The notes under the pieces were generated by a model that was not told where the DNA came from, did not search any database, and saw only the letters and a list, made by a program, of their open reading frames with translations. From Marsupella aquatica (lineage: Eukaryota; Plantae; Marchantiophyta): a DNA stretch of 64,000 bases. Below, in pieces: positions 1 through 64,000 of this stretch; within the stretch, counting starts at the first letter, position 1; every line of letters starts with the position of its first letter. A program made the position numbers and the translations under genes. The stretch is from assembly GCA_973895155.1 (NCBI GenBank), contig OZ316896.1, positions 22,215,722 through 22,279,721 on the forward strand. Reading direction: 5' to 3'.

Positions 1-25
1 TCCGCTCTTTCTTCTCTCGCTCGTC

Positions 26-1079
26 GTGTTGTCGGCTTTACTTACTCTCCTCATCTTCAAGCTTGTTGTATCGAGTCTTCTTTCGGAACCCAATCTCAGG
101 CCGCATCATTCATTCGGCTGCCCAAGTTCCAGAGGAGGTCTCCCTTGCTCTACTTCACTTTGCCACCACTCTGGAATGCCCTCAGCAATCCAAGGACGAG
201 ATATCTGTGACCATGGGGATCCTAATGGAACGTGGGCCCTGCAATTTTTTGGTGATCGGAATGTGGTATGATAGCTTGCTCTGGGCAACATTCAACTATG
301 GTGGACGCACTGCATTTCTGGAAGAGAATCAAGAGTGGATTGACCGAATACGAAACAATCATCCTCGATTAGAGACCTACAAGGTGAACTACTCGACGAA
401 TTTGGGAGAGGCTTCAGAACTTCTACTCATCTCCAGAAAGCTGCGTTCCAGTAACTGCAGTGCTTACCAATCAATCACCGAATCGACTTGCCCTTTGGCG
501 CTAACAACAAGGCAGGGGCTCCCACAGGCGCTCCTCTCAGTGGAGTGTAATGTCATTATGATCGATGGTCCTCGAAGCTTCAGGGATCCGTCCTTCCCAG
601 GTTGAATGAGCGCCATCTTCACTGCCGCGGTCATGGCGAGGTCCTGCACTGGCCCGGCTTACGTCGACATTTCTGTTCACGACTTCTCTCGCCCTGTGGA
701 GAACAAATACGCTACGGAGTTCCTTTGCCCAGAAAATCGTGTGACGAGTGTGGGAGATTGTGGCAATTTCGTGTGCGTCCGAGTTTGTCACCCGACTTCT
801 GCCCCAAGTTGCCCTCCGTGTCTTGAAAGGTTTGTCCCGGATCCGAAGAGCAACTCAAAGAGAGTTGTACGCAGCCTCTTTCATTCTAAGAAAGCATCTC
901 AAACAAGAGGATCTGAATCGGCTGTAGGAGATTGCAGAGAAACTAAAATCCCCTTAGGCTTCGCATCGCGATTTCTAAGAAGCGATTTTGAAGGAGCGGA
1001 CGAACAATTCACAGGGAAAGGCGGGAGCCTTATCTTTCCCCGAGTTGCGTATGCGGCCGTGTGCTGTGTTGCCCAGTGA
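26..1079 (+). pseudogene. DUF579 polysaccharide O-methyltransferase (GXM/AGM/IRX15 family) pseudogene; 5' end may lie outside the window
   Basis: Family motifs ALLHFATT..PQQS..EI, PCNFLV.G..YDSLLW...NYGGRT.FLEE, VIMIDGP, MSAIFTAAVMAR, VHDF.RPVE..Y..EFLC.EN. The hydrophobic N-terminal anchor (ORF 26..) is in a different frame from the catalytic part (ORF 63..605). An in-frame TGA at 603-605 replaces the conserved Arg of PGRMSAI. No introns seen. Confidence 0.85.
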
Positions 1080-2158
1080 CTTTCCGTGTCTTCTCTGGTT
1101 GCCCGCGACTTCTACACAGAACTAAAAGTTTACAGGAAGGTCCTGGTGAAGCTTCTGTTGACCCTGGCTGGAAGTACTATAATACCATAGCGTCATGCTC
1201 CCTCGCAAAGTCTCTTGTCGAGACACGAACTAAAAGCCGTTGCTTGCGGGAAAGCTGAACAAAAGCTAACAAGCGCCGAGCACTTGTAGACACCAAATTG
1301 AGCTGCGTCAGGCGATGGCCGCTGGAGCACAAACTAGGTTGCTGGTTATACTATGTATGCTGACTCCAATCGATGCAATCATCCACATTTCTATCGGTCC
1401 ATCTCCAACTGGAATGCAGCCCAAACAATCTGGCTTCACATGAGTTAGGATTCCATGCGGTGCGGAGCTCAAACGAACTGGGGCCTGCTAGATTGGATAA
1501 TTTGTGACTGGGGTGTTCGATGTGCCTGATTTCCTGGTTGCTAGTTTGATACTACGTAGTGGGCATTCCTGCTCCATTCAAGGTTCGCTTGTCGCTGTTG
1601 AGTTGATAGCGAGCATTCGAACTGCATTTGATCCAGTAGTTTTGCTGTGTTGAAGAGCTTCGATCATCCTCGTTCCGGAGAGCCCTGCTCCTGCATTCAC
1701 TCAAGGTCTGCGTTCTCTTGGGTACTCTTGCTGTAAATTTCTAACCTATGTCATTGGTCGATTGGAGCTGGGGCTGCGTTGCTTTTCTGTTCAGCCATTG
1801 CTGTGGGCATTCCCAGGCCTCATCTACAACCTCCAAGCAGCTAAAGTTGCGCTCTTTCTAGATCCGTCACAGATGAAAAGCTATGAACGGCTGTACCTTA
1901 TTACAAAATTGCTCATCCTCTATGACCTTCGACTTTGGTCACTATTTAACTATTCAATATCTTAAAGAGATTGTGGTACAAATTGCGCTGATGGCAGTCA
2001 TCGGTATGGCAGGAGACGCAGCCCCAGCATTGTCAACCACCCTCGTGTCTGATTCGGAGGGTCCGTAAGAGTCTTTGTCAAGATTTGTGATGGCTCGCGT
2101 GACGAGTACTAGATGCCGGTCAAACGAATGGCGCCCCAAAGCGCGGATGGGGATCTAT

Positions 2159-3063
2159 ATGGTATGCTGTCACTACGTTTTCATGCTGGATTGGAATTGC
2201 AAGTGTCACATTAATGGAGACGAGAGTGACTGTTGTGTATTGAGCCCACCTACCAGCTAACCCAAACCACCATTGCAGGCAAAATTCATCGTCCTTGTCA
2301 CACTCATTCCCACAATTCGCACAACCTCCACCGCCTGCCCGCCCCTCTCCGACCCAGGAGCCGACGTAGGGCAAACTCCCGGCCTCCCCATCCACCTAAA
2401 CCAACATTTCTCCTCTCCCCCCTCCGGCCTTAACACAATGGGCGTCTACAGCACCAATTTCGGCGAAACACCTTACTGCTGTCCATTTGCACCCAAGGAA
2501 TTCGAAGTACTTCCCCCTAACGTCACGGCGGGTACCAACAGCGGTGGATGGGGCATAGTACCCTACATTTGCCAAGTTGCGGATGCAGGCCAGAATGGCA
2601 CCTTCAATGCTGCTGGAACCGTTCTGCTGGGGGATAGCTGGGTGCTGTCGAACGGGAGCGTGGCGTTCTACGGACATGCCGGGAGTCGGAATGGGCCGTA
2701 TTACTTCGGGTTTGCGATGGATCCGGATGGCAAGAATGTAAGAAAGCTTCTCAAACCTTGAACCCTTTTCTCCTCTTGGAAAAATTCTCAATCAATTTTC
2801 TCGCCCAGTGGTCATTCGATCTGATGCCCGATTGCGAATGTTCATCAATCTGTTTTGGGGGATTTGTCAAGACTGACTCGAAACCTGCTGCAATCCAGCT
2901 CCATGGATTCTACACCTTCCAAGACCAACTGAATGGGGCCAACGATGGCGGAGTGATCACGGGACCTTGGGACTGGACATTTGTGCGGGAGCCAACCGTG
3001 GCGGAGTGCGAGTTTGCGTTGAGGGAGACGAAAAGCACGAAGTCGAAGCTGTATGCTAATTGA
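2159..3063 (+). CDS. Uncharacterised Cys/Gly/aromatic-rich, probably secreted protein (~240 aa); exons 2159-2161, 2279-2737, 2809-3063
   Basis: ORFs 2273..2761 and 2758..3063 are joined in frame by a phase-0 GTAAGA...CCCAG intron (2738-2808). ATG at 2159 is followed by a GTATGC donor, a GCTAAC branch site (~2256) and a TTGCAG acceptor (2278), giving MAKFIVLVTLIPTIRTTSTA, which is signal-peptide-like. Several N-x-S/T sequons. Confidence 0.6.
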
Positions 3064-3154
3064 TTGAAGGTCATGTTTCTGTGATCTAGACTTGAGGTAT
3101 GGACGGATTATAGATGTCTGCTCACCAATTGCGTGATTGTCAAGTCCAGCAGAT

Positions 3155-3413
3155 CTGTCATTCGTATGTGTCCAAAGATTTGGAACTAAGGATAATCTCT
3201 GTCGATCTAAATTGACAGACCTCAGGAGGTGAAACGGATCCGAATTAGAACGACAACCACGATGATGCAATCAATGTGAAGAACTGTCATTCATATGTCT
3301 CCAAAGATTTGGAACTAAGGATAATCTCTGTCGATCTAAGATTGACAGACCTCAGGAGCTGAAACGGATCCGAATTAGAACGACAACCACGATGATGCAA
3401 TCAATGTGAAGAA
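3155..3413. repeat. Tandem duplication, ~129-bp unit x2
   Basis: CTGTCATTC.TATGT.TCCAAAGATTTGGAACTAAGG...CAATGTGAAGAA starts at 3155 and again at 3284, near-identical. Confidence 0.95.
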
Positions 3414-3919
3414 TGGAGGATTTGATTACTGGTCCTTTGGTCGGATAGTGGACCGACCTTTAGGATCCAGTCATTCTATAGTGTAGGATTGTGGGCTTGA
3501 CAAATTCACAAATTGTTTCACAGGCGTCTTGGCTGCTTGATTCCATTCATGTAAGCTCTCATTATAGATTCATGGTCACTGGGAAAGGTATCTTTGTATG
3601 ACAGTCCGCAGCTAGCAATTTCAGCAAGGCCATCCCAAATCTCTAACGTAAACCTGATTCCACAAACGTTACAACCTGAACCAATTGGAGAATAAGTTTC
3701 CTTCAACTACCAGTCTAGGACTCGGATGCTAGTTACTTGCTGTGTGATCCTTTTGAACTCTAAAACATTGACTTTAATACTGGAAATGTGGGCAAACTCC
3801 CGGTTTACCATCATGCTTATCACACCTGTGTCCCCGCATCTGCTCATTTCTGTCCGGTGGTGAACAGTGTACTCACCACAATAGGTGGAGTCCAAGCGCA
3901 TTCCTAGTGAAAGTGAATC

Positions 3920-4115
3920 TGTGCACTTTATAATGAGAGGTATGGGTAACCAACTTCTGCACTTTATAATGAGAGCTATTGGTAAATAACTTTATAATGA
4001 GAGCTATTCTGCACTTTATAATGAGAGCTATGGGTAAACAACTTTATAATGAGAGCTATAGGTAAATAACTTTATAATGAGAGCTGTAGGTAACCAACTA
4101 TATATTGAGAGCTAA
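3920..4115. repeat. AT-rich minisatellite with core ACTTTATAATGAGAGCTAT(GGGTAAA/C), ~6 copies plus degenerate copies
   Basis: Core visible at ~3925, 3961, 3988, 4012, 4041 and 4068. The spacers are variants of each other. Confidence 0.9.
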
Positions 4116-6433
4116 GGTTGAGCTAAGGATAACAGTAGCTCTTTATAGGTGTAGTAGTGGTTGAGGCTCCAAAGTGGATTTTGAATTCACAAATGTGTTC
4201 AGTGATACCCACTTCATATAAATCCTAAGTTACCCCACTATGTTTAAAATTCACATGGATTCAGATATATCCTGTTCACTATTGTTCTCTAACCGAAGTA
4301 CTATGGTGCAAACAGGATATATCCTACTCCATGCTAGCCCAATGCCAGTGCTTTTGGGTTGTTATTGTTAAGCATATGGAGGCTTCACTGGGGAACTTAC
4401 TCACACTTACTGGATACCTTGCATGAACTGCTAGAAAGTTGCCATCTATGAAGACCCTTTAAACAAGGCCCCAGTGACAGTGTATTTTAACTTAAGGATC
4501 ATATACTTTGCACTAACTGCTAGAAAGAAGTTGCCATCTGTAGGGTCCCTTTAAATAAATCCCCCACTGACTTTATTGCTGACACCCAAAACATAAACTC
4601 ACTCTTTGTTAGAACCAAACAAGCCTTTGAGTTGGATGGAATATATCTGGCTGTCTTGGATGAACCCATGCAGATCAAAGAAACTTAATGTACTGTAATT
4701 GAAAGCCTCACGACAAATGGAATACAATTCAAATTCAATGGAATGTGAACTTTAAAGCAATTGTGTGCTCGGTTGGAACTTTTTGTGGGTAGTTGACTTG
4801 TTAGACAACCTCCTGACAATTTGAATCACGCATTCATGTTATTGCCCGGTGTCAACAAGCACTATAGTATGTCCCTCTGGACCAGCCATGCATAATTGAA
4901 ATCTTTTGGTCCATGGGAGCATTAATTTCCTGTAAAGTGGACTAGTACAAACTTCCAAAAAGCATTTATTTCTAAAATTCTGAAAGACAGAGCCACTAGA
5001 GATTAAGTACAGTTAGCACAAAATAATGGCTCTAATGCAAAGTCAACAATGGTTTGATCAAGTGGAAAATATGTTTGGTCTGCAACTCATTCTTGTCCAA
5101 CCGAGGAAATATGGTTCAAGATGACAGAACCTCAGCCCTTGTTTATGGCCTTGTTGGTCAAGTCTTACTACTTCACGGTTCCTTGATTGTATATACACTA
5201 GTTTAGAGCTCCTGTCTTACATGAAACACAAGTTGTCCGTGCTAAGATGATCAACATGGAAGTGTCAAATAGTAAGGGCAGTTGAAAGCAAAGGGTTGGG
5301 AATGCCAAGAGAATGACAAGGAAAGTAAAAAACAACTAGTAGTACGTTGGGCTAGTAGCAAAGGAAGGTGGAAACGGGTGGGGCAGGGAGCAAAATTGAA
5401 ACAAGAGGGCAAAAGCCAGGTGGGTGGATTAAGCAACCAGGGTGCACATGGGAAAGTGATAGAGAGTAGAAAGAGAGCCAATGTAGTCCAGTAACACAGC
5501 TAGTACATGCCGGGCTACTATACTTTCAATTACTCTGCTTCAAAGTGGAGCCCAACCTGCAGGTGATTTTAACTAAAGTATTTACAGGACTTTTCTCAAA
5601 AGGTTATCTATAAATCAAGATTGAACAATGTCTAGGGTAAGGCTTCTAAGGCCCAGTGCCTTAAACAATACTTTTGAGTTCCAGATTGGACAACAATAAT
5701 ATACTGCAAATAAAAACAATTTACTCACTATAATATGCAATCCTGTCCATTATCCTCCATTGCTTGTTTACGAATGGTATTCTAGACAGGGTGACTCCTC
5801 TTATCACCCTGCTTTGTATGCGCTCATTAACCTGCCTCTCCCTATCTCTTGATGCAAGTCCTTGCACGCCCCCACGCTTTTGCCTCTATCGCATGGGGAG
5901 GGGGGGGGGGGGGGATAGGAGGGAAAGGGGATGAAGGAACAAAAAGGGGAAGAAAAGTGACAAAAGAGAGGTGGGGTGGGGGGGGGGGGGCGCAGTGAAG
6001 AGGAGAAAAGGGGGACCCTCTACACTGCATTGGCATTGGGTGGAGAGGACCCTCTGCCTCCCTCACGTGTAGAAAGACTTGAAAAACAAGGAAATGAGGG
6101 GGGAGAGGAAAAGGGGCAATATACCACAACAGTTACATCATTTTTGCAAAAATAACAACAACCCAAATGACAACATTTCCGTAGCAACAACCACCCAGAC
6201 AAAAAACTTCTGCATCCCAACATAGTCATGGTTGGAAAGGCAAGATTTGCAGAAGAACCACTTGGTCCCAATCACAACCCAATTGAAATGACAACTGAAT
6301 TTTACAATCACAAGGAGAACATAATCTAATGATAAGAATTTTACAATGAGAAGTAGACCATAAACTGATGATAATCGTGCAAGGGCAATTGGGCTCAAAA
6401 GTTCACCTTGCCTCCAGATGAGTTCCTGACTCA

Positions 6434-6560
6434 ATGATTTCCTTGCTTGAACACGACCCCTTGATTTCCTTGCTGTGAACACGACCCTTGATATCCTTGC
6501 TTCAGCACGACCCTTGATTTCCTCAATGACTATCTTGCCTCGAAGGCGACTCTTGCATGG
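6434..6560. repeat. Short tandem repeat (CACGACCC(C)TTGATTTCCTTGCT), ~3-4 copies
   Basis: Repeated unit read directly at ~6452, 6480 and 6506. Confidence 0.8.
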
Positions 6561-6804
6561 ACGACACTTCCTTCCCTCACAACTTTATTCTGTGCAGGCA
6601 CTGGGTTCCTAAATAATAAAAAGTACCCAACTGAAAGTTACAGAAGAAGAGAACACCTTCAGACCAATGAGGAATTCTTTATCAATTTTGATCGGATGCC
6701 GACAGATTGGTGGAGAGGCGGAGAGATGAACTGCTTGAGATAGTGTGTGAATCGGAGCGATTTTATGTCATCCTCATCCAGCCATCAGTTTCACACGCAG
6801 AGAG

Positions 6805-9800
6805 ATGAATCTGAGAATTGAGTTGGCAATGCCTCCTCCCCGACTGTTCTCATTCGGTGCAGTGGTGCTGCTGCTGCTGCTGGTTTCCCAAGCAACTGGG
6901 TCGACTCTATTCACGAGGCATTCTCGGAACTTCCCTCACTTGGAGAATTTGGTGGATAGCTCCAAGTACCTCACCACGGACGCCAAGCTGCTCACCCAGC
7001 GTGTGGATCACTACAATCCCTTGGTAAGCAGTGTGCTTCCTTTCCCTTCTCTTTTCATGAGCTCAGAAGAATTTTTATGTGCTCGTCATGACTATGATCA
7101 GCTCTGGTGGGTCTCGGACCAATGGCCCCACTTGAAGCCACCACAGGCTGTCAAATGCCACTCATGTTTAGTAAACCCGCAGAACCTCTTGGTCCCATAG
7201 CCAATTGGGGTCCCCGCCTGGACATCGGTTCAATCTCTCATCGATTGGTCAGCCAGCAACTTTCACCAAGCATCATGAAGTAAAAGAAGTTCGAAATACA
7301 TCATCATGAAAGAAATCACGCAGTCGGTAACTCATTTGGTTCAGCTGAATTTCTGCACCTGTTTCGTGAGAGTTGACACGGGATGCTTGTGGATCCTTAA
7401 CTGCTGAACGCGTGTTTGATGCATGTTAATTGACGTAGTCCTTGATGTTGGGTTCCGATCTGTATCCTTAAACTAGGGCTAGAGCTGACCAAGACAGTAT
7501 CTGCGACCTCTTGGTAAGGCTTTTACGTCCATTCATGGAAACAGAGTTTAGAAACAGCCACAAACAATCCACATTGCAGAAAATAATTGGAAATTCAATA
7601 AAGCGGAGAGATTGAAATTCCACACCCGCAATGCCCGCAAATGCGCAGGCAGCTGTTCAAGTATCGCGATAAAGATTTTAGGAATGTAATGATGATAAGG
7701 TACATATCTTCACGCGGTTGCCCAATCCTAGAGTTAGCATGTACAAATTCCACCTACCCACCCTGTGACGCCTCGTCTTGATCCAAAGCCTTGGTACTTG
7801 TGAAGAGGACGTCCAGAGACTCTGCCACAATCAAGTGGAATCTCTTACCATCTGCCTGACGTTCTTACACTATTGACCGTTATGTAGTAACAGATCTGCA
7901 CTCTGGCTGTAGATGAACCAATTACTGCAACTGTTTAGCAAATGCTTTATACTAGTAAACATGTGGTTTTCTATACAATTGAACGCTCTATTTAATGCGT
8001 GTTGATTTTCAGGACCGTCGCACTTTTCAGCAACGGTACTATGAATTCACTGACTACTTCAAAGGACCAGATGGCCCCATCTTTTTGAAAATCTGCGGAG
8101 AGTCCACTTGTAGTGGTATTTCAAATGATTACAACGGGGTACGTACTACTTGCCGCGCACTTACATTTGGTAGAAATCCTCTCGCCAGTCCTATGTTGAA
8201 AGGTGGAAAATTTGTCTTTTCCCACACTTCATATCGTTTGGGGATGGGAGTGAGAAAACAATTTGCTTGACAAAATCTCAGACAGTCTTGCACTAATCTG
8301 AGATAAAATTTCTCGCAAACTACTCCAACCGCAAACTCGTGTCTATTTATTGCAACATTCATCAATATTTAAGTGTTTATCTCGTTAATTTTGACAAGTA
8401 TTTCTTATTTTCGAAGAATCTAGACTTCAGGCATTTGTTCGCTACATTCTTTTGTTTTCGGGACAAACAAGAGGCATTGGTTTTATCGTTATGATTGGCT
8501 GTCGACCGTACATGCTGGTCAGGATGGTAGTTCTGTCAGCATCATTTCAAACCTCACTAGACGGTGTCAATGCAAGTTTTTGTGTAGTTCACGAAAACGG
8601 CTTAGCTTCTGGCGGTTATAAATCGTGAGGAAAGAAATAGAGTGGGTCATTCAACTAGCATTGGATCGTAGTTCAGAAACGTTCTATACGCTAACAAAAA
8701 AATCTCACTCATGAGGGAGAAGTGACGTTTCCATTGCCAGTATCGTGAGCTTCGAATTACTCAGGTGCTCGTTTGATTTCATCTGCAGGTCCTTGCTGAG
8801 CAATTTGGGGCTGCGTTGATAACTTTGGAGCATCGCTACTACGGCGAAAGTCTGCTGTTTGATAACTTTGAGACAGAAAACTTGAAATATCTGTCTTCAA
8901 AGCAGTCACTATTTGATCTAGCTGCGTTTCGCAACTTCTATCAGGTACTCCCATAAAGGGCGCTTAAACCACCACTGTCCATATAAAGAGAGAAGTGTCC
9001 AAGATTTCTCACTTTTTCACATTTCTATCCTCTAGGGTGAGACTTTGCTCCACAATTTCAGGAAAATGATTCTAAAAATGGTGAAACCTGGTGGATCCAG
9101 GTTTTGTCATGTACAGTGGCGCTTTAATTACTTTATGCCAAGTATTTGAAATCTTGTTTTAGCAATCTGGCATGAAACTGGTGTTTTGCATAATGATTTC
9201 ATAACCTGCGCACCAGCAGAAATAAACGATTACGGTGGATGCAAGCAAATCGAAGGAATGCACAAAGTATATGTTTAAACAAGACTTGAGGAATCATTGC
9301 ATTTTGATTTTGATTTGCTGAAATGTTGCTCTTGTAATTGTCAAATTCTTCAAGGGAATCCATTGCTGTCGATCTATACACTTTCCTTGCTGAACCTTGG
9401 TCCTTCTGTGTACTACAGCATATGAACTATATTCAAAAGCTAGCTTGAGATGACTGTCGTCTGCTGTTGTAAACTATAACTGCATATGTATCCTTCATAT
9501 TGTTTTCTCTGTAACGCAACGGAGTCTTGGGTGCCATTCATTTTCGTTTTTTCTGTAACAAACTGTCACATTATTGAGCAGTGTCTTTTCAAGCATTTAA
9601 TCGCTTATTCTCGGTCTCAGGAAGAGGTGAATAAGAGATATGGCAGGTCAGGAGGCGACAACCCGTGGATTGTCTTTGGAGTATCATACTCTGGAGCTCT
9701 AAGTGCATGGTTTCAAATTAAGTTCCCTCATTTGTCAAACGGAGCTATTTCAAGCTCCGGGGTTGTCCTAGCAGTGTATAACTACACCGATTTTGATCGA

Positions 9801-12800
9801 CAGGTACATCAGTCTGTAGCCCTCTTCTATCAATAAATATGCAATAACGGTGATCACTTAATCCCCCGGCGTCCTTGTGGTTGTGGGCATCCTATTGGCT
9901 ATTCTGATACCGTTTTGGTAATCTCAGGTCGCAGAGTCTGCTGGACCAATATGCGCAGCTGCTCTACGTCAAGTAACTGCTGAGGTTGATGCAGGCCTTC
10001 AAAGAAATCCCACAGCTATCAAGGCAAAGTTTGGTGCAGAGCAGGTAACATTCACACTAACCTAACAGAAAATATTGGCACGTCTCGCCTAGGAATAATT
10101 TTGTCAGATATACAAAGCAGATATGACTAGCTGACTCATTGTTTACTTGCATGCATCTCCTGGAACCCTAAACAATGGAAGCTAATTGACATCGTGATTA
10201 TTGGTGTCAATTTCACAGCTGAAAGTCGATGGGGATTTCCTGTACTTCTTAGCAGATGCAGCTGCTGAAGCGGTGACTTCCACGAACCATCCAATTTCTT
10301 CTTGTTAATTTTTTCCTTGGATAGCTTATTGTTTACGTAGAAGCGCGTTGTATCCCAGGACTGAAGGAACTAGGTAAATTGACAGAAGATGCTGACAAAG
10401 AAAGCTAAATGATTCCAAAGTAATGTTGTTTGATTCAGGCAACTGATGTGTCCTATTTCTTGTGTTGCTGTGTTCTCAATTGCTCTAAAGCCAAGAACGT
10501 GTGTCCAAGTTTTCAACAGACCGCTAGCTCTCCAAATAAGGTCGTACTTATGATGCCCGCTCTTGATAAACCTGACCTTCTACTTTCTGACTCTCTCTCT
10601 TTCTCTCGTGAGCCTGCAGTTTCAGTATGGAAACCCAGATAAGCTGTGTTCGCCACTGGAAGATGTATACTTGAGAAATGGAGACGTCCTGGTCAGTAAT
10701 CTTCTCGCTTAGTTGTCCACTCTGAAAGCTTCAGAGTTGGAAACACTTATTGAAATATCTCGGGATCGTCTGTCTACTGATTCGGTGTTAAGGGGTCTGC
10801 AATTTGTACAAGCAAGTAGGGGATTGCGATATGGAACAAAGGAATTGATGCTGTGCTGCGAATGTTTTTGGTTAGTTTCAAGCTAGTCGTAATCGAGAGC
10901 AATCTTGAGAGTTTAAAATCTTGCAAGGTCATGATCAGCATGCAAAGTCGCAGTTTTCCAATGTCGGAGTTTTCTTTGTGATTTTTCAGGAGACCTTTGC
11001 GGCCTTTGTTAAAGAATTTTTTGTCGACTACTTTGGTGTTCCAGTCAGTACTTATGATCAAGACAATCTAAAAAACTCAACGATAAATCCCAACTCTGGT
11101 AAGATTGGACTACTCAAAGCATGTTGTGAAACACAGCGGGATGTGGTACAGTGGTTAGCACACCTTTGAATCGCTTTATGGTTTGAGCCAACCTCAGTGA
11201 ACAATCGTCTGCCACCTTAGAAAACTTGAAAGTATCTAGTGATAATGACTAGCTCCCGTAGATAGATATGAGCAAATTTGGACGTTTAGCTGGAGTGATT
11301 AGAATCTCATTTTCATTGTGGTAAAAAGGTTTGTTTTATCATGTTGTACGGACACCTCCCATATTAGCTAGAGTTGAGTCGCCGCTTGTTAATTAATTTA
11401 GTAAATACATTAGAAGTTCTGAAGGTGTCTTTCATGCAGGGGACCGGATGTGGTGGTATCAAGTATGTACAGAAGTGGCCTATTTTCAAGGTGCCTACAA
11501 CAACAGCATTCGATCAGCTGGAGTGAGCATCCAGTGAGCAATTCTAGCCCTTGGTTCTGCTGAAGATGCACCTTGAATCTTAAAATGGTGGCTGGTCATA
11601 TTCGTTGCTACATCTCAGCTTGTAACAGCGAAGCCCTTAGTTCCTCTCATAAGTTACGTGAACCTCTGAGTTCGTTGCGCTAAGTATTTAGCAAAACCTT
11701 TTAAGTTCGAGAGAACTTAAACATGTTATAGACAGAGCTCTGAAGCAGAAATATCATGCTGAGCAGTTTCACGTGCTGTCGTAGCAGAAACAACTGGGAC
11801 ATGGATTTTGCTAACTTTTACTACCCCTGACTGCAGATGGCATCTAGATCTTTGTGAAAATGTCTTTGGAAAGGGAGTGTTCCCTGAAACTGATCTCACA
11901 AATCTGTACTACGGAGGAACTGCGATTTATGGTAAGCACAGGATTGAGAGTTCTCTTACTTCTTCTGATCTCCTGACCACCTTGTCTCCTCGTACACATT
12001 TAATTCTAGTGGTCGTGTTCAAGTGGCATGCTAAAGGGCCTCTACTAGTTTCTATTGCTTTTGTTCCTGTTAGTCGTGATCATAATGAGGACATTCCTTA
12101 GAGTTAGTTATAGCACTCATTACTTACAGTATTCATATGGTGTATTCCAACATGTCAATGTAATTTTTCTGGGCGCTCATCGTGAGAGTCGATACACTGC
12201 TGACAAAATCATCCCATCTGAAATACATACCAGGTTTTCCCAAGTTTGCTATGTGCTAACATATCTAGTTTGACAGGATCAAAGATTGTGTTCACCAACG
12301 GATCTCAAGACCCCTGGCGTTGGGCTTCTAAGCAGACATCTTCACCTGGAGGTGACCATCTTCCCCTCTCAGGTTTCCGGGTGAAAAAATTAACCTGTGC
12401 AGATAAACTTTGTCTCTTATCTCAGCCTTCTTATCTGCCATGCTTCTATGGTACTCTTGTATTCTACCTGAAGGTTTTAAATTGCTTACGAGTTAATCTC
12501 ATGACTGATTTGTCTCTTGTGCATGAACCAGAGCCATCAATAATAATCACTTGTCATAATTGTGGGCATGGAAGTGATATGCGAGGTTGCCCACAATCTC
12601 CCCTGGTCCCGAAAGGTTTGTCTGCTCGATTAACTCCCATCAGTATATGTATTAGGAGCCCACATGGCTTCCAATGGTTCAGTTGTTGATCAGCTGCATC
12701 ATCTTGTCTTTTACTAGCTGTTTCTAAATCTTTACTCGAAAAAAAGACGGTGCAAATCGACTGGGCTCATAACTTGTGAAAATTGTCTTTGATGCAGGTG

Positions 12801-12901
12801 ATCCATCCCAGTGTGAAAAACCTGAAGAGGTGATCAAGGCACGACAGGTCATTTCAGAGTATATCTCAGAGTGGATAGGAGCGTCGACCAGTTCCTTTTA
12901 A
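6805..12901 (+). CDS. EDA2: Serine carboxypeptidase S28 family (EDA2/prolylcarboxypeptidase-like), secreted or vacuolar; ~13 exons
   Basis: Approximate exons 6805-7023, 8013-8138, 8789-8944, 9621-9803, 9928-10024, 10219-10272, 10620-10691, 10990-11098, 11440-11533, 11837-11931, 12277-12351, 12532-12615, 12798-12901. Motifs: signal peptide, QRVDHYNP, TFQQRYYEF..YF....GPIFLKICGE, LEHRYYG, LKYLSSKQSLFDLA.F, PWIVFGVSYSGALSAWF..KFPHL (catalytic Ser), R.WWYQVCTEVAYFQ, KIVFTNGSQDPW (Asp), CHNCGHGSDM (His). Stop TAA at 12899-12901. Confidence 0.93.
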
Positions 12902-15269
12902 AGGAAATGAATTGACCAACAGTGGACAAAAAGATCAAAAGACTTGTGGAAGACTGGTCGTGAAGGATGAGGATGAGAATTAAAATAGTCATTGATCTCG
13001 GCTCTCCTTCTGTATTCACTCTCAATATGGAGGGTGCGAGTGATTGTACTAGTTAAGCCTTTGGTGTGTTTATCCACGAGCAACCTATTCTGCGAGCTTA
13101 GTAAGGTAACAGGCATGGAAGTCCTTAGAGCACGATTGCTCCATGCTGTATTTAATGAGTACCGTCAGAGCACTTCTGGAGTACATAAGTGATGTCGGTC
13201 CAGCTCAGGTGGATGGATCTCAAACTGGCTAGGTTGGAGTTTGATTCTTACTTCTTACTGTCAACTTTTATGAATGCAATTGTAAGCTCTTTTGACCCAC
13301 ACACCCAAGAATTCAAGGAAGACTATTCCGGCCTCAGCCCCCAAAACCACAAAGTTGAAGAGGGATATTATCCCCAATTCGGATTCAAACTACAAAATTA
13401 TAAGAAAAATCTGCTTCTGGACTGGTTGTGGATATCACTGGATTAAAAACGTTTAAGGGGCTTGGGATATCTATGGATTAAAACATTTCTTACATAAAAC
13501 TTTGACTTGGGGTATTATCATGGATTTTAAAGTAGTGAATTAACTTAACTTGAACAAGCTAACAACTTCTTCTTCCAAGTCCAACAAGTCAAAGATGAAT
13601 CTGAAGTGCAATCCAAGTAATTGATTTGGTATTCAGATAACGGTATCAGCTGTTGCTGGCATGCCTCTCCATTTTGGGGTTGGAACATCAGTAGGGATAT
13701 TTGGATACCATCATTTCCGTAACTCCAAGAGTGATGATCCCTCAATAGGCACTCGAATCCTAAATGGGATTCCATCTTGGATTTGAAATATTGTATTGGC
13801 CATTGGTTGCATGCCGTCTTTCTATTTCCATGATTGAATACCAATTGGGATATTTGGATCTACTTTAGTCTAGGTGGGAAAACAAGAGATCCCTCATTCA
13901 TCTCAAGCCACTTATTGTCTATGCAAACAAACACAGAACTAAGAATCACTAGAAGGGGGTAAGGAAATTCACAGAGAAAAACAAAAAAACCTTCGTTGCA
14001 ATCTCTCATTCAGCATGTTTGTTCTAATGCCTTCCTAATTTGACATACTGAAATATATAAATTTAGTAAGAGAATCATTTGAAATAACAGAAATGACTAT
14101 TAATTGCAAGGGCAGAATGGCAAGGCACAGCATTCTCGAGCTGTGTGAGTGAGGTAAGGAGGCCCGGTTCAGGGGTACAGGCCACATGAGACTCATAAAC
14201 ATTTATAAACTACTTGTAATGTCAGGAACAGTACTTGGAGCATCATTGTGTAACCCATTGGTGCTGGCAGGTCAAGGGCTTGAACCCTGCCTTGCAGTAC
14301 TCTTTTACTAAAGATGCAAGGGAGTGGAAAGGGGCAAAATTACAAACTAATATTTAATTGAAAAAGGGTTGTGGAAGGGTATCTTCAAAGAAAGAAACGA
14401 AATAAACATGTTAGGGGCTGTTCAACTAATTTCAAAATGGAAAGAATAACAAAGAACATAAATTGATGAGTCAGTTTTCAAGAATAAAATCATAGGTCTT
14501 GTTGAGCTACATGCTCACAAGCTATACCACAAGCAACACCTGCCCATTTGAAAGATTTGGGTTACCCGTAGCTACCATTAAGACAAACTTTTTCTTGAAA
14601 TCGTAGAGCAAACTGGCACAGTGGAGGAGAAAAGTTAGTGGAATGTGAAAAACAAGAGGACATCTTGGACACTTCCCCCTTCTGTAGGGTCAGTGGTGGC
14701 TTAATTAAGGTAATGTTAGGAGCCAGAAACTCAGGCAACATATTAGAGTTATGGCCAAATTGGGGTGAGTCTGCTGTTAATTTGGCAGTTTCAACCCATA
14801 TTCCAACCGTCAATATCTGTCCAGGTTTCACTGTTAGATGGTCATCCATGTCCTCTATACTAACCACAACACTCTTTCTAGCCCTCAACATTGGGTTGAG
14901 TATCTTACTTTGCTCCTACCCCAACTTGCACTCCCAGTTGGCTGCCCCTCCCCCATCACCATTGCTCAAAGGTGGGCCAGGGTGTTGAGGATGATGACTT
15001 CCCATCAATCCCATGATGAATACTAACATGGTGTGGATGTCCATTGCTGGATCATTCCAAACTATTTACAGTTACTTCACTGTACCAACGGTGACAAGAA
15101 AAGGTGGGGTAATTAGACTAGAAAGACTCACAAACTGGACAAAAAGGAGCGTCAATATATACTACAATCTAACTTCAGGGGAAAATACCTAACTCTGACT
15201 TGGACGACCAAATCTTTGTCCTGAAACTGGGCCCAAAAAAATAAATTGGAAAGGGAGAGTACCACCCTA

Positions 15270-16060
15270 CGTGCAGGAACGTGCACCAGCACCACGCCGG
15301 TCCCCAACTCAAAGCCCAGGCCACCCCCACACTCGATCCCTCACCGTCGTCCAAGCCCCCAGCCGTTTCGGGGCCGATCCCGACCGTGCCCGATTGGCAG
15401 GCGTGGGGCCCCGGGAGGCTGGGGGGCGAGCAGGGGGCCGTTGGGTGGACTGGCGCGACGGGGTCTGGGGGCGGGGGAGGGGGAGGGGCGAGACGACGTG
15501 ACCCCGTGACCCCGTGCGACTGAGCGGACCCAGCCGTGTCCCGGGCGCAGTCAGATCCACGTCGTCCTCGGGCCAGCACAACTCCGGCGGTCCGGCCCCG
15601 TCGATGAGTGCAGTGCGCGCACTTTCCGTCAGAACGTACACGAACTTTTACCGTCCGATCGAGGCAGGAGCACGCAGGCAGGCAGGCAGGCAGGCAGGCA
15701 GGCAAGAACGATTGGGAACGGAGCAAAATCAAAGCGCTCGGCTCGGAGAGCAGAGTGAAGAGCTCTCGCTGCGGTCACGCGGGCCGATGATCGATGAATG
15801 AATCAAATAATGAATCATTGGCGCTATGGCTTGTTCGCTCGTTCGACTCTGACAAAGGAAGGTTGTCGACAGGATCAATGACAGGATGACTGTCTGATTC
15901 CGCAGGGTGGAAAAGAGATCGACGAAATCGATCGAGTTGGTCGCTCGTTTGGTTTGGCTTTCGATCTGTGGTGGAGGAGAGGAGAGGAGAGGAGTAGGAA
16001 AGCGGATCTGCGAAAGGACAAGGAGGGAAAGGCGGGGATGGTATGCGGTAGACGTCATTA
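15270..16060 (+). promoter_or_regulatory. GC-rich promoter / 5' leader region of the large RME-8-like gene, with (GGCA)n microsatellite at ~15674-15703 and GA-rich tracts
   Basis: Local GC/CpG-rich island directly upstream of a multi-part 5' UTR (donor-like GGTAAGG at ~16461) and the ATG at 16871. Confidence 0.5.
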
Positions 16061-16870
16061 AATTACTGCTGTAGGTGTGTCAATGAATGGAATATACACC
16101 GTGGACGGAGGAGATTGGAATGTGAGGGGTTGAGCACGGGAGCGATCGTGAGCAGCACCATCTGCTGCTGGTGTGAGGTTGATGCAGAAGAAGTCGTCAG
16201 CTCCTACAGAGTCCCGTTAAACGGCTTCGCTCGCCGTTCAGAGTCGTCGCGTCTCTCTTTCTCTCTGTGTCCTGGACAAGTACAGATCGTCTGTCGCGTC
16301 GCTGAGGAGGTGTACCAATTTTCCACTTGATGAGGACCTTAGACGAGGCTTGAGGTTCCAGCATTGTGCTCTGTCGCGCGGCCTTTATTTTTTGGTTTCT
16401 CATCGGAGCTGCGTTCTGATTGACGATCTACAGGCAGGGCATTATTATCGCTCTAGGAGGGTAAGGGGGTGCTGAGATTTATGGTGTGAATTTGAGCGCC
16501 TGATCCACTCAGGCGTTTTGTTGTGATCCTTCTGGAGCCAAATGAGAGGTTTTTCATTGTCTCTTATGAGGATACGGAGCTCAGAGATTCAAAGCAGTGG
16601 TGGAGAATTTGTCATCGATCGGTTCTGGACAATTACGTCAGTGAGGGTTGAGAAGTTGATTACGACGACGGACTTCTTCCCGCCGCAGCCAGGGCATGAT
16701 ACTGTAGCATATGGTTTAAATTCGCGGCAACAGCAGAGAATTATCGTCACCATCATCAATCCGAGTTTTCCTTCGACAAGTCGTTCAATTTCTGGAGACC
16801 GCTAGCTTGAGTAAGCTCTGAATGCACTGCGGAGGACTTCTACGCTATAGCAGCTCGTCAAAGAGTCGGT

Positions 16871-19800
16871 ATGGACCACCAGGTTTTCCTGGTCAGGCCC
16901 CCCGGCTTGACAAACGTGAGAGGAGCGCCCGCCAGGGGTGTGACGCGGCTCCTTCGAGTGGAGGACCATGGCATCATTTTGACGAACTTGACACCACATC
17001 CAGGGCAGCCGCTGGAGTACAGCTTCGAAAACTTGGCTAATGTCAGAGCTTCAAGCGAAGACAGTAGTGAGCTTTCTGTTGACTTGCTCGATAGCGGCAC
17101 GACGCTAAAGTTCTCCACTGAAGCAAGACCTGCTCTTCTCACTGCTCTTCATAACCGACTAGATGAAGTCAACGGCATTGGTAAGTCAGTGCAATCTTCT
17201 GAGCATTTCTAATCTGTTTCACTTATGTCACAAATGCTGACCCGTGCTTCTTTAGTAGAAGTCAGCCACCCTGGCCGACTCACTAGCTGGGTAGCCTGGA
17301 CGCTTGCTTATGTACTTTTGCAGGTATCAGCATTAACAAAAATATCTCAAAAATAATGATTTTCTTCGGACGATGATGCATAAATTCTGGTCACGTTCAT
17401 TCGCCACTCTCCCAAAAATCTTCCGACGATTTATTAAGATCAAAACAGCTCTGATCTCAATTCTCAAGAGATACCATTTTGCAACGCTGCATTTTAGCGG
17501 ATGGCTATCGTTCCCACCTTGAATGGAAAGAAATGGTGTCGGCAATCCTTCGTGGACCTCTTGGGCTGGAAGAATCATCGATTATGCTTAATGTTATGGA
17601 TCCACTGTAAGTTGCGGTAGCCCGAGGAAATTCACTCACGGCGATCTCACACTACAAGCGTTGAGGGCTGGACGGTACTTGACACTACAGCGAAGGACCG
17701 ATATGCTATAAATATTTTCCTGAGGATGGGACTGTGCGTGTGGCATTTTGAAACTGTTCCGATCTTCCCTGCATCAGTAGACGAGCTCTAGGTCGATTTT
17801 TAATCCTGGGGAGGAAGGAGATTATCCAGCGAAAAGACACAATGCAGGTTTCCCGTGGGCGGGGGTTGGGAGATCTGGAACATATTGGAGCGGTTTCATT
17901 TTTCGAAGGAATTACCTGGAGTTACTCATAAAGTGCAGAAGGGAGGGACTGGACAAAGAAGGCTGTTTAGCAGCTACTGCTATTGATGCATTAGCTACAT
18001 TGCCTACAACATTGCGGGAGATCGTTTTGTTGACCTAGAGGAGCTTGAAAGCTCTGCCGAACCTCTTCTATAGCAGTGTGGAATTTTACTCGCGATTCCT
18101 TCAGAAATCCCGCGGTCCTGACATTCTTTTCCCGATGCTATGGCCTCGAGCGCCGGAGCAGCTTTGATCCCAAAGCTGCCCTTGGAGGGCATTTTTATGT
18201 CAGATCTGTGGAAAACATAATTAATGGGATTCTACAATGACGCATTTTATTTCTGACGATGATAGACAGTGTCTTGCATCTACCGGTGTAGTGAACTGTT
18301 TGTGTGTTCGTGCAGTCTAGATCTCTTTCAATGTCATGGCAAGAAGTAACTTTCAGCTCGAGGTCCGCTGGATGGACTAGCAGGGTCGGTTGGGGCTCTT
18401 CAATTTCCAGAGAGGGGTGCTAGATTTTACTTTGTATTGCAAATAAGTTGTTGAGAAGAGGCTGAATTTGATGGGAGGGTTGTAGATAATATGATTCCAT
18501 GATGGATAATATCATTGCGTCTCCTCTCCTTTAACGAGAAAAGTCACTTCGATCTTAATGTTTGCATGAAAGTTCTCCACCAGGTCTGGTCGTTAACTTG
18601 CATTTGGCAACGTTGACTGCTTCTGCAGGCACTGACTTCTTTCTTCAAAAACATAGTAACCAGCGCGGTGGGCTAGCGGACACTGTTCTCCGCGTGCGTA
18701 GTGCCTCGCTTGTGAAAATGGTGAGCACTGGAGTCCGGCAAGAAAGACGAAAGGTAATCTTTTTTCTTCAAGACAGCTCATTTAGTGCACAAATCTCTCC
18801 TACAGGAGAAACTTTGACTATTCTGAAGTTCAGGTAGGTGATGCTATGCCGATCAGTAACAATATTGCCATTCACGTTCGTAATCTTTCGTGTGTAAGTG
18901 GTATGGTGAGGGTGGATACCGGAAGCAATGATTTACAGGAAGCTTCACATCTGTCAGATATCGTCTCATGTCATGAGGGTGACTGTCGTGCAGGTCAATC
19001 CCGCAAAGAAAGTGAATTTCGAGGATATCGTCAAGATGGAAACTCTTATTGATGATGAGCATGTTGCTCTTTTATATCTCAAATCGAGAGTGATGAGGCT
19101 CTCCTTGAAAGATTCTCTTCCTTTCTTACAGGCAGTACAACTCAACATGAAGGTGTGTAGAAAGGCTTTGTAGACCTGGATGTCACATTTGAGAACATTA
19201 AGAAAGGGTCGGATATTTTAGTACTGTTCGTTTTACAATTTGTTCGTTTGCATTCCGGCTCTGAATAACAATTTTTCGTTCCGAAGACTGAACAATCTCA
19301 ATCCTATCTATTTACTAGTGCGTTTGCTCGTATTATTTTGAGCCGAAATCTTGGACAGAAAATTTGGGGTGTCGGGTGTGCCGTCAGGCGGTCTTTGAAT
19401 TTTGTAACATTGTTTGATTGACAGATGTGTCTGAGCAAAGAGATGGAAATCGAAAAAATAACGACATCTGACATGGTTGAGAATGTCGCTGCCTACTTAC
19501 GGAAAGTTGTAAGTGAAACAAATTTTGTTGACTTGATTGCAAGGGTCCGTTGGGTACATTGCCTCATTTGGTTATGTTCTTTTGAATTTAACTGTGTGAC
19601 AAAACTTCATACGTATACAATGGAATGACATCAAATTTGTGTGTTACAATAGAGAGAATCTCCAGTTCTATACGAGTTTGAAGTTGTGAAACGTCTTGAC
19701 AACGCCAAGCAAGAGCGGGGGCGCATAATCTGCATCACCAAAGACTACTTTATTGAAAAATCGGGGGATGAGGTGATAGGCGTTCACAGGTAGCCAAGCC

Positions 19801-22800
19801 AGAGACTGCTCCGGTATTTTTCTTTTGGTCATTAGCGTAAGGTTGATGGACTATCAATGACAGTCATGGTAGCTTTCTAACATTTTGCGTCTCTGAATTG
19901 TACCGTAGTCACAATCACGTCGCATCAGCAGGTGGGATGTGAGAATTGATGAGGCATGGCTTCATGCATGCAGATTAGTATCAAGCGTAAAAACGTACAA
20001 CTTATTCATTCAAATCTTACATGTTTTTCTAATGAGTATTTACAAACTTTTGTTTGACATCGTGTGCAGTCTGAGTGATGTTCTAGGTGTAGTTGCCAAT
20101 GACAAACGTCCCAAAGACGTGATGCTTGAGCTTAAATCATGGAGAGCCACCCAATATCACATTGGGGAGAGGGATAACTTTATTGCTAGTATGGCCAGTG
20201 TGATGAATTCTGGGAAAGGTTCGGAGTTCAGCATTCGCTCGGAGCCTTTTTTTAGCTACACACTTCCTGACAAGTGCCATCCAGTCTACAAGGTCAGTAA
20301 ATGGAGTATTCTAATTTTTGTGTCTTCCGGTTTTCTTCTTGTTGTTTGCTCGTGTTGCATCCCTTGCTTTTGGGTTTAGGATGAAATCGGAAGTAGTTGA
20401 CATGCGAATGCTGAGATGCCACTAACATATTGTCTTGGACTGGAGAAAGGATTCTGCATTGCTCGCCCCTTCCTTTCTGAAATGAACCTGCTAACTGTAC
20501 ATATTTTTTGAAGCAGAGTGAGTGCGAGGCTTATTTTTTGAGTCGTTTCATGACGGTGTATAACAGCAGTAGAGAGCCACCTCTCCTGAATGTTTTGCTG
20601 AAGGAGTATGCGTGCAACTTAAATGTAAGTTTAGCTGTATTCTGTGCATGTAAGAATGGTTTGCAGTTCTTTTTGGGCTGTGGCTCGTCCTGACGGCACT
20701 ATTGCTTTCTGAGCATGTTTGTGAACTGAAGCTTGTCGTAGCTTTCCATAAAGGAGCTGTCCAGTGTATCACCTGAAAGGATTTCTATGGATATTCTAGG
20801 TTGGGGACTCGCAATGCGCAGATCCGAAGGTTTTCCAGGCGGTTACTGATGTCCTAAGGGATTGCCTTGGTAAACCATCTCTCCCTCCTTTTCATTTCAG
20901 AACTGTTTCCATGGTATGATTTGCGAAGTCTCCTGATGGAAATCTAACACCGAGTTGGTCTCCGACCAGGAGGTTCTGGACAAGATATTGTCTGCGCAAC
21001 AACTTGCTGCGTTGTATTGCAAAGACTTCTCGCATCAAAAGTATGTTTTGAAGCAGTTAAACAGATGCCTGATTTTTCAGCTCTTCTCGTTCTGGTAAGT
21101 TCATGTTACAGTAATCTGTTTTCTGTCCCTTTTCCAGGGGTGCCAGGCGTTCCCGTTTTGAGGGATGCTTGCAGCCCGTTAACCGTATGGATGATGTTTT
21201 GACCTCGAATGCATCGTCTTATGCAAGACGACTAATTTTGAGACCGGTCCTTTGACTGATACTGTTGTCATCCTTGACTCGACAGTGCATGCGATCAGAT
21301 AGTGCTGTATTGGCGTATCTTGCTACAACCGTTTTCAGAGCAGCCCTGAAGCTGAATTCGGATCAAGGAGGAGACGTGGGGAATGTCACTAGGGTATGCT
21401 TGAAACATTTTCCGGTAAAACTTTGAAGGAGGATTACAGTTCCGGGTATGCTGAGCAATCTGTAGAGGATTTGGCTTAGGGATTCGCTGGACCAAGAAAT
21501 CGTTTCTAACCTTCGTCATGTAAACTGCAGCTCGAGTCAGCAAATAAGTTGTCTGTCTTAAGTGCCGACAATTTGCAACAACTTGTTTCCCTACTTCACA
21601 CCAATTCTCTGATTTCGTCTAATGTTCTTCAGGTACTCTGGCCTGCTTAAACTCTGAACTTCAGGTTTCTTTGACCTCGCATATGTTACTCGCAACTTTG
21701 TTTTGTTAAGCTTTGGAATTAATTTTGATCCAGATCCTCCTCCGAAGGACTTTGACTTCGTGGTCAGGATCTGGCCATTGGACTTATGACGTAATGTAGC
21801 CTTATCCGATTTCTTTTGATGTTCAGATTGTGGGTCTACTGGAGATTTTTACTCTAGCATTGAGTTCGCAACCATCTGATAGTGAGGCAGGACGGATGTG
21901 GATCAAGGTAAATACTAGGACATTGTGGTGTCAGGTGTGCTCGAGCTGATTCTCCCAAATCATAATTTCTTATCTACTCGTATAAATGGAACATGGTTTT
22001 GGCTCACATTGGGAAATTGCGTGGATGCATCAGGCATTCGAGTTTTCAGTCTTGGCTGCGGCTGATGTTCTTTGTACTATAAGCAGGTTTCCTAGCGCTG
22101 TCGTCTTCCGCAGGTATCTTCTTGTTACACTGTCCTACAAGAAATAAATAATCGAAGCGCTCTGATTCTGCAACATAAACGTGAGCCGATGCATACTAGT
22201 TACGTCACTGTATTATACCTCTCTAGGAAGCTGACCGTAGAGTTGAAATTGTTCAACTTTCTCCTGACAATTTTGTTATTGTGGCCAGTAACTCGGTGTT
22301 GTTGAAGGGTCTGCTTACTCAAACATCTCCCGTTACTGCAGGCCATTTGCAAGTACGTTCGCACGAAAGTATGAATTCCATTTGCATTTGAAAGACGTTT
22401 TGCAAAATTCGAGTGGACTTTGCAGTCTGTTCACGAGACTGAGCTGCTTGCTTCTGATACCTTGGGGTGTGATGTGTAACAATCTGTCGCAGAGAGTTTG
22501 TCTAGGAAAGTGTGTGGTCCTTCTGCACCTAAAAAACGCTATCTTCTCAAAGAAACAAGAAACAAGAACGTTAAGTGGCACACTGGTTTACCTTATGTTG
22601 GAAGGTAGTAGAGATGCACGGAAGCTGCTGGAGAATATTCTTCCAAAGGTGGGGTTTATTTCTGTTGGCAAGTATTTACTCAAAAGATTTGATTTTACTA
22701 TTCTTGAAACATCGAATTACAGAATCTAACTTGTCCTTTTTGGTTGAAGGGTGTAATGCTGTTATATGCAACAAAGATCACGGAGCTGTTATTTGCTTCT

Positions 22801-25800
22801 AAGGTATGAAAATTTGCCGGCGTTCTAGAGAATTTATGGCCAAATGAATTTTGTTCGTATCTAGATGCGCCACCATGCATTAGTAGAGGAAACATTTTGT
22901 TGTGCACGCTATTCGTTTGAGCCGTTCAATTTCATCATTCGAACAACTAGAGTTTTTCAGTGTGCCTAAAATTTTGATTTACACATAAGTAGTTGTTTGT
23001 GATTTCAGGAAAGGACCCCTAACAAATTCCCTGCATGGATGGAGGTCCTGGAGATGTTGCGTTTGCACACTCTAGAGACACCTGGTTTGGTGTGGAATGA
23101 CATCAAGAGATCGGAGCTTCAAAAGGTACTCGAGGAACTAAACTGAGGAAATAACGTGGGGTTGTGTATTTGTCACTTTCTCGTAGATCATTGAACAGAG
23201 AACGGAAGTCCACTGAACTTTGTGATCCAAGATACGCAGAATGGTATAGAAAATGTACTGACAGCTGCCATTTTGTTTTTCTCGTGGCACCAGTTTCTTA
23301 AGGATGAGGTGGAAGGATATGAAGTTGCATCAGCAAAGAATCGTGACTTACTGTATAACAGTGCAGATGTGCAGCTGGTCTACTCGAGTGCGAGTGAGGG
23401 TGAAGGTAAGACAAGTTTGTGACGTTTGACATTGTGAGATAAATCAGCTTGAATGCTTGTTGGCTCCTCTTTGGTGAGAGTCGAATCTAGTTCTTTCCGC
23501 TTTCAGTAGATTGCAGCCTTGACGTCAGGGGTGATTGTCTGGGTTCATCAGGGTTGCAATGTGGATCACTCTTGCAGGTTCTGTCATTGGAGGAATCCAC
23601 CTGGAACTCCTTGTTGATCATTCCCCTCCTCCAGACAGTCCGAACAGCAATTTCTGGAAGGTAGTAGTGGGTCTATTCAAAAGCAAGGTTCTTGTGTGTC
23701 GTTCGGATGCTTAGCACAAAGACATTTTGCTTGATTTGTTTTTAAAAGTTAATCATAGATAGCCGTAGTTTGAATAGCTTTTGTGAAACACATTGCCTCA
23801 GGGTTTTCCGAGTCCTTTGGGGCACGCGAAGGGACTTCATCATCCCATCCCCCATTTTAATACTGCCAGATCCATCTTGACCTGTGATAGGATTCAATTT
23901 CAACTGTCAACAAGCAAGGAATTCTGGATTATTGAATTGAGCAAAAGAATTCGGTGCCTTTGGTATCAATCTTCAGTGTCTATCTTTGTGATCATATTGC
24001 TCATTTTGCTGAGGACTCTCCGTGACTGATTGACTTACTGACTGACTTGATCTTGGGCTATGATTTGCTGAGCAGCTGAAAAATCCTCTATCACTTTTCC
24101 AGTCAGTATTCCAGGCCATGGTGCTTGGCTTCACACCTCTATTTGGGCACAGTAGTTTACCGGAGGTTGATCTTCGGCTGGCAGCACATGCTTTGACGTG
24201 GCTGTATGAAAAATACGCAGAGCAAGTTTCCTTTGGCGTTGAGACGTTAAATGTCATTGAGGTATGATAATTTAGATTCTCTCTTTGCTTTGACCTCTAC
24301 ATAGACTTAAGCTGTTAGTGTTTAGTCTGTCTGATGATGCCTGGGGAGCGGGATGTTTGTCGGTTGTCACATAGCCCCGGAATATTGAACATGTTTTCAA
24401 AGTTGTATCCTGTCAAGTCTGTCGTGGATTTTGCATTTTCAATCAGGTTTGAACATTTCTTCGCTTTGAATGACATAGTCTATATGCTTATTTATGAAAA
24501 ACACCTGCTTTTAACAATCTTCCCGCCATTCCCCCACTCCCTTCCTTTTCCTTCCCCTGTGGCGGGCCCTCGTTTTTAATTTTATAAGAAAAAAAGCACC
24601 CAAGGTTCTTCGGTCGCGTTAGTCCATCACCAAAAGAACTCCTGCGCATGGAAAATGGTCATGAAAATACTATAATTTCCTTGCAGAAGGATGATTCCTA
24701 TTGCTTGTCAATTTTATCTGCAGACAGCTGTTGGAATGCTGCGGGAAGTGTATGAAACCGAACATCAGGTGTTCGTCTTCAAGCTGGTTGTGTTTCTTCT
24801 TACTACGGCAGAGTTTGGTGGGCAAGATAATGTACTCCGCTTTATACGAGCAGGGGGTGCGACTGTTGTTGTTCCTTTGGTCGTTCTTTCACTAGCCAAG
24901 GTGAACATGATGCCCTTTCATGGGTTTGAGCTTTGGTCCGGTGAAAGCAAATTTATGTTCCTTTCTTATATCTCAAAACTTTTCTCAATCACGTACACCT
25001 GAAACTGTTGGTGTTTGTTATATGTAGTGCTGCAAAGAATCACATGCTTTTGAGTGCGACGCGTGGAATTCCAAGGACACGAAACTTCGTGGTGCAATTG
25101 AAACCATCAAAGTTACTGGTGCCGATGGGGAAACACGGCTCGTACGCATCCCCTCTGGAAGGGCTCGAGAAGTCCTTGACAGAGCTGTGCAAGATGGTAG
25201 TCTAGACGCCAAAGAGGCAATCAAGTGGCAGGATGAGAAGGTTCCAGATAAGGTCCAGCTGGGCTTGGCTCTGGATCTATTGGAAGCTATATTGAGGTAT
25301 CCTGACAACATAGAGCTGAATGAGATCTGCCCTGAAATTTGTTTGGTTGTTTGTGTCAAGAGTCTCGTTTGCGTATACGGAAAGGAAATGGGAGGCAGAG
25401 CCTATTCATGATGGCTGACAATGATGTTAAATTTTTGTGATACAGGCATTCTGGAAGTGATGGCGATGTAGAGCATTTTCCACCATCTGCCGTTGTGACT
25501 TCTTTGTCCAGGGAGGAGATCTTTTGTCACTTAGTGCAGACTCTTCTGCGTGCAAAAACTCCAGTTCTTGGAAGGTATGCAACATGCAACTCTAATCTGT
25601 CACTGAATACTTTGATCAGAACTGCAACGGCTTTACAACATTTCTGCTCTGCGCATGGTCACAGAATAGTTTCCTTTTGTGAAAAATTTCCTTTTAAATG
25701 GTCTTTCGTGTCTCCTAATATGCTCAAGGAAGAAAGGAGTTGCAGTGATCTGGATTGCAAGGAATTATGTTCGATTGCATATTTTTCTCTTGTTTGCGTA

Positions 25801-28800
25801 CTGAAGATTTTTGAGAGGAGTTTCATGAACATGGGTCATCTTGGTTGACAGGATTTTGGAAATAATCACTGCCTTAGCAAAGACAAACAAGAGTGCAATG
25901 TCGAGGCTTTACAAGATGGGTGCTTTTGAGATCCTTTTGTGGAAGCTTCTGGCAGGGGATGTCGTTGAGAACGATAAAGTTTTAATTGCAAAGTTCCTGC
26001 AGCAGAGTCACCTTCACCAGGTGATTTGCCAATTTATTAAGTGGGGCTGCTGTGAACCTTTTTCATTTTCCCTGATGTCATCAATTTTAAGCGACGATCA
26101 ATGTTTAAGACTCTTTTGTGTGAGAGCCATGTGTTGGTTAGCTGCATTTATGGTTCACGTTGTAGTTGAATGCTTTCGTCGTTTTCCCAATCAAGTGTTA
26201 CCGCGGTACTTGGTTAGTTCGTACTGCCACACATCCTGCCTAAATCATAGTATTATTAGATCAGTCTCGCTAAATCATGATTGCTTAACAAATCCTGTCT
26301 ACATTGATGGGCAGGATCTTGACTCCATTCCTAACGGGACAGGGAAGGGTCATGAGCGGGGACACTCACCCTGGGAAGACAGCATTCTGCGCCTGTATCT
26401 TCCAGAAGGACTGATCTTGAAGCTCATATCAGAGGTTTGAGTCGTTCGTTTTGGCATGGTTCTTCTTGCCCTGGCATCCATTGCAACAAACTACTCTTAC
26501 AGAAAGGTTCTTGAAGCATTTCATTAGTCAATGGCATAGTGTATTAGCTTTAACTGTAAAGTTTTTGAACTTTCACAGGGGCCACAATCATTCGTTGCAC
26601 TCATCAATTCTGAACAAGATGCTCCAGAGGTTATTTGGAATGCGGAAATGAGGAAGCTTCTGCTGGAGCATCTTACCAACGAGCTAGAGCCGTACGTTAA
26701 ATTTCGAGCTTCAGATCCCTTGGCGTTGTACATTCATATGCCAAGGTCTCCCTTGGTTTATCCAGAACTTGCTGGTAACGACATAATCCAAAAGTTTATG
26801 ACTTTTTAGTCTTCGACATCTCACTTCGCTTCCATTCGTGTGAGAGCCTACTTTTGAGATGAGCGGCTCGCATGGAAGGATCTTGTGTGAACCATAGTCT
26901 TTCGTTGGAGCATACTTTTGTGTCAGACAGGGTGCTTGAAGAAAATGTCAGGCATTAACATTTTCCATTATGGTAGCAGATTCGGTTTTTGCTGCACCAT
27001 TTTACTTGCAAAACTTGCTGGATGACAAACGCTTCCCAACATACCAGATCAATGATTCAGTTGGCTTCTTCAACAGCCTAATGTTGGTGAGTGGTTCTTA
27101 ATGATCTGTGTTATGGAAGAGAATTTTTTCCATGTTATCTTACGTTTGGTAATAAAGGTTGATGCGGCCTGCTGGCTGGTAATTTTTTCTCACGTTTCGA
27201 TTTTCATTTCTTTGCTTTTACTTTCGCCATGACAATATGGTGGGTCTGGTTACTGGCAGGATCTACGGAAATCTCTGGCAACCGTGTCAAACGGTTCCCC
27301 AGCTGGATCTGGCGGAGCCTTGTGGCGTAAGGAGATGCCCCGAATACACCTCTTACTTCAATCTCAGGTCCTACAGTTTGTTTCCTTAATACGCAGATTT
27401 GGCTCTCCTGCTTTGTTATCTGTTGTTCTCAGTTGAATCAAACGATTCATGTATTTTCAACTTTACATGACATGAAGTTTTGGTGACGTTGTATTCGCGT
27501 CTTGTCCTACTTGCAGGCTCTTTTGCTAGAGCGATATCCTCAGCTGGTACTACCTAGTGATCTGGAATCGACAGCGATAGGTCTTGCCAATCCTGCACTC
27601 CGAACTTCGCTTGCTCAAAAGGATGAAGTTCCTCTTAGTGTAACAGAGATTCTTCAACAAACAACTAGAATTCTGAAAAGATTTTGCTATGTTTGTACCA
27701 GGTAAGAACTCTTCTGGCCCCTACATTTGAAGTACAGAATCGACACTGGCAACCTGACTTTGGACAGGATAGGGACTCGTTGGTTGTGCTGGGAATGAAT
27801 GAATTTAAAATCCACGGGGAATTAAATGGGTTATACCAAAGGTGGAGCTACTTGTCTTGAGAAACACTGCTTTGGTCTTAAGCATTACCTCAGCTTCGTG
27901 TAAGGATCGCTGGGCGCTGATGCTGTTCACGAATTGATCACGTATCTTCTTGCAGAGAAGGTGAAGTCCCAACTGCTACTCTAAATTTTTCTCTCAGCGT
28001 GCTGGGACTGGGACCAAAGCTAAAACACGACGTTGAGGAGAACAGCAGTAGTACTTCGAGTCTCGAATCTGCGGTCGCAGGTTCTCTTTTTGTGCTCGAG
28101 CTTGCCTCCTCAACAAGGTAATACAAATACGATACATCCAGTAAATCAAGTTGAAGATCGCAGTGCGTTGGGTCCAATAGCTGTAGTGAAGTTATTGATC
28201 AGTTGTTATGGTTTTCAGGAAAGGGAGGGAGCTTTTGCGGGATGATATTAGATGGAGAAAAGGGTTCTGGTGGGCTATCTGCACAGCCGCTAGCGATGCT
28301 GCAGCTGTTCCCCCAAGAGGCCCTAGCCCAGTCTCCTTTGCTGCCTTGGGTTGTCTTAAGCACTTTGCCGAAGATGAACAATTTTGCGATCGTATCATGA
28401 AGCAGGTGTGTCTTTGGTTGCGGGAGAACTGTCTTCTCTCTTCTAGTTTGGCACGCGTGACTGCAATCGATTATTGTTAGAACTGATCAATTTACCATCA
28501 CTCTGTCGTGAAGTTTAAGTAAGGAAAGGAAATCTCTCTCTCTATATATATATATCGACTTTGAAGTTCATCCTGCTCAATAGCTGCACAATAAATTACA
28601 AGTCGGTGGCTAACTCATAAGCAAAGACAAGTCCTTGATTTCTACAGCATTTGACCGATGAAAATGAAGTTCACATTCGTCACGATGGCTTCCATTAACT
28701 CTTGGTCCATGTTGGCAGGCTTTGTATATTCCTTTGCTTCTGCTGGCAGTCCCACCTGTTGATGCGGCTGTGAAGGCTCAAGATTCAAAGTCTGCGCTAC

Positions 28801-31800
28801 TCTACTCCGCAGCAGATGTTCTGGGTGCTCTTGTCCGGATGCTAGATCAGGCAGGGGGGTCTAATCCTTCTGAACGGCAGAAACTGGGACAAGGCGTTAT
28901 CTCCAGACTGATTCCAGCTCCCTTATTGTCATGCTTACAGCAAGAAGAGGGAGTGGAGAAATTTATCAATTTGATAGCCTCAGATGTTGTGGAACCCTTG
29001 GCGTTGTGGACAGCCGAAGTCCGGACCGAGCTCCGAACCCGACTTAGTGAACGCCTTCAACAGCATAATGCCAGTCTTGCCTCCGGGAGTGCTCCATCTG
29101 GGGATGAGCTTGAGTGGTTGCAAAGCTTTCAGTACGAGTCCGTCAAGGGAGAGCTTATTGTAGGTGGTCTGTTCGTGAAATCCGTCGCGGGTGGACAATG
29201 GGGAAGCTCCAGTTTACCTGCTGGTCACGAATTTCTAGATGGCATAATGGAGTACTTGGCCGTCACCCAGGAGGTTTTGTTTGTACAGGACAAGGAAGTT
29301 GAAAAGAGGGAAGTTGGAGAAGAGAGAAGAGACATTGAAGATGAAGAGTCGGTGAAAAAGGAAAGAGAAGAAAAGGAGCAGGCAGCTGTTGCAGAATACC
29401 TCACGGTTTTGGCTGCTCTTAGAGAAGGGTTGAAGTATGCCATCAAGTGTGACAGAGGCGACATCCTTGAACATGTGCAACCCTCAGCTCTTGCCAAGAT
29501 TGTAGTGGGAGGCAAAAGCCATCCAGAGGCATGTGTTGAGATTTCTACTATTGTGAAGGTGTTAGCTGAGCATAAGCTATCCAGGGATGCAATGCTACGG
29601 TCTGAACTGATGCAGGCTCTAACCGTGCAGCTATGGCAAGCTGCGACATCTAGTGGTGAGGAACATCTGAAGGAGGATATTCTGATGGAAACTCTTGATG
29701 CATTCCTCCTCCTAAGTGAGAGAATTCCCGCTACTTTGTCCGCCACCAACTACTTTGCCAACTGTGGAGCGCTTCTCCCCCTTCTGGCAATTTTCTGCCA
29801 TGTAGATCTTCCCAGCCTGGATGGAGATGATATTGGCATTTCAACAGCGCAGAATATACCCTTCGAAGGGAGACTGTTGGCTGCCCAAACCTTGGGCCAG
29901 CTTTTGTTGGCTGGCAGTGGAGTGAGCCGCCGATCCAAGTTGCTTAATGATATTTCCAAACAGAAGATGTTGCTAAATGGAAATGGCTCAGCGAATGGGC
30001 ACAAGACGACTCATGAAGGGATTGGGGAAGCAACAGATATGTATCAACTCGTCAATTTGCTTGAGCCCAGCTCTGGTGGTGACAAATCAGAACCACTAGT
30101 CATAGCGACATTGCTTCTTCTCCTACCCGTGGACCTATTATCCACTTTGGCCAGGGACCCACAGGGAGGTTGTAAGGCTTATGATGGCTCTTCTCAGTCT
30201 CCGAGACTGGTATGGGACCAAGAGACCCGAACTCGTGTAAAAATTGTTTTGTCCAAGGAAGCAGCAAAGGTGCAGGAGGTTGTGAAGACAAAAGGGCTGG
30301 TGGCTATGCCTTCATGGTCCTTAAGCAAGCGACGACCTGCGTTCTTGCGGAGTATCTTAGTCACCATATCGGACAATGAAACAAGGCCATTGTTCAGGGA
30401 TGAGGCTGGAGACGATTATGCACTCGAGATGTATCTAGGTGGCTTTTTTGTGGACCAATTTTTGAGAGATCCTGGCTATGATTTTGGCAAATTGCTTGAG
30501 GAACGATTCTCGCGAGAGATCCGGAAGGCTGTGGTCATAGGGGCGCCTTCTGATGGATTCAATGCATATGAGTTCAGTTTTGATGACAGGAGACGGCTTC
30601 TCCTTGCCTTGATCTTACTATTCAAAGGGCGCCCAGCTCTACTCTCTGGACACTCTAATCTGGATATATTTTTCCCAGTTTACGAGCTTATTAGTAGTGG
30701 CAGTGGGATGGAAAGACGCGCTCTATCACAAGCCGCAATGCTTTTATTTCATTGCACAGCTAATAGTCCAGATATTGCTGATTGTATGAGTTCCTCGGAA
30801 CTGATCTACACGTTGGCAACTTTCCTGGAATTAAAAGTTCCTCCCTCAGACGCGGGTAGTGCGGGAACGGATCCCAGATTATGCAGCCTCATGCTATTGC
30901 TCCGCCTGATTCGCCTCAGCAGTGCAACAGTAGAGATAGCTCTCAAACTGGGTTTCGTGTCAAAGGTAGCTGACATTGTGCTCAATGTTGATGACTCGGC
31001 CGTTGTTCGGCAACGGGCAGCGGAGTGTCTAGCAGTTATGTGTTCGGACAAAAGGAGGGGCCATGAGGTCACGAGATTGTTGGAAAATCTCGTTCCTCAA
31101 AATGCTAAAGGATATGGAGCATGGAATATACCTTTGGGCAACATTCGTGAGGAATCTGTTGACTCGAGAACTATGAACCATTTTCTGCGATATCGTTTCC
31201 CTTGCAGTTGGTGGACACTGGACACCCCAGAGGGAACCACGGTAACTGAAGTACCAGAGCCCATGGGCCCCGTCACCGTTGTTGATGCAACTGTGACTTT
31301 CCCAAATGGAAAGCTTTCTCACTTCAATGACGATGCCGAGGGTGTGTTTAAAAGAAGTATTGCGGCAATGGCTAATGTCGAGATCCGAGATGTAAATATA
31401 TTAAGAAAGCGTGCCGGGAGCTTAATGATTGACTTCCAAGTTTTTTTCAGGCGTAGACAAGATTCTGGAAGGACATATCATTATCGTGAACCTGAGGTAG
31501 AAGCTCGTGCGTTTAAAGAGAAACTAGAGAGGGAGGGGACGAAGTTGTTTTCAAGTCGATTCTTTGAATCAATGGGGACACCTAGAGTGACATCAATTGC
31601 TTTGAATCACATCGCCAATAACCTTCAGTCGTCCCCTCTGAAAAGCAACTCTCTCCCAAGCGAGGGAAGCGTTGGGAATCCAACCGTTCAAATAGTGTAC
31701 ATGGCTGCTGGTCAAGCCCCACCCTTGAGAACGAACAGCACAGGAAAGGATGTGAATGTCATATATGTGCAGGGTAATCCAACGTCAGAGCAGCTTCTGA

Positions 31801-34355
31801 AGGCATCTGGGATAGACTTTGGAGATCAGGGGAATTTTGTGCTCCCACAGCAACCTCAAATAGTGTACCAGCTTCCTCCGGGCAGCACGGGGTCACCTCA
31901 ACCTCAGGTCATTTACCAAGCTTCACCGGGGCAGTCGTCAATGCTTGGGCAAGCAACTGGATATCTACCACAACTTCAATCATCTGTAGACATGTCGACT
32001 GTCATTGCTGCGAAGCCCCAGCAAGTCCCCACTTTGGTATCGGAAAGTAGAGGACATCCTCCTTTGTCTCAGGACATCTATACAAATGGTTTTACATCTT
32101 CCTTTCCAGATTCATTCTTGCCAGGATTGCAAGGCTCTCTCTCGCCCGCGCCATCTACTCCCACACGTACACCTTCATTGCCTACAATGTCATCTCCACC
32201 TTCATCCCTACCATCTTTCAAGTCGTTGCCCAGCATATCTCCCTTCTCCTCACCACTTCCCCCATCCTCCAATAGAAGCAGTATTCCCAGTGCTGTATCT
32301 CCACCAACACCACCACTACCTGTTGCACCTGCCAGAGCATCCCCTCCTCCAGCACCTCCGGTCTCAGGTATACGGAGTCCACCACCTCCTCCGCCACCCC
32401 CAGGTGGAGCTTCTCGTGGTCCTCCACCACCTCCACCACCCCCAGGGGGAGCTGCTCGAGATCCTCCTCCTCCACCTCCACCACTCCCAGGGGGAGCTTC
32501 TCGAGGTCCTCCTCCACCTCCACCACCCCCAGGTGGAGCATCTCGAGGCCCTCCTCCACCTCCACCACCCCCAGGTGGAGCATCTCGAGGCCCTCCTCCA
32601 CCTCCACCACCCCCAGGTGGAGCTTCTCGTGGCCCTCCTCCACCTCCACCACCTCCAGGTGGAGCTTCTCGTGGCCCTCCGCCACCTCCACCACCACCAG
32701 GTGGAGCTTCTCGTGGTCCTCCACCTCCACCACCCCCAGGAGGAGCGACTCGTGGCCCGCCTCGACCTTCTCCATCCAAATCAAGTACTCCACCTCCTGC
32801 TTCAATGAAAGCAGCCCCGCCCCTACCACCCTCAGAAATGCTTCCCGTTGCAGGTAAGTGTGCACACTCTCTGCGATGCTTTAACTTGGATGTAATGTGG
32901 TGGATTATTTAAATGAACTTTTCGTCTCTCAAGGCTATTTCAATGTTGCTACTGTTGCAGATCTTAGGCTAATGCTGCGTTTGTCCTTTTCCAGACACGG
33001 GTGCCTCAAAGAAAAATGGTTTCATGGTTAAGTCAGAAGAAGGAAAGTGAGTCATCGATACTGAGTACTTTGGACATTTTTTCTCCGCCTAGTTGATAGT
33101 TGTGATAGTTTAAAAGTGGATTCTGTTATTTTATTATGAAGATAGTCATCAAACGCTTTGACTCACAGGCTGATATGGTGTTTCCCTTACTTTTGCAGAA
33201 TGGTGCCTCTAAGAAAAGCCATTGACCTGGTTTTGGAAGGAGCTGACATAACGGATGAAAACAAAGGACTTGCCACAGTGAATTTTCTAGAAGCATTTGA
33301 AGAAGGTCAGCTCAACCCCCAGTTTCTCTGTGCTGAGGATATGTTCATCCATTTCCTGGCTGACATGCAATCAAAGTGTGACGTCTTACTTTTTTCCTAT
33401 TTCTCGTGGTGGGATGACCAGATGAGGAAGAATTAGGGAGAATGCTAGAGAACTATCCAAAGCTTGTACAAAAATATGCTCTACAGCCACAGCTCTGCTA
33501 CGATTTGATGTGCGTTTGGGAAGAGCACTGCTTGGATCTAATGCTGCCAGAAGAGCTGGTAAGTGAAGTAGACTTCGTGATTTCGAAAGCATTGGAATTA
33601 TATCTATTCGAACTGCTGTTTTATGGCAATGACTGTGTGTAGCTGTTAGATTTAAGTTGTAAGAACCATCGCTTAGATCTTGCATTGAAGGTAGTCATTC
33701 TTATTGAAAAATTTGTGATATCGACTTTGTTGCAGGCCAAGTACAAACGGGGAATTGCAGCATTCGATCTTTGCAGATTAGATGATCCTGTACAGGCTGT
33801 TCAGGAAGCGAAGAAGAAGTTTGCAGGAATTCTGAAGACGCGGAAGTAAGTTTTCTGGATTCTCATCTCACCTATACTATGATTTTTACCACGAAAATTT
33901 GATGCAAATGATGGAAATGCAGTGGCGCTAAATGTTTATAGACACTTATTTGTAGCCAATTACAACATTACATATTTGGTTCATGTTACCGGACTGATGA
34001 CGATGGCTGTTGAACGACCCAACGCAGAGAGAAGGAATGGAAAGAGAAAAGTAAGCAGATAAAGGGAGACATGTCTGCAGAACTGGCCAAGGCTGTCGGA
34101 GGACGAAAGGTAATTTTTTTGTGGTTGTTATTTTTTGGCACAATTTTTCTTGCAGTATTCCCTAGCTCCTTAGTTTGAGAAACCTAACCACTGAGTTGTG
34201 TTTATATGCCTGATTTGAGACTAGTTTTTAAAGCAAGCCCTCGGACTTTTGGTGTTGTGCAGGAGAAGATGAATTTAGAGAACGCTCAGGATGAGTTGAA
34301 GGCAATGTCAAAGGGGAAGATCCAGAAAAAGAAGAAATCACAAGCTGGGTCATAA
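16871..34355 (+). CDS. Divergent RME-8/DNAJC13/GRV2-like protein lacking the J domain, with C-terminal SEA-like module, polyproline region and putative WH2/C-like tail; ~38 exons, ~3,000 aa (hand count)
   Basis: RME-8-like segments in order: LKFSTEARPALLTALH; YEFEVVKR...GRIICITKDYFIEK...ERDNFIASM; LQRLLASK; four IWN-type repeats PGLVWND (~23080), PEVIWNA (~26630), PLALWTA (~29000), PRLVWDQ (~30205), each followed by a (V/I)GG.(Y/F/H)L-like motif; SILRLYLPEGL...YPELADSVFAAPFYLQNLLDDKRFP. A 4.1-kb exon spans 28719-32853. The last exons (32995-33046, 33199-33305, 33422-33558, 33736-33845, ~34028-34109, 34263-34355) splice with consistent phases to TAA at 34353-34355. Confidence 0.88.
32375..32765 (+). 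repeat. Coding tandem repeat, ~42-bp unit encoding PPPPPPPP-GGASRG, nine units (FH1/WASP-type polyproline region)
   Basis: Read directly in ORF 28722..32912. Confidence 0.95.
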
Positions 34356-36968
34356 CAGTCTAGCCCAAGAGGTTGACCTGCAACCTGGGCTGTATGTCAG
34401 AGCACATTGTTTTAGCGCATTTTGCCAATTTGTAGGTGTTACCCTATTGGTGAATCAGAGTACGTGAAAGGAAATATTCCCGAGAGATAGGGCTCCAATT
34501 CATTGCGAGACAGTTCTAGTCAAGCTATTCTAAAACGTAGCAGTGTTTAGTGTGTAAAACGTAGTCAGAATGTAGAATCTATTCTTGAGGCGGGGTCATT
34601 TGATGGATCTGAGAATTCAAAGGAAGAGTTTATTTTTTAATAAGGCTGAAGCCTGAAGCAACTGCAGTTTCTCCCTTCGGAGATCATATTGAGTAAACTA
34701 CAATTTTGACGGGAGAACCCATCTTTGATGGGGAAACTATTGTGTGGGCCAGCTTTCCCCGGTAGGGTCCGAATCGGTTGAGCTCATTGTCACACTACCT
34801 TCGCCTCTCGTTGTGTCAAGTAGGAATTTCATCTGTTGGAATGAAATGGAGTGGAATCGAACGGATTTGATTTCATGCAACGATTTTGAAGGTCAGAGAG
34901 CTCCAATTTTGCAAACATCTGTCAGAGCGGGAGTGTCTTCGTCAACCGGGTGGTGCATATGTGCAGCAAAAGCATAAACACTGATTCGAAGGTCTGCATT
35001 CTGTTTACCTCTGACAGACAACAATTCTACTTTTCTTTCGTGTAAGAGTCCTCCATCAGGAGCCACAATCATCACCTCAATGGCGATTTCAATTTCAGTT
35101 TGCCAGACATGCTTTGTTACTGTATGTTTTCGCTCTGAATATCTTGGTCAACTTGGTCACTACCGCAAACGTTTACCCACTGATTTAGACCCCCAAAATA
35201 GCCTTGAATGGCCACCCTGCAAGTCTTGAAGCAAGTGAATAACTTTTTGTGATCAAAGATCGCAAACCAAGTTACTACTACCCATAGCATGTCTAGTCGA
35301 CCCATCCAAGAGATGATGAGCGGCCAACAGGGAAGGCATTGAAATAACCCGAAGTTCAAAAAAATGTAGACAAGAGCAACTTACATGGTTACCAACCCTT
35401 CAACCACTTCGGACACTTTCTCTTTGTATTTGCTGGATGTCTTGTATGACAGTCATGGAGGCATGTGTTACGTTCATAAACTTGGAAAAGATGACTTTTT
35501 GTTTATCAAGACTAATTTGTGTGTAGTGAACTGAGCTATCATAATCAGCAATGTGGATTGTCCTGAACATGAAGTATAACATCTTATCTGGCCAGTAACA
35601 TTTTATATGAACATCATGTTTACGTGATAACATCTATTTTCAATTGGGCAAATGCTTTTAATTTGTATTCAAAAGACTTGATATATACCCTCCATTGCTC
35701 TCTGCATAACTCCAAGATATGGATTCCTCCTACGTGACAGAAAGACTGGTAGCTTGGCGACTGCATGGTTGTAGACTAATTGAAAAACGTCTATTAATAG
35801 GATTTATGTAAATTTTATGGGTTTATTTTTAAAACAGTGAACCACCGATACATTAGTCTTTTTACATGAAAATGGTTGACTATTCCTAGAACTAATTTAT
35901 CTACAAGGAATTTTGTAAACCACCTTTTGTATGTCTTAGTTTACTTGTGGCTACACTCTTACCATGGCATGGGTGTTTCATCTTTCCACTCTGAATATAC
36001 TCTTACCAGGGTGGACCTCTCTCTTGTGCATGGAAGTAAATGCTGGCTTTGGACATCAATCATGGAGACATAGTGAGAGGTGTTGCTAACAACGAGAGGT
36101 CCTGCTTCCAGACACTTTGGTCCAAAAATTGCTTGCATTTACGTACAGTCTACCGTGTCTAAGTGCAGGCTCCCGGGACCCCAAGCCTGCAGTTATCCAC
36201 GTTATGCACTTCATCATAAGTGCATGGTGCACTTTTCCATATGTGTCTGTTGCACTTTCCAATAAATGTCTATGAAATCACTAATGCACTTCCACAAATG
36301 TCTTGTCAGGTCATATACATAGACTTCTCATACCCAGAATACTCATAGTGCACGATTGAACTGAATAAGTGCATGAAACTACAGTGTAGTTGTTTGTTGC
36401 ACTTATCAATAAATGCTTCTATCATATGTGTTGCAGTCATTGATTAATGCATCTATACTCTTATAGATGGAAAATGCCCTTATGTATTTGTCGTTTAGTG
36501 ACGGACGACCTGCACTTACAAACGGTGCATTTTTTGGTGCATTTACAAGGAATTTGCTATAATATTGAGGGACGACACAAACACCCTGCAGTTACCCATG
36601 GAATGCAGTTATACACGCTGCACTTAGACACGGTAGACTGTACACAGTCACAAGGGTACTAGCTTCCAAGGGTAAAGCATGAGAGCATACATGCCATGGG
36701 GTCCACAAACTAATTTCAATTAGAATCAGCTTCCAAGACCGTATAAAATGTAGATCCTTGCCTATGATGTAAGAGTTGCATCCCCGGATTTTTCCTATGT
36801 CAATGTGGTTCATAGAATGTTCCAATTCTAGTAGTCTACTTGTCTGCCAATCTATAGTGAAAGTCTGGCCATGCATTGATTTTTACACAAACTTTCCTGC
36901 AAGTGGCCTGACAAAAATTAAGCTAGATAGCTTTCTATCTAGCTTGCAAGCGGTTCCGTCGTGAATTC

Positions 36969-39950
36969 ATGGAAATTCAATCTAAAAAAACAAGTAAACA
37001 AATAACAATAGAGGATCTTCGCGCAAAAATATTATCGCTGCGCTCCTTCGCTGGTGGCTGCCTAACTGGAAACAACCTCACTGAGTTGCGAGAGGCGGAG
37101 GTTGCTCTTAGAGATTCTGAGTTCCGAGAGGCTATTGAGCTTCGTAAGAAATCAAGGATTCGGTGGCTGGGGCTCGGGGATGCCTCTACTAAATTCTTTT
37201 TTAATATTGTTAGGATCCAACAGCAGCGAGCCAGGATTCCTTGCCTTCGTCTCTCGGATGGCACATTATCTCACAACAAGGATCTGGTCCTCATAGAAGT
37301 TGGAAACTTCTACCGTTCACTCTATTCCCCGGATGCCCCGGAAACTCAGCTCAATGTACAAGCTAGAAGGAAAATGCTTCGGTTCTCCTCCAAACGAATC
37401 TCTCAAGCAGAATCCAATCAGTTAGACGCAGCCCCTTCTATGGATGAACTCTTTTCAGCAGCCAAAAAGATGAAGAAAAATAAAGCCCCAGGCCTAGACG
37501 GCCTTACAATAGAGGTCTTTTTGGGGTGTTGGGGATTCATTGCGCCAGCCTTTACCGGCATGATCTTATCTTTCTGGGCAGACGGTATCATGCTACCAGG
37601 ATTTATAGAGGGAGTAATAAAGCTGGTCCCACAATCAACTGATAAAACAAGATTGACGGATTGGAGGCCAATCACTCTTCTGAATATAGCATATAAAATC
37701 ATAGCAAAGCTGATTGCTATCAGGCTCGGGAGAGTTCTGCCAAAGATGGTAAACCCTCAACAAACAGGGTTTGTTCCTGGGCGTCAGATTCTTGATAACG
37801 TTTCTTTGGCATGGTTGGCGATAGACTGGATCTCAACAAATAACGTGCCTGCTCTATTCATAAAAATGGATTTTTCAAAAGCATTTGACCGCGTAGACCA
37901 CCGTTACATCAGGGAGACTCTCAGCACATTAGGCCTGAGCCAATCGCTTACTAGGAATATCATGGGTCTAATGATGCAAGCAACTGCTAAGGTTCATGTC
38001 AATGGGTTATTCACGGAACCCATTCCTCTCATGCGGGGAGTCCGTCAAGGATGTCCCCTCGCCCCTCTCATCTATGCATTATCGACACAGCCTCTCATGG
38101 ACGTCTTTGACGCAGCCCTACAGGCTAATGAACTGCAGGGCATTAAAATAAATAACAAACTCACTCTGTTTCATAGATTCTTTGCAGACGATCTAGGAGT
38201 TATCACCCCTGCTAAGGAATCTAGCTTCTTGGATATATGTGGAACGATGGACTTATATGAGCATGCAGCAGGGGCACGCCTAAATCTGGAGAAGACCGAG
38301 GTTCTCATTTTATGCATAGACACTCCTCCGCAATGGTTATTAGATACCAAATGTGTAATCGTTCCTATGGGCCATATATCCAGCTACTTGGGTGCCCCGA
38401 TTGGACAATATCTATCCAAGACCCAACTACATGAATATTGCCTGAAAAAATTGAACAAAAGACTCGCTTCTTGGTCGAACAAAAGCTTCTCATTCACGGG
38501 TCGTGTCCTGTTGGTAAAACAGGTCTTGTTATCCATGACAGTATTCCATATGATGTATACTAACTTCGCAGTGAGTTTTACAGACATGATTCAACGGACG
38601 TGTAAGAATTTTCTATGGGGTTATAACAAAGAGGGAGCCAGGAAAACACCATTGGTTTCCTGGGACCGGATGTGCGCCAGTAAACAAAATGGGGGCCTCG
38701 GGTTCAAGGACATAAATCTTCAGGCCACGGCATTGCTGGCCAGATGGGCCATTCGGATGATATCAGACCAGGATTCAGACTGGGCGATATTATTCTCGGC
38801 CAATCTCCGCCTGGCAGCATGGAAAAAGACGGTGTTGCTTCGCCAAGCAGGGTACACCACCATGGATCGGTTCCTATTCTCCTCCCCGTCCAGCTTTCGA
38901 GGTATGGTATACACGGCAGGTATATGGAGGGCATGGAATAAGATCAGGATCAACTTGCACTGGCAGTCTGGCTCACAAGCCATTCCAGCAAGATGGAGGA
39001 TCGAGGACTTTCTTCCTAAATTTTTCACCTCCTCAGACTTTCCTATCTCTTTGGTTCCTAGGATTATCATCGCCTGTTATCGTCTAAATATTCGGTATGT
39101 CTCTGACCTCTGGATGCAGGATCCGGGCTGTTGGGTGGACTTTTTGCCTCGTCTCTCCAGGCTGCGGGGGTTTGGGGTCATAGAGTTAGACACTCTATCT
39201 AGGATCATTTTGTCTATTCATAGCGGCCCTCCACCTTCCATTTCTTCTTCCTTCGCCGGATCCCAATGGTTCTGGTGTGGCCTTCAAAATCATCGCAGAC
39301 CTCATTTCCTCAGCAGCATGCAAGCTTATAATTTCCTACACCAGGCTGGGGGAGACATCGGCTCTCTTAACAATCGATGGGGGACGTCAGACTCCGCAGG
39401 AGATTGGGGGCGCAGGTGGAGGAGGATCTGGCGATCAGATCTGTCTAATCGTGGTAAAATCTTTTTATGGCGGGTCCTGGCTGCAGGATTATTTTCAGGA
39501 AAACGAGCTAAGCAGTGTGGACATGGAGATGGGATGTGTCCATCCTGCCCGGATCGGGTGGAGGATAATCCTCATATTTTCTTCTCCTGCAGGCAAGCTA
39601 TTTGTGCTTGGAACCGGACTGCCTGGTTCTATGAGCGGGTGCCGTCTCTCTCCCTTCTTCCAGGGGGACATTCTTTCACAAGCACATTGGACCTTGCCCT
39701 TGGTCGTACCCCACGGCTATCTGCTCGTATTTTTGTTATCTATGAAACCGTGTGGCTCCTATGGAAAAATAGAAACTCTCAGTTGTTTCAAAGCCAAACT
39801 GTAGTCTTCTCCCCCTTTCTGGCCGCATCATCTGTCGTTCAGCATCTACGTTCGGTGGCTCTTTGTTCAGACTCAGAAAAAAAGAAAAATCGTCTATACT
39901 ATGCTGAGAAGTATATCTCTGGTCCTCTGACCTCTCGTTGTCCTCGTTGA
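36969..39950 (+). CDS. LINE ORF2 remnant: reverse transcriptase plus C-terminal zf-RVT; endonuclease lost by 5' truncation
   Basis: WLGLGDASTKFFF, KAPGLDG, WRPITLLN..YKIIAK, QTGFVPGR.I.DN, KMDFSKAFDRV, RGVRQGCPLAP, FADD, YLGAPI, GGLGFKD, CPSC....E...HIFFSC. Uninterrupted 993-aa frame that stays open upstream to the insertion junction. Confidence 0.96.
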   Translation: MEIQSKKTSKQITIEDLRAKILSLRSFAGGCLTGNNLTELREAEVALRDSEFREAIELRKKSRIRWLGLGDASTKFFFNIVRIQQQRARIPCLRLSDGTLSHNKDLVLIEVGNFYRSLYSPDAPETQLNVQARRKMLRFSSKRISQAESNQLDAAPSMDELFSAAKKMKKNKAPGLDGLTIEVFLGCWGFIAPAFTGMILSFWADGIMLPGFIEGVIKLVPQSTDKTRLTDWRPITLLNIAYKIIAKLIAIRLGRVLPKMVNPQQTGFVPGRQILDNVSLAWLAIDWISTNNVPALFIKMDFSKAFDRVDHRYIRETLSTLGLSQSLTRNIMGLMMQATAKVHVNGLFTEPIPLMRGVRQGCPLAPLIYALSTQPLMDVFDAALQANELQGIKINNKLTLFHRFFADDLGVITPAKESSFLDICGTMDLYEHAAGARLNLEKTEVLILCIDTPPQWLLDTKCVIVPMGHISSYLGAPIGQYLSKTQLHEYCLKKLNKRLASWSNKSFSFTGRVLLVKQVLLSMTVFHMMYTNFAVSFTDMIQRTCKNFLWGYNKEGARKTPLVSWDRMCASKQNGGLGFKDINLQATALLARWAIRMISDQDSDWAILFSANLRLAAWKKTVLLRQAGYTTMDRFLFSSPSSFRGMVYTAGIWRAWNKIRINLHWQSGSQAIPARWRIEDFLPKFFTSSDFPISLVPRIIIACYRLNIRYVSDLWMQDPGCWVDFLPRLSRLRGFGVIELDTLSRIILSIHSGPPPSISSSFAGSQWFWCGLQNHRRPHFLSSMQAYNFLHQAGGDIGSLNNRWGTSDSAGDWGRRWRRIWRSDLSNRGKIFLWRVLAAGLFSGKRAKQCGHGDGMCPSCPDRVEDNPHIFFSCRQAICAWNRTAWFYERVPSLSLLPGGHSFTSTLDLALGRTPRLSARIFVIYETVWLLWKNRNSQLFQSQTVVFSPFLAASSVVQHLRSVALCSDSEKKKNRLYYAEKYISGPLTSRCPR

Positions 39951-41314
39951 CTTTCTGTTTGGGATACTTTTCCCCACGGCTCACTTCTTATTATATTAAT
40001 ATATGTTCTAGAGCCTTTCTTCCCGTTACGTTCTCTTCTTCTCCTATTCTGGGATTACCCCATCCCTTCAGTTCTATCATGGGCTAGTTCCGATCCTCAT
40101 CTGGTGTCTGTTCCTCCCATCACCATATGGCACAGTACATCCCTCGTTCCATTGATCTCCTTGCTGCTCTCTTCCTCCCCCCTCAAGTACCAATGGTTGG
40201 TGGGTCTTTCCCTTGCTGCTTTGTGGGGCTCTCTCATCCGGCGCTCGCCATTGGAGATGGTAGCTTGGTTTCTCACCTTTTGGAGACATATTCCTCTGTC
40301 CCGCCATCTGGCTTTTTTGCCGCCCCCCCCTGTCCTGGGATCCTGGTTCACCATGACTGGCGGCCAGTATTGACATTTTTTTACCACCGCTCTCTCAGAA
40401 CTAGATTCTCATCAGACTATTCGAGTCTGGTTTCATATCTATCTCTTTTCAGAAGCACAGACTTTTTTCCGCTGCAAATGTAGCAATCAGACAGACTTAG
40501 ACAAAGACAGATAGGTAGGCTACTCATGGTACTACATTGTTGGATAGGTAGGATCTGTAGGCTCTCAGCTAACAATTCTAGTGGTAGCCGTCATTTGTTC
40601 TGTCCCATTCCCAGGATTCTCGGATATCTTGGGGAGCTTCTCTCATGGTAATTGGCTGGATTCTAACCTTGGCGCTGTAGGTGTGTCCCCTGCTCTCTCT
40701 GTCACTCTCCACTGGGCTGGCTGCTGGCTGTTACATATGGAGCCCATGATTGGTGAGTGGGAGGTTTAAATGCCAAGTCCCGTGCCAAGTTAAAGTCGCT
40801 AATTGGCATCTGGACTGGTTGCCTATCTCTTTTCTCTGTCGCATCAGCTATGGCTGCTTTCCTTGGGAGGTGTCCTACACTCAAGTTCTAGGATCATAAA
40901 TTGGTATAAAAATGGAGATCAGGCACGATGGAATCTTTGGTCTGCTAGTTTCTGCCCCGGGCTATGCTTCGGGATCTCGAGGCATAACCTCGGGTACCCG
41001 CGCTGGACATAGCCAGGGCACAATAAGGTGAAATCATCAAGGCTCTCTTCTTGGTGATCCAGGGAATGTCCGGAGATTGAGGTGGACTCTCGTATGGAGG
41101 GCGTGGTGATCTCAGGGAGTGGTCTGGCCTCGATGCAGCTGGGGAAGTGGTGGCTGACTATAGCCATCGAAGGCAGCCCAGGACAGATGGAGTTCAGCGG
41201 GGGGCCTCTTGGGGCTTTGGTGGTTCTGGCTAGGTTGGCTGTTTTGGATGCTCCTTTTTCATATTCAGGTCTTGGTTGGTTCGGCTTATGTTTGGCTTTC
41301 TGGGTCCCTCCTCT

Positions 41315-41611
41315 CTCGGGGGTCTCACTATATGGGGACCTCCCCATCGCCTGCAACGTTTTTAGGCCTCGGACCCCCTAAAATGTAAGAAAAAATTATT
41401 ATTTTTTAACCCCTATAAAGTTGGAATATTCTTGGAATATTCTAAAATTTGGATTAAAAAAACCCTAATGTTCTTATAAGTCTCAAAATTGAATTTAAAA
41501 GACCCTATTGTTCTTCTACAAAAATTCTTAAGTCTTCCCTTAGAACCAATAAAATGACCCTATCCTTCGTCGCACGTGATATGCCATTTTTGTGGAAGTG
41601 AGACCCCCGAG
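41315..41611. mobile_element. 297-bp MITE (non-autonomous DNA transposon) nested in the LINE 3' region
   Basis: Perfect 15-bp terminal inverted repeats CTCGGGGGTCTCACT (41315-41329) and AGTGAGACCCCCGAG (41597-41611). 8-bp TSD CCTCCTCT (41307-41314 and 41612-41619). AT-rich non-coding interior. Confidence 0.88.
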
Positions 41612-42869
41612 CCTCCTCTCCTCTATGGCCCGCCTCCTCCCCTTAGGCGGCCGGTTTGGGGTGGTCTCGCCTTCGTTTCTCTGGGTGTGCTCCCTCTTTC
41701 AGCCACCCTTATTTGTTCCTTGTTCCTTTCTCCTGTCTCCTCCCCTCAGACGGGTTTGTTCTCAATAAAGTGCCCTCGTGTTTTTCCACCAAAAAATAAA
41801 ATAAAATAAAAAATTAAGCTAGAGTACTCTTTAACTTCATTGTGCACTTTGCATGTATGCAATGTCCACTCGTGAGTAAATGATTGCTACTCAAAGTATG
41901 CACATATGCAAAATTTATCACAACATTAATTAACACGAGAGGTACGTGGTGTGGTTTATCTCACTGGTTATGTTCACAAGAGAGCTTCATTGTCCTCTAT
42001 GTCTATCAATTATACCAAGTCTCCAAAGACTAAAGTTTCCTTATTTCTTAGATGACTTTATAACATTTCTAAGTTCCACTCACAAATCACTTATGCTATA
42101 TATATAGTGGCGCATCTAGCCTTAATCAAGTACCTCATCATGGTTAGACTAACTGTGGCTCTTGAGTAACTCTAGACCAAAGTGTGAATGCCTAACATCC
42201 ACGAGGATGCAGGCTATAGTAGAGGTGATTGGTGGTGAAGCTATTCATGTTTCCAAATTGCTTCTAACAAGCCCAGTCTCATGTGATTAATTTAGATATC
42301 ACAGGAGATATTGAAGATAGACGTTTGAAACATTTTAGGAAACGCGAAGGGTGTCAACGAGTTCCGGTGTAAAAGACGTCACGTCCATGAGGGAACCCAG
42401 ACCCGAAACTAAAACGACGAGAAGATGTGAAGACAGGATTGTCATTCACTTACTTTGGAAACTAGACAAAAGATTCAGGCTGCAAAACCAAAGTGAGTCT
42501 AAACGTTCGGTGGAATAAACAACGGCCACAGCAATAAGATGCTGAAAACAAACTCCTTAATTGTGCCGAGCAACAACTGCCCACAGCTCTCGATTTTGTG
42601 AAATTGTGGATCAAACATTATTACTCCAGGAAACAAAAGTTTCACTTCATTTTGTCTTTCGTCTCTTTCTGCTTTCACTGGTCACAAAAAAGTATAGCGT
42701 GAATTTCAATGTCAGCTTGAGTGAAGTCACAAAGTCACGTGGCCAAAAGGGAGAATTCCGTTGCATGCCTTCAAACCATTTGCAAACGAGCTAAACAATC
42801 CAAACCTCACGATGGGAGAAAGAAACCGAAGCCCCTGGGTGAAGACAGAAGAGACAGTTCGTTTCAAAC

Positions 42870-43495
42870 GAGGAAGACCGGTTCAAATATGTCAACAAGA
42901 ACAAGAGTACAACCAACCCAGAATCAGCATCACCAGTCGCTTCAGCAGGTTGTTCTACATTCATTGTCATGGACTGAATCGACAGTAGCAAAATAGAGAC
43001 AACGCAACCTTGAAGGCCTGAACAGAAACAAGGATACAGTACCGTAGGATCATCTGACAGACAGCAATGGCAGATTTCCACATGGTCATGGATTTCGGTT
43101 TGAATTCACGCAATTCGAGAATAGGGAGTACCGTAGAGACGACACAGCCCGCCTTGTAGGGACGAAGACAACAAGAATGTGCAGTTCAAGTATGTCAGCA
43201 AGCACAACAGTAACAACCAACAGTAATCACCATCACCAGTCCCCTTCAGCAGTTTGTTCTACGCCCATTGCAGCTGGACGGATTCACCCATATCGACAGT
43301 ATCAAACTTTGACAACGCAACGTTGATGTCCTGAAGAGAAACAAGGGATACAGTCCTGTGGGATCATGTGAGACAGAAATGTCAACTTTTCTACATTGGC
43401 ATGGGTTTCGGCTTCGAAAAATCCAACCGAATCGAGGTTGGCGAGTACCGTAGACAAAACCACAGCAGCCTTGAAGGCACGAAGACAACAATAAC
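42870..43495. repeat. Old diverged tandem duplication, ~305-bp unit x2
   Basis: Matching blocks CACCAGTC.CTTCAGCAG.TTGTTCTAC, ATCGACAGTA, GACAACGCAAC.TTGA, GAAACAAGG.ATACAGT, GAGTACCGTAGA and ACGAAGACAACAA occur at ~42930-43175 and ~43235-43495. Confidence 0.8.
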
Positions 43496-43964
43496 GTAAC
43501 ATTCTCTTCGTTTCGTTTCATTTCTTATCGTCTCCCTCTGCTCCATCTCCACCCACGCCGTCACGCAATGGAAAATAATTCTTCCACATTCCAGAATCCA
43601 CAGACTTCTGTCAATAGCGGAGCCCACCAAGGCCGGAATCTCCGCCATTCCCGCCCCTTATCTTGTTTAGCGGCGCCTATCTCAAACTGACGGTGGTCTC
43701 GCTTTGGCGGGGGAGACGTCCCATTCGCGGATCCGCCAGTTAGATACGGAGTATAATAGCGAATCGGAAAGGGCGCCAGGGGTGGTGGCGATTCTAGCGG
43801 CCAATAAGGGTCACGGAGAGTGCTCTGCCAGAGTTAGGCACGTTGATTCCGTGCTCTGGAGCGTTTCTATCACACGAACGAGAAGGATCATGCCTAGTAT
43901 TGTTTTTTAATAAGATAATGTATTGGTTAGAAGGCATTGTGAGATATAATGCAGAATGATAAAA

Positions 43965-44240
43965 ACAAGGGTGGTAGCACAAGTTTTGAGTGCATTATTC
44001 TCATAATTCCTGAAACTAGTACATTAATGATTTTTTGGTAAGAGACAAGGAAAAAGAGGGCAAGGGTGGTAGCACAAATTTTGAGTGCATTATTCCCATA
44101 CATTAATGGTTTTTTGGTAAGAGACAAGAAAAATAGAGGGTAGCCAAAGTTTTGAGGGCATTATTCTCACAATGTCTATAACTAGTACATTAATGTACTT
44201 AAAAACTTGAGTGATTTTTTGGTAAGAGACAAGAAAAATA
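43965..44240. repeat. Degenerate tandem repeat, ~3 copies of a 75-100-bp unit
   Basis: GGGTGGTAGCACAA.TTTTGAGTGCATTATTC...TACATTAATG.TTTTTTGGTAAGAGACAAG recurs at ~43968, 44063 and 44137-44240. Confidence 0.85.
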
Positions 44241-47200
44241 ACTCTCTGCAATAGAAAATCTAAGTTAAAGAGCCAGGCAAGAAGTGGTTGCTATGCAATT
44301 GGCCAAAGACATGAAAGAAGTTAAAAGCAAATATTATGATCTTTGATACAATTTATTATGTTTTCTTATAAGGTAACACTATATTTACTTGGGTTTTACC
44401 TTTCTTCTATTGATGGTGTTTCACATAATCCCCGCCTCAAAACAAGGGAGGCTATATGGAAAATCAATGCACTATAAAATACAAAGAGAAAATTCATAGT
44501 GTCTAAGTTTTGCTAGATTAGCCCGATTACCCATTCATTGAATGTAAATATATACTAGCCTCATTACCCATTATTTTAACATATGATTAGTTCAAGGACC
44601 CCTTGGTTATGTAAGCTTGTTTTATTGAACTATTGGAGCCATGAAGAGTTGCACGTTGGAATAGATACATGAGAGGACAAAGATTAAAATAATGAAGTAT
44701 TCTAAATGAAATGAATTTTAAAGGTAGTTAGGACAATTTTATTGAGACAAAGATGAGTACATTCATGGTAATGCAGAGGGTAATTCTCCAAACAAAATGT
44801 TTCCCTTACTACCTCTATGTCTATACAATACATTTAACATTCCAGATATAGCCCGTGCAAAATATCCCATGGTAGTTATGGTGTTTCTTACCCTTTGCTT
44901 GTTACTCCTCTATCCATAGTGGCCAAAGTGTGTAATGTCACTGTTTGGCACATGCAGAATTAGTGTTTGTTCGGAATTACTCGGTTTATTAAATTGTAGT
45001 TTCATGGAACTGTACTGGCACTGGCTGGGAACACCCAGTTCTACATGTTTTAGGGTCAAAAATGGACAGGTTATTTGCCCTACATGAGCTTGCAGGTTTT
45101 GGATTACTAGCTTACCATTTGGTTGCTGAGCTGTGGAACTGCTCTTGGTGCTTACCTTGGTGTGCCAGTAATTTTTCTGCACAATGTTCATGGATACTCC
45201 ATTCTCAGTTTGATGGGCTCCTTTGACATCACACAGTCATGTGTCATTTCATGCACAGGTCTGTTCTGTAGGACCACTACTGTCTGGTTTGACAACACAG
45301 TTTCATCAATTTTGGTGACCTTGCAGTGTGCTCAAGCTTGAACAATTCATTGGAGATCTAAGCTAGCAGTGGGTAGTAGTGGGCCTCAGCTGAGGCTTTC
45401 CACCAGAGTAAATACATCTCCCACATGCAGACTCAGTTGCGACAACAGATGTGGACTGAGCTCATCACACTATTGCAATGGTATATCATTATTTCTTATG
45501 TTCTCATCTTTCTAGGTTTTGGGGGTTTGCAATTGGCCCCTTTTTTTGATGAGTTCTCTGAACCTCTTACATTTTGTTTTTCTATTGTACTTTGCTTCAA
45601 TTGGCCCATTTTAGTCAACTGAGAGGTACTAGATCTTCACCGTTTTTGTGGGGTAATATATACATTGCAATTGTTCTTTTCCATTTAGCATAATGCCATT
45701 GTTTTGCTCTATGGGTTACCTGCAGTTGCACTCAAAATCCACCGGCCATCATCGTTCTCACCATTGACATTGAACATCCACGACTTCCCATGGGTACATT
45801 GACCACCCTCAGGTTAGAGAATGCAGGTGTGAGTGGGCTTCCCCCACCTCTGTCCACCACCCGTAAACCCTGTGCACATTTTCCCCATGCCCATGGCTCT
45901 GAAGGCACAAGCTTCGTGTTGGGGACCCATCCCTTTTTGTTCCTCAAGGCCCTGACTTTGGCCCAATTGCCTCCCAGTCCGCGTCCTTCTGGGGGCTCCA
46001 TCCCTTTTACAAGCCAGAGCCAGCTGCAGCGCGCCTCAAGTACACTGTCTCCTTAGGAGCTCGATATAGGGGGGCTGGCCTGTCCCAAGTATGCAGCTTG
46101 ACCAAAATTTGGGACCCTTCCTGAAGCATATCATATTGGCTGAAACACTGATCAATGCTTCTTAGAACTGGCAGCAAGGCATTTAAGCACATTCAAAGAC
46201 AGTGTCTTGTCAACTTCCACCAATAATGATCTGCTTCAGTATGGGTCCCCAACACAAAGCCCTTGCCTTTGGGGCTGCAGACAAGGGCAAAACAGGCTCA
46301 GGGTTGAAGTGCCATGGACAGAGGTGGGGCAGCCAACCCACCCCTGCATCGTGTAACCCAAGGGTGGTCAATGCAGCTGTGGGGAAGAGGTGGCCGTTCA
46401 ATGGTGACAATGGGAACAATGTTTGGATTTCAAAGACAACCCTAGTTAATTTTCTTAACCAATGAAGTAAGACACTGCATTATGCTAAATAGAAAAAATA
46501 GTGACAATGTATATATTATGCCACAAAAGAGCGTTAATCTACAGTAGTAAATCGCAGTTTTAGTAAAAATGGTGTTTTCCCCCTTTTGGCCCTAAACGGA
46601 AATCAAACTTTTTTCTTTTGAGATGGAACGCTTCAATAATCACCTAAAAAAAAGCAGACTTGGAAATTTGGTGGGCCTAGAGGCTTGTTGGCCTTGGTGC
46701 CTTTGTCGTTAGAAAAATGAAAAAGAAGCAAACTGTGTGGCCCAGGTTGGTCCAGGGCTGGATGGGAGTGTGGTATGTCAACAGGCAACCTTTCAACAAA
46801 ATGTGTGTGTCACTGGCACTGTGGGTATGATTGACACATACCTTTGATATCTATGGTCTCAAAGGTAGGGGAATGCCTTTATGAGAAAGGGTAAAAACAA
46901 GTGCATGCCCTATACAAAGAATATACCTCAATCATCTTCTCTTTTACATGTTTGACACACTATTTTTGGGAAAGAAAATGTGGATGTCTCAGTCCATTTG
47001 TCATAAGGGTGTTTCTTTCCTTTTGTTTTGTCCTTCCGTTTGGGGCCACAAGCGTCTATCAACTTTGGCTCCATCCAGCTGATCATCACAAGACCATCAC
47101 AAGGAACACTTGAGGGGGACGCATCTAAATATTTTATGCTCCGAGTCTTTTTATTAATGGAAAGAGAGGCCTGTAGAGTCCCTCACATCCTTGTCACTCC

Positions 47201-48293
47201 ACACAGCTGCTGAAGACCCAACTTCGCAAGGCAAAATATCTCAAAGAAGGTGATGTTTACGCCAATGTCTCTAGAACACGAAAGTCTAGAAAACTAAAAT
47301 ATAAGACCCCAACTATTCAGTGACCTGTACTAAGTAAGGAAGGCTTATCTCAGAAAAATCACAAAAACAAACATTTGCCAAATGGAGCGAACTTGTGAGG
47401 TGTTCTGTCATCATCTGTCCTCACCCTATATTTTAGTGTTGTTTTCCGGGTGAATGAAACCTGAGAGGCAGAAGGTGCCAATGCGTACAATCCATAGACA
47501 GCAACTTTGCTGTATGTCATAAATACATCATGCACTAGGCACCTATCTCTGAAATTCTTGGTGACTACGCACGCAGCTTTCATTATGGTTGGACTATAAG
47601 ATGGATGCGTACACGCAAGGAATTCCCAAAGTAAATGGGTGTTTTGTTTCCCAAGTAAATGTGTCGTCAGTACAGCACCAATATTATATATTTCAAGATT
47701 TCAAGATGAGACTAGATGAGATTTGAGGGATGGTCAATATTTTCCAGTCCCTCAAGAGAGGCTCCTTATGAAAACGTCTTAAGCATATTTATTTCCCACT
47801 AAGAGATTCACAATGCGCAATTAGGGAGCCTATCAATTCAAGAGTCTCAAATCAAGTGCACTCATACCTAAGTTTATGGTTTTGGGCTTTTGGGATGATT
47901 CTGATATAATTTCAGAATTTTTCTTGAGAAGCAGGCACCATTTGGAGGAAAAAAAAATCTCATTGTGAACTCACATTAATCTCATTTTCAAAATAGCATG
48001 GTTTTCTCAGTCTCTGTATAGCAATGTGTGGGCAGCTATGGAAACATGTTCCATTATTCTATTTAGCTCTATACGAAATATGTTCACCTCCTTCCATTCG
48101 TTTGGTTGAGATTTACTCACATTATGACTTTGTACACGCATCTGTCCTGCCTATGAGCCACAACTAAAGAAGAACATAGAACGTCACCCATCTCTCTCCT
48201 GTCCATCCTTACTTGTAAAACAAATCACCTGTTGCATGTGTGTAACGTCAATGGCCACGTAGGTGTAGAACTTGGACCCAGTGCCTCAACCAC

Positions 48294-48565
48294 CAATGTC
48301 TCACTTTGCTCCTGCTCCCTTTGGTACAATAAACATCACTCAACCCTTATTGCATTGAGTCCTTTAGTTCCTGGCTGCCCTGCCCCAACATATACCATCA
48401 TCCACCACCTATATAAATGATGCCTCCATAAATATCCAAAATGTCTCACTTCAATCCTGCTCCCCTGTGGTACAATAAACGTAGCCCAACCCTTGCTGTA
48501 GTGAGTCAATCAGTTCCTGAGTGGCTGCCCTGCCCCAACAGAGACCATCATCCACCAGGCATATA
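48294..48565. repeat. Tandem duplication, ~145-bp unit x2
   Basis: AATGTCTCACTT...TGGTACAATAAAC...GGCTGCCCTGCCCCAACA...ACCATCATCCACCA occurs twice. Confidence 0.88.
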
Positions 48566-50716
48566 GCTATCCATGGGCGTGATTATCACCTGGTGCTATA
48601 TGTGGATTCTAATGAATCACCCTTAGGAGTCGAAAGCAATTTGAGTTTGATGAGAATGTGGGTATGAGGGGCCTTTACTAAATATGGATCCTGACCTGGA
48701 AAGGCCTAAATCTACCACAATCATGAAGACATAGCTGAAAATATGTATGCCCAAAATGGGCTAAAGCTCAACTTTAGAATTGGTTTAAGTCATCCTATCA
48801 TCGTCTGCCCTCTAGAGGCCCTCAATTGAGATAATGTTTGTAGAAGTGAATGGGACTTTAGAGCGAGAGGTCCTCATTTTCACAATCAATAGACGTCAAG
48901 CATTTGCTCGCTGTCATAAATACATCATGCCATAGTCTGCAACTTACTCTTATTAGTGAGTCTTCACTCAACCTTCATTGTATTGAGCTGCGTACACGCA
49001 AGAAAGTCCCAAGAAAATGTGTTGTCAGCAAACCATTAAATCCCTCGATTGTTGAGTACGTAGTGGGGAATATTTTCTAGTGTACTTTCTCTGAACAGTT
49101 GAAGACCCGAAAACAACTGATGAAGTGTACTTCTGGACCACCCATTAATGTTTGGCTAAGAGCTTAAGTAAGTGAGCCTATTCAAGACTATCCAAGAGGG
49201 TCCCGGTACTCCACATCAAAATAATAAAGGATATCCTTCCATACAATGATAAACCTTGTTTTTTTTTAAATCAATGATTACATTTCGTATATTATTCGTA
49301 TATTATCACATTTTGATTTATGATTGTGGGATCCAAGAGTATGCATCTACAGTTGATTTGGTCGTACAAAATCTGCCCATCACCACTTTGATGGCTCTGT
49401 CATAAAAAACTCCTGAAGTTTTTCGTGCCACAGAATTCTCTTGGAGATGGTCTTAGAATTTTCGTGCCAAGAGAAGTAGAATGAGAAAACATTTTCACTG
49501 CAAAAATTTAAAAATGGCTACTTGCAAAGTCTGGAGACAGGTTAAAGTAAGTTTGTATTTATCAAAGATAGAGAAACAAGGTATCACTGGGGTACCATCA
49601 TCTCTACCACAAAATTCCTACACTTAATTATTTGAGTATGATGGGTCAAAAGAAAATAAGGACAGGTTTTCAGAAAAACTTTTTGGAAACCAAATAGATA
49701 TAAAGAAAAACATAAAAGCAAGCACTAACACATTATATAGTCATGAGCTTAAGATGGATAGGTTCAGCAGAAAGAAATTACACAATGCGATCTCTTGCAC
49801 AACAACAAATTTAATAAGTGATGGATGTGATTGATAGTGCATTTGCTTTTAGGTCTAGAGACAGTAATGACCATAATAGTAGTTAGGGAGCCATAGTTGC
49901 AGTCTTGGTTAGGTTAGCGGTGTTGCATACTATATACGCAATGAAATGTTTGCTTGTGTGAGGAACTTAGGCTCATTGTTATGGAGCCATTTGAGAGATA
50001 GCAATAATTTGTGCTGTGAAAATTTGGTATGGCCGATGGGCCTAGAGTACAATAAAGCTCTTACTTATTTTTTGCTCATGGATGTAGCCTCATCAAAGAT
50101 GAACCACATGTCTTTTGTGGTTGAGTACTTGTGTTTTGGATGATCACATGTGCATACTGTTGTGAACAGCGTCTTTATTCAACACATGCTACCCTCCTCA
50201 TGTCCTCACCTGGTCCTCAGTTGATCCTCTATTATTATTTGTCCATAGAGTTAGTAGTTTGTTCAATAGACACTCTAGTTACAACACACCTCAGGTGTGA
50301 CTTAAACCACATATGGGTTTTTCCCTTTGCATTTTGGTCCTTCTCTACCTCTTCCCCTGAACACAACACCGGGGCATTGTGTTTCAAAAAAATAAAATTA
50401 GAGTCTCCATAAGAAAAAGTACTATTTATTCAAACACAACATCATTTACAGTGCCCGTGCATTGTGTTAGACTTTGTGTTTGAGATTTGACCCTAAATTA
50501 TTATACATTGAGCACAAACAGTAAAAACTCAATGATCATATGACAAAGCCAATATTCAAACACGCACGCCCATTTTCAAACATAACGCCGGAGGTACACA
50601 ATTCAAATAGAGTGCCCCATGGTCCACTATTCAAATACAAGACCATGCGGTTGTATCGAGGAATGATGATAGTGTATAGGTGTAAATAAAAATAGTGTTC
50701 CAAAGTTGTAAAATAA

Positions 50717-51042
50717 AATTAAACCAATTGGCTTAGGTCAATTGGCTAGGGGATTTGCCTGGAACTGAGACGTCCAAGGTTCAATCCCCCCTCCACACAC
50801 TGGGGCGTGGAGGGTATTTGTGTGTGGGTGGGATGGGTTTTGTGGGTAGTGGATTGGAGTTCTGATTATCTGCTCGGCCCCTGGTCGTCCACTTTGTGGC
50901 CCTGATTTAATCCTCTCTCCTTCCTGGTGCGGGTCCCTGTCGGATCCGTTGGGGCTCACCCTGGTCTGGGTTCCCTACAGAAAAACTGTCATATTGGGAT
51001 GGGGGGAGTCTAATTGTATTTCCTCCCCATTTCCGTTCAAGA
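50717..51042 (+). mobile_element. tRNA-derived SINE (~325 bp) with 16-bp target-site duplication
   Basis: TSD CAAAGTTGTAAAATAA at 50701-50716 and 51043-51058. Pol III A-box-like TGGCTTAGGTCAATTGG (~50729) and B-box GGTTCAATCCC (~50777) at tRNA-like spacing. GC-rich body in an AT-rich context. Confidence 0.82.
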
Positions 51043-51392
51043 CAAAGTTGTAAAATAATATTGGAGCATATTAAAATGTTTCGTGACATCTAGCTTTCAA
51101 AAGTCCATCCAAGTTTTTTGAGCAGAAGGAGATGTAGGGGGGTTTTTCTTGAAGGCGCTAAAGCCACTCACACGGGGAGCTCCTTTTCTGATGGAAGGTA
51201 TTTGAAGTAGTTGAGTGCTTTATCAACAAGGAGAAGGAGACGAAGAGTACGACACAAACTACTTTTTTTGGGCTAGTGAGGTTGAATCTGTCTAGTAATT
51301 TGTATCATCCATTTACAAAATCTACCATGGCAAGCTTACGAGTCATGGATTGGCCAGGATCAGATATTCTATTATCTACAGTTATAAGATCT

Positions 51393-51560
51393 CAATCTAA
51401 AGCTACTCTGAGGGCATATTTGTCTAGAGAATAATCCAGTCTATCTATATCTATAACTATATAAATCTCAATCTAGGCTACTCTAGTACTTAGGGCCTAT
51501 TTGTCCAGAGAAAATTCCAATTTTATAGCTACTCCATGGGCCCATTTGTCTAGATTTGAA
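51393..51560. repeat. Degenerate short tandem repeat (GCTACTC...GG.C.TATTTGTC.AGAG), ~3 copies
   Basis: Unit seen at ~51401, 51477 and 51528. Confidence 0.65.
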
Positions 51561-52585
51561 ACCTCTAGACCTTGACCAAAGGGGCGGCAAAACTAATTGT
51601 GGGAGTGCAGCGGAAAAGAATAGGGATTGGAGCAAGTCATTGATGAATGTGAATAATAGGGATGTTTTGTTTTGTTTTGTTTTGTTTTTGGAAGGTTTAT
51701 GTCTCATTATTGGGGGTCAAGGTGACAATTATTAAAAACAATTGGGGGAAAGGTGAGTAACAAGAGCCTTTCTTGACTGTTTGCAAAAGGCGCATTCTGA
51801 AAAGAAAAACCTTTGTGACCTTGCTGTCTGCTTTAATCAATTTTGTATGAAATGGTTTTGGGCTAAAGTAAAGCCCTTTCAGTATTGTCACATCCATCCC
51901 AAATTTAGATAGCAACTTTGTAAGTTGTGGTGTGAGGTGATCATGGTGGCCCTGATGTAGATGACCATCCATGGTTTCCCTTGAGAGATTCAGAACATTT
52001 GTGATTTCCTTAGTCTTTGACAAAATTTGATGGCTCATAGGAAGGCTCTTCAAAGACGTTGCAAAGAATTCCAAGCACAAAAGTTTCCATTGAAAGATGG
52101 GAAAACAGTTCAAATTGTTTCTTACTGCAAGGCTTCAAAGGTTGGTTAATGGTTCACATTGGGTTCATTGGTGTAAGAGAGACAGAACGGAAGATGGGCT
52201 AAGCAGTACAACTGAGTATCGGGTAAATGAACTGAAAACCTAGTGTAATAGGTCTTTTGCTATTTACATGTAATTCCTGTGACAGAAGTGTAGAATGTAT
52301 TATCAGAGAAAATTTGGATGCTTTGCAATGTTCCATCTGGGTTGCATCAATTCATTGCCCCGTGCAAATGTGTCAAAGCGATTCAAGAAATATTGGAGTC
52401 CATTCAAGAATTGATGATGTTTAGTTGACCTCTCAGGAAAAAGACTACAATTATGTTAAGAAATAAGTTTTTAGGCGGCTCTCTACCCAGCACTACTTCA
52501 TTTTTCTCTCCTGAATGTCCTTTGTGATTTTGTCATTTGTATTTTCTGGAACATAGTGCCCCGGCTAACATCTGGATTAGTTAAA

Positions 52586-52943
52586 TTTTCTACTCTACAT
52601 GGCGCCTCAAGTGGGTGACTTAAATTTGCTATTTTAGTGAGCATAGCAAACCCAGGTCTTATAGTCACCTCTTTGGAAGATTTTTCTCTACTTTTACTAA
52701 AGTTAATAAACATAAAATTTTCTTAGGCCTAATAAGGTCCTACCTGGGAGCATTATGGTCAATAATTTCTACTGTACATAGCCACTTGAGGGGTGACTTA
52801 AATTTGCTATTTTAGTGAGCATAAGGAATCCAGGGCTTATAGTCACCTCTTTGGAATAGTTTTCCCTACTTTACTAAAGTTAATAAACACAAAATTTTCT
52901 TAGGCCTAATAAGGTCCTATCTGGGAGCATTATGGTCAATAAT
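52586..52943. repeat. Tandem duplication, 178-bp unit x2
   Basis: GGGTGACTTAAATTTGCTATTTTAGTGAGCATA...CTGGGAGCATTATGGTCAATAAT starts at 52613 and again at 52791. Confidence 0.95.
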
Positions 52944-54094
52944 GGCACTCAAAACTCGAGGTTTTAGTTTCTCGGGGCATTATATCCTACTACAATGCTT
53001 TATTGTATACGTACAAACATTTTTCCTTTTGTTTTTTTGTGGATCAGATTACTCAAGTACTAATAAGGATGGGCGCCTTGACACACAGTTATGCACTTAT
53101 GCGTGTTGCTCGTGCCTCTCTATCCCAAAGTCCCTGGCGTCAGTAATCAGATGACGCTACGGGACAGGACGGGAAAGTACATACGGGGAGGACGGCAGGT
53201 ACGGTACCACTTGCCCACCGTTACTGTACTCCCCTGATACGATCCGTATTGGAACGGCACAGAGAAGGATGTGCCTCCTTTCTTCCGACGGGCGCCTGCC
53301 ATGTTACCTGCACGGAATCGTGCCGGCAGGTATGTCCCTGTACAGACTCGACGTCAATCGGGAACAGACTGCCGCACCCGGTCAATCACCTCTCGTTACC
53401 GGTTACAGCCTCCTCGCCGAGTTCCTCTAATAATATTATTATAGCCGGTCTCATGTTTATATATCATTAATATTAACGCAATAACGCCGGATTGATTTTC
53501 GATTACTTACCGGCCCGGTCATTCTCGCCGGGTTCCCTGACGCCACCGTCGTCGCCCACTCCAGAGACACCCGAAGGCCACTGGAGCTGCCTATCGATAT
53601 TTCATAAATGTTTCCGCCACGAATCTCGACCGTCTAGCCTCCAAATAGTAACCCTCTAACATCGATTTTTCGTTCTCGAAATTTTCCTGTCCGTGGACTT
53701 CTCTGTCGAGGGAGTCCGTAGGCGAAGATCGCACGGTAGATGCACGTGCACCGTGAAGTTGTCTGGATTTTTCTCCTTGGAAACGAATACAGTAGTAATA
53801 GGAATTGTATGTAACAAGGAAGGAAAAGAGCGTTTTGGTTCCTTCGGTCGGCCCTACCGTCCGATTCGCAGATCGAGGGCTCGCCCTTCTTGTGCAGGGG
53901 AGTATCTTTCCGTTTCTGGCGATTGTAATCACGCACCAATTCCGTGGCGTTAATAATTATTTGCATCTGTCGTTTCCTCTCTTAATACGACAGAATGACG
54001 CTAATATGCCTAGTATGTGGTACTCACCTGACGGGAAAGCGAAACAGGCTCCGACCGTTTTCGTACCGCAATCACAGACGTTGGTCGCCTAAAC

Positions 54095-54545
54095 TACGGT
54101 GGAGCCCACGGTCAGCCACAAGTGGAGCCCACGGATAACTGACCTTTGGTAGAGCCCACAGTCAACAGGTACCTGTAATTTATTTGTTTTCCAACAGCAA
54201 TGATTATCGCATTAGTTAAAGACAGACACAGTACATGCTATATTAATACGTCTAATTACACACTAATTGAAAGAAAGAATTGTACAGTAGAGCTCCGAGT
54301 CACATGTGGCATCGACTCCCGCCACGGCGGCGAAGTGAGGCGACACGACGCCGAGCAGACAGACCGACAATAGTTTCAGGTCGGAGAACTTTTGAGCTTA
54401 CGGTGCTCGCAAAAGAAGTTACAGGGTTGTTATTATTATTACTTTATTAGTGTAGTTCGGTTTACTCTAGTGTTGTTGGAACCGCAGCGTGGGGTGAGAA
54501 GGGACGGGGCACTGTGGTTCGAACCCGTGGTTGAGTATATATCCG
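54095..54545 (+). promoter_or_regulatory. Putative SAUR promoter: three GAGCCCAC copies (site II, TGGGCY on the - strand), CCGACA AuxRE-like site, TATA-like TATATAT
   Basis: GAGCCCAC at ~54102, 54125 and 54152; CCGACA at ~54364; GAGTATATATCC at 54533-54544, followed by a CT-rich leader. Confidence 0.4.
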
Positions 54546-55818
54546 GCCCCGTCGGCCCCTTTCCATCGTCTACAGTGGTGGTGCCGGACAGCTCTCTTCT
54601 TGATCGACTTTTCTGCTGTTGTTCTTCGTCTTCTTCGATTCGGTGGAGTTTTCGAGCTTTGGCTTCTCTCGTCTATCTAGAGTCGTCAGCTCGCGAGTCG
54701 CGAGGCTGCGATCGAGCGATGAGTTGGTGATTATTGTTCGTCACAGACTTCAAAGCGATATTTTCGAATGAGATTCCTGTCATAGGCGCGGAATTTGCGG
54801 CCGTCCAGGAACGAACGAGTAGCCCCTCAAAAGGCGGGGACGAGCTATTCACTTGCTGTGGGGAGAGTCGATGTAGTGTTGTAGTTGAGTAGCTCCTTCG
54901 ATCGCAAGCGAGCTCGACGACGTCGGGGAGAGTTTTCTCCCTGGCTGGCTCTCTCCCTTACTACCTCCCCCTTCGCCGAATGGTGCGTAGTATAGCTCAG
55001 AGTAGGGTATTATCATTTTATTGAACTTTTCAGTAGTAGGTCGCTTTGTCTCGCACCTTGTTGCCTGCAGGCGAATGGAGAAGGATCATTGATATTAGAG
55101 ACGTGATTTGTGCTGGGGATGTTGTGAGCGTGGACGTCGTGATTCGATGCAAGATTGAATGTGGTCGAGGCGGTGTAGCTCCTGATCGGAAAGGAGGCGA
55201 GGAAAGCCATTGAGCTTCTTGCGGCGGGGAGGAGGGAGGGAGACGGTGTTTCAGAGCTCATCGGCCGTTGAGAAGGTGGTTCTTGTCGTAGCAGTTGTCG
55301 TTGGAGACGAAGAGGCATCCGGCTGCGGATAAGGACGATCGATACTGACAGCGATCCCGCTTGTTTGCAAATTGGTCGACACTGATCTGTCTGCGATTGC
55401 ATTGTTTCGGCGTAGCCGAGCAGCTCATGTCATTCATTTTCCACCTCTTGATCTTCCAAGCTGGTAGCATTGGAAGATAGTTTGTTGGGTTCAGATTTTG
55501 GTTCGCCTTCCTACTGGTGACATAAACAAAAGCCTACGGGTCCCTTCGCGGACGGGGATCTTCCTGTCACTACAGCTTGTAAGATTTCAGCTGAGGGTAG
55601 TTTAGTTTGCTGGTCATGTCACAACCGGTAGACACCACCAACTCTAATTGCTCTCGAAGCAGTGGGGTTAGTCGAGCAGTGAAGAGACATCGTTGTGAAG
55701 AGATTTGACATGCAAGGGATTTCGGGTTAAAGAGTAGGGCAGTCTTGACTCGAGCTGATTTCCCACGTGCCCACGGTTAGGCGATCGGTTGCGGGACTGA
55801 GGCCTTCGGTTGGAGCAA

Positions 55819-56451
55819 ATGCCTGGAAAGCCGCTCGACAAAATGTTGAGGAGAGTTCAGAGCATGACGCGCAAAACAGCTTCCCAGGAAAATTTAACTA
55901 GTGATGCCAGCATCACGAATGGCAAAGACTTCAAGAGTGGCAGTAAGAAATTTGGAAGCGGAAGCATGACGCGCAAAACAGCTTCCCATGAAAATTTAAC
56001 CAGTGATGCCAGCATCACGAATGGCAAAGACTTCAAGAGTGGCAGCAAGAGATTTGGAAGCGGGAGAATGATAGGAGTGTTTGCAGTTCTGAAGTCTAGC
56101 GTCCCCAACAGGACGAAGTCGCTCTCCAGACTCGACTCTATTCCAGGCGACATTCCGCAAGGATGCTTGGCCGTGTACGTAGGTCCAGAGAAGAGGCGTT
56201 TTGTGATTAGCACCAAGTACCTTGGCCACCAACTCTTCAAGGCGTTGTTGAAGAAATGTGAAGAGGAATCCGGTTTTCATCACGAGGGAGGCCTCACGAT
56301 TGCTACTTGCGATCCCGTTTTGTTCCAACACTTGATGTGGCTAATCGAAACGAACAACCCAACGGCCAAAACGACTCGGCTGGAAGAACTGATGGACTCC
56401 TATCCTTCTCCACGAGTTCCATTCGTAGGACCACGGTCTCTCAGCGTTTGA
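55819..56451 (+). CDS. SAUR: SAUR (small auxin-up RNA) family protein with a long N-terminal extension, 210 aa, intronless
   Basis: DIPQGCLAVYVGPEKRRFVISTKYLGHQLFKALLKKCEEESGFHHEGGLTIATCDPVLFQHLMWLI is the auxin-inducible SAUR core. First ATG at 55819. Confidence 0.93.
   Translation: MPGKPLDKMLRRVQSMTRKTASQENLTSDASITNGKDFKSGSKKFGSGSMTRKTASHENLTSDASITNGKDFKSGSKRFGSGRMIGVFAVLKSSVPNRTKSLSRLDSIPGDIPQGCLAVYVGPEKRRFVISTKYLGHQLFKALLKKCEEESGFHHEGGLTIATCDPVLFQHLMWLIETNNPTAKTTRLEELMDSYPSPRVPFVGPRSLSV
55861..56064 (+). repeat. In-frame 102-bp (34-aa) tandem duplication inside the SAUR N-terminus
   Basis: SMTRKTAS(Q/H)ENLTSDASITNGKDFKSGSK(K/R)FGSG x2, with copies starting at 55861 and 55963. Confidence 0.97.
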
Positions 56452-57932
56452 CAACGATTCATCAGTCAACAGATTTGGCTTTGGCGGGGATGGGCAGGGA
56501 AGCCATCTTACACGTTGCACATGTGCTTGTGCACCTTCAACAAGTAGTAGACTTGTGTTTGGAGAGGGCGGGCGGGAGAGGAGACCAACCCAACCTATAC
56601 GGTGACCTTTCACAGTGATGTAAATTAGAAAGTTGTTAAGAGTTTTGTAGAAGAATATGAGGCTTTTGGGGCTGCGATTCTGTCACAAGAGCGGATGATG
56701 ATGTATACTAGTTAGTTTAAGACTCCTGGGCGCACATGGGTACGAAACTTGAGCTGAGCAGCAGCTAGCCTGTTCAAGACAAGCATGAGCGAGAGGAAGA
56801 AGATGATCGCCAATGTTCCACCAAGACGCCTCCTGTCGGATTGGTGCGCCCCTTCTAGTATTAAGCATGGCTAGGGGTCTTTCGTTACGTACAGTTGTGT
56901 CGGAGTCCGGACACATATCAACGTCGCACAGCAGATTAACCCATCCACCACTGTAGTTCTGATCGTCATCCATACACAGATGAGCGATGAAGTATCCAGT
57001 TGAACGTATGACACGATAATGTACAACATTTGTGAAATTTTGGTTATCGTCCATGGCCATTAAAATTCACTTGCTGACTCGCTCCCAATATGTACTGTAG
57101 ATGAATGACGTTGTGTTCTCTTTAGTACAATATATGGAATTACGCTCCCTCCATCGGTCGTGGAGAGAATCTCCACTCCGATCCACTTGGTTTCCCTGCC
57201 CATTTCACCCAAAACGTCCGATTCTACGAGAAATTCAGGATAATCATGATATCGGTTAGAGGGAACACGGGGTGCTTTTCTCCAGGTTCTGGTCTTTTGA
57301 GCTTAGATCGCAGGCCGTGATGATGAAGCATTCATGATGGCATGGAGGGACCACTTCCGTCAGGTTCGAATTCTCTTGTCGGACGGTGTTCCAACGTGAA
57401 AGATTCCCTAGTACATCATCTGGGCGTTGCCTCGCTATGGAGTTCAGGCTATTATTGCGTCAATTTTTTGCCCAGGCGCAAATATCACGGCCTCCAGGTC
57501 TCAACGTGCGTCTCCATGGAGCTCTGTCAAAACCCTTGGGCGCTCATCCCCATGGCACGCAGGCAGAGAGACTGGAGGAAAAAGTCATGTGTTATGAACA
57601 GAACTGATTCTCGACCGGTGTGCTCTCCACACCATGGAAAGCACAGGAATTTAAATTTCCAGTAATTGGGATTGCCACGGCGATTCGTAATTTGGTGCAT
57701 TTGTGGGACCACTGTAACCGCCCCACCTACTTATGTCGTTCTGTTTTTACGATTGGACGAGCCCTCTAGCCTTATGGCTAACGCAACGAAATTAGCACAG
57801 TAGTAGATGGTTGCTTTTTGGGTCAGTGACTCCCTGGAATCTACCCAACGAAGAGGGTGCTTTTGTGAGTCAGTGTCTCACTCGAATCCACCCCGCCCAA
57901 CGCCTATGCAGACATCACTCTACAGTTACTAG

Positions 57933-58080
57933 AGAGCAGAGCCGGCTTCATCCAATCTCTAGCCTTGCTCAATCCCCCCAGATCGTCGTATGCTGATATC
58001 AGTTTACAGGTACTTTCCTAAAGAGCAGAGCCGGCCTCATCCAATCCTTGGCCTTGCTCAATCCCCCCAGATCTTCGTTT
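57933..58080. repeat. Tandem duplication, ~90-bp period
   Basis: AGAGCAGAGCCGGC.TCATCCAATC....GCCTTGCTCAATCCCCC(C)AGATC at ~57933 and ~58022. Confidence 0.85.
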
Positions 58081-59239
58081 CGATGTACATTCTCAGTCGA
58101 GTTATAGCATTTCTCAATACCTTTGTTTCCGTAGCTCCGACCAACCACAACCTACTACTCATCCTCGTCGTGTGCTGTCTGAAGATCATTACATTCTCAC
58201 CCCTTTCACATTTGCTCAAGATCCAGGTGGAGCATTTCTCTTCACTTCCTCTCGGTTCCTGGGAATTGTACAACAGCGAATCTTGCTCTCGGCTGGATGA
58301 TCTAAAATGATTTCCAGGTGCCACTGTCTGGCTTCTTGCTTCCAGCAGCTCCGTGCATGGACTTATTTTGTCACGATCGTTCTCTCTGCCTTGGAACTCT
58401 TCCTCCCGATGAACCCATGGTGCCGTCCTAGACTTCGCTTTCGTTCCTCACCTCAAGTACAACATAGAGCCAGGCGATCACCATAATTCTATGGAGTATC
58501 GAAGAAGCTAGGAAGCATAGGTTCTAGATCAGCTGCCGTCAAGACTCTGGCTTCGTTTCTGCACTAGTACGTGGCCTCCCGCATTGGATTCTCCACGTCA
58601 GGGAGGCATAATCAACGCAGTAGGTATCCTACCTTTCTGCGTTCTGATGTCTACCTCTCTCTACAACTCCATGACCTTAAAACACAGTGAAGACCACTCG
58701 AGAATAAAAAGTGAGTTTTAAATATTAGCAAGAGATATGACCAGTCTCAATGTGGTCAAGAAGAAAAGAAAGGAGAGTCCATCAAATCTGCAATAGCCAT
58801 GAACTGAAGTCTCAGAATGATCAACTTCCTAAATCAGTAGATGAAAATGAAGGTAAGAAAACTCCATTAGATTTGCCGAAGAAAAATATAAAACAAAGTC
58901 TGGAAGACCTGAGTTCTCCGAATGGTCCAAGAAATAAAAAATGCCACAAAAGGTCAAAGGCTGGAAAATAAAAAAAACCACGACAAATAGACGAGTGCAC
59001 AGATTCACCCTTCCAAAACTACACTACAACCACACAAAAGCTTTGAGAAAGGTTTCTCGATTGATACCGTATAACGCAGAGGCACAACACAGATGACTCG
59101 TATCTTTTGTTTCCTGCGGTATATTCAATTCGTCTGATTGATGTCACCGTGCCAAAAAAGAAATAACAATAGATTACTCGATCAAAGAAAACTCGGCTAA
59201 CGGCTTCGACAGTTCACACAATTATTCCTCTGCTACAAG

Positions 59240-59966
59240 CCTCTGCCGTACAGTCGTTCCCGGATCTTACACGGATCACACCAAAGAAAGATGTAGATGT
59301 AGCTCGAAATGCAGATATCTCCTCTACGGCAACCTTTTTGCCAAAAGTTTCTGGAGGGGTTACACGGCCTTAACTTGAGTGAAGACTTCCCTCTTACTAG
59401 TGTGATAGGCATTACCCCCTTTGCCAGCATCCCTGCAGAAACTACAGTAGTAGGGGGCCACTGGAGTGATGCAGCTGGTAGGAGGCCTGCTTATGAGATA
59501 TATGACGATGATACTACAGCTTTTCAAGAATTTTATTCGCTTTCGTCTTGTACTGCCTGGATAAGTCTCCCAGAAGGAATCTCGAGACATGGTCGTGCAG
59601 GTACAACCTCCAGAACTACCGGGCAAGGAGAATTCTCTCTCTAGATCTGGATTCAGAGGCAGCCGTGTGAAGCTTTGTTTCAGCCACAGCTTTTTCTTCA
59701 CAGATGTCGTATCGAACAACGAACTGGCCATCTCACACAGTTATTCCTACCAAACGAATCTACAAGATTTAAGGGAGATGACATTTTTCGAGTTCAATGT
59801 ACGGCCACCCATTGCCCCGGCTCTCCATTGTACGGCATGGATGTCGATGGACTTGCTAATTCTCTCTCAGCTGTCACTTCTTGAGGTTGGAGCTCCGGTC
59901 CTTCAGGACCAGTTTGTTCTCGCATGTGAGCAACGTGACGCCTCCTCCTCTATTCGAGCAGATTAA
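59240..59966 (+). pseudogene. Possible decayed F-box-associated/kelch-like beta-propeller gene fragment
   Basis: Motif-like pieces in shifting frames: YLLYGNLFAKSFWR, TVVGG...AYEIYDDDT, LYCL...ILSLDLDSE. The order resembles the V.NP.T..W / E.YDS.T / LY / I..YDL pattern of plant F-box C-termini. No F-box motif recognised. Confidence 0.3.
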
Positions 59967-60460
59967 GCCTTCCCCACTACCTGGTTTTTGGTGGTGGACC
60001 TGTGAGTGAGAGAGGGCCGGCGAGGAGGTTTATGTTTGATGTGGAGTTGGATCTGAGATCTGAGTTCTGACTGTTGAAAACAAGAAACGATGCAAGAGAA
60101 AAGGGGAAAATTGAATGCGATGGAAAAACGACATTGCTTCAGTTGAAGAAATTTGAAAGAAAATTGTCGCATAGCTCGATTAGCTTCGGGCAAAGTAGAT
60201 TAAGATGACGGCCTACAACCAATATATTCAAACTATTTCTTTCCCGACGCGGACGTATTGAGAGACGGGGAAAAAGCATGCGAATCATTACTTTCTTCCC
60301 CGAGGAGTACAGCACTGAGTTTACTTGATGCACGACTGCAGCGTACAGTTTGATTTGATCGGGCTTCGAGCATCGCTAGACAGGTTCTCCATGTTTTTGC
60401 CGGGACACCAATTCTGCAGTTGAGCCATGATTGCACGTAAAATTACCATTCTGGATTGGG

Positions 60461-60519
60461 TTCCGAACGAATACCTCTATCGTGTACTTTCCGAACGAAT
60501 ACCTCTATCGTGTACTTTC
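60461..60519. repeat. 28-bp perfect tandem duplication
   Basis: TTCCGAACGAATACCTCTATCGTGTACT x2. Confidence 0.95.
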
Positions 60520-60770
60520 GGACTGATCCCAAAAAGTGAGCTCACGGAAGCCTGACATGGCTCACGAATTATAATTCATGGTGGTAGCCTTCGCAATTTC
60601 TGCTTTCGTAGGAAATCCAAACTCTTCTCCAGTCACCTATTTAGGGGGGTTTTACAGATTAATTCCTATAATACACATTTGCGCCACTTTTTAAAGTAGT
60701 CGTCATTCAAATTTGCAGGGCACAAAAATTAAAAAATCTGACAAGAGAAGGAATAAAACAAAATTGAATC

Positions 60771-60852
60771 TATTTAGTGTGAAATAAAGGGTGACAAGTT
60801 TTCCAAGCGAATCATATTTAGTGTGAAATAAAGGGTGACAGGTTTTCCAAGC
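60771..60852. repeat. ~45-bp tandem duplication just upstream of the copia LTR
   Basis: TATTTAGTGTGAAATAAAGGGTGACA.GTTTTCCAAGC x2. Confidence 0.92.
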
Positions 60853-60868
60853 AAGAAGTAAAGGGGAA

Positions 60869-63800
60869 TGTCAGGGAATGCCAATGCACAATAATCAATT
60901 ACTTTATGTACCATATATGTATACTAGTATCCATGCATACCAAACCCAATGCATAGAAATAGTACTCTCCATGCCTAGACATTATACCATGATAATCTAT
61001 GTCCTAGGAGGAGTTTAATTGATTACAAATATTACATAATTGTTAGGCTCCACCTGTAGACTCCACCTGTTGACTGGACCAACCGATCACCCGACACACT
61101 TATATGTATCATGACATTCCACATTCTATATACGGTGATTATCATTTCTCCATCACACGTTATCAGCACTTTGTCTCACCAGTGGAGCGGAGATAAGAAA
61201 ACAGATATGGCAGATTGACCCCTCGAGATAAGGATAGATTTGCCGAGGAGATCATAAGGACCTCGAGAGCAATTTCGGAAAATTGAAAAAGACAAACAGA
61301 ATCGAGAAGAGAAGGAGTGAATAGGGATCCGTTCTGAAAACAAGAAGAGAAATTCAGAACTGACGAGGCAAGCAAGGAATTGAGATAGGAAGAGACTTAA
61401 AGGGAGAATTGATAACTAAGGATCGAAGGCGATCAAGTTTGAGTCACCAGACAGAGCAATTCTCCTGCGCTGCGCAATTATGAAGAGCGAACAGTAAAGC
61501 AGGAGGTCAATGAGAATGGAAAACAAATTCAGGCAGAACAATCGAGAAAGGACTCCGAAGGCGCCTAATGCCAAATCGAAGATCAGAGAAGTGACCAGAA
61601 AGGAGGCGCCGAGAATCGATAGAGTAAAGATGGAGAGAAGGTCTTGCTGCGACAGTGCACGATAGATGTTGCCTGAAGGATAACACAGCAGCAGCAAAGC
61701 GACCAGAAGAAAAGGACAACATTGATCTACCTTACATCTACTCTCAAAGAAAGCTAGTAAGCACAGAAGCTATTGAAAAGCAAAGAAGGAATTTCGAAAA
61801 GAGAGATTGACAAGGTGATTAGAAAGCTATACCCAAGGTGATTGCAAGCGGCGCAACCCAAGGTGATCCTTGATGACATTGAAGTCACATTCATTGAGGA
61901 AACACCGAGACAAGCAGCCGACAGACAACACTAAGTGACATAACCGCCAATCCATCTCTAAGTGCAACTTATTTCCAAAGGAACTCAAAATAACAAAGGA
62001 AGACTCGCACTTAACCATAACTGCAACCCTAAGTGCACAACTGGATAACTGCATCACCAATACAAAGGAATCCTAAAATACACGATATAATGTGCAGTTA
62101 TACATTTACAAAGGAAACGTAACCAGAAGTGCAAAACCCTAAAAAAAGAGTCATTTTTGCTTACCCCTAATCACAAAAGGCCTTGCAACTTTTGGGCATA
62201 ACCTCAACCATCCATTTGCTACCTACTTACTAAGAACCTGCAATAAATCTGTCATAAATGTGCTCCTTCAATTCCTATTACCTATGGCTATTACTACATA
62301 AGCCCTAATTACCATCCAAAAGAAGCTTAGTACACTAGTGCCATAGTAACCCTAGATGGCCAACCTGGAGAAATTGACTTTCTCAGCTTTAGAAATCGAC
62401 GGGAACAATTACCTCGAGTGGTCCATGAACCTCAAGGAGAACCTGACCTCTTTAACCCTTCTCCCAACTATAGGGATAGCCCAACCCATACTAGCAGCGA
62501 ACCCCAACCAGACCCGTTAACCAAGGCCAATGAATCAAAGGCCCTAGTATTTCTTCGATGCCATATCTATAGGTTCTTGTAGAGACAGTACATGCACCTC
62601 TCCACCCCTCGCGAGCTATGGACAACGCTTAAGACCCGATTCGACCACCAGACATTGGTCGAACTACCCAGAGCACGCCAAGAATGGCTAAACTTACAGG
62701 TCCAGGACTTTACATCCATCTCAACCTACAATAGTGAGCTATTTAGAATCACCTCAACCCTTGCACTCTATGGCGAGCCAGTCGTAGACAAGGACTTGCT
62801 AGAAAAAACCTTGTCCACGTTCCACTTTTCGAACGTGCTACTATCAACCCAGTACCGGAACATGAAGTTTGGACAATACTCAGAGCTCATCGCCACCTCC
62901 TAGTAACAGAAAGGAACCAAGAACTTCTTTTAGTTAGCTCTAGGAAACGTCCTGCGGGCACGCTAACCCCAGGACCACAGAGAGAAACCCATCACATAGA
63001 CAACGCTGGACCCTCCACATCAAGGCAGGGTACCAAGGCGGCAAGAATGGTAATAGGAGAAACACCCTCAATAGGGGAAGTTTCTTCAACCAACGCCCGC
63101 AGCGCGAGCACTTAGACGGGCCTTCAGAGGTCTCCCAAATGGGCGCCCACAACAACAGAGTTCCCACAACAACTTCATACGTACGCAGTCGAGGACGCGG
63201 ACGCGGTGGAAGGAGATACCAGAACGACTGCCGAAGCGATCGGCCTCAATCTTGACCACAACGAGAACGACCAAGATGCCATGAATGTGGCATGACCAAC
63301 CATCTGGCCTACAACTGTAGGATTCCACAGTATCTTAGAGACCTATACTAACAGTCTCTAAAGGATGGCCAAACCTCTAGGCCACCACGTACCCCGTGAG
63401 ACCCACGGGGCGTTTATGGAATCCAGAGACTTATTTCAAGATTTTGCAGACACACATGTGCAACCTGAGGCACCCTAAACCCTAAACCCCAGACCTAAAT
63501 AGCCCCAACACATGCATTATTGATAGCGCGACTACTCATACTATCCTTCGGGATAGAACTCTTTTCCACAAGATCACACCTTCAAGTAGATCACTGACCA
63601 CTATCAATGGTCCTAGACAGATAGAAGAGGGCTTCAGCCCAGCTTCTATTAGACTTCCGCAGGGTACAAAAATCCAGATAGAATTAGCTATCTTCGCCCC
63701 GAATGCAACCCGTAATCTCCTAAGTTTTAGGGATATACGAGCAAATGGACTCCATGTCCAGAAAGGCAATACAAAAGACCAGGAAGTAATCCATTTGGTT

Positions 63801-64000
63801 GAAAATACCCCTATGGGGAAAATCATTAAAGAGACTCTTTTCTCTACCCATGCGGGTTTTACGTAACTCAAATTGAATGTTTGCATAACAATGCACAACC
63901 AAGCGAATTGCCCGCGCTTGGCATGCACGCCTTGGCCACCCCGGTCAATCCATGCTAAGCAAAATTATTAAGAATTCACGAGGCATTCCAACCAACATAC
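60869..64000 (+). mobile_element. Ty1/copia LTR retrotransposon, Bianca-like lineage, degenerate; 5' LTR ~60869-61157, PBS 61158-61169, gag-pol from 62356, runs off the window
   Basis: TG...CA-bounded ~290-bp LTR candidate (left end uncertain) with a TATA-like motif at ~61126, followed by CGTTATCAGCAC. Coding motifs are listed in the next feature. Confidence 0.88.
62356..64000 (+). pseudogene. Disrupted copia gag-protease-(pre-integrase) polyprotein
   Basis: MANLEKLTFSALEIDGNNYLEW (Bianca-type gag start), ELWTTLKTRFDHQ...LPRARQEWLNLQVQDFTSISTYNSELFRITS, LLEKTLSTFH, zinc knuckle CHECGMTNHLAYNC (~63278), protease CIIDSATTHTIL (~63513), RNLLSFRDIRANG, WHARLGHPG (~63919). Several stops and frameshifts. 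Confidence 0.9.

Follow-up and report, generated by a model that had tools for sequence, protein, structure and literature searches.

Introduction

The closest described relatives of the gene reported here are RME-8, DNAJC13 and Arabidopsis GRV2/KAM2, which combine a PH-like N-terminus, ARM-like solenoids and four IWN repeats (PMC13618431, PMC12404652, PMC3359526). Dimerisation, InsP6 binding and endosome localisation are further traits of the group. Recruiting WASH to endosomes is one role of human DNAJC13 (PMC13618431). Its J domain and its C-terminus each restrain endosome binding, which is also opposed by the HPD motif (PMC12404652). WASH is the nearest comparison among the WASP-family NPFs, which join a targeting head to a proline-rich region and short amphipathic helices; it is kept in Physcomitrella, Selaginella and Picea (PMC3298513).

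We analysed a 64,000-nucleotide stretch of DNA from the liverwort Marsupella aquatica (the window). Positions are counted from its first letter and all features lie on the + strand.

A single gene with an RME-8 scaffold

The exon-intron structure is homology-based and was obtained by spliced alignment to Calypogeia fissa P0002, the closest database protein (2,812/2,997 aligned residues identical, 93.8%). The gene (16871..34355) comprises 38 exons from the ATG at 16871 to the TAA at 34355 and encodes 3,002 residues with a single stop. GT..AG borders were found in 37/37 introns, in agreement with the single spliceable gene of about 3,000 amino acids proposed in an initial annotation of this DNA. 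Exon 32 (28719..32853; 4,135 nt) is one open frame containing the end of the ARM-like scaffold, the third and fourth IWN motifs, a SEA-like module, a linker and a proline array. From the start of the SEA-like module to the protein end we counted 720 residues, matching the roughly 700 extra C-terminal residues proposed before.

Pfam RME-8_N (PF19432) matched P0002 at residues 26-648 (E 2.2e-37), and its cut-off was passed by 9/9 homologues scanned. Pfam searches with single window exons gave nothing significant (best E 0.11), the exons being too short. Exons 1-6 (16871..20292; residues 1-346) match the three PH-like folds of RME-8, as judged from Pfam on P0002 and the GRV2 alignment. IWN-type motifs were located at 23087..23110 (residue 689), 26630..26653 (residue 1134, the best-conserved stretch versus GRV2), 29004..29024 (residue 1527) and 30207..30230 (residue 1928), the last two within exon 32. 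A family profile aligned them to GRV2 positions 956, 1437 and 1905 and to the 2191-2315 region; the four repeats stand in the RME-8 order. The best BLAST stretch versus GRV2 covered residues 971-1223 (E 9e-22), with an identity of just about 29%. The RME-8_N match and the four IWN motifs bear out the claimed RME-8 homology and, judging by sequence, the gene encoding a J-less RME-8 relative is real.

Unlike RME-8, DNAJC13 and GRV2, this protein has no J domain, lacks the Trp of the first PH-like fold (PHL1) and carries up to 720 extra C-terminal residues. A short linker (27278..27316) aligns with the J-domain position of GRV2. In this segment, located between the second and third IWN motifs, there are 23 residues here versus 103 in GRV2 (1525-1627), which include the GRV2 J domain (Pfam DnaJ 1575-1615, HPD at 1593). 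By this alignment the ~80 residues holding the GRV2 J domain are absent at the exact J-domain position. Pfam DnaJ did not match P0002 and no HPD occurs anywhere in the 3,002-residue protein, confirming the claim that it is J-domain-less. By alignment, a degenerate insert (25097..25237) occupies the place of the GRV2 GYF-like domain, which in the RME-8 group lies within ARM2; Pfam GYF_2 matched GRV2 but gave no match in the homologue scan.

The PHL1 contacts for PI(3)P (human K17, W20, Y24, R26) appear as K-x2-W-x5-R in GRV2. This pattern was absent from 6/6 J-less proteins tested, which leaves endosome targeting unproven and gives no support to PI(3)P targeting of the kind described for human DNAJC13. 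As the human contact Trp is lost, the bound lipid may differ. By eye, two basic residues may persist at the site in the J-less proteins.

Distribution of the J-less family

Members of the J-less family were found in Chara, Zygnematophyceae, bryophytes, ferns and conifers, and none was found in angiosperms. A second, J-less RME-8 appears to be present in non-flowering plants and lacking in flowering plants. The family is apparently undescribed and ancient in plants; in our literature searches we found no description of a J-less RME-8 with this tail, and to that extent the architecture seems new, as had been supposed. Marchantia has one family gene that we could find, MARPO_0060s0082, and Physcomitrium has four, so that a missing piece in the evolution of plant endosomes can be approached directly by genetics in these species.

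The initial annotation had also proposed that the J domain was traded for the tail. This found no support: 23/31 family members are J-less without a tail domain in their models, some of which are partial or doubtful. From this distribution the tail is, on present models, modular and often lost. Marchantia (2,494 aa) and Physcomitrium also have annotated splice forms that lack the tail. A suggested link to flagellated sperm failed as well, since there are members in conifers and in the Zygnematophyceae Closterium and Mesotaenium, the latter also having the tail. The family tree (FastTree, one GRV2 included) gave no support to a recent duplication of GRV2 in plants; in it, the lone GRV2 and an oomycete J-less protein lay on very long branches.

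A SEA-like module and a proline array

The extra region opens with a ferredoxin-fold, SEA-like module (31272..31607; residues 2283-2394). AlphaFold2 gave it a beta-alpha-beta-beta-alpha-beta topology (pLDDT 83, pTM 0.76), lending support to the fold that had been proposed. Comparison with SEA structures gave Z 6.9-7.6 (MUC16 SEA: Z 7.1, rmsd 3.6, 105 aligned). The top structural match was an unrelated protein (Z 8.9), and the SEA scores tie with those of the PII and PheRS ferredoxin folds. An ESM Atlas SEA cluster at 0.83 serves as a lead only. In common with the SEA domains of MUC1, MUC16, dystroglycan and GPR126 (PMC9564314, PMC10556640), the module has a ferredoxin-like fold with Gly-Ser and hydrophobic residues in the hairpin of strands 2 and 3; unlike them, it has no Pfam SEA match and is predicted to be cytosolic. 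The Gly-Ser (31416..31421; Gly2331-Ser2332, model G58-S59) was kept in 9/12 aligned rows and missing from three Closterium rows. It sits at the hairpin where MUC1 self-cleaves, and is here a putative cleavage site. A cytosolic self-cleaving SEA-type domain, if true, would be new in itself.

After the module comes a linker with four short Ile/Val-Tyr motifs (31686..31919), parts of which persist in Marchantia, Mesotaenium and Ginkgo, and a poorly conserved Ser/Pro-rich stretch (32139..32372; 39% to Marchantia). The proline array (32373..32774) consists of 9.3 copies of a 42-nt tandem unit. We counted nine runs of 7-8 prolines, most ending in Pro-Pro-Gly, as many tracts as had been described. 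Arrays of long proline runs were confined to the liverwort members of the J-less family, and in the moss orthologues the runs beside the helical domain are lost.

Formin FH1 and Ena/VASP proteins have proline arms, with Gly-flanked polyproline tracts of the profilin-binding type. The tandem, Gly-flanked tracts found here, just before a conserved C-terminal domain, resemble them. Unlike in formins and Ena/VASP, FH2 and EVH1 were not matched by Pfam; FH2 was sought in the full-length homologues (no match in 9/9), and the domain after the prolines has about 185 residues.

A tail domain shared beyond RME-8 proteins

Downstream of the prolines we identified an undescribed helical domain (33027..33845; residues 2821-2944, exons 33-36) from the structure model, the homologues and a reciprocal profile test; the small domain claimed for this region is indeed helical in structure prediction. 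Two motifs follow: an amphipathic helix in line with the C-domain pattern of PMC3298513 (34065..34097), and a short helix, Gly and basic end up to the stop codon (34284..34355), conserved across the domain family. The last ~185 residues had no Pfam match and no clear PDB match, PDB sequence searches returning chance or proline-run matches only. Fold searches with the tail model were also negative (Foldseek best E 0.21; VIA best Z 5.4, to a designed repeat protein; viral library best E 0.25), a result weakened by the model, which was built from six sequences and has a C-terminal half of low confidence. The ESM Atlas gave nothing usable for the tail, and no relative was found in prokaryotic genomes.

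Profile searches located the tail domain in Cymbomonas PH proteins and in amoebal proteins. In the reciprocal test the 76-residue helical core alone gave E 3e-13 to 2e-6 for 10/10 proteins, with reversed controls scoring -0.6 bits or less. At least four prolines lay within 80 residues before the domain in 17/20 non-RME-8 matches with enough upstream sequence, versus 2/51 control windows further upstream; the matches are mutually related and so are not 20 independent events, and the tail profile used contained no proline run. PH domains were present in 2/3 Cymbomonas proteins carrying the tail domain, and Met-Gly starts in 9/12 amoebal-type proteins examined. From their sequences, the heads of both kinds of protein are plausible membrane anchors.

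Over the last 57 residues, identity to Marchantia is 91%; to Mesotaenium it is 92% over 52 residues, versus 41-55% for scaffold segments, suggesting a partner that is itself highly conserved. In moss orthologues the helical domain is 59-62% identical and both tail motifs are degraded to 40-42%. The last 25 residues carry a net charge of +4 to +6 in 8/8 proteins checked (net +4, no Trp, in the window protein).

The initial annotation had called this end WH2/C-like. The C-like part was supported, though tentatively: the C-domain pattern was found at the first motif in 9/32 domains, four of the nine being near-identical liverwort rows, and 2.4% of shuffles of the window protein also fit a pattern whose allowed spacing was chosen after the sequence was seen. 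The WH2 part was not. The published WH2 pattern (PMC3298513) matched 0/32 proteins, Pfam WH2 gave no match, the second motif being WH2/thymosin-like by eye only, and the end is basic versus the acidic VCA. The WH2 label therefore overstates the case. As in WASP-family NPFs, a targeting head, a proline-rich region and short amphipathic helices, one of them a tentative fit to the C-domain pattern, are combined in one chain. Unlike in them, a folded 125-residue domain separates prolines from motifs, WH2 consensus and acidic Trp end are lacking, and the C-like helix precedes the WH2-like one.

Possible roles of the tail

We tentatively favour a reading in which the optional tail of the J-less RME-8 paralogue works as an actin adaptor at the membrane of the scaffold, probably alongside WASH and not replacing it. 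By homology the RME-8 scaffold would reside on a membrane, and loss of the J domain would free it from Hsp70 control (compare the HPD of human DNAJC13, PMC12404652). The proline runs would load profilin and the two tail helices would capture actin, so that the tail could bring profilin-actin or actin filaments to that membrane. Splice forms and paralogues that lack the tail would serve simply as scaffolds. The actin idea gains indirect support from the proline runs preceding the tail domain in most non-RME-8 proteins. The plausible membrane anchors at the heads of those proteins, the near-identity of the last residues to Mesotaenium, the C-like first motif and the recruitment of WASH by human DNAJC13 also speak for the adaptor reading, as does the overlap between the plants in which WASH is complete (moss, Selaginella, conifers; PMC3298513) and those with the J-less family. 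Against it stand the unmatched WH2 pattern, the order of the two motifs and the basic end, the moss orthologues with lost proline runs and degraded motifs, the many family members that show no tail domain, and the missing PHL1 motif. Being undescribed, widespread (plants, a green alga, amoebae) and nearly always placed after polyproline outside plants, the tail domain makes a concrete candidate for an actin-regulating domain that has so far gone unrecognised, small enough to study as a 186-residue fragment or a 60-residue peptide.

A bolder version, which we regard as speculative and doubtful, would see in the tail an actin-regulating module that is both new and eukaryote-wide, made up of proline runs, the helical domain, the C-like helix and the thymosin-like end. 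It would be mounted on different heads: in streptophytes on the RME-8 scaffold, in a phagocytic green alga on PH domains and in amoebae on myristoyl-type heads. A self-cleaving SEA-type domain would, in the plants, form a load-sensitive intracellular breakaway link between scaffold and actin module, and the system would have been lost together with WASH in flowering plants.

It is possible, if rather unlikely, that the tail has nothing to do with actin and serves instead in regulation or partner binding, assuming the inhibitory role of the DNAJC13 J domain and C-terminus; for example, its Pro-Pro-Gly repeats might bind SH3/WW proteins or the GYF-like insert of the same chain. The restraint of endosome binding by both human regions (PMC12404652) fits such a role, as do the tail-less splice forms and the unmatched WH2 pattern. 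GYF domains bind Pro-Pro-Gly, the ending of most tracts here, and a GYF-like fold is present in DNAJC13 (PMC13618431), but the insert in the window protein is degenerate. The proline-plus-domain unit also occurs in proteins without an RME-8 scaffold, and so has a function of its own.

We consider it improbable that the protein is a long tether, with the scaffold on one membrane and the basic tail on anionic lipids of another membrane or on microtubules. The positive charge in all eight proteins, a basic end that mosses retain despite decay of the helical motifs, and ~400 residues of low-complexity linker between the two ends would suit a tether. Amoebal-type homologues have an acidic end, yet keep both helices, and the liverwort-Mesotaenium near-identity exceeds the need of a charge patch.

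The initial annotation had favoured a single polypeptide in place of an RME-8/WASH-type partnership; in its strong form, with Arp2/3 activated on endosomes, this now looks very unlikely. The RME-8 scaffold and a C-like helix downstream of proline runs speak for it, but the missing WH2 consensus and acidic Trp end, the reversed motif order and the absence of the tail from most family members speak against it. So does the presence of WASH in Physcomitrella, Selaginella and Picea (PMC3298513).

A false fusion, whether of two adjacent genes or of a scaffold gene with a proline-rich one, is scarcely credible. A 279-residue Selaginella model does have the tail domain alone, but a single exon runs from scaffold end to proline array, and annotated proteins of Calypogeia, Marchantia, Physcomitrium, Sphagnum and Mesotaenium are joined in the same way. 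Moss proteins of 2,942 residues that combine the scaffold with the tail domain were encoded on contigs 9,543-9,684 nt long, one such protein occurring on 50 contigs, and a Sphagnum-cluster protein of 3,130 residues on a 10,919-nt contig. These mRNA-sized contigs are too short for introns, which counts against a wrong join and places the tail on the same polypeptide as the scaffold, as first proposed.

The J-less protein is a variant of RME-8

Spliced alignment placed the gene at 16871..34355 (+), with 38 exons, every intron GT..AG and a product of 3,002 residues (the window protein). This agrees with the single, continuously spliceable gene of ~3,000 aa proposed in the initial annotation. The exon model rests on alignment to a homologue, and a few splice sites may shift by some bases. 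When the large exon was used as query, nine long proteins matched, the best being a 3,010-residue Calypogeia fissa protein (93% identity), followed by Marchantia MARPO_0060s0082, Physcomitrium, Sphagnum and Ginkgo, which makes a leafy liverwort the most likely source. The window protein was 93.8% identical to the Calypogeia protein (P0002) and 73.9% to that of Marchantia.

RME-8_N was the sole significant Pfam family in all nine long homologues. One canonical plant RME-8 (GRV2) was retrieved, P0197 from Cornus florida, which carries RME-8_N, GYF_2 and DnaJ; the family profile aligned to it in five stretches totalling 169 bits, bearing out the proposed RME-8 scaffold. The claimed absence of a J domain was likewise upheld: downstream of the second RME-8 repeat (IWN2), GRV2 has 103 residues containing Pfam DnaJ and the HPD motif, whereas the window protein has 23, and both flanks align. 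The PI(3)P motif of the N-terminal PH-like fold PHL1 (human K17, W20 and R26, from PMC13618431 and PMC12404652) was found in GRV2 but was missing from all six J-less proteins tested. The window protein thus has the build of RME-8 without its J domain or PI(3)P motif, and we therefore classed it as an RME-8 variant, not a member. For the same reason, the database entry that names the Marchantia protein 'DnaJ homolog subfamily C member 13' misleads. The function of canonical Arabidopsis GRV2 is covered in a review (PMC3359526). An oomycete RME-8-like protein (P0079, P0126; 2,400-2,500 residues, Globisporangium cluster), distant from the plant family, also has no J domain, the deletion falling at the same position.

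Distribution of the family and its tail

Scoring of 7,986 candidates listed 32 proteins, of which 31 belong to the family and one is the distant protein from oomycetes. Members with a named source represent Chara, Closterium, Mesotaenium (presumably the species labelled Mesen1), liverworts, mosses, Adiantum, Ceratopteris, Ginkgo, Cryptomeria and Taxus. Eight more were placed beside ferns or conifers by FastTree, whose tree (31 rows; C-terminal parts trimmed; duplicates and Sphagnum P0008/P0009 omitted) broadly matches plant phylogeny. No angiosperm was found among the named members from these candidates, although members down to 38% identity were detected, which is good but not complete evidence that angiosperms lost the family.

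Scaffold and tail domain occur together in liverworts, mosses and Mesotaenium. The tail domain, which makes up the final ~185 residues, was looked for in all of the 31 members except P0009; it was shown in seven and missing from the models of 23, two of them scored via cluster members and several partial or doubtful. P0068, P0076, P0077 and P0007 are doubtful gene models: a Mesotaenium model with a duplicated scaffold segment and half the tail domain missing, two Closterium models that run on into other Pfam families, and a Ginkgo model that lacks its first 214 residues and stops about where the tail domain would start. Physcomitrium has four paralogues, two with the tail and two without. Conifer proteins end before the SEA-like module is reached and fern proteins within its first strand, which suggests that an ancestral tail was lost repeatedly. 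Literature searches found no description of the J-less family, its gene identifiers or its tail, in line with the initial view of the architecture, though gene lists in supplements might name these loci.

SEA-like module and tail domain

The SEA-like module was modelled as a confident ferredoxin fold. SEA structures were in the top rows of the structure search, level with unrelated folds. In 9 of 12 rows, the turn between strands 2 and 3 holds Gly-Ser with hydrophobic residues after it. MUC1 self-cleaves at Gly|Ser within GSVVV in such a hairpin (PMC9564314), and cleaved SEA halves remain associated until pulled apart (PMC10556640). By analogy, the module described here might hypothetically self-cleave at its Gly-Ser.

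Pfam gave no match for the tail domain. In the AlphaFold2 model, a small domain of helices (pLDDT about 88 for the first 80 residues) precedes a long low-confidence helix, and fold searches with this model gave no clear structural match. Run against 1.84 billion proteins, a profile made from six tails matched 60 at E up to 0.001, many of the short ones resembling single-exon fragments. Ten of the matches were looked up and five of these are named: one is a model from Selaginella, three are from Cymbomonas and one is from Phalansterium. The Selaginella model (P0130, 279 residues) is tail domain only and represents either a gene in its own right or an annotation that was split. The Cymbomonas tetramitiformis proteins (P0132, P0135, P0136) combine a proline-rich stretch with the tail domain, two also having PH domains. 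An undescribed family of 370-600 residues (P0154, P0160-P0167, P0171-P0173, P0184, P0185), with one member from the amoeba Phalansterium, combines the tail domain with polyproline and a probable coiled coil; of 12 examined, nine start Met-Gly and nine have an acidic Trp-x-x-Ile/Val motif, which we take to resemble an ATG8-binding motif.

A 76-residue core profile built from 17 amoebal-type proteins alone recovered all ten plant and algal-type domains (E 3e-13 to 2e-6), so this link is independent of coiled-coil composition. Outside the RME-8 family, a proline run precedes the tail domain in 17 of 20 proteins, versus 2 of 51 control windows; counted were those of the 60 matches with >60 aligned positions and >60 upstream residues, minus the Selaginella model, which is probably part of an RME-8. 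Among J-less family members, those of liverworts and Mesotaenium have the run next to the domain and those of mosses do not. Both terminal helices are preserved across the tail-domain family and are the best-conserved part between liverworts and Mesotaenium (92% versus 41-55%); in mosses they have decayed.

Possible coupling to actin

The most likely reading, which we hold tentatively, is a membrane scaffold that Hsp70 no longer controls: the J-less protein would act on the membrane, and its optional C-terminal module would link it to actin. That the tail is a regulatory module unrelated to actin is a somewhat less probable alternative, and a charge-based tether is unlikely. The last tail motif presumably resembles beta-thymosins. 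When the patterns published by Kollmar et al. (PMC3298513) were applied, we found the WH2 pattern in none of 32 proteins tested and the C pattern in nine; the window protein's C-terminus is basic, without Trp. Of the WH2/C-like tail first proposed, only the C-like part found tentative support.

The initial annotation also had an RME-8/WASH-type partnership collapsed into one chain. This found no support, since PMC3298513 records WASH in Physcomitrella, Selaginella and Picea, along with fragments in cDNA from Pinus and from Cycas, while some monocots have only apparent pseudogene fragments. This range overlaps that of the J-less family, as common ancestry alone could produce, and the overlap argues for partnership or parallel loss; replacement of WASH by the J-less protein is accordingly very improbable.

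A false join of a scaffold gene to a proline-rich gene can practically be dismissed, as one 4,135-nt exon runs from the end of the scaffold through the SEA-like module and the linker to the proline array. In addition, mosses have proteins with both scaffold and tail domain on contigs of 9.5-9.7 kb (P0006, P0039) and 10.9 kb (P0052), which could not hold the introns as well and so are probably mRNA assemblies. Some annotated isoforms are shorter: those of 2,494 residues in Marchantia end upstream of the prolines, and those of about 2,760 residues in Physcomitrium have no tail domain.

Other genes in the window

An IRX15/GXM-like gene lies at 3-1076 (+); an in-frame TGA (603-605), with an ATG immediately after, splits its Pfam domain and may mark a pseudogene, a sequence error or an edited codon. 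At about 6751-12700 (+) lies a spliced gene for a serine carboxypeptidase S28, with a Pfam match in one exon (E 2.6e-17). An open LINE-type reverse transcriptase frame of 1,007 codons (36927-39947, +) begins 2.6 kb downstream of the J-less RME-8 gene. A SAUR (auxin-inducible) gene at 55801-56448 (+) has a stretch of about 28 residues duplicated upstream of its domain, and a retrotransposon Pol polyprotein fragment lies at 63486-63863 (+).

What the first reader, a model, noticed from the sequence alone, without database searches (positions are those of the whole stretch)
27260..27367. Clean in-exon deletion of the DnaJ domain
This 108-bp exon reads DLRKSLATVSNGSPAGSGGALWRKEMPRIHLLLQSQ. In canonical RME-8 the equivalents of the two ends (…WREEL… and …PWRLLLLLKGQ…, recalled from memory) flank the J domain with its HPD motif. 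Here they are joined by a ~20-aa Gly/Ser linker within one exon, no HPD motif was seen, and the flanking introns (~175 and ~150 bp) are too short and T-rich to hide a J-domain exon. The loss therefore appears structural, not an annotation artefact, and implies Hsc70-independent function.
Basis: partly seen in the sequence, partly recalled or inferred. Interest (0 to 1): 0.8.

Follow-up and report, generated by a model that had tools for sequence, protein, structure and literature searches.

The report
Chaperone-less RME-8 twin in non-flowering plants
This liverwort gene is a second, ancient copy of the membrane-sorting protein RME-8 that lacks its chaperone-recruiting J domain, as do its relatives in algae, mosses, ferns and conifers, and it likely works as a scaffold that no longer calls in Hsc70 itself.

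Summary
Observation confirmed. Exon 27260-27367 is exon 28 of a 38-exon, 3002-aa RME-8-like gene, 94% identical to a Calypogeia fissa protein. Spliced contigs from three studies join both flanking introns with no extra exon. No J domain or HPD is found. The anchors that flank the J domain are 27 residues apart, against 83-108 in canonical RME-8.

The loss is ancient, not recent. The 28 relatives examined (Chara, Closterium, Mesotaenium, bryophytes, Selaginella, ferns, Ginkgo, conifers; no named angiosperm) all lack J and form one clade. Bracken carries both this gene and a J-bearing GRV2, so this is a paralog.

The "linker" is predicted to be mostly two helices. The J-docking glutamate of repeat IWN4 is mostly Arg/Lys, and the PI3P motif is gone. 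Two unnamed non-plant J-less relatives exist; one ends in a WH2-acidic tail.

Most likely role (inferred, untested): a trafficking scaffold that does not recruit Hsc70 itself, possibly linked to sorting nexins and WASH/actin. It was not found described in 10 literature searches. New variant of a known kind; interest 0.55.

The parts
16871..34355 (+). J-less RME-8 paralog, 38 coding exons, 3002 aa
   Evidence: Exon model with GT..AG introns and one terminal stop, 94% identical to C. fissa P0003 over aa 1-2601; many introns seen as joints in spliced contigs
16871..22803 (+). Exons 1-16: RME-8 N-terminal region (PH-like part and first solenoid); the K-H-S-W PI3P motif of the first PH-like domain is absent
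   Evidence: Pfam RME-8_N E 2e-37 on P0003 aa 26-648; motif absent in the window and in 28 of 28 relatives, present in 23 of 73 canonical proteins, including the land-plant, Closterium and Chlorokybus ones shown
23081..23095 (+). IWN1-type repeat (aa 687-691)
   Evidence: motif scan
25028..25261 (+). Degenerate insert at the GYF_2 position (about 79 aa; predicted beta-hairpin plus helices)
   Evidence: no Pfam GYF_2 in 22 of 22 relatives scanned; length by alignment; model pLDDT 49-79
26624..26638 (+). IWN2 repeat (aa 1132-1136)
26980..27086 (+). Exon 27: segment just upstream of the J site, homologous to the pre-J segment of RME-8
27087..27259 (+). Intron, 173 nt, GT..AG
   Evidence: joint in spliced contigs
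27260..27367 (+). Exon 28 (aa 1218-1253): J-domain site, J absent; predicted helix-turn-helix starting an armadillo-like solenoid
   Evidence: same exon with the same two intron positions in 6 of 6 other plant genomic loci inspected
27368..27516 (+). Intron, 149 nt, GT..AG
   Evidence: joint in spliced contigs
27517..27701 (+). Exon 29: post-J solenoid
28995..29009 (+). IWN3-type repeat (aa 1524-1528)
30201..30215 (+). IWN4 repeat (aa 1926-1930); Arg1927 at the position of the J-docking Glu
   Evidence: PMC9642905 section 10
31278..31604 (+). Added beta-alpha-beta-beta-alpha-beta module, outside the part that matches RME-8
   Evidence: predicted in moss relative P0043; full-length match in 8 of 13 relatives tested, first strand only in one fern; no Pfam hit
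32379..32738 (+). Nine polyproline runs of 7-8 residues
   Evidence: multiple runs only in the liverworts among 28 relatives
32995..34355 (+). Exons 33-38: conserved helical, basic C-terminal module of unknown family
   Evidence: 76% identical to Mesotaenium over about 118 aa; alignment; model; no usable Atlas hit

Best explanation
The exon marks the J-domain site of an ancient, spliced, conserved RME-8 paralog of non-flowering streptophytes that has no J domain and likely acts as a membrane-traffic scaffold that does not recruit Hsc70 itself. Shown: J loss, gene structure, family range, one clade, coexistence with J-bearing GRV2 in bracken, retention of the four IWN repeats, Glu-to-Arg at the J-docking position of IWN4. 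Predicted: the two helices that carried the J insert are joined by a short turn, leaving the armadillo-like solenoid intact. Inferred from animal RME-8: without the J domain and its IWN4 dock the protein cannot drive Hsc70 uncoating or J-based autoinhibition, so it would sit in the open state that favours sorting-nexin binding and membrane residence. It would then organise a recycling or actin (WASH-type) membrane domain, while GRV2 keeps the chaperone job. Which membrane it binds is open, because the canonical PI3P motif is lost.
For: J absence. Splicing. Conservation: 72% to Marchantia, 57% to moss, 52-54% to fern and gymnosperm proteins over more than 2200 aa; J-site spacer 23-32 aa in 26 of 28 relatives (two not matched by the pattern) against 88 in 3 mosquito proteins. 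One clade, SH-aLRT 100. Bracken has both types. IWN4 position: R 20, K 1, L 3, C 2, E 1, unplaced 1 of 28 relatives; E/D in 61 of 61 canonical proteins placed, 12 of 73 not placed by that method. In C. elegans E1962K reduces J binding, and E1962K or E1962R improves SNX-1 binding (PMC9642905). HPD-mutant human DNAJC13 accumulates on endosomes (10.1101/2024.12.19.629517). Plant WASH is reported in moss, Selaginella, conifers and a cycad, with only probable pseudogene fragments in monocots and loss in eudicots (PMC3298513), similar to this family's range. A distant J-less relative, P0364, ends in a Pro-rich stretch, a WH2 motif (E 5e-6) and an acidic Trp tail.
Against: There is no functional, localisation or binding data. 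The PI3P motif is absent, so endosome targeting is not assured. The plant tail has no Pfam WH2 hit and does not resemble the P0364 tail more than shuffles do (396-1517 of 2000 as high). Multiple polyproline runs occur only in liverworts, and the C-terminal modules are missing from the fern, conifer and Chara records. The IWN4 change is one event in one clade, and Mesotaenium keeps Glu. The match to the WASH range rests on a 2012 survey and on one shared loss. Angiosperm absence rests on named hits only; most representatives are unnamed fragments. A canonical copy was not shown for this genome or for any liverwort or moss.
Confidence: 0.55

Rival explanations
1. It is a regulatory decoy: it forms mixed oligomers with canonical GRV2, or competes for its partners, and tunes Hsc70-dependent uncoating in trans.
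For: RME-8 is proposed to be autoinhibited in oligomers through IWN-J contacts between molecules (PMC9642905 passages). All four IWN repeats are kept. Both types coexist in bracken.
Against: The acidic IWN4 residue that docks J is reversed or lost in 26 of 27 placed relatives. Identity to canonical proteins is only about 20-30% in patches.
Confidence: 0.17
2. It has left endosomal sorting altogether and serves a streptophyte-specific scaffold role, for example at the cell plate, cortex or another organelle.
For: Stem branch of about 2-2.7 changes per site. PI3P and GYF motifs lost and new C-terminal modules gained. The named range matches the phragmoplast-forming lineages (own knowledge).
Against: The RME-8 order of domains and repeats is fully kept. 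No named angiosperm member was found, though angiosperms have phragmoplasts. A moss cell-division screen paper does not mention RME, GRV2 or DnaJ in its main text (term search only).
Confidence: 0.24
3. Recent deletion in the organism's only RME-8, or a decaying pseudogene.
For: No canonical copy could be checked in this genome (no genome held).
Against: Intact 3002-aa frame, spliced in relatives, same short J site from Chara to conifers, separate clade from GRV2.
Confidence: 0.02
4. Annotation or assembly artefact: a J exon is hidden, skipped or lost in assembly.
For: Contigs drop rare splice forms, and the runs are only guessed to be RNA.
Against: No J signal in any frame of the 64-kb window. 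An independent run is collinear across both introns. The same small exon is in 6 of 6 other plant loci.
Confidence: 0.02

Closest known systems
RME-8 / DNAJC13 / Arabidopsis GRV2 (KAM2)
   Same: RME-8_N domain, four IWN repeats in the same order, armadillo-like solenoid, alignable segments on both sides of the J site.
   Different: No J domain or HPD, no recognisable GYF_2, no K-H-S-W motif, IWN4 Glu replaced, shorter pre-IWN1 segment (29-70 aa in 10 J-less rows, 80-192 in 17 canonical rows), extra C-terminal modules, only about 20-30% identity in patches.
RME-8 homologues with a mutated J domain (noted in the Fig. 1 legend of PMC9642905; locus L030 here)
   Same: RME-8 body without a working HPD.
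   Different: Those keep a J-sized segment with changed residues (L030); this family has removed the domain.
Engineered HPD-dead DNAJC13 and C. elegans IWN4 E1962K/R mutants
   Same: Loss of J activity; basic residue at the IWN4 docking position.
   Different: Laboratory mutants of the canonical protein that keep the PI3P-binding site; this is a natural, long-conserved paralog.
WASP-family Arp2/3 activators (WASH, WAVE) and formin FH1 regions
   Same: Polyproline runs before a terminal module; the non-plant J-less relative P0364 has a Pro-WH2-acidic end.
   Different: The window protein has no Pfam WH2 or FH2 hit, and its tail is basic, not acidic.

Membership tests
RME-8/DNAJC13 (canonical) | RME-8 N-terminal domain (PF19432) | tested here: met
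   E 2e-37 on the 94%-identical P0003; E 4e-5 on one window ORF
RME-8/DNAJC13 (canonical) | Four IWN repeats | tested here: met
   aa 687, 1132, 1524, 1926
RME-8/DNAJC13 (canonical) | Central J domain with HPD | tested here: not met
RME-8/DNAJC13 (canonical) | GYF_2 domain | tested here: not met
   No Pfam hit in 22 relatives; a degenerate insert of about 79 aa remains. Some canonical proteins also lack the hit.
RME-8/DNAJC13 (canonical) | PI3P-binding motif with the W20 equivalent | tested here: not met
   Absent in the window and 28 of 28 relatives; also labile among canonical proteins (23 of 73; PMC9642905 section 6)
RME-8/DNAJC13 (canonical) | Alpha-solenoid body | tested here: met
   Predicted models; best matches are armadillo-like, e.g. 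4cru_B Z 17.2, rmsd 2.7 over 214 residues
RME-8/DNAJC13 (canonical) | Endosomal localisation; SNX1 and FAM21 binding | not testable with these tools
   needs experiment
J-domain proteins (Hsp40 co-chaperones) | J domain with HPD | tested here: not met
   database names such as 'DnaJ homolog subfamily C member 13' for the Marchantia protein are misleading
WASP-family nucleation-promoting factors | Proline-rich region | tested here: met
   nine polyproline runs; liverwort-specific in this form
WASP-family nucleation-promoting factors | WH2 and central motif | tested here: inconclusive
   no Pfam WH2; likeness to the P0364 tail not above shuffles
WASP-family nucleation-promoting factors | Acidic tail with Trp | tested here: not met
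   tail is lysine-rich
Formins | FH2 domain after the polyproline region | tested here: not met
   no FH2 hit on full-length relatives; the gene ends about 230 aa after the polyproline

The most novel reading that the evidence does not exclude
J-less RME-8 is a second, deep-eukaryotic RME-8 subfamily that links endosomal membrane domains to Arp2/3-WASH actin assembly instead of Hsc70 uncoating. It survives in scattered protists (one with a fused WH2-acidic tail) and in non-flowering streptophytes, and was lost in flowering plants together with WASH.
Probability: 0.15. Interest if true: 0.85.

Novelty: new variant of a known kind. Interest (0 to 1): 0.55.

Why it matters
RME-8 is known as the endosome's J-domain protein, and its function is explained through Hsc70. 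A 2300-3300-aa paralog conserved from Chara to conifers without the J domain, and without the residue that docks it, is a natural separation-of-function form. It makes the non-chaperone role of the RME-8 solenoid directly testable by knockout and tagging in Marchantia and Physcomitrium. It may also mark a trafficking module that flowering plants lost, and it flags a set of database proteins mislabelled as DnaJ proteins.

Tried and rejected
No whole genome is held, so the canonical copy in this organism was not checked.

PDB sequence searches gave nothing useful: three chance hits at E 0.6-0.8 and 0 hits. Atlas searches gave generic armadillo neighbours plus one RME-8_N cluster, and no usable hit for the tail. 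Fold searches with the C-terminal model were filled by armadillo repeats, so the beta-alpha module and the tail were barely tested.

A WH2- or central-like reading of the plant tail was not supported. A link to flagella was rejected because Closterium, Mesotaenium and the conifers Cryptomeria and Taxus have the gene (their lack of flagella is own knowledge). The J-site span row was discarded because the aligner placed the J insert outside the measured columns; two searches were used instead.

Origin of the clade is unresolved. Nesting within the Closterium/fern/angiosperm GRV2 clade is rejected (p-AU 3e-5 under LG+G4; 0.001 under the mixture model). A sister position to all green GRV2 is not rejected (p 0.27); the LG+G4 version of that test did not finish. 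Grouping with P0357 and P0364 carries a long-branch warning.

No run is on record as RNA. Earlier-findings look-ups returned nothing. Gene-ID search of the literature gave one irrelevant paper. The figures and 18 of 25 supplementary files of PMC9642905 could not be or were not searched; they may show a J-less homologue.

Full report
1. What is there. The finding lies in a + strand gene, 16871-34355. A coordinate-based model guided by the closest database protein has 38 exons, all introns GT..AG, one terminal stop and 3002 aa. It is 94% identical over aa 1-2601 to CAM6112927.1 of the liverwort Calypogeia fissa, so the window is inferred to come from a close relative.

2. The splicing is real. 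Contigs from runs guessed to be RNA, from related organisms, skip the 173-nt upstream intron in 4 of 4 runs. In one search they skip both the 173-nt and the 149-nt intron in 3 of 3 such runs (three studies). For example, one X4 contig runs 1573-1676, 1677-1782, 1783-1970 across exons 27-29 with nothing between. A fourth run is collinear with the genomic sequence through both introns. One minor, more divergent X1 contig has a joint with unknown letters between; it is not informative. Contigs cannot exclude a rare isoform, but no J-coding DNA exists in the window (next paragraph).

3. The J domain is absent. There is no HPD in six frames of 26900-28800. Pfam DnaJ was hit by 0 of 25 window ORFs and 0 of 22 relatives, while 2 of 2 mosquito controls were hit. 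An HMM from 72 canonical RME-8 J regions finds nothing in the six frames of the window, the model or 28 relatives (best domain E 15; controls 1e-25 and 1e-23). The anchors are 27 aa apart here, against 83 in mosquito and 95-108 in five green-lineage proteins, so 56-81 residues are missing.

4. What replaces it. AlphaFold2 on a 603-aa stretch of the C. fissa orthologue (35 sequences, mean pLDDT 76) gives helix 337-357, a five-residue turn and helix 363-388; the exon covers model residues 347-382. Residues 335-603 superimpose on armadillo-type repeats (4cru_B, Z 17.2, rmsd 2.7, 214 aligned). The J domain therefore appears to have been an insert between two solenoid helices, and its removal is predicted to leave the fold intact.

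5. It is a family, and an old one. Two word-based searches returned 28 distinct J-less relatives. Named ones are Calypogeia, Marchantia (MARPO_0060s0082), three Physcomitrium genes, two Sphagnum lineages, Selaginella, Adiantum, Pteridium, two Ceratopteris genes, Ginkgo, Cryptomeria, Taxus, Chara, Closterium and Mesotaenium; none is a named angiosperm (names completed). The J-site spacer is 23-32 aa in 26 of 28; Selaginella looks the same by eye and the Mesotaenium model is aberrant there. The same small exon with the same two intron positions is present in 6 of 6 plant genomic loci inspected, out of 38 fetched. Of those 38, 19 score as J-less type and 19 as canonical type; 17 of the 19 canonical have a J hit, one is cut short and one (L030) has a degenerate J.

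6. It is a paralog. The Pteridium aquilinum set holds P0062 (no DnaJ) and P0159 (DnaJ E 4e-12, GYF_2). Closterium has both types in different strains. In trees of 42, 29 and 21 rows (the smaller two dropped 13 and 21 redundant or long rows) the J-less proteins form one clade with full support on a long stem, apart from green GRV2. Nesting inside the Closterium/fern/angiosperm GRV2 clade is rejected; a sister position to all green GRV2 is not (p 0.27). The duplication is therefore probably older than the range suggests, though long-branch attraction can push such a clade outward.

7. Co-evolved changes. All four IWN repeats remain. In C. elegans, IWN4 E1962K weakens J-domain binding, and E1962K or E1962R strengthens SNX-1 binding (PMC9642905 section 10). 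I place E1962 at the Glu four residues before the Asn of IWN4, by spacing in the C. nigoni protein (inference). That position is Arg in the window and R 20, K 1, L 3, C 2, E 1, unplaced 1 among 28 relatives. It is E or D in 61 of 61 canonical proteins placed; 12 of 73 were not placed by that method, and 11 of these show Glu in the motif list. The PI3P motif of the first PH-like domain is missing in all 28, GYF_2 is degenerate, and the pre-IWN1 segment is short. Gained at the C-terminus, though not in every member: a beta-alpha-beta-beta-alpha-beta module, a Pro/Ser-rich region (nine polyproline runs here) and a conserved helical basic module.

8. Beyond plants. A HMMER search of 1.84 billion representatives with the N-terminal moss fragment P0047 gave 232 hits. 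Of the best 150, 148 were new: 138 score best to the plant J-less family and 10 to canonical RME-8. Two of those ten, P0357 (1987 aa) and P0364 (2295 aa), are long, unnamed RME-8-like proteins that also lack the J domain. P0364 ends in a Pro-rich stretch, a Pfam WH2 motif above cut-off and an acidic Trp tail, the layout of an Arp2/3 activator (own knowledge). Trees place both with the plant J-less clade, outside 17 canonical rows (SH-aLRT 98), but with a long-branch warning that leave-one-out trees did not remove. They share the short pre-IWN1 segment, yet lack the GYF-site insert that plants keep and retain an acidic IWN4 residue. One ancient subfamily and repeated loss both remain possible.

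9. How it most likely works. The shown facts are in paragraphs 1-7. The mechanism is inferred from animal RME-8. Its J domain recruits Hsc70 to turn over SNX1 and clathrin, and DNAJC13 binds SNX1 and FAM21 (10.1101/2024.12.19.629517 introduction). HPD mutation drives it onto endosomes (section 7). The J domain competes with SNX-1 for the IWN3-4 region (PMC9642905 passages). A form with neither J nor its acidic dock should be unable to uncoat and should favour partner binding, that is, a scaffold. The reported range of plant WASH (PMC3298513 passages) resembles this family's range, which hints at a WASH/actin-linked recycling role; FAM21 as a WASH-complex subunit is own knowledge. Against this stand the lost PI3P motif, the lack of WH2 in the plant tail, and the patchy C-terminal modules. 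I give 0.55 to the scaffold reading, 0.24 to a non-endosomal new role, 0.17 to a GRV2 decoy and 0.04 to artefact or decay.

10. Literature. Ten full-text searches listed no paper describing a J-less RME-8 paralog; the library lacks most subscription journals. Seen: 10.1101/2024.12.19.629517, abstract, sections 3, 7, 9 and a term search; PMC9642905, sections 6 and 10, passages and part of the supplements (figures unreadable); PMC3298513, passages; PMC12708537, term search only; all others, listing only. PMC9642905 notes homologues with mutated J residues but, in what I read, no deletion and no paralog.

11. Verdict. Real, conserved and apparently undescribed. It is not a member of canonical RME-8 or of the J-domain proteins by the defining test, but is a variant built on the RME-8 body. 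It is less dramatic than loss of J from an organism's only RME-8, and more useful as a natural separation-of-function gene in tractable models. Interest 0.55.

Noticed in passing
P0364 (unnamed representative), aa 2050-2295: Non-plant J-less RME-8-like protein ending in Pro-rich, WH2 (E 5e-6), central-like and acidic-Trp segments: a candidate unrecognised Arp2/3 activator built on an RME-8 body.
   Followed up: partly
P0357 (unnamed representative), about aa 1130-1165: Second non-plant RME-8-like protein with an even tighter J-site deletion and no GYF insert.
   Followed up: partly
L030:3600-4200: Canonical-type RME-8 with a J-sized segment lacking HPD and split by an apparent intron.
   Followed up: partly
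window 31278-31604 (+): Predicted beta-alpha-beta-beta-alpha-beta module with Gly-Ser followed by hydrophobic residues between strands 2 and 3. It recalls the self-cleaving SEA module (recalled, no call); no Pfam hit. Fern records end at its first strand.
   Followed up: partly
window 36927-39950 (+): 1007-codon open frame with RVT_1 and zf-RVT: a non-LTR retroelement just downstream of the gene.
   Followed up: no
window 55801-56451 (+): Auxin-inducible (SAUR) family ORF with a duplicated N-terminal segment.
   Followed up: no
window 3-605 (+): IRX15/GXM-family fragment.
   Followed up: no
window 63486-63866 (+): Pol polyprotein beta-barrel fragment, likely an LTR retroelement remnant.
   Followed up: no
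window 17181-18628 (+): First coding intron is 1448 nt, far longer than the other 36 (100-462 nt); spliced contigs cover the 5' leader from about 16340.
   Followed up: no
P0005 (Mesotaenium): The record repeats about 760 aa of the C-terminal half and is aberrant at the J site; probably a gene-model or assembly error.
   Followed up: no
P0003 and P0014: Calypogeia fissa has two 98%-identical copies on different contigs.
   Followed up: no

Follow-up and report, generated by a model that had tools for sequence, protein, structure and literature searches.

The gene analysed here lies in a 64,000-nucleotide stretch of Marsupella aquatica DNA (the window), and its C-terminal tail (33736-34355) had been likened by eye to the WH2-linker-C segment of WASH-type VCA domains. 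This raises the question of whether the tail is an actin-binding device and, if so, of which type. The known plant actin-assembly factors are few, namely SCAR-Arp2/3, the formins and CHUP1. The intact WASH complex has been lost in most plants, according to the accessible part of PMC3689024. With so few factors and with WASH lost, the way in which plants assemble actin on their endomembranes calls for explanation.

The gene extends over 16871-34355 on the forward strand and encodes a protein of about 3,000 aa, a J-domain-less RME-8/GRV2 relative, in about 38 exons, the 5′ exon borders being partly provisional. Its extent was taken from tblastn with the orthologue of Calypogeia fissa (P0001, 3010 aa), which tiles 16871-34352 in order, and from joints in RNA-type contigs. 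At the 3′ end, exons 33736-33845, 34028-34109 and 34263-34355 have GT-AG borders, their translation is exactly the peptide of the original prediction, and the stop codon lies at 34353-34355. The introns 33558/33736, 33845/34028 and 34109/34263 are skipped in contigs of relatives (runs X1, X2 and X4), near-identical joints recur at the tail introns in run X6, and the upstream introns 33046/33199 and 33305/33422 are likewise skipped in relatives' contigs. These contigs belong to related organisms, not to the window's own sample; four of the ten listed runs cover the tail, X6 is recorded as RNA, and RNA status was guessed for X1-X4. With such borders and joints, the spliced tail stands as it was originally quoted. 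Over 33190-34400, X1 and X2 each contain two contig classes of differing identity, pointing to a second paralogue or to a second species in the sample.

The N-terminal region of RME-8, with PH-like domains assigned by analogy, was located at 16871-22648 (+) by Pfam, tblastn mapping and alignment. Pfam RME-8_N matches residues 26-648 of P0001 (E 2e-37), was detected in each of the 11 family members put through the Pfam scan, and is the only Pfam match above cut-off in the full-length orthologues. Four IWN-like motifs are retained, in order, in the alignment. On the other hand, the DnaJ domain is absent from all 11 streptophyte family members scanned with Pfam, whereas it is present in 6 of 12 non-streptophyte relatives, and the HPD motif was not found in P0001. 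The blastp alignment of P0001 with the J-bearing P0061 (about 20% identity over 1,130 columns) breaks at P0061 residue 1302 and restarts at 1509 (1243 and 1407 in P0001), which spans the J domain; the stretch of the window where canonical RME-8 carries that domain, approximately 27330-28330 (+), has neither a J domain nor an HPD motif. Thus, judging from its sequence, the host protein is an RME-8/GRV2 relative of streptophytes without a J domain. The Trp of the canonical lipid-binding motif of the initial PH-like domain is also absent in the nine streptophyte rows aligned (9/9); the role of this residue is treated in the accessible part of PMC9642905. As the first PH-like domain lacks it, targeting to endosomes is uncertain.

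A 4.1-kb exon (28719-32853, +) encodes a helical-repeat body with the last two IWN-like motifs, a conserved domain of about 130 aa, a low-complexity linker and a polyproline tract. A search with this exon scored 7,980 candidates and yielded 26 long relatives, the top ones being from Calypogeia fissa (93%) and Marchantia (69%), followed by Mesotaenium, mosses, Selaginella, ferns and Ginkgo; further searches added Chara, Closterium and Spirogloea, and no angiosperm was among the named matches to the exon. In a tree keeping 30 of 32 rows (P0045 and P0047 were dropped for short matches, and no plant GRV2 was included), the 15 streptophyte rows form one clade with support 100/100 on a long branch. 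The conserved segment of about 110-130 aa between the helical body and the linker (window 31280-31610) is present in algal members, and the fern models stop where it begins. Its pattern is reminiscent of a SEA fold, with no match in Pfam.

The polyproline tract (32379-32738, +) contains nine proline runs, each 7-8 residues long and set in a 14-residue repeat; it is FH1/VASP-like and would be expected to bind profilin. Ten runs precede the C-terminal module in P0001 and seven in the Marchantia protein P0002; the tract is short in Sphagnum and Mesotaenium and missing in the Selaginella and Physcomitrium models. Behind it lies a conserved module of about 190 aa, only the second half of which was covered by the earlier observation. 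The module begins with a helical core of about 125 aa (33027-33843, +; exons 32995-33046, 33199-33305, 33422-33558 and 33736-33845) that matches no known family or fold, and the last helix of this core (33781-33843, +), ending in L-K-x-R, is the one previously taken for a WH2. It is followed by a K/E-rich helical spacer (33844-34058, +) with the intron 33846-34027 inside it, then by a C/FAB-like helix, D-M-x-x-E-L-x-x-x-[VI]-x-x-R (34071-34271, +), with the intron 34110-34262 inside it, and lastly by a degenerate WH2-like helix, E-[LI]-K-x-[ML]-x-x-G-K-I (34293-34331, +), with a basic end.

Nine of the 26 long relatives carry the module, as do short records from Klebsormidium, Nothoceros and Selaginella; it is missing from the fern, Ginkgo and Ceratodon-paralogue gene models examined. 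Two distant eukaryote records also have it. P0110 (625 aa) matches at 39% identity (E 6e-37); its N-terminus is unrelated, and proline runs of 6 and 5 lie just upstream of the module. The other, L016, is a 1.3-kb contig with the module at L016:1-746, where the apparent introns, judged by eye, are at other positions. The N-terminus of P0110 possibly comprises a zinc ribbon and a coiled coil. Since P0082 is the end of P0002, the short stand-alone records P0082-P0093 are likely fragments broken at the low-complexity linker, although they may instead represent a short isoform. Identity to the window's tail amounts to 45/56 in Klebsormidium, 42/56 in Selaginella, and 22/56 and 20/56 in the two distant records. 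The last 68 columns are gap-free across eight lineage representatives, with 19 invariant positions and 9 more of a single residue class, and the invariant residues concentrate in the C-like and terminal helices; by this alignment, conservation of the tail is far beyond chance.

Pfam gave nothing above cut-off for single exons or module members, searches of PDB sequences turned up either nothing or syntaxin-type helices at E 0.05 or worse, and the Atlas search gave no usable match. Fold searches returned nothing at E 0.001 or better, with generic helices at best (Z 6.4 and 6.0). No description of the family or of the module was found in the literature searched, subscription papers and bioRxiv supplements being outside that search. 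By these comparisons the module, unmatched in Pfam, the Atlas and the PDB, is an undescribed conserved domain carried by at least two different proteins.

The AF2 model of the first 124 residues of the Sphagnum-type orthologue L010 is a helical domain (pLDDT 84, pTM 0.76). For the full module, one helix was predicted to run over residues 107-166, from the core through the C-like segment, with pLDDT falling from 68 to 46, and the last 33 residues had pLDDT below 50, meaning that they are predicted to be unfolded alone. This continuous helix, the gap-free spacing across distant lineages, and the coiled coils and single helices that lead the structural rows are what would be expected if the tail were a rigid helical arm serving self-association, autoinhibition or a non-actin partner, in which case the C-like pattern would be that of a generic amphipathic helix. 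Canonical RME-8 also oligomerises, and its own C-terminal tail restrains it, according to the accessible part of the literature. However, the conserved hydrophobic residues recur every 4 residues and lie on two different faces of the helix, M141-V149 at 0-80 degrees and A161-M168 at 180-240, with no heptad stripe; the last 33 residues are predicted to be unfolded, and the polyproline neighbour recurs in P0110. We regard an arm of this kind as somewhat unlikely.

The WH2 and C patterns, taken from section 11 of the accessible part of PMC3298513, were run on 13 tails; the C-pattern expression is our own rendering of a verbal pattern in that source. For WH2, we required a phi-phi-x-x-phi helix, a linker of 4-10 residues and L[KR][KR][VTA]. 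Neither the whole pattern nor the L[KR][KR][VTA] anchor alone was found in any of the tails (0/13 each). At the amphipathic helix with LKT(R), the Leu directly follows the last hydrophobic residue of the helix, leaving no linker, and the Thr is replaced by I, V, L or A in seven of the eight lineage representatives. The helix itself occupies residues 106-123 of the 124-aa AF2 model, where it closes the predicted folded core, and no WH2 or thymosin match to the tail was detected in Pfam or among PDB sequences. The first WH2 of the original prediction is thus not supported.

The C-like segment fared better. Its pattern consists of three hydrophobic residues spaced by three, an Arg/Lys doublet and a closing hydrophobic residue, and in its full form it is present in 6 of the 13 tails, including that of the window (chance level: 290 of 20,000 shuffles, 3 of 442 background windows). 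The core of the pattern is present in nine, P0110 and L016 among them (139 of 20,000 shuffles, 28 of 442 background windows), and fails in four, all from mosses or moss-like. The support is modest, with a chance of 0.7-7% in shuffles, as the motif had been picked by eye, and a derivation from WASH was borne out by no test. The FAB helix of Ena/VASP probably shares the C pattern. Two further patterns, D-phi..R and a thymosin-like one using thymosin spacing (0 and 1 of 20,000 shuffles), were fitted post hoc, are not tests and were not used. The last helix is a better WH2 look-alike than the helix with LKT, yet it fails the strict pattern, having neither the double hydrophobic start nor the final Thr/Val.

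As originally stated, the tail ends basic and without an acidic Trp motif: the last 20 residues of the window's protein have a net charge of +6 and no Trp. All 13 tails carry a net charge of +2 to +7 over this stretch. A Trp near the end is confined to the four tails of moss type, where its context is basic. In these tails (P0004, P0006, P0016 and P0087) the two helices are lost, a conserved basic end is gained and the Trp stands one residue before the stop. Such persistence of the basic end in mosses where the helices decay, together with the charge range, would fit a lysine-rich binder of acidic lipid or microtubules, or a nuclear-localisation signal, the module then being a targeting device unrelated to actin; the invariant positions (D, M, E, L, A, G and I) exceed what a charge patch would need, and we find this improbable.

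Since there is no acidic-Trp end, classical Arp2/3 activation is unlikely, and the order of the elements, with the C-like helix first, the WH2-like helix last and a basic end, indicates that the tail is not a VCA. It is very improbable, too, that it represents a degenerate WASH-type WH2-C segment still activating Arp2/3, possibly helped in trans by an acidic partner. Such a segment would account for the match to the C pattern; moss and Selaginella are reported to have WASH, and aromatic residues are missing from some of its A domains (accessible part of PMC3298513). Nevertheless, no WH2 precedes the C-like helix (0/13), the acidic region is absent, the motif order is reversed and the supposed WH2 is inside the predicted folded core.

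Speaking for such a segment is P0076, an RME-8 relative with no DnaJ match, whose body carries a complete VCA-like end. Its residues 1340-1523 start with polyproline and a WH2 that Pfam scores at E 0.11, below cut-off; a C-type helix comes next, then an acidic stretch closing with a Tyr, making this end, from its motifs, a candidate Arp2/3 activator. The C-like block of the window's tail best matches the C helix of P0076 (2 of 8,008 background 18-mers were as good) and the last block best matches its WH2 (8 of 8,008); for the LKxR block, no match was picked in P0076. Against composition-matched shuffles, however, the likeness weakens: 205 of 3,000 were as good for the C-like block (37 of 3,000 when the rows were the three most distant ones), 485 of 3,000 for the last helix and 1,469 of 3,000 for the LKxR block. 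The second WH2-like helix that had been suggested at the end is the best WH2 candidate in the tail, but a weak one that does not reach significance. P0076, on a long branch, lies outside the streptophyte clade in the tree, which leaves a shared origin unsupported; as it is not placed with that clade, the two tails may have been acquired independently.

Our preferred reading, at a probability of roughly 0.45, is that the tail may bind actin through the C/FAB-like and terminal WH2-like helices, in the manner of VASP or CHUP1 on a membrane-traffic scaffold, without activating Arp2/3. The RME-8 body would sit on endomembranes and the proline runs would gather profilin-actin; the C/FAB-like helix and the basic end would grip the filament, and the last helix would hold either the barbed end or an actin monomer. 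The outcome would be a protein that tethers actin filaments to a trafficking organelle or elongates them there, in an Ena/VASP- or CHUP1-like rather than a WASH-like manner. Consistent with actin binding are the position of the module behind polyproline in the window, P0001, P0002 and P0110, the presence of the core of the C pattern in both distant records, the clustering of invariant residues in the two helices, and the polyproline-WH2-C-acidic end that P0076 carries on an RME-8 body; canonical RME-8 regulates WASH on endosomes, as stated in the accessible part of 10.1101/2024.12.19.629517. Against it, the tail is indel-free, unlike flexible VCA or VASP linkers, the shuffles weaken the likeness to P0076, and the single predicted helix joins the core to the C-like segment. 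The motifs are eroded in the moss-type tails (4/13), the polyproline is missing in two models, and only about a third of the long family members (9/26) carry the module.

A wider proposal would make the helical bundle with its C/FAB-like and WH2-like helices a mobile eukaryotic actin-assembly module. On the J-less RME-8 of non-flowering plants and their algal relatives it would form an organelle-tethered, profilin-fed, Arp2/3-independent elongator or nucleator, RME-8 scaffolds having swapped their J domain for an actin tail on more than one occasion; taken as a whole, we hold this to be unlikely. The Marchantia protein P0002, which joins an RME-8 scaffold, polyproline and a candidate actin tail, makes these ideas testable in a knock-out-friendly model. 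Even if actin is not bound, there remains a conserved module of no known family on at least two proteins.

Elsewhere in the window, an open frame of 1,007 aa (36927-39950, +) carries RVT_1 and zf-RVT and belongs to a LINE-type retrotransposon, a SAUR-type auxin-inducible gene with its N-terminal repeat duplicated is at 55801-56448 (+), and an open frame of the IRX15/GXM family is at 3-602 (+). Nine collected records (L018, L020, L021, L030, L034, L043, L048, L059 and L062) are near-identical animal-type actin genes on short contigs of bacterial or archaeal assemblies, likely contamination.

Compared with known systems, the window gene shares with RME-8/DNAJC13/GRV2 the RME-8_N match and the four IWN-like motifs in order. 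It differs in having no J domain or HPD motif and in missing the lipid-motif Trp, and it adds about 700 aa (the conserved domain, the polyproline and the C-terminal module) and falls in its own long-branch streptophyte clade. With the VCA of the WASH/WASP family it has in common a proline-rich region ahead of the C-terminal segment and a C-type hydrophobic spacing followed by Arg/Lys. In contrast to VCA, there is no WH2 before the C-like helix and no acidic-aromatic end; a predicted folded domain of 125 aa separates the polyproline from the tail, and the WH2-like unit comes last. The EVH2 of Ena/VASP (GAB, FAB and tetramer segments; accessible part of PMC3034019) is similar in that two short helices, candidates for actin binding, come after polyproline and the end is not acidic, but in the window the filament-type helix precedes the monomer-type one, which is the reverse order, and there is neither an EVH1 nor an evident terminal coiled coil. 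CHUP1, a plant organelle-linked protein whose all-helical C-terminal domain works with profilin (accessible part of 10.1101/2020.01.14.905984), and the FH1-FH2 of formins offer a further likeness, although the module is shorter than CHUP1/FH2 and has no sequence match to it. In the fold comparison the best hit was an unrelated bundle (Z 6.0, rmsd 2.2, 56 aligned), CHUP1/FH2 not being among the 50 top structural rows. The literature drawn on also included PMC7407642 and PMC3284464. By the features tested, the protein is neither a VCA, nor an Ena/VASP, nor a J-protein, and by analogy it may work like VASP or CHUP1.
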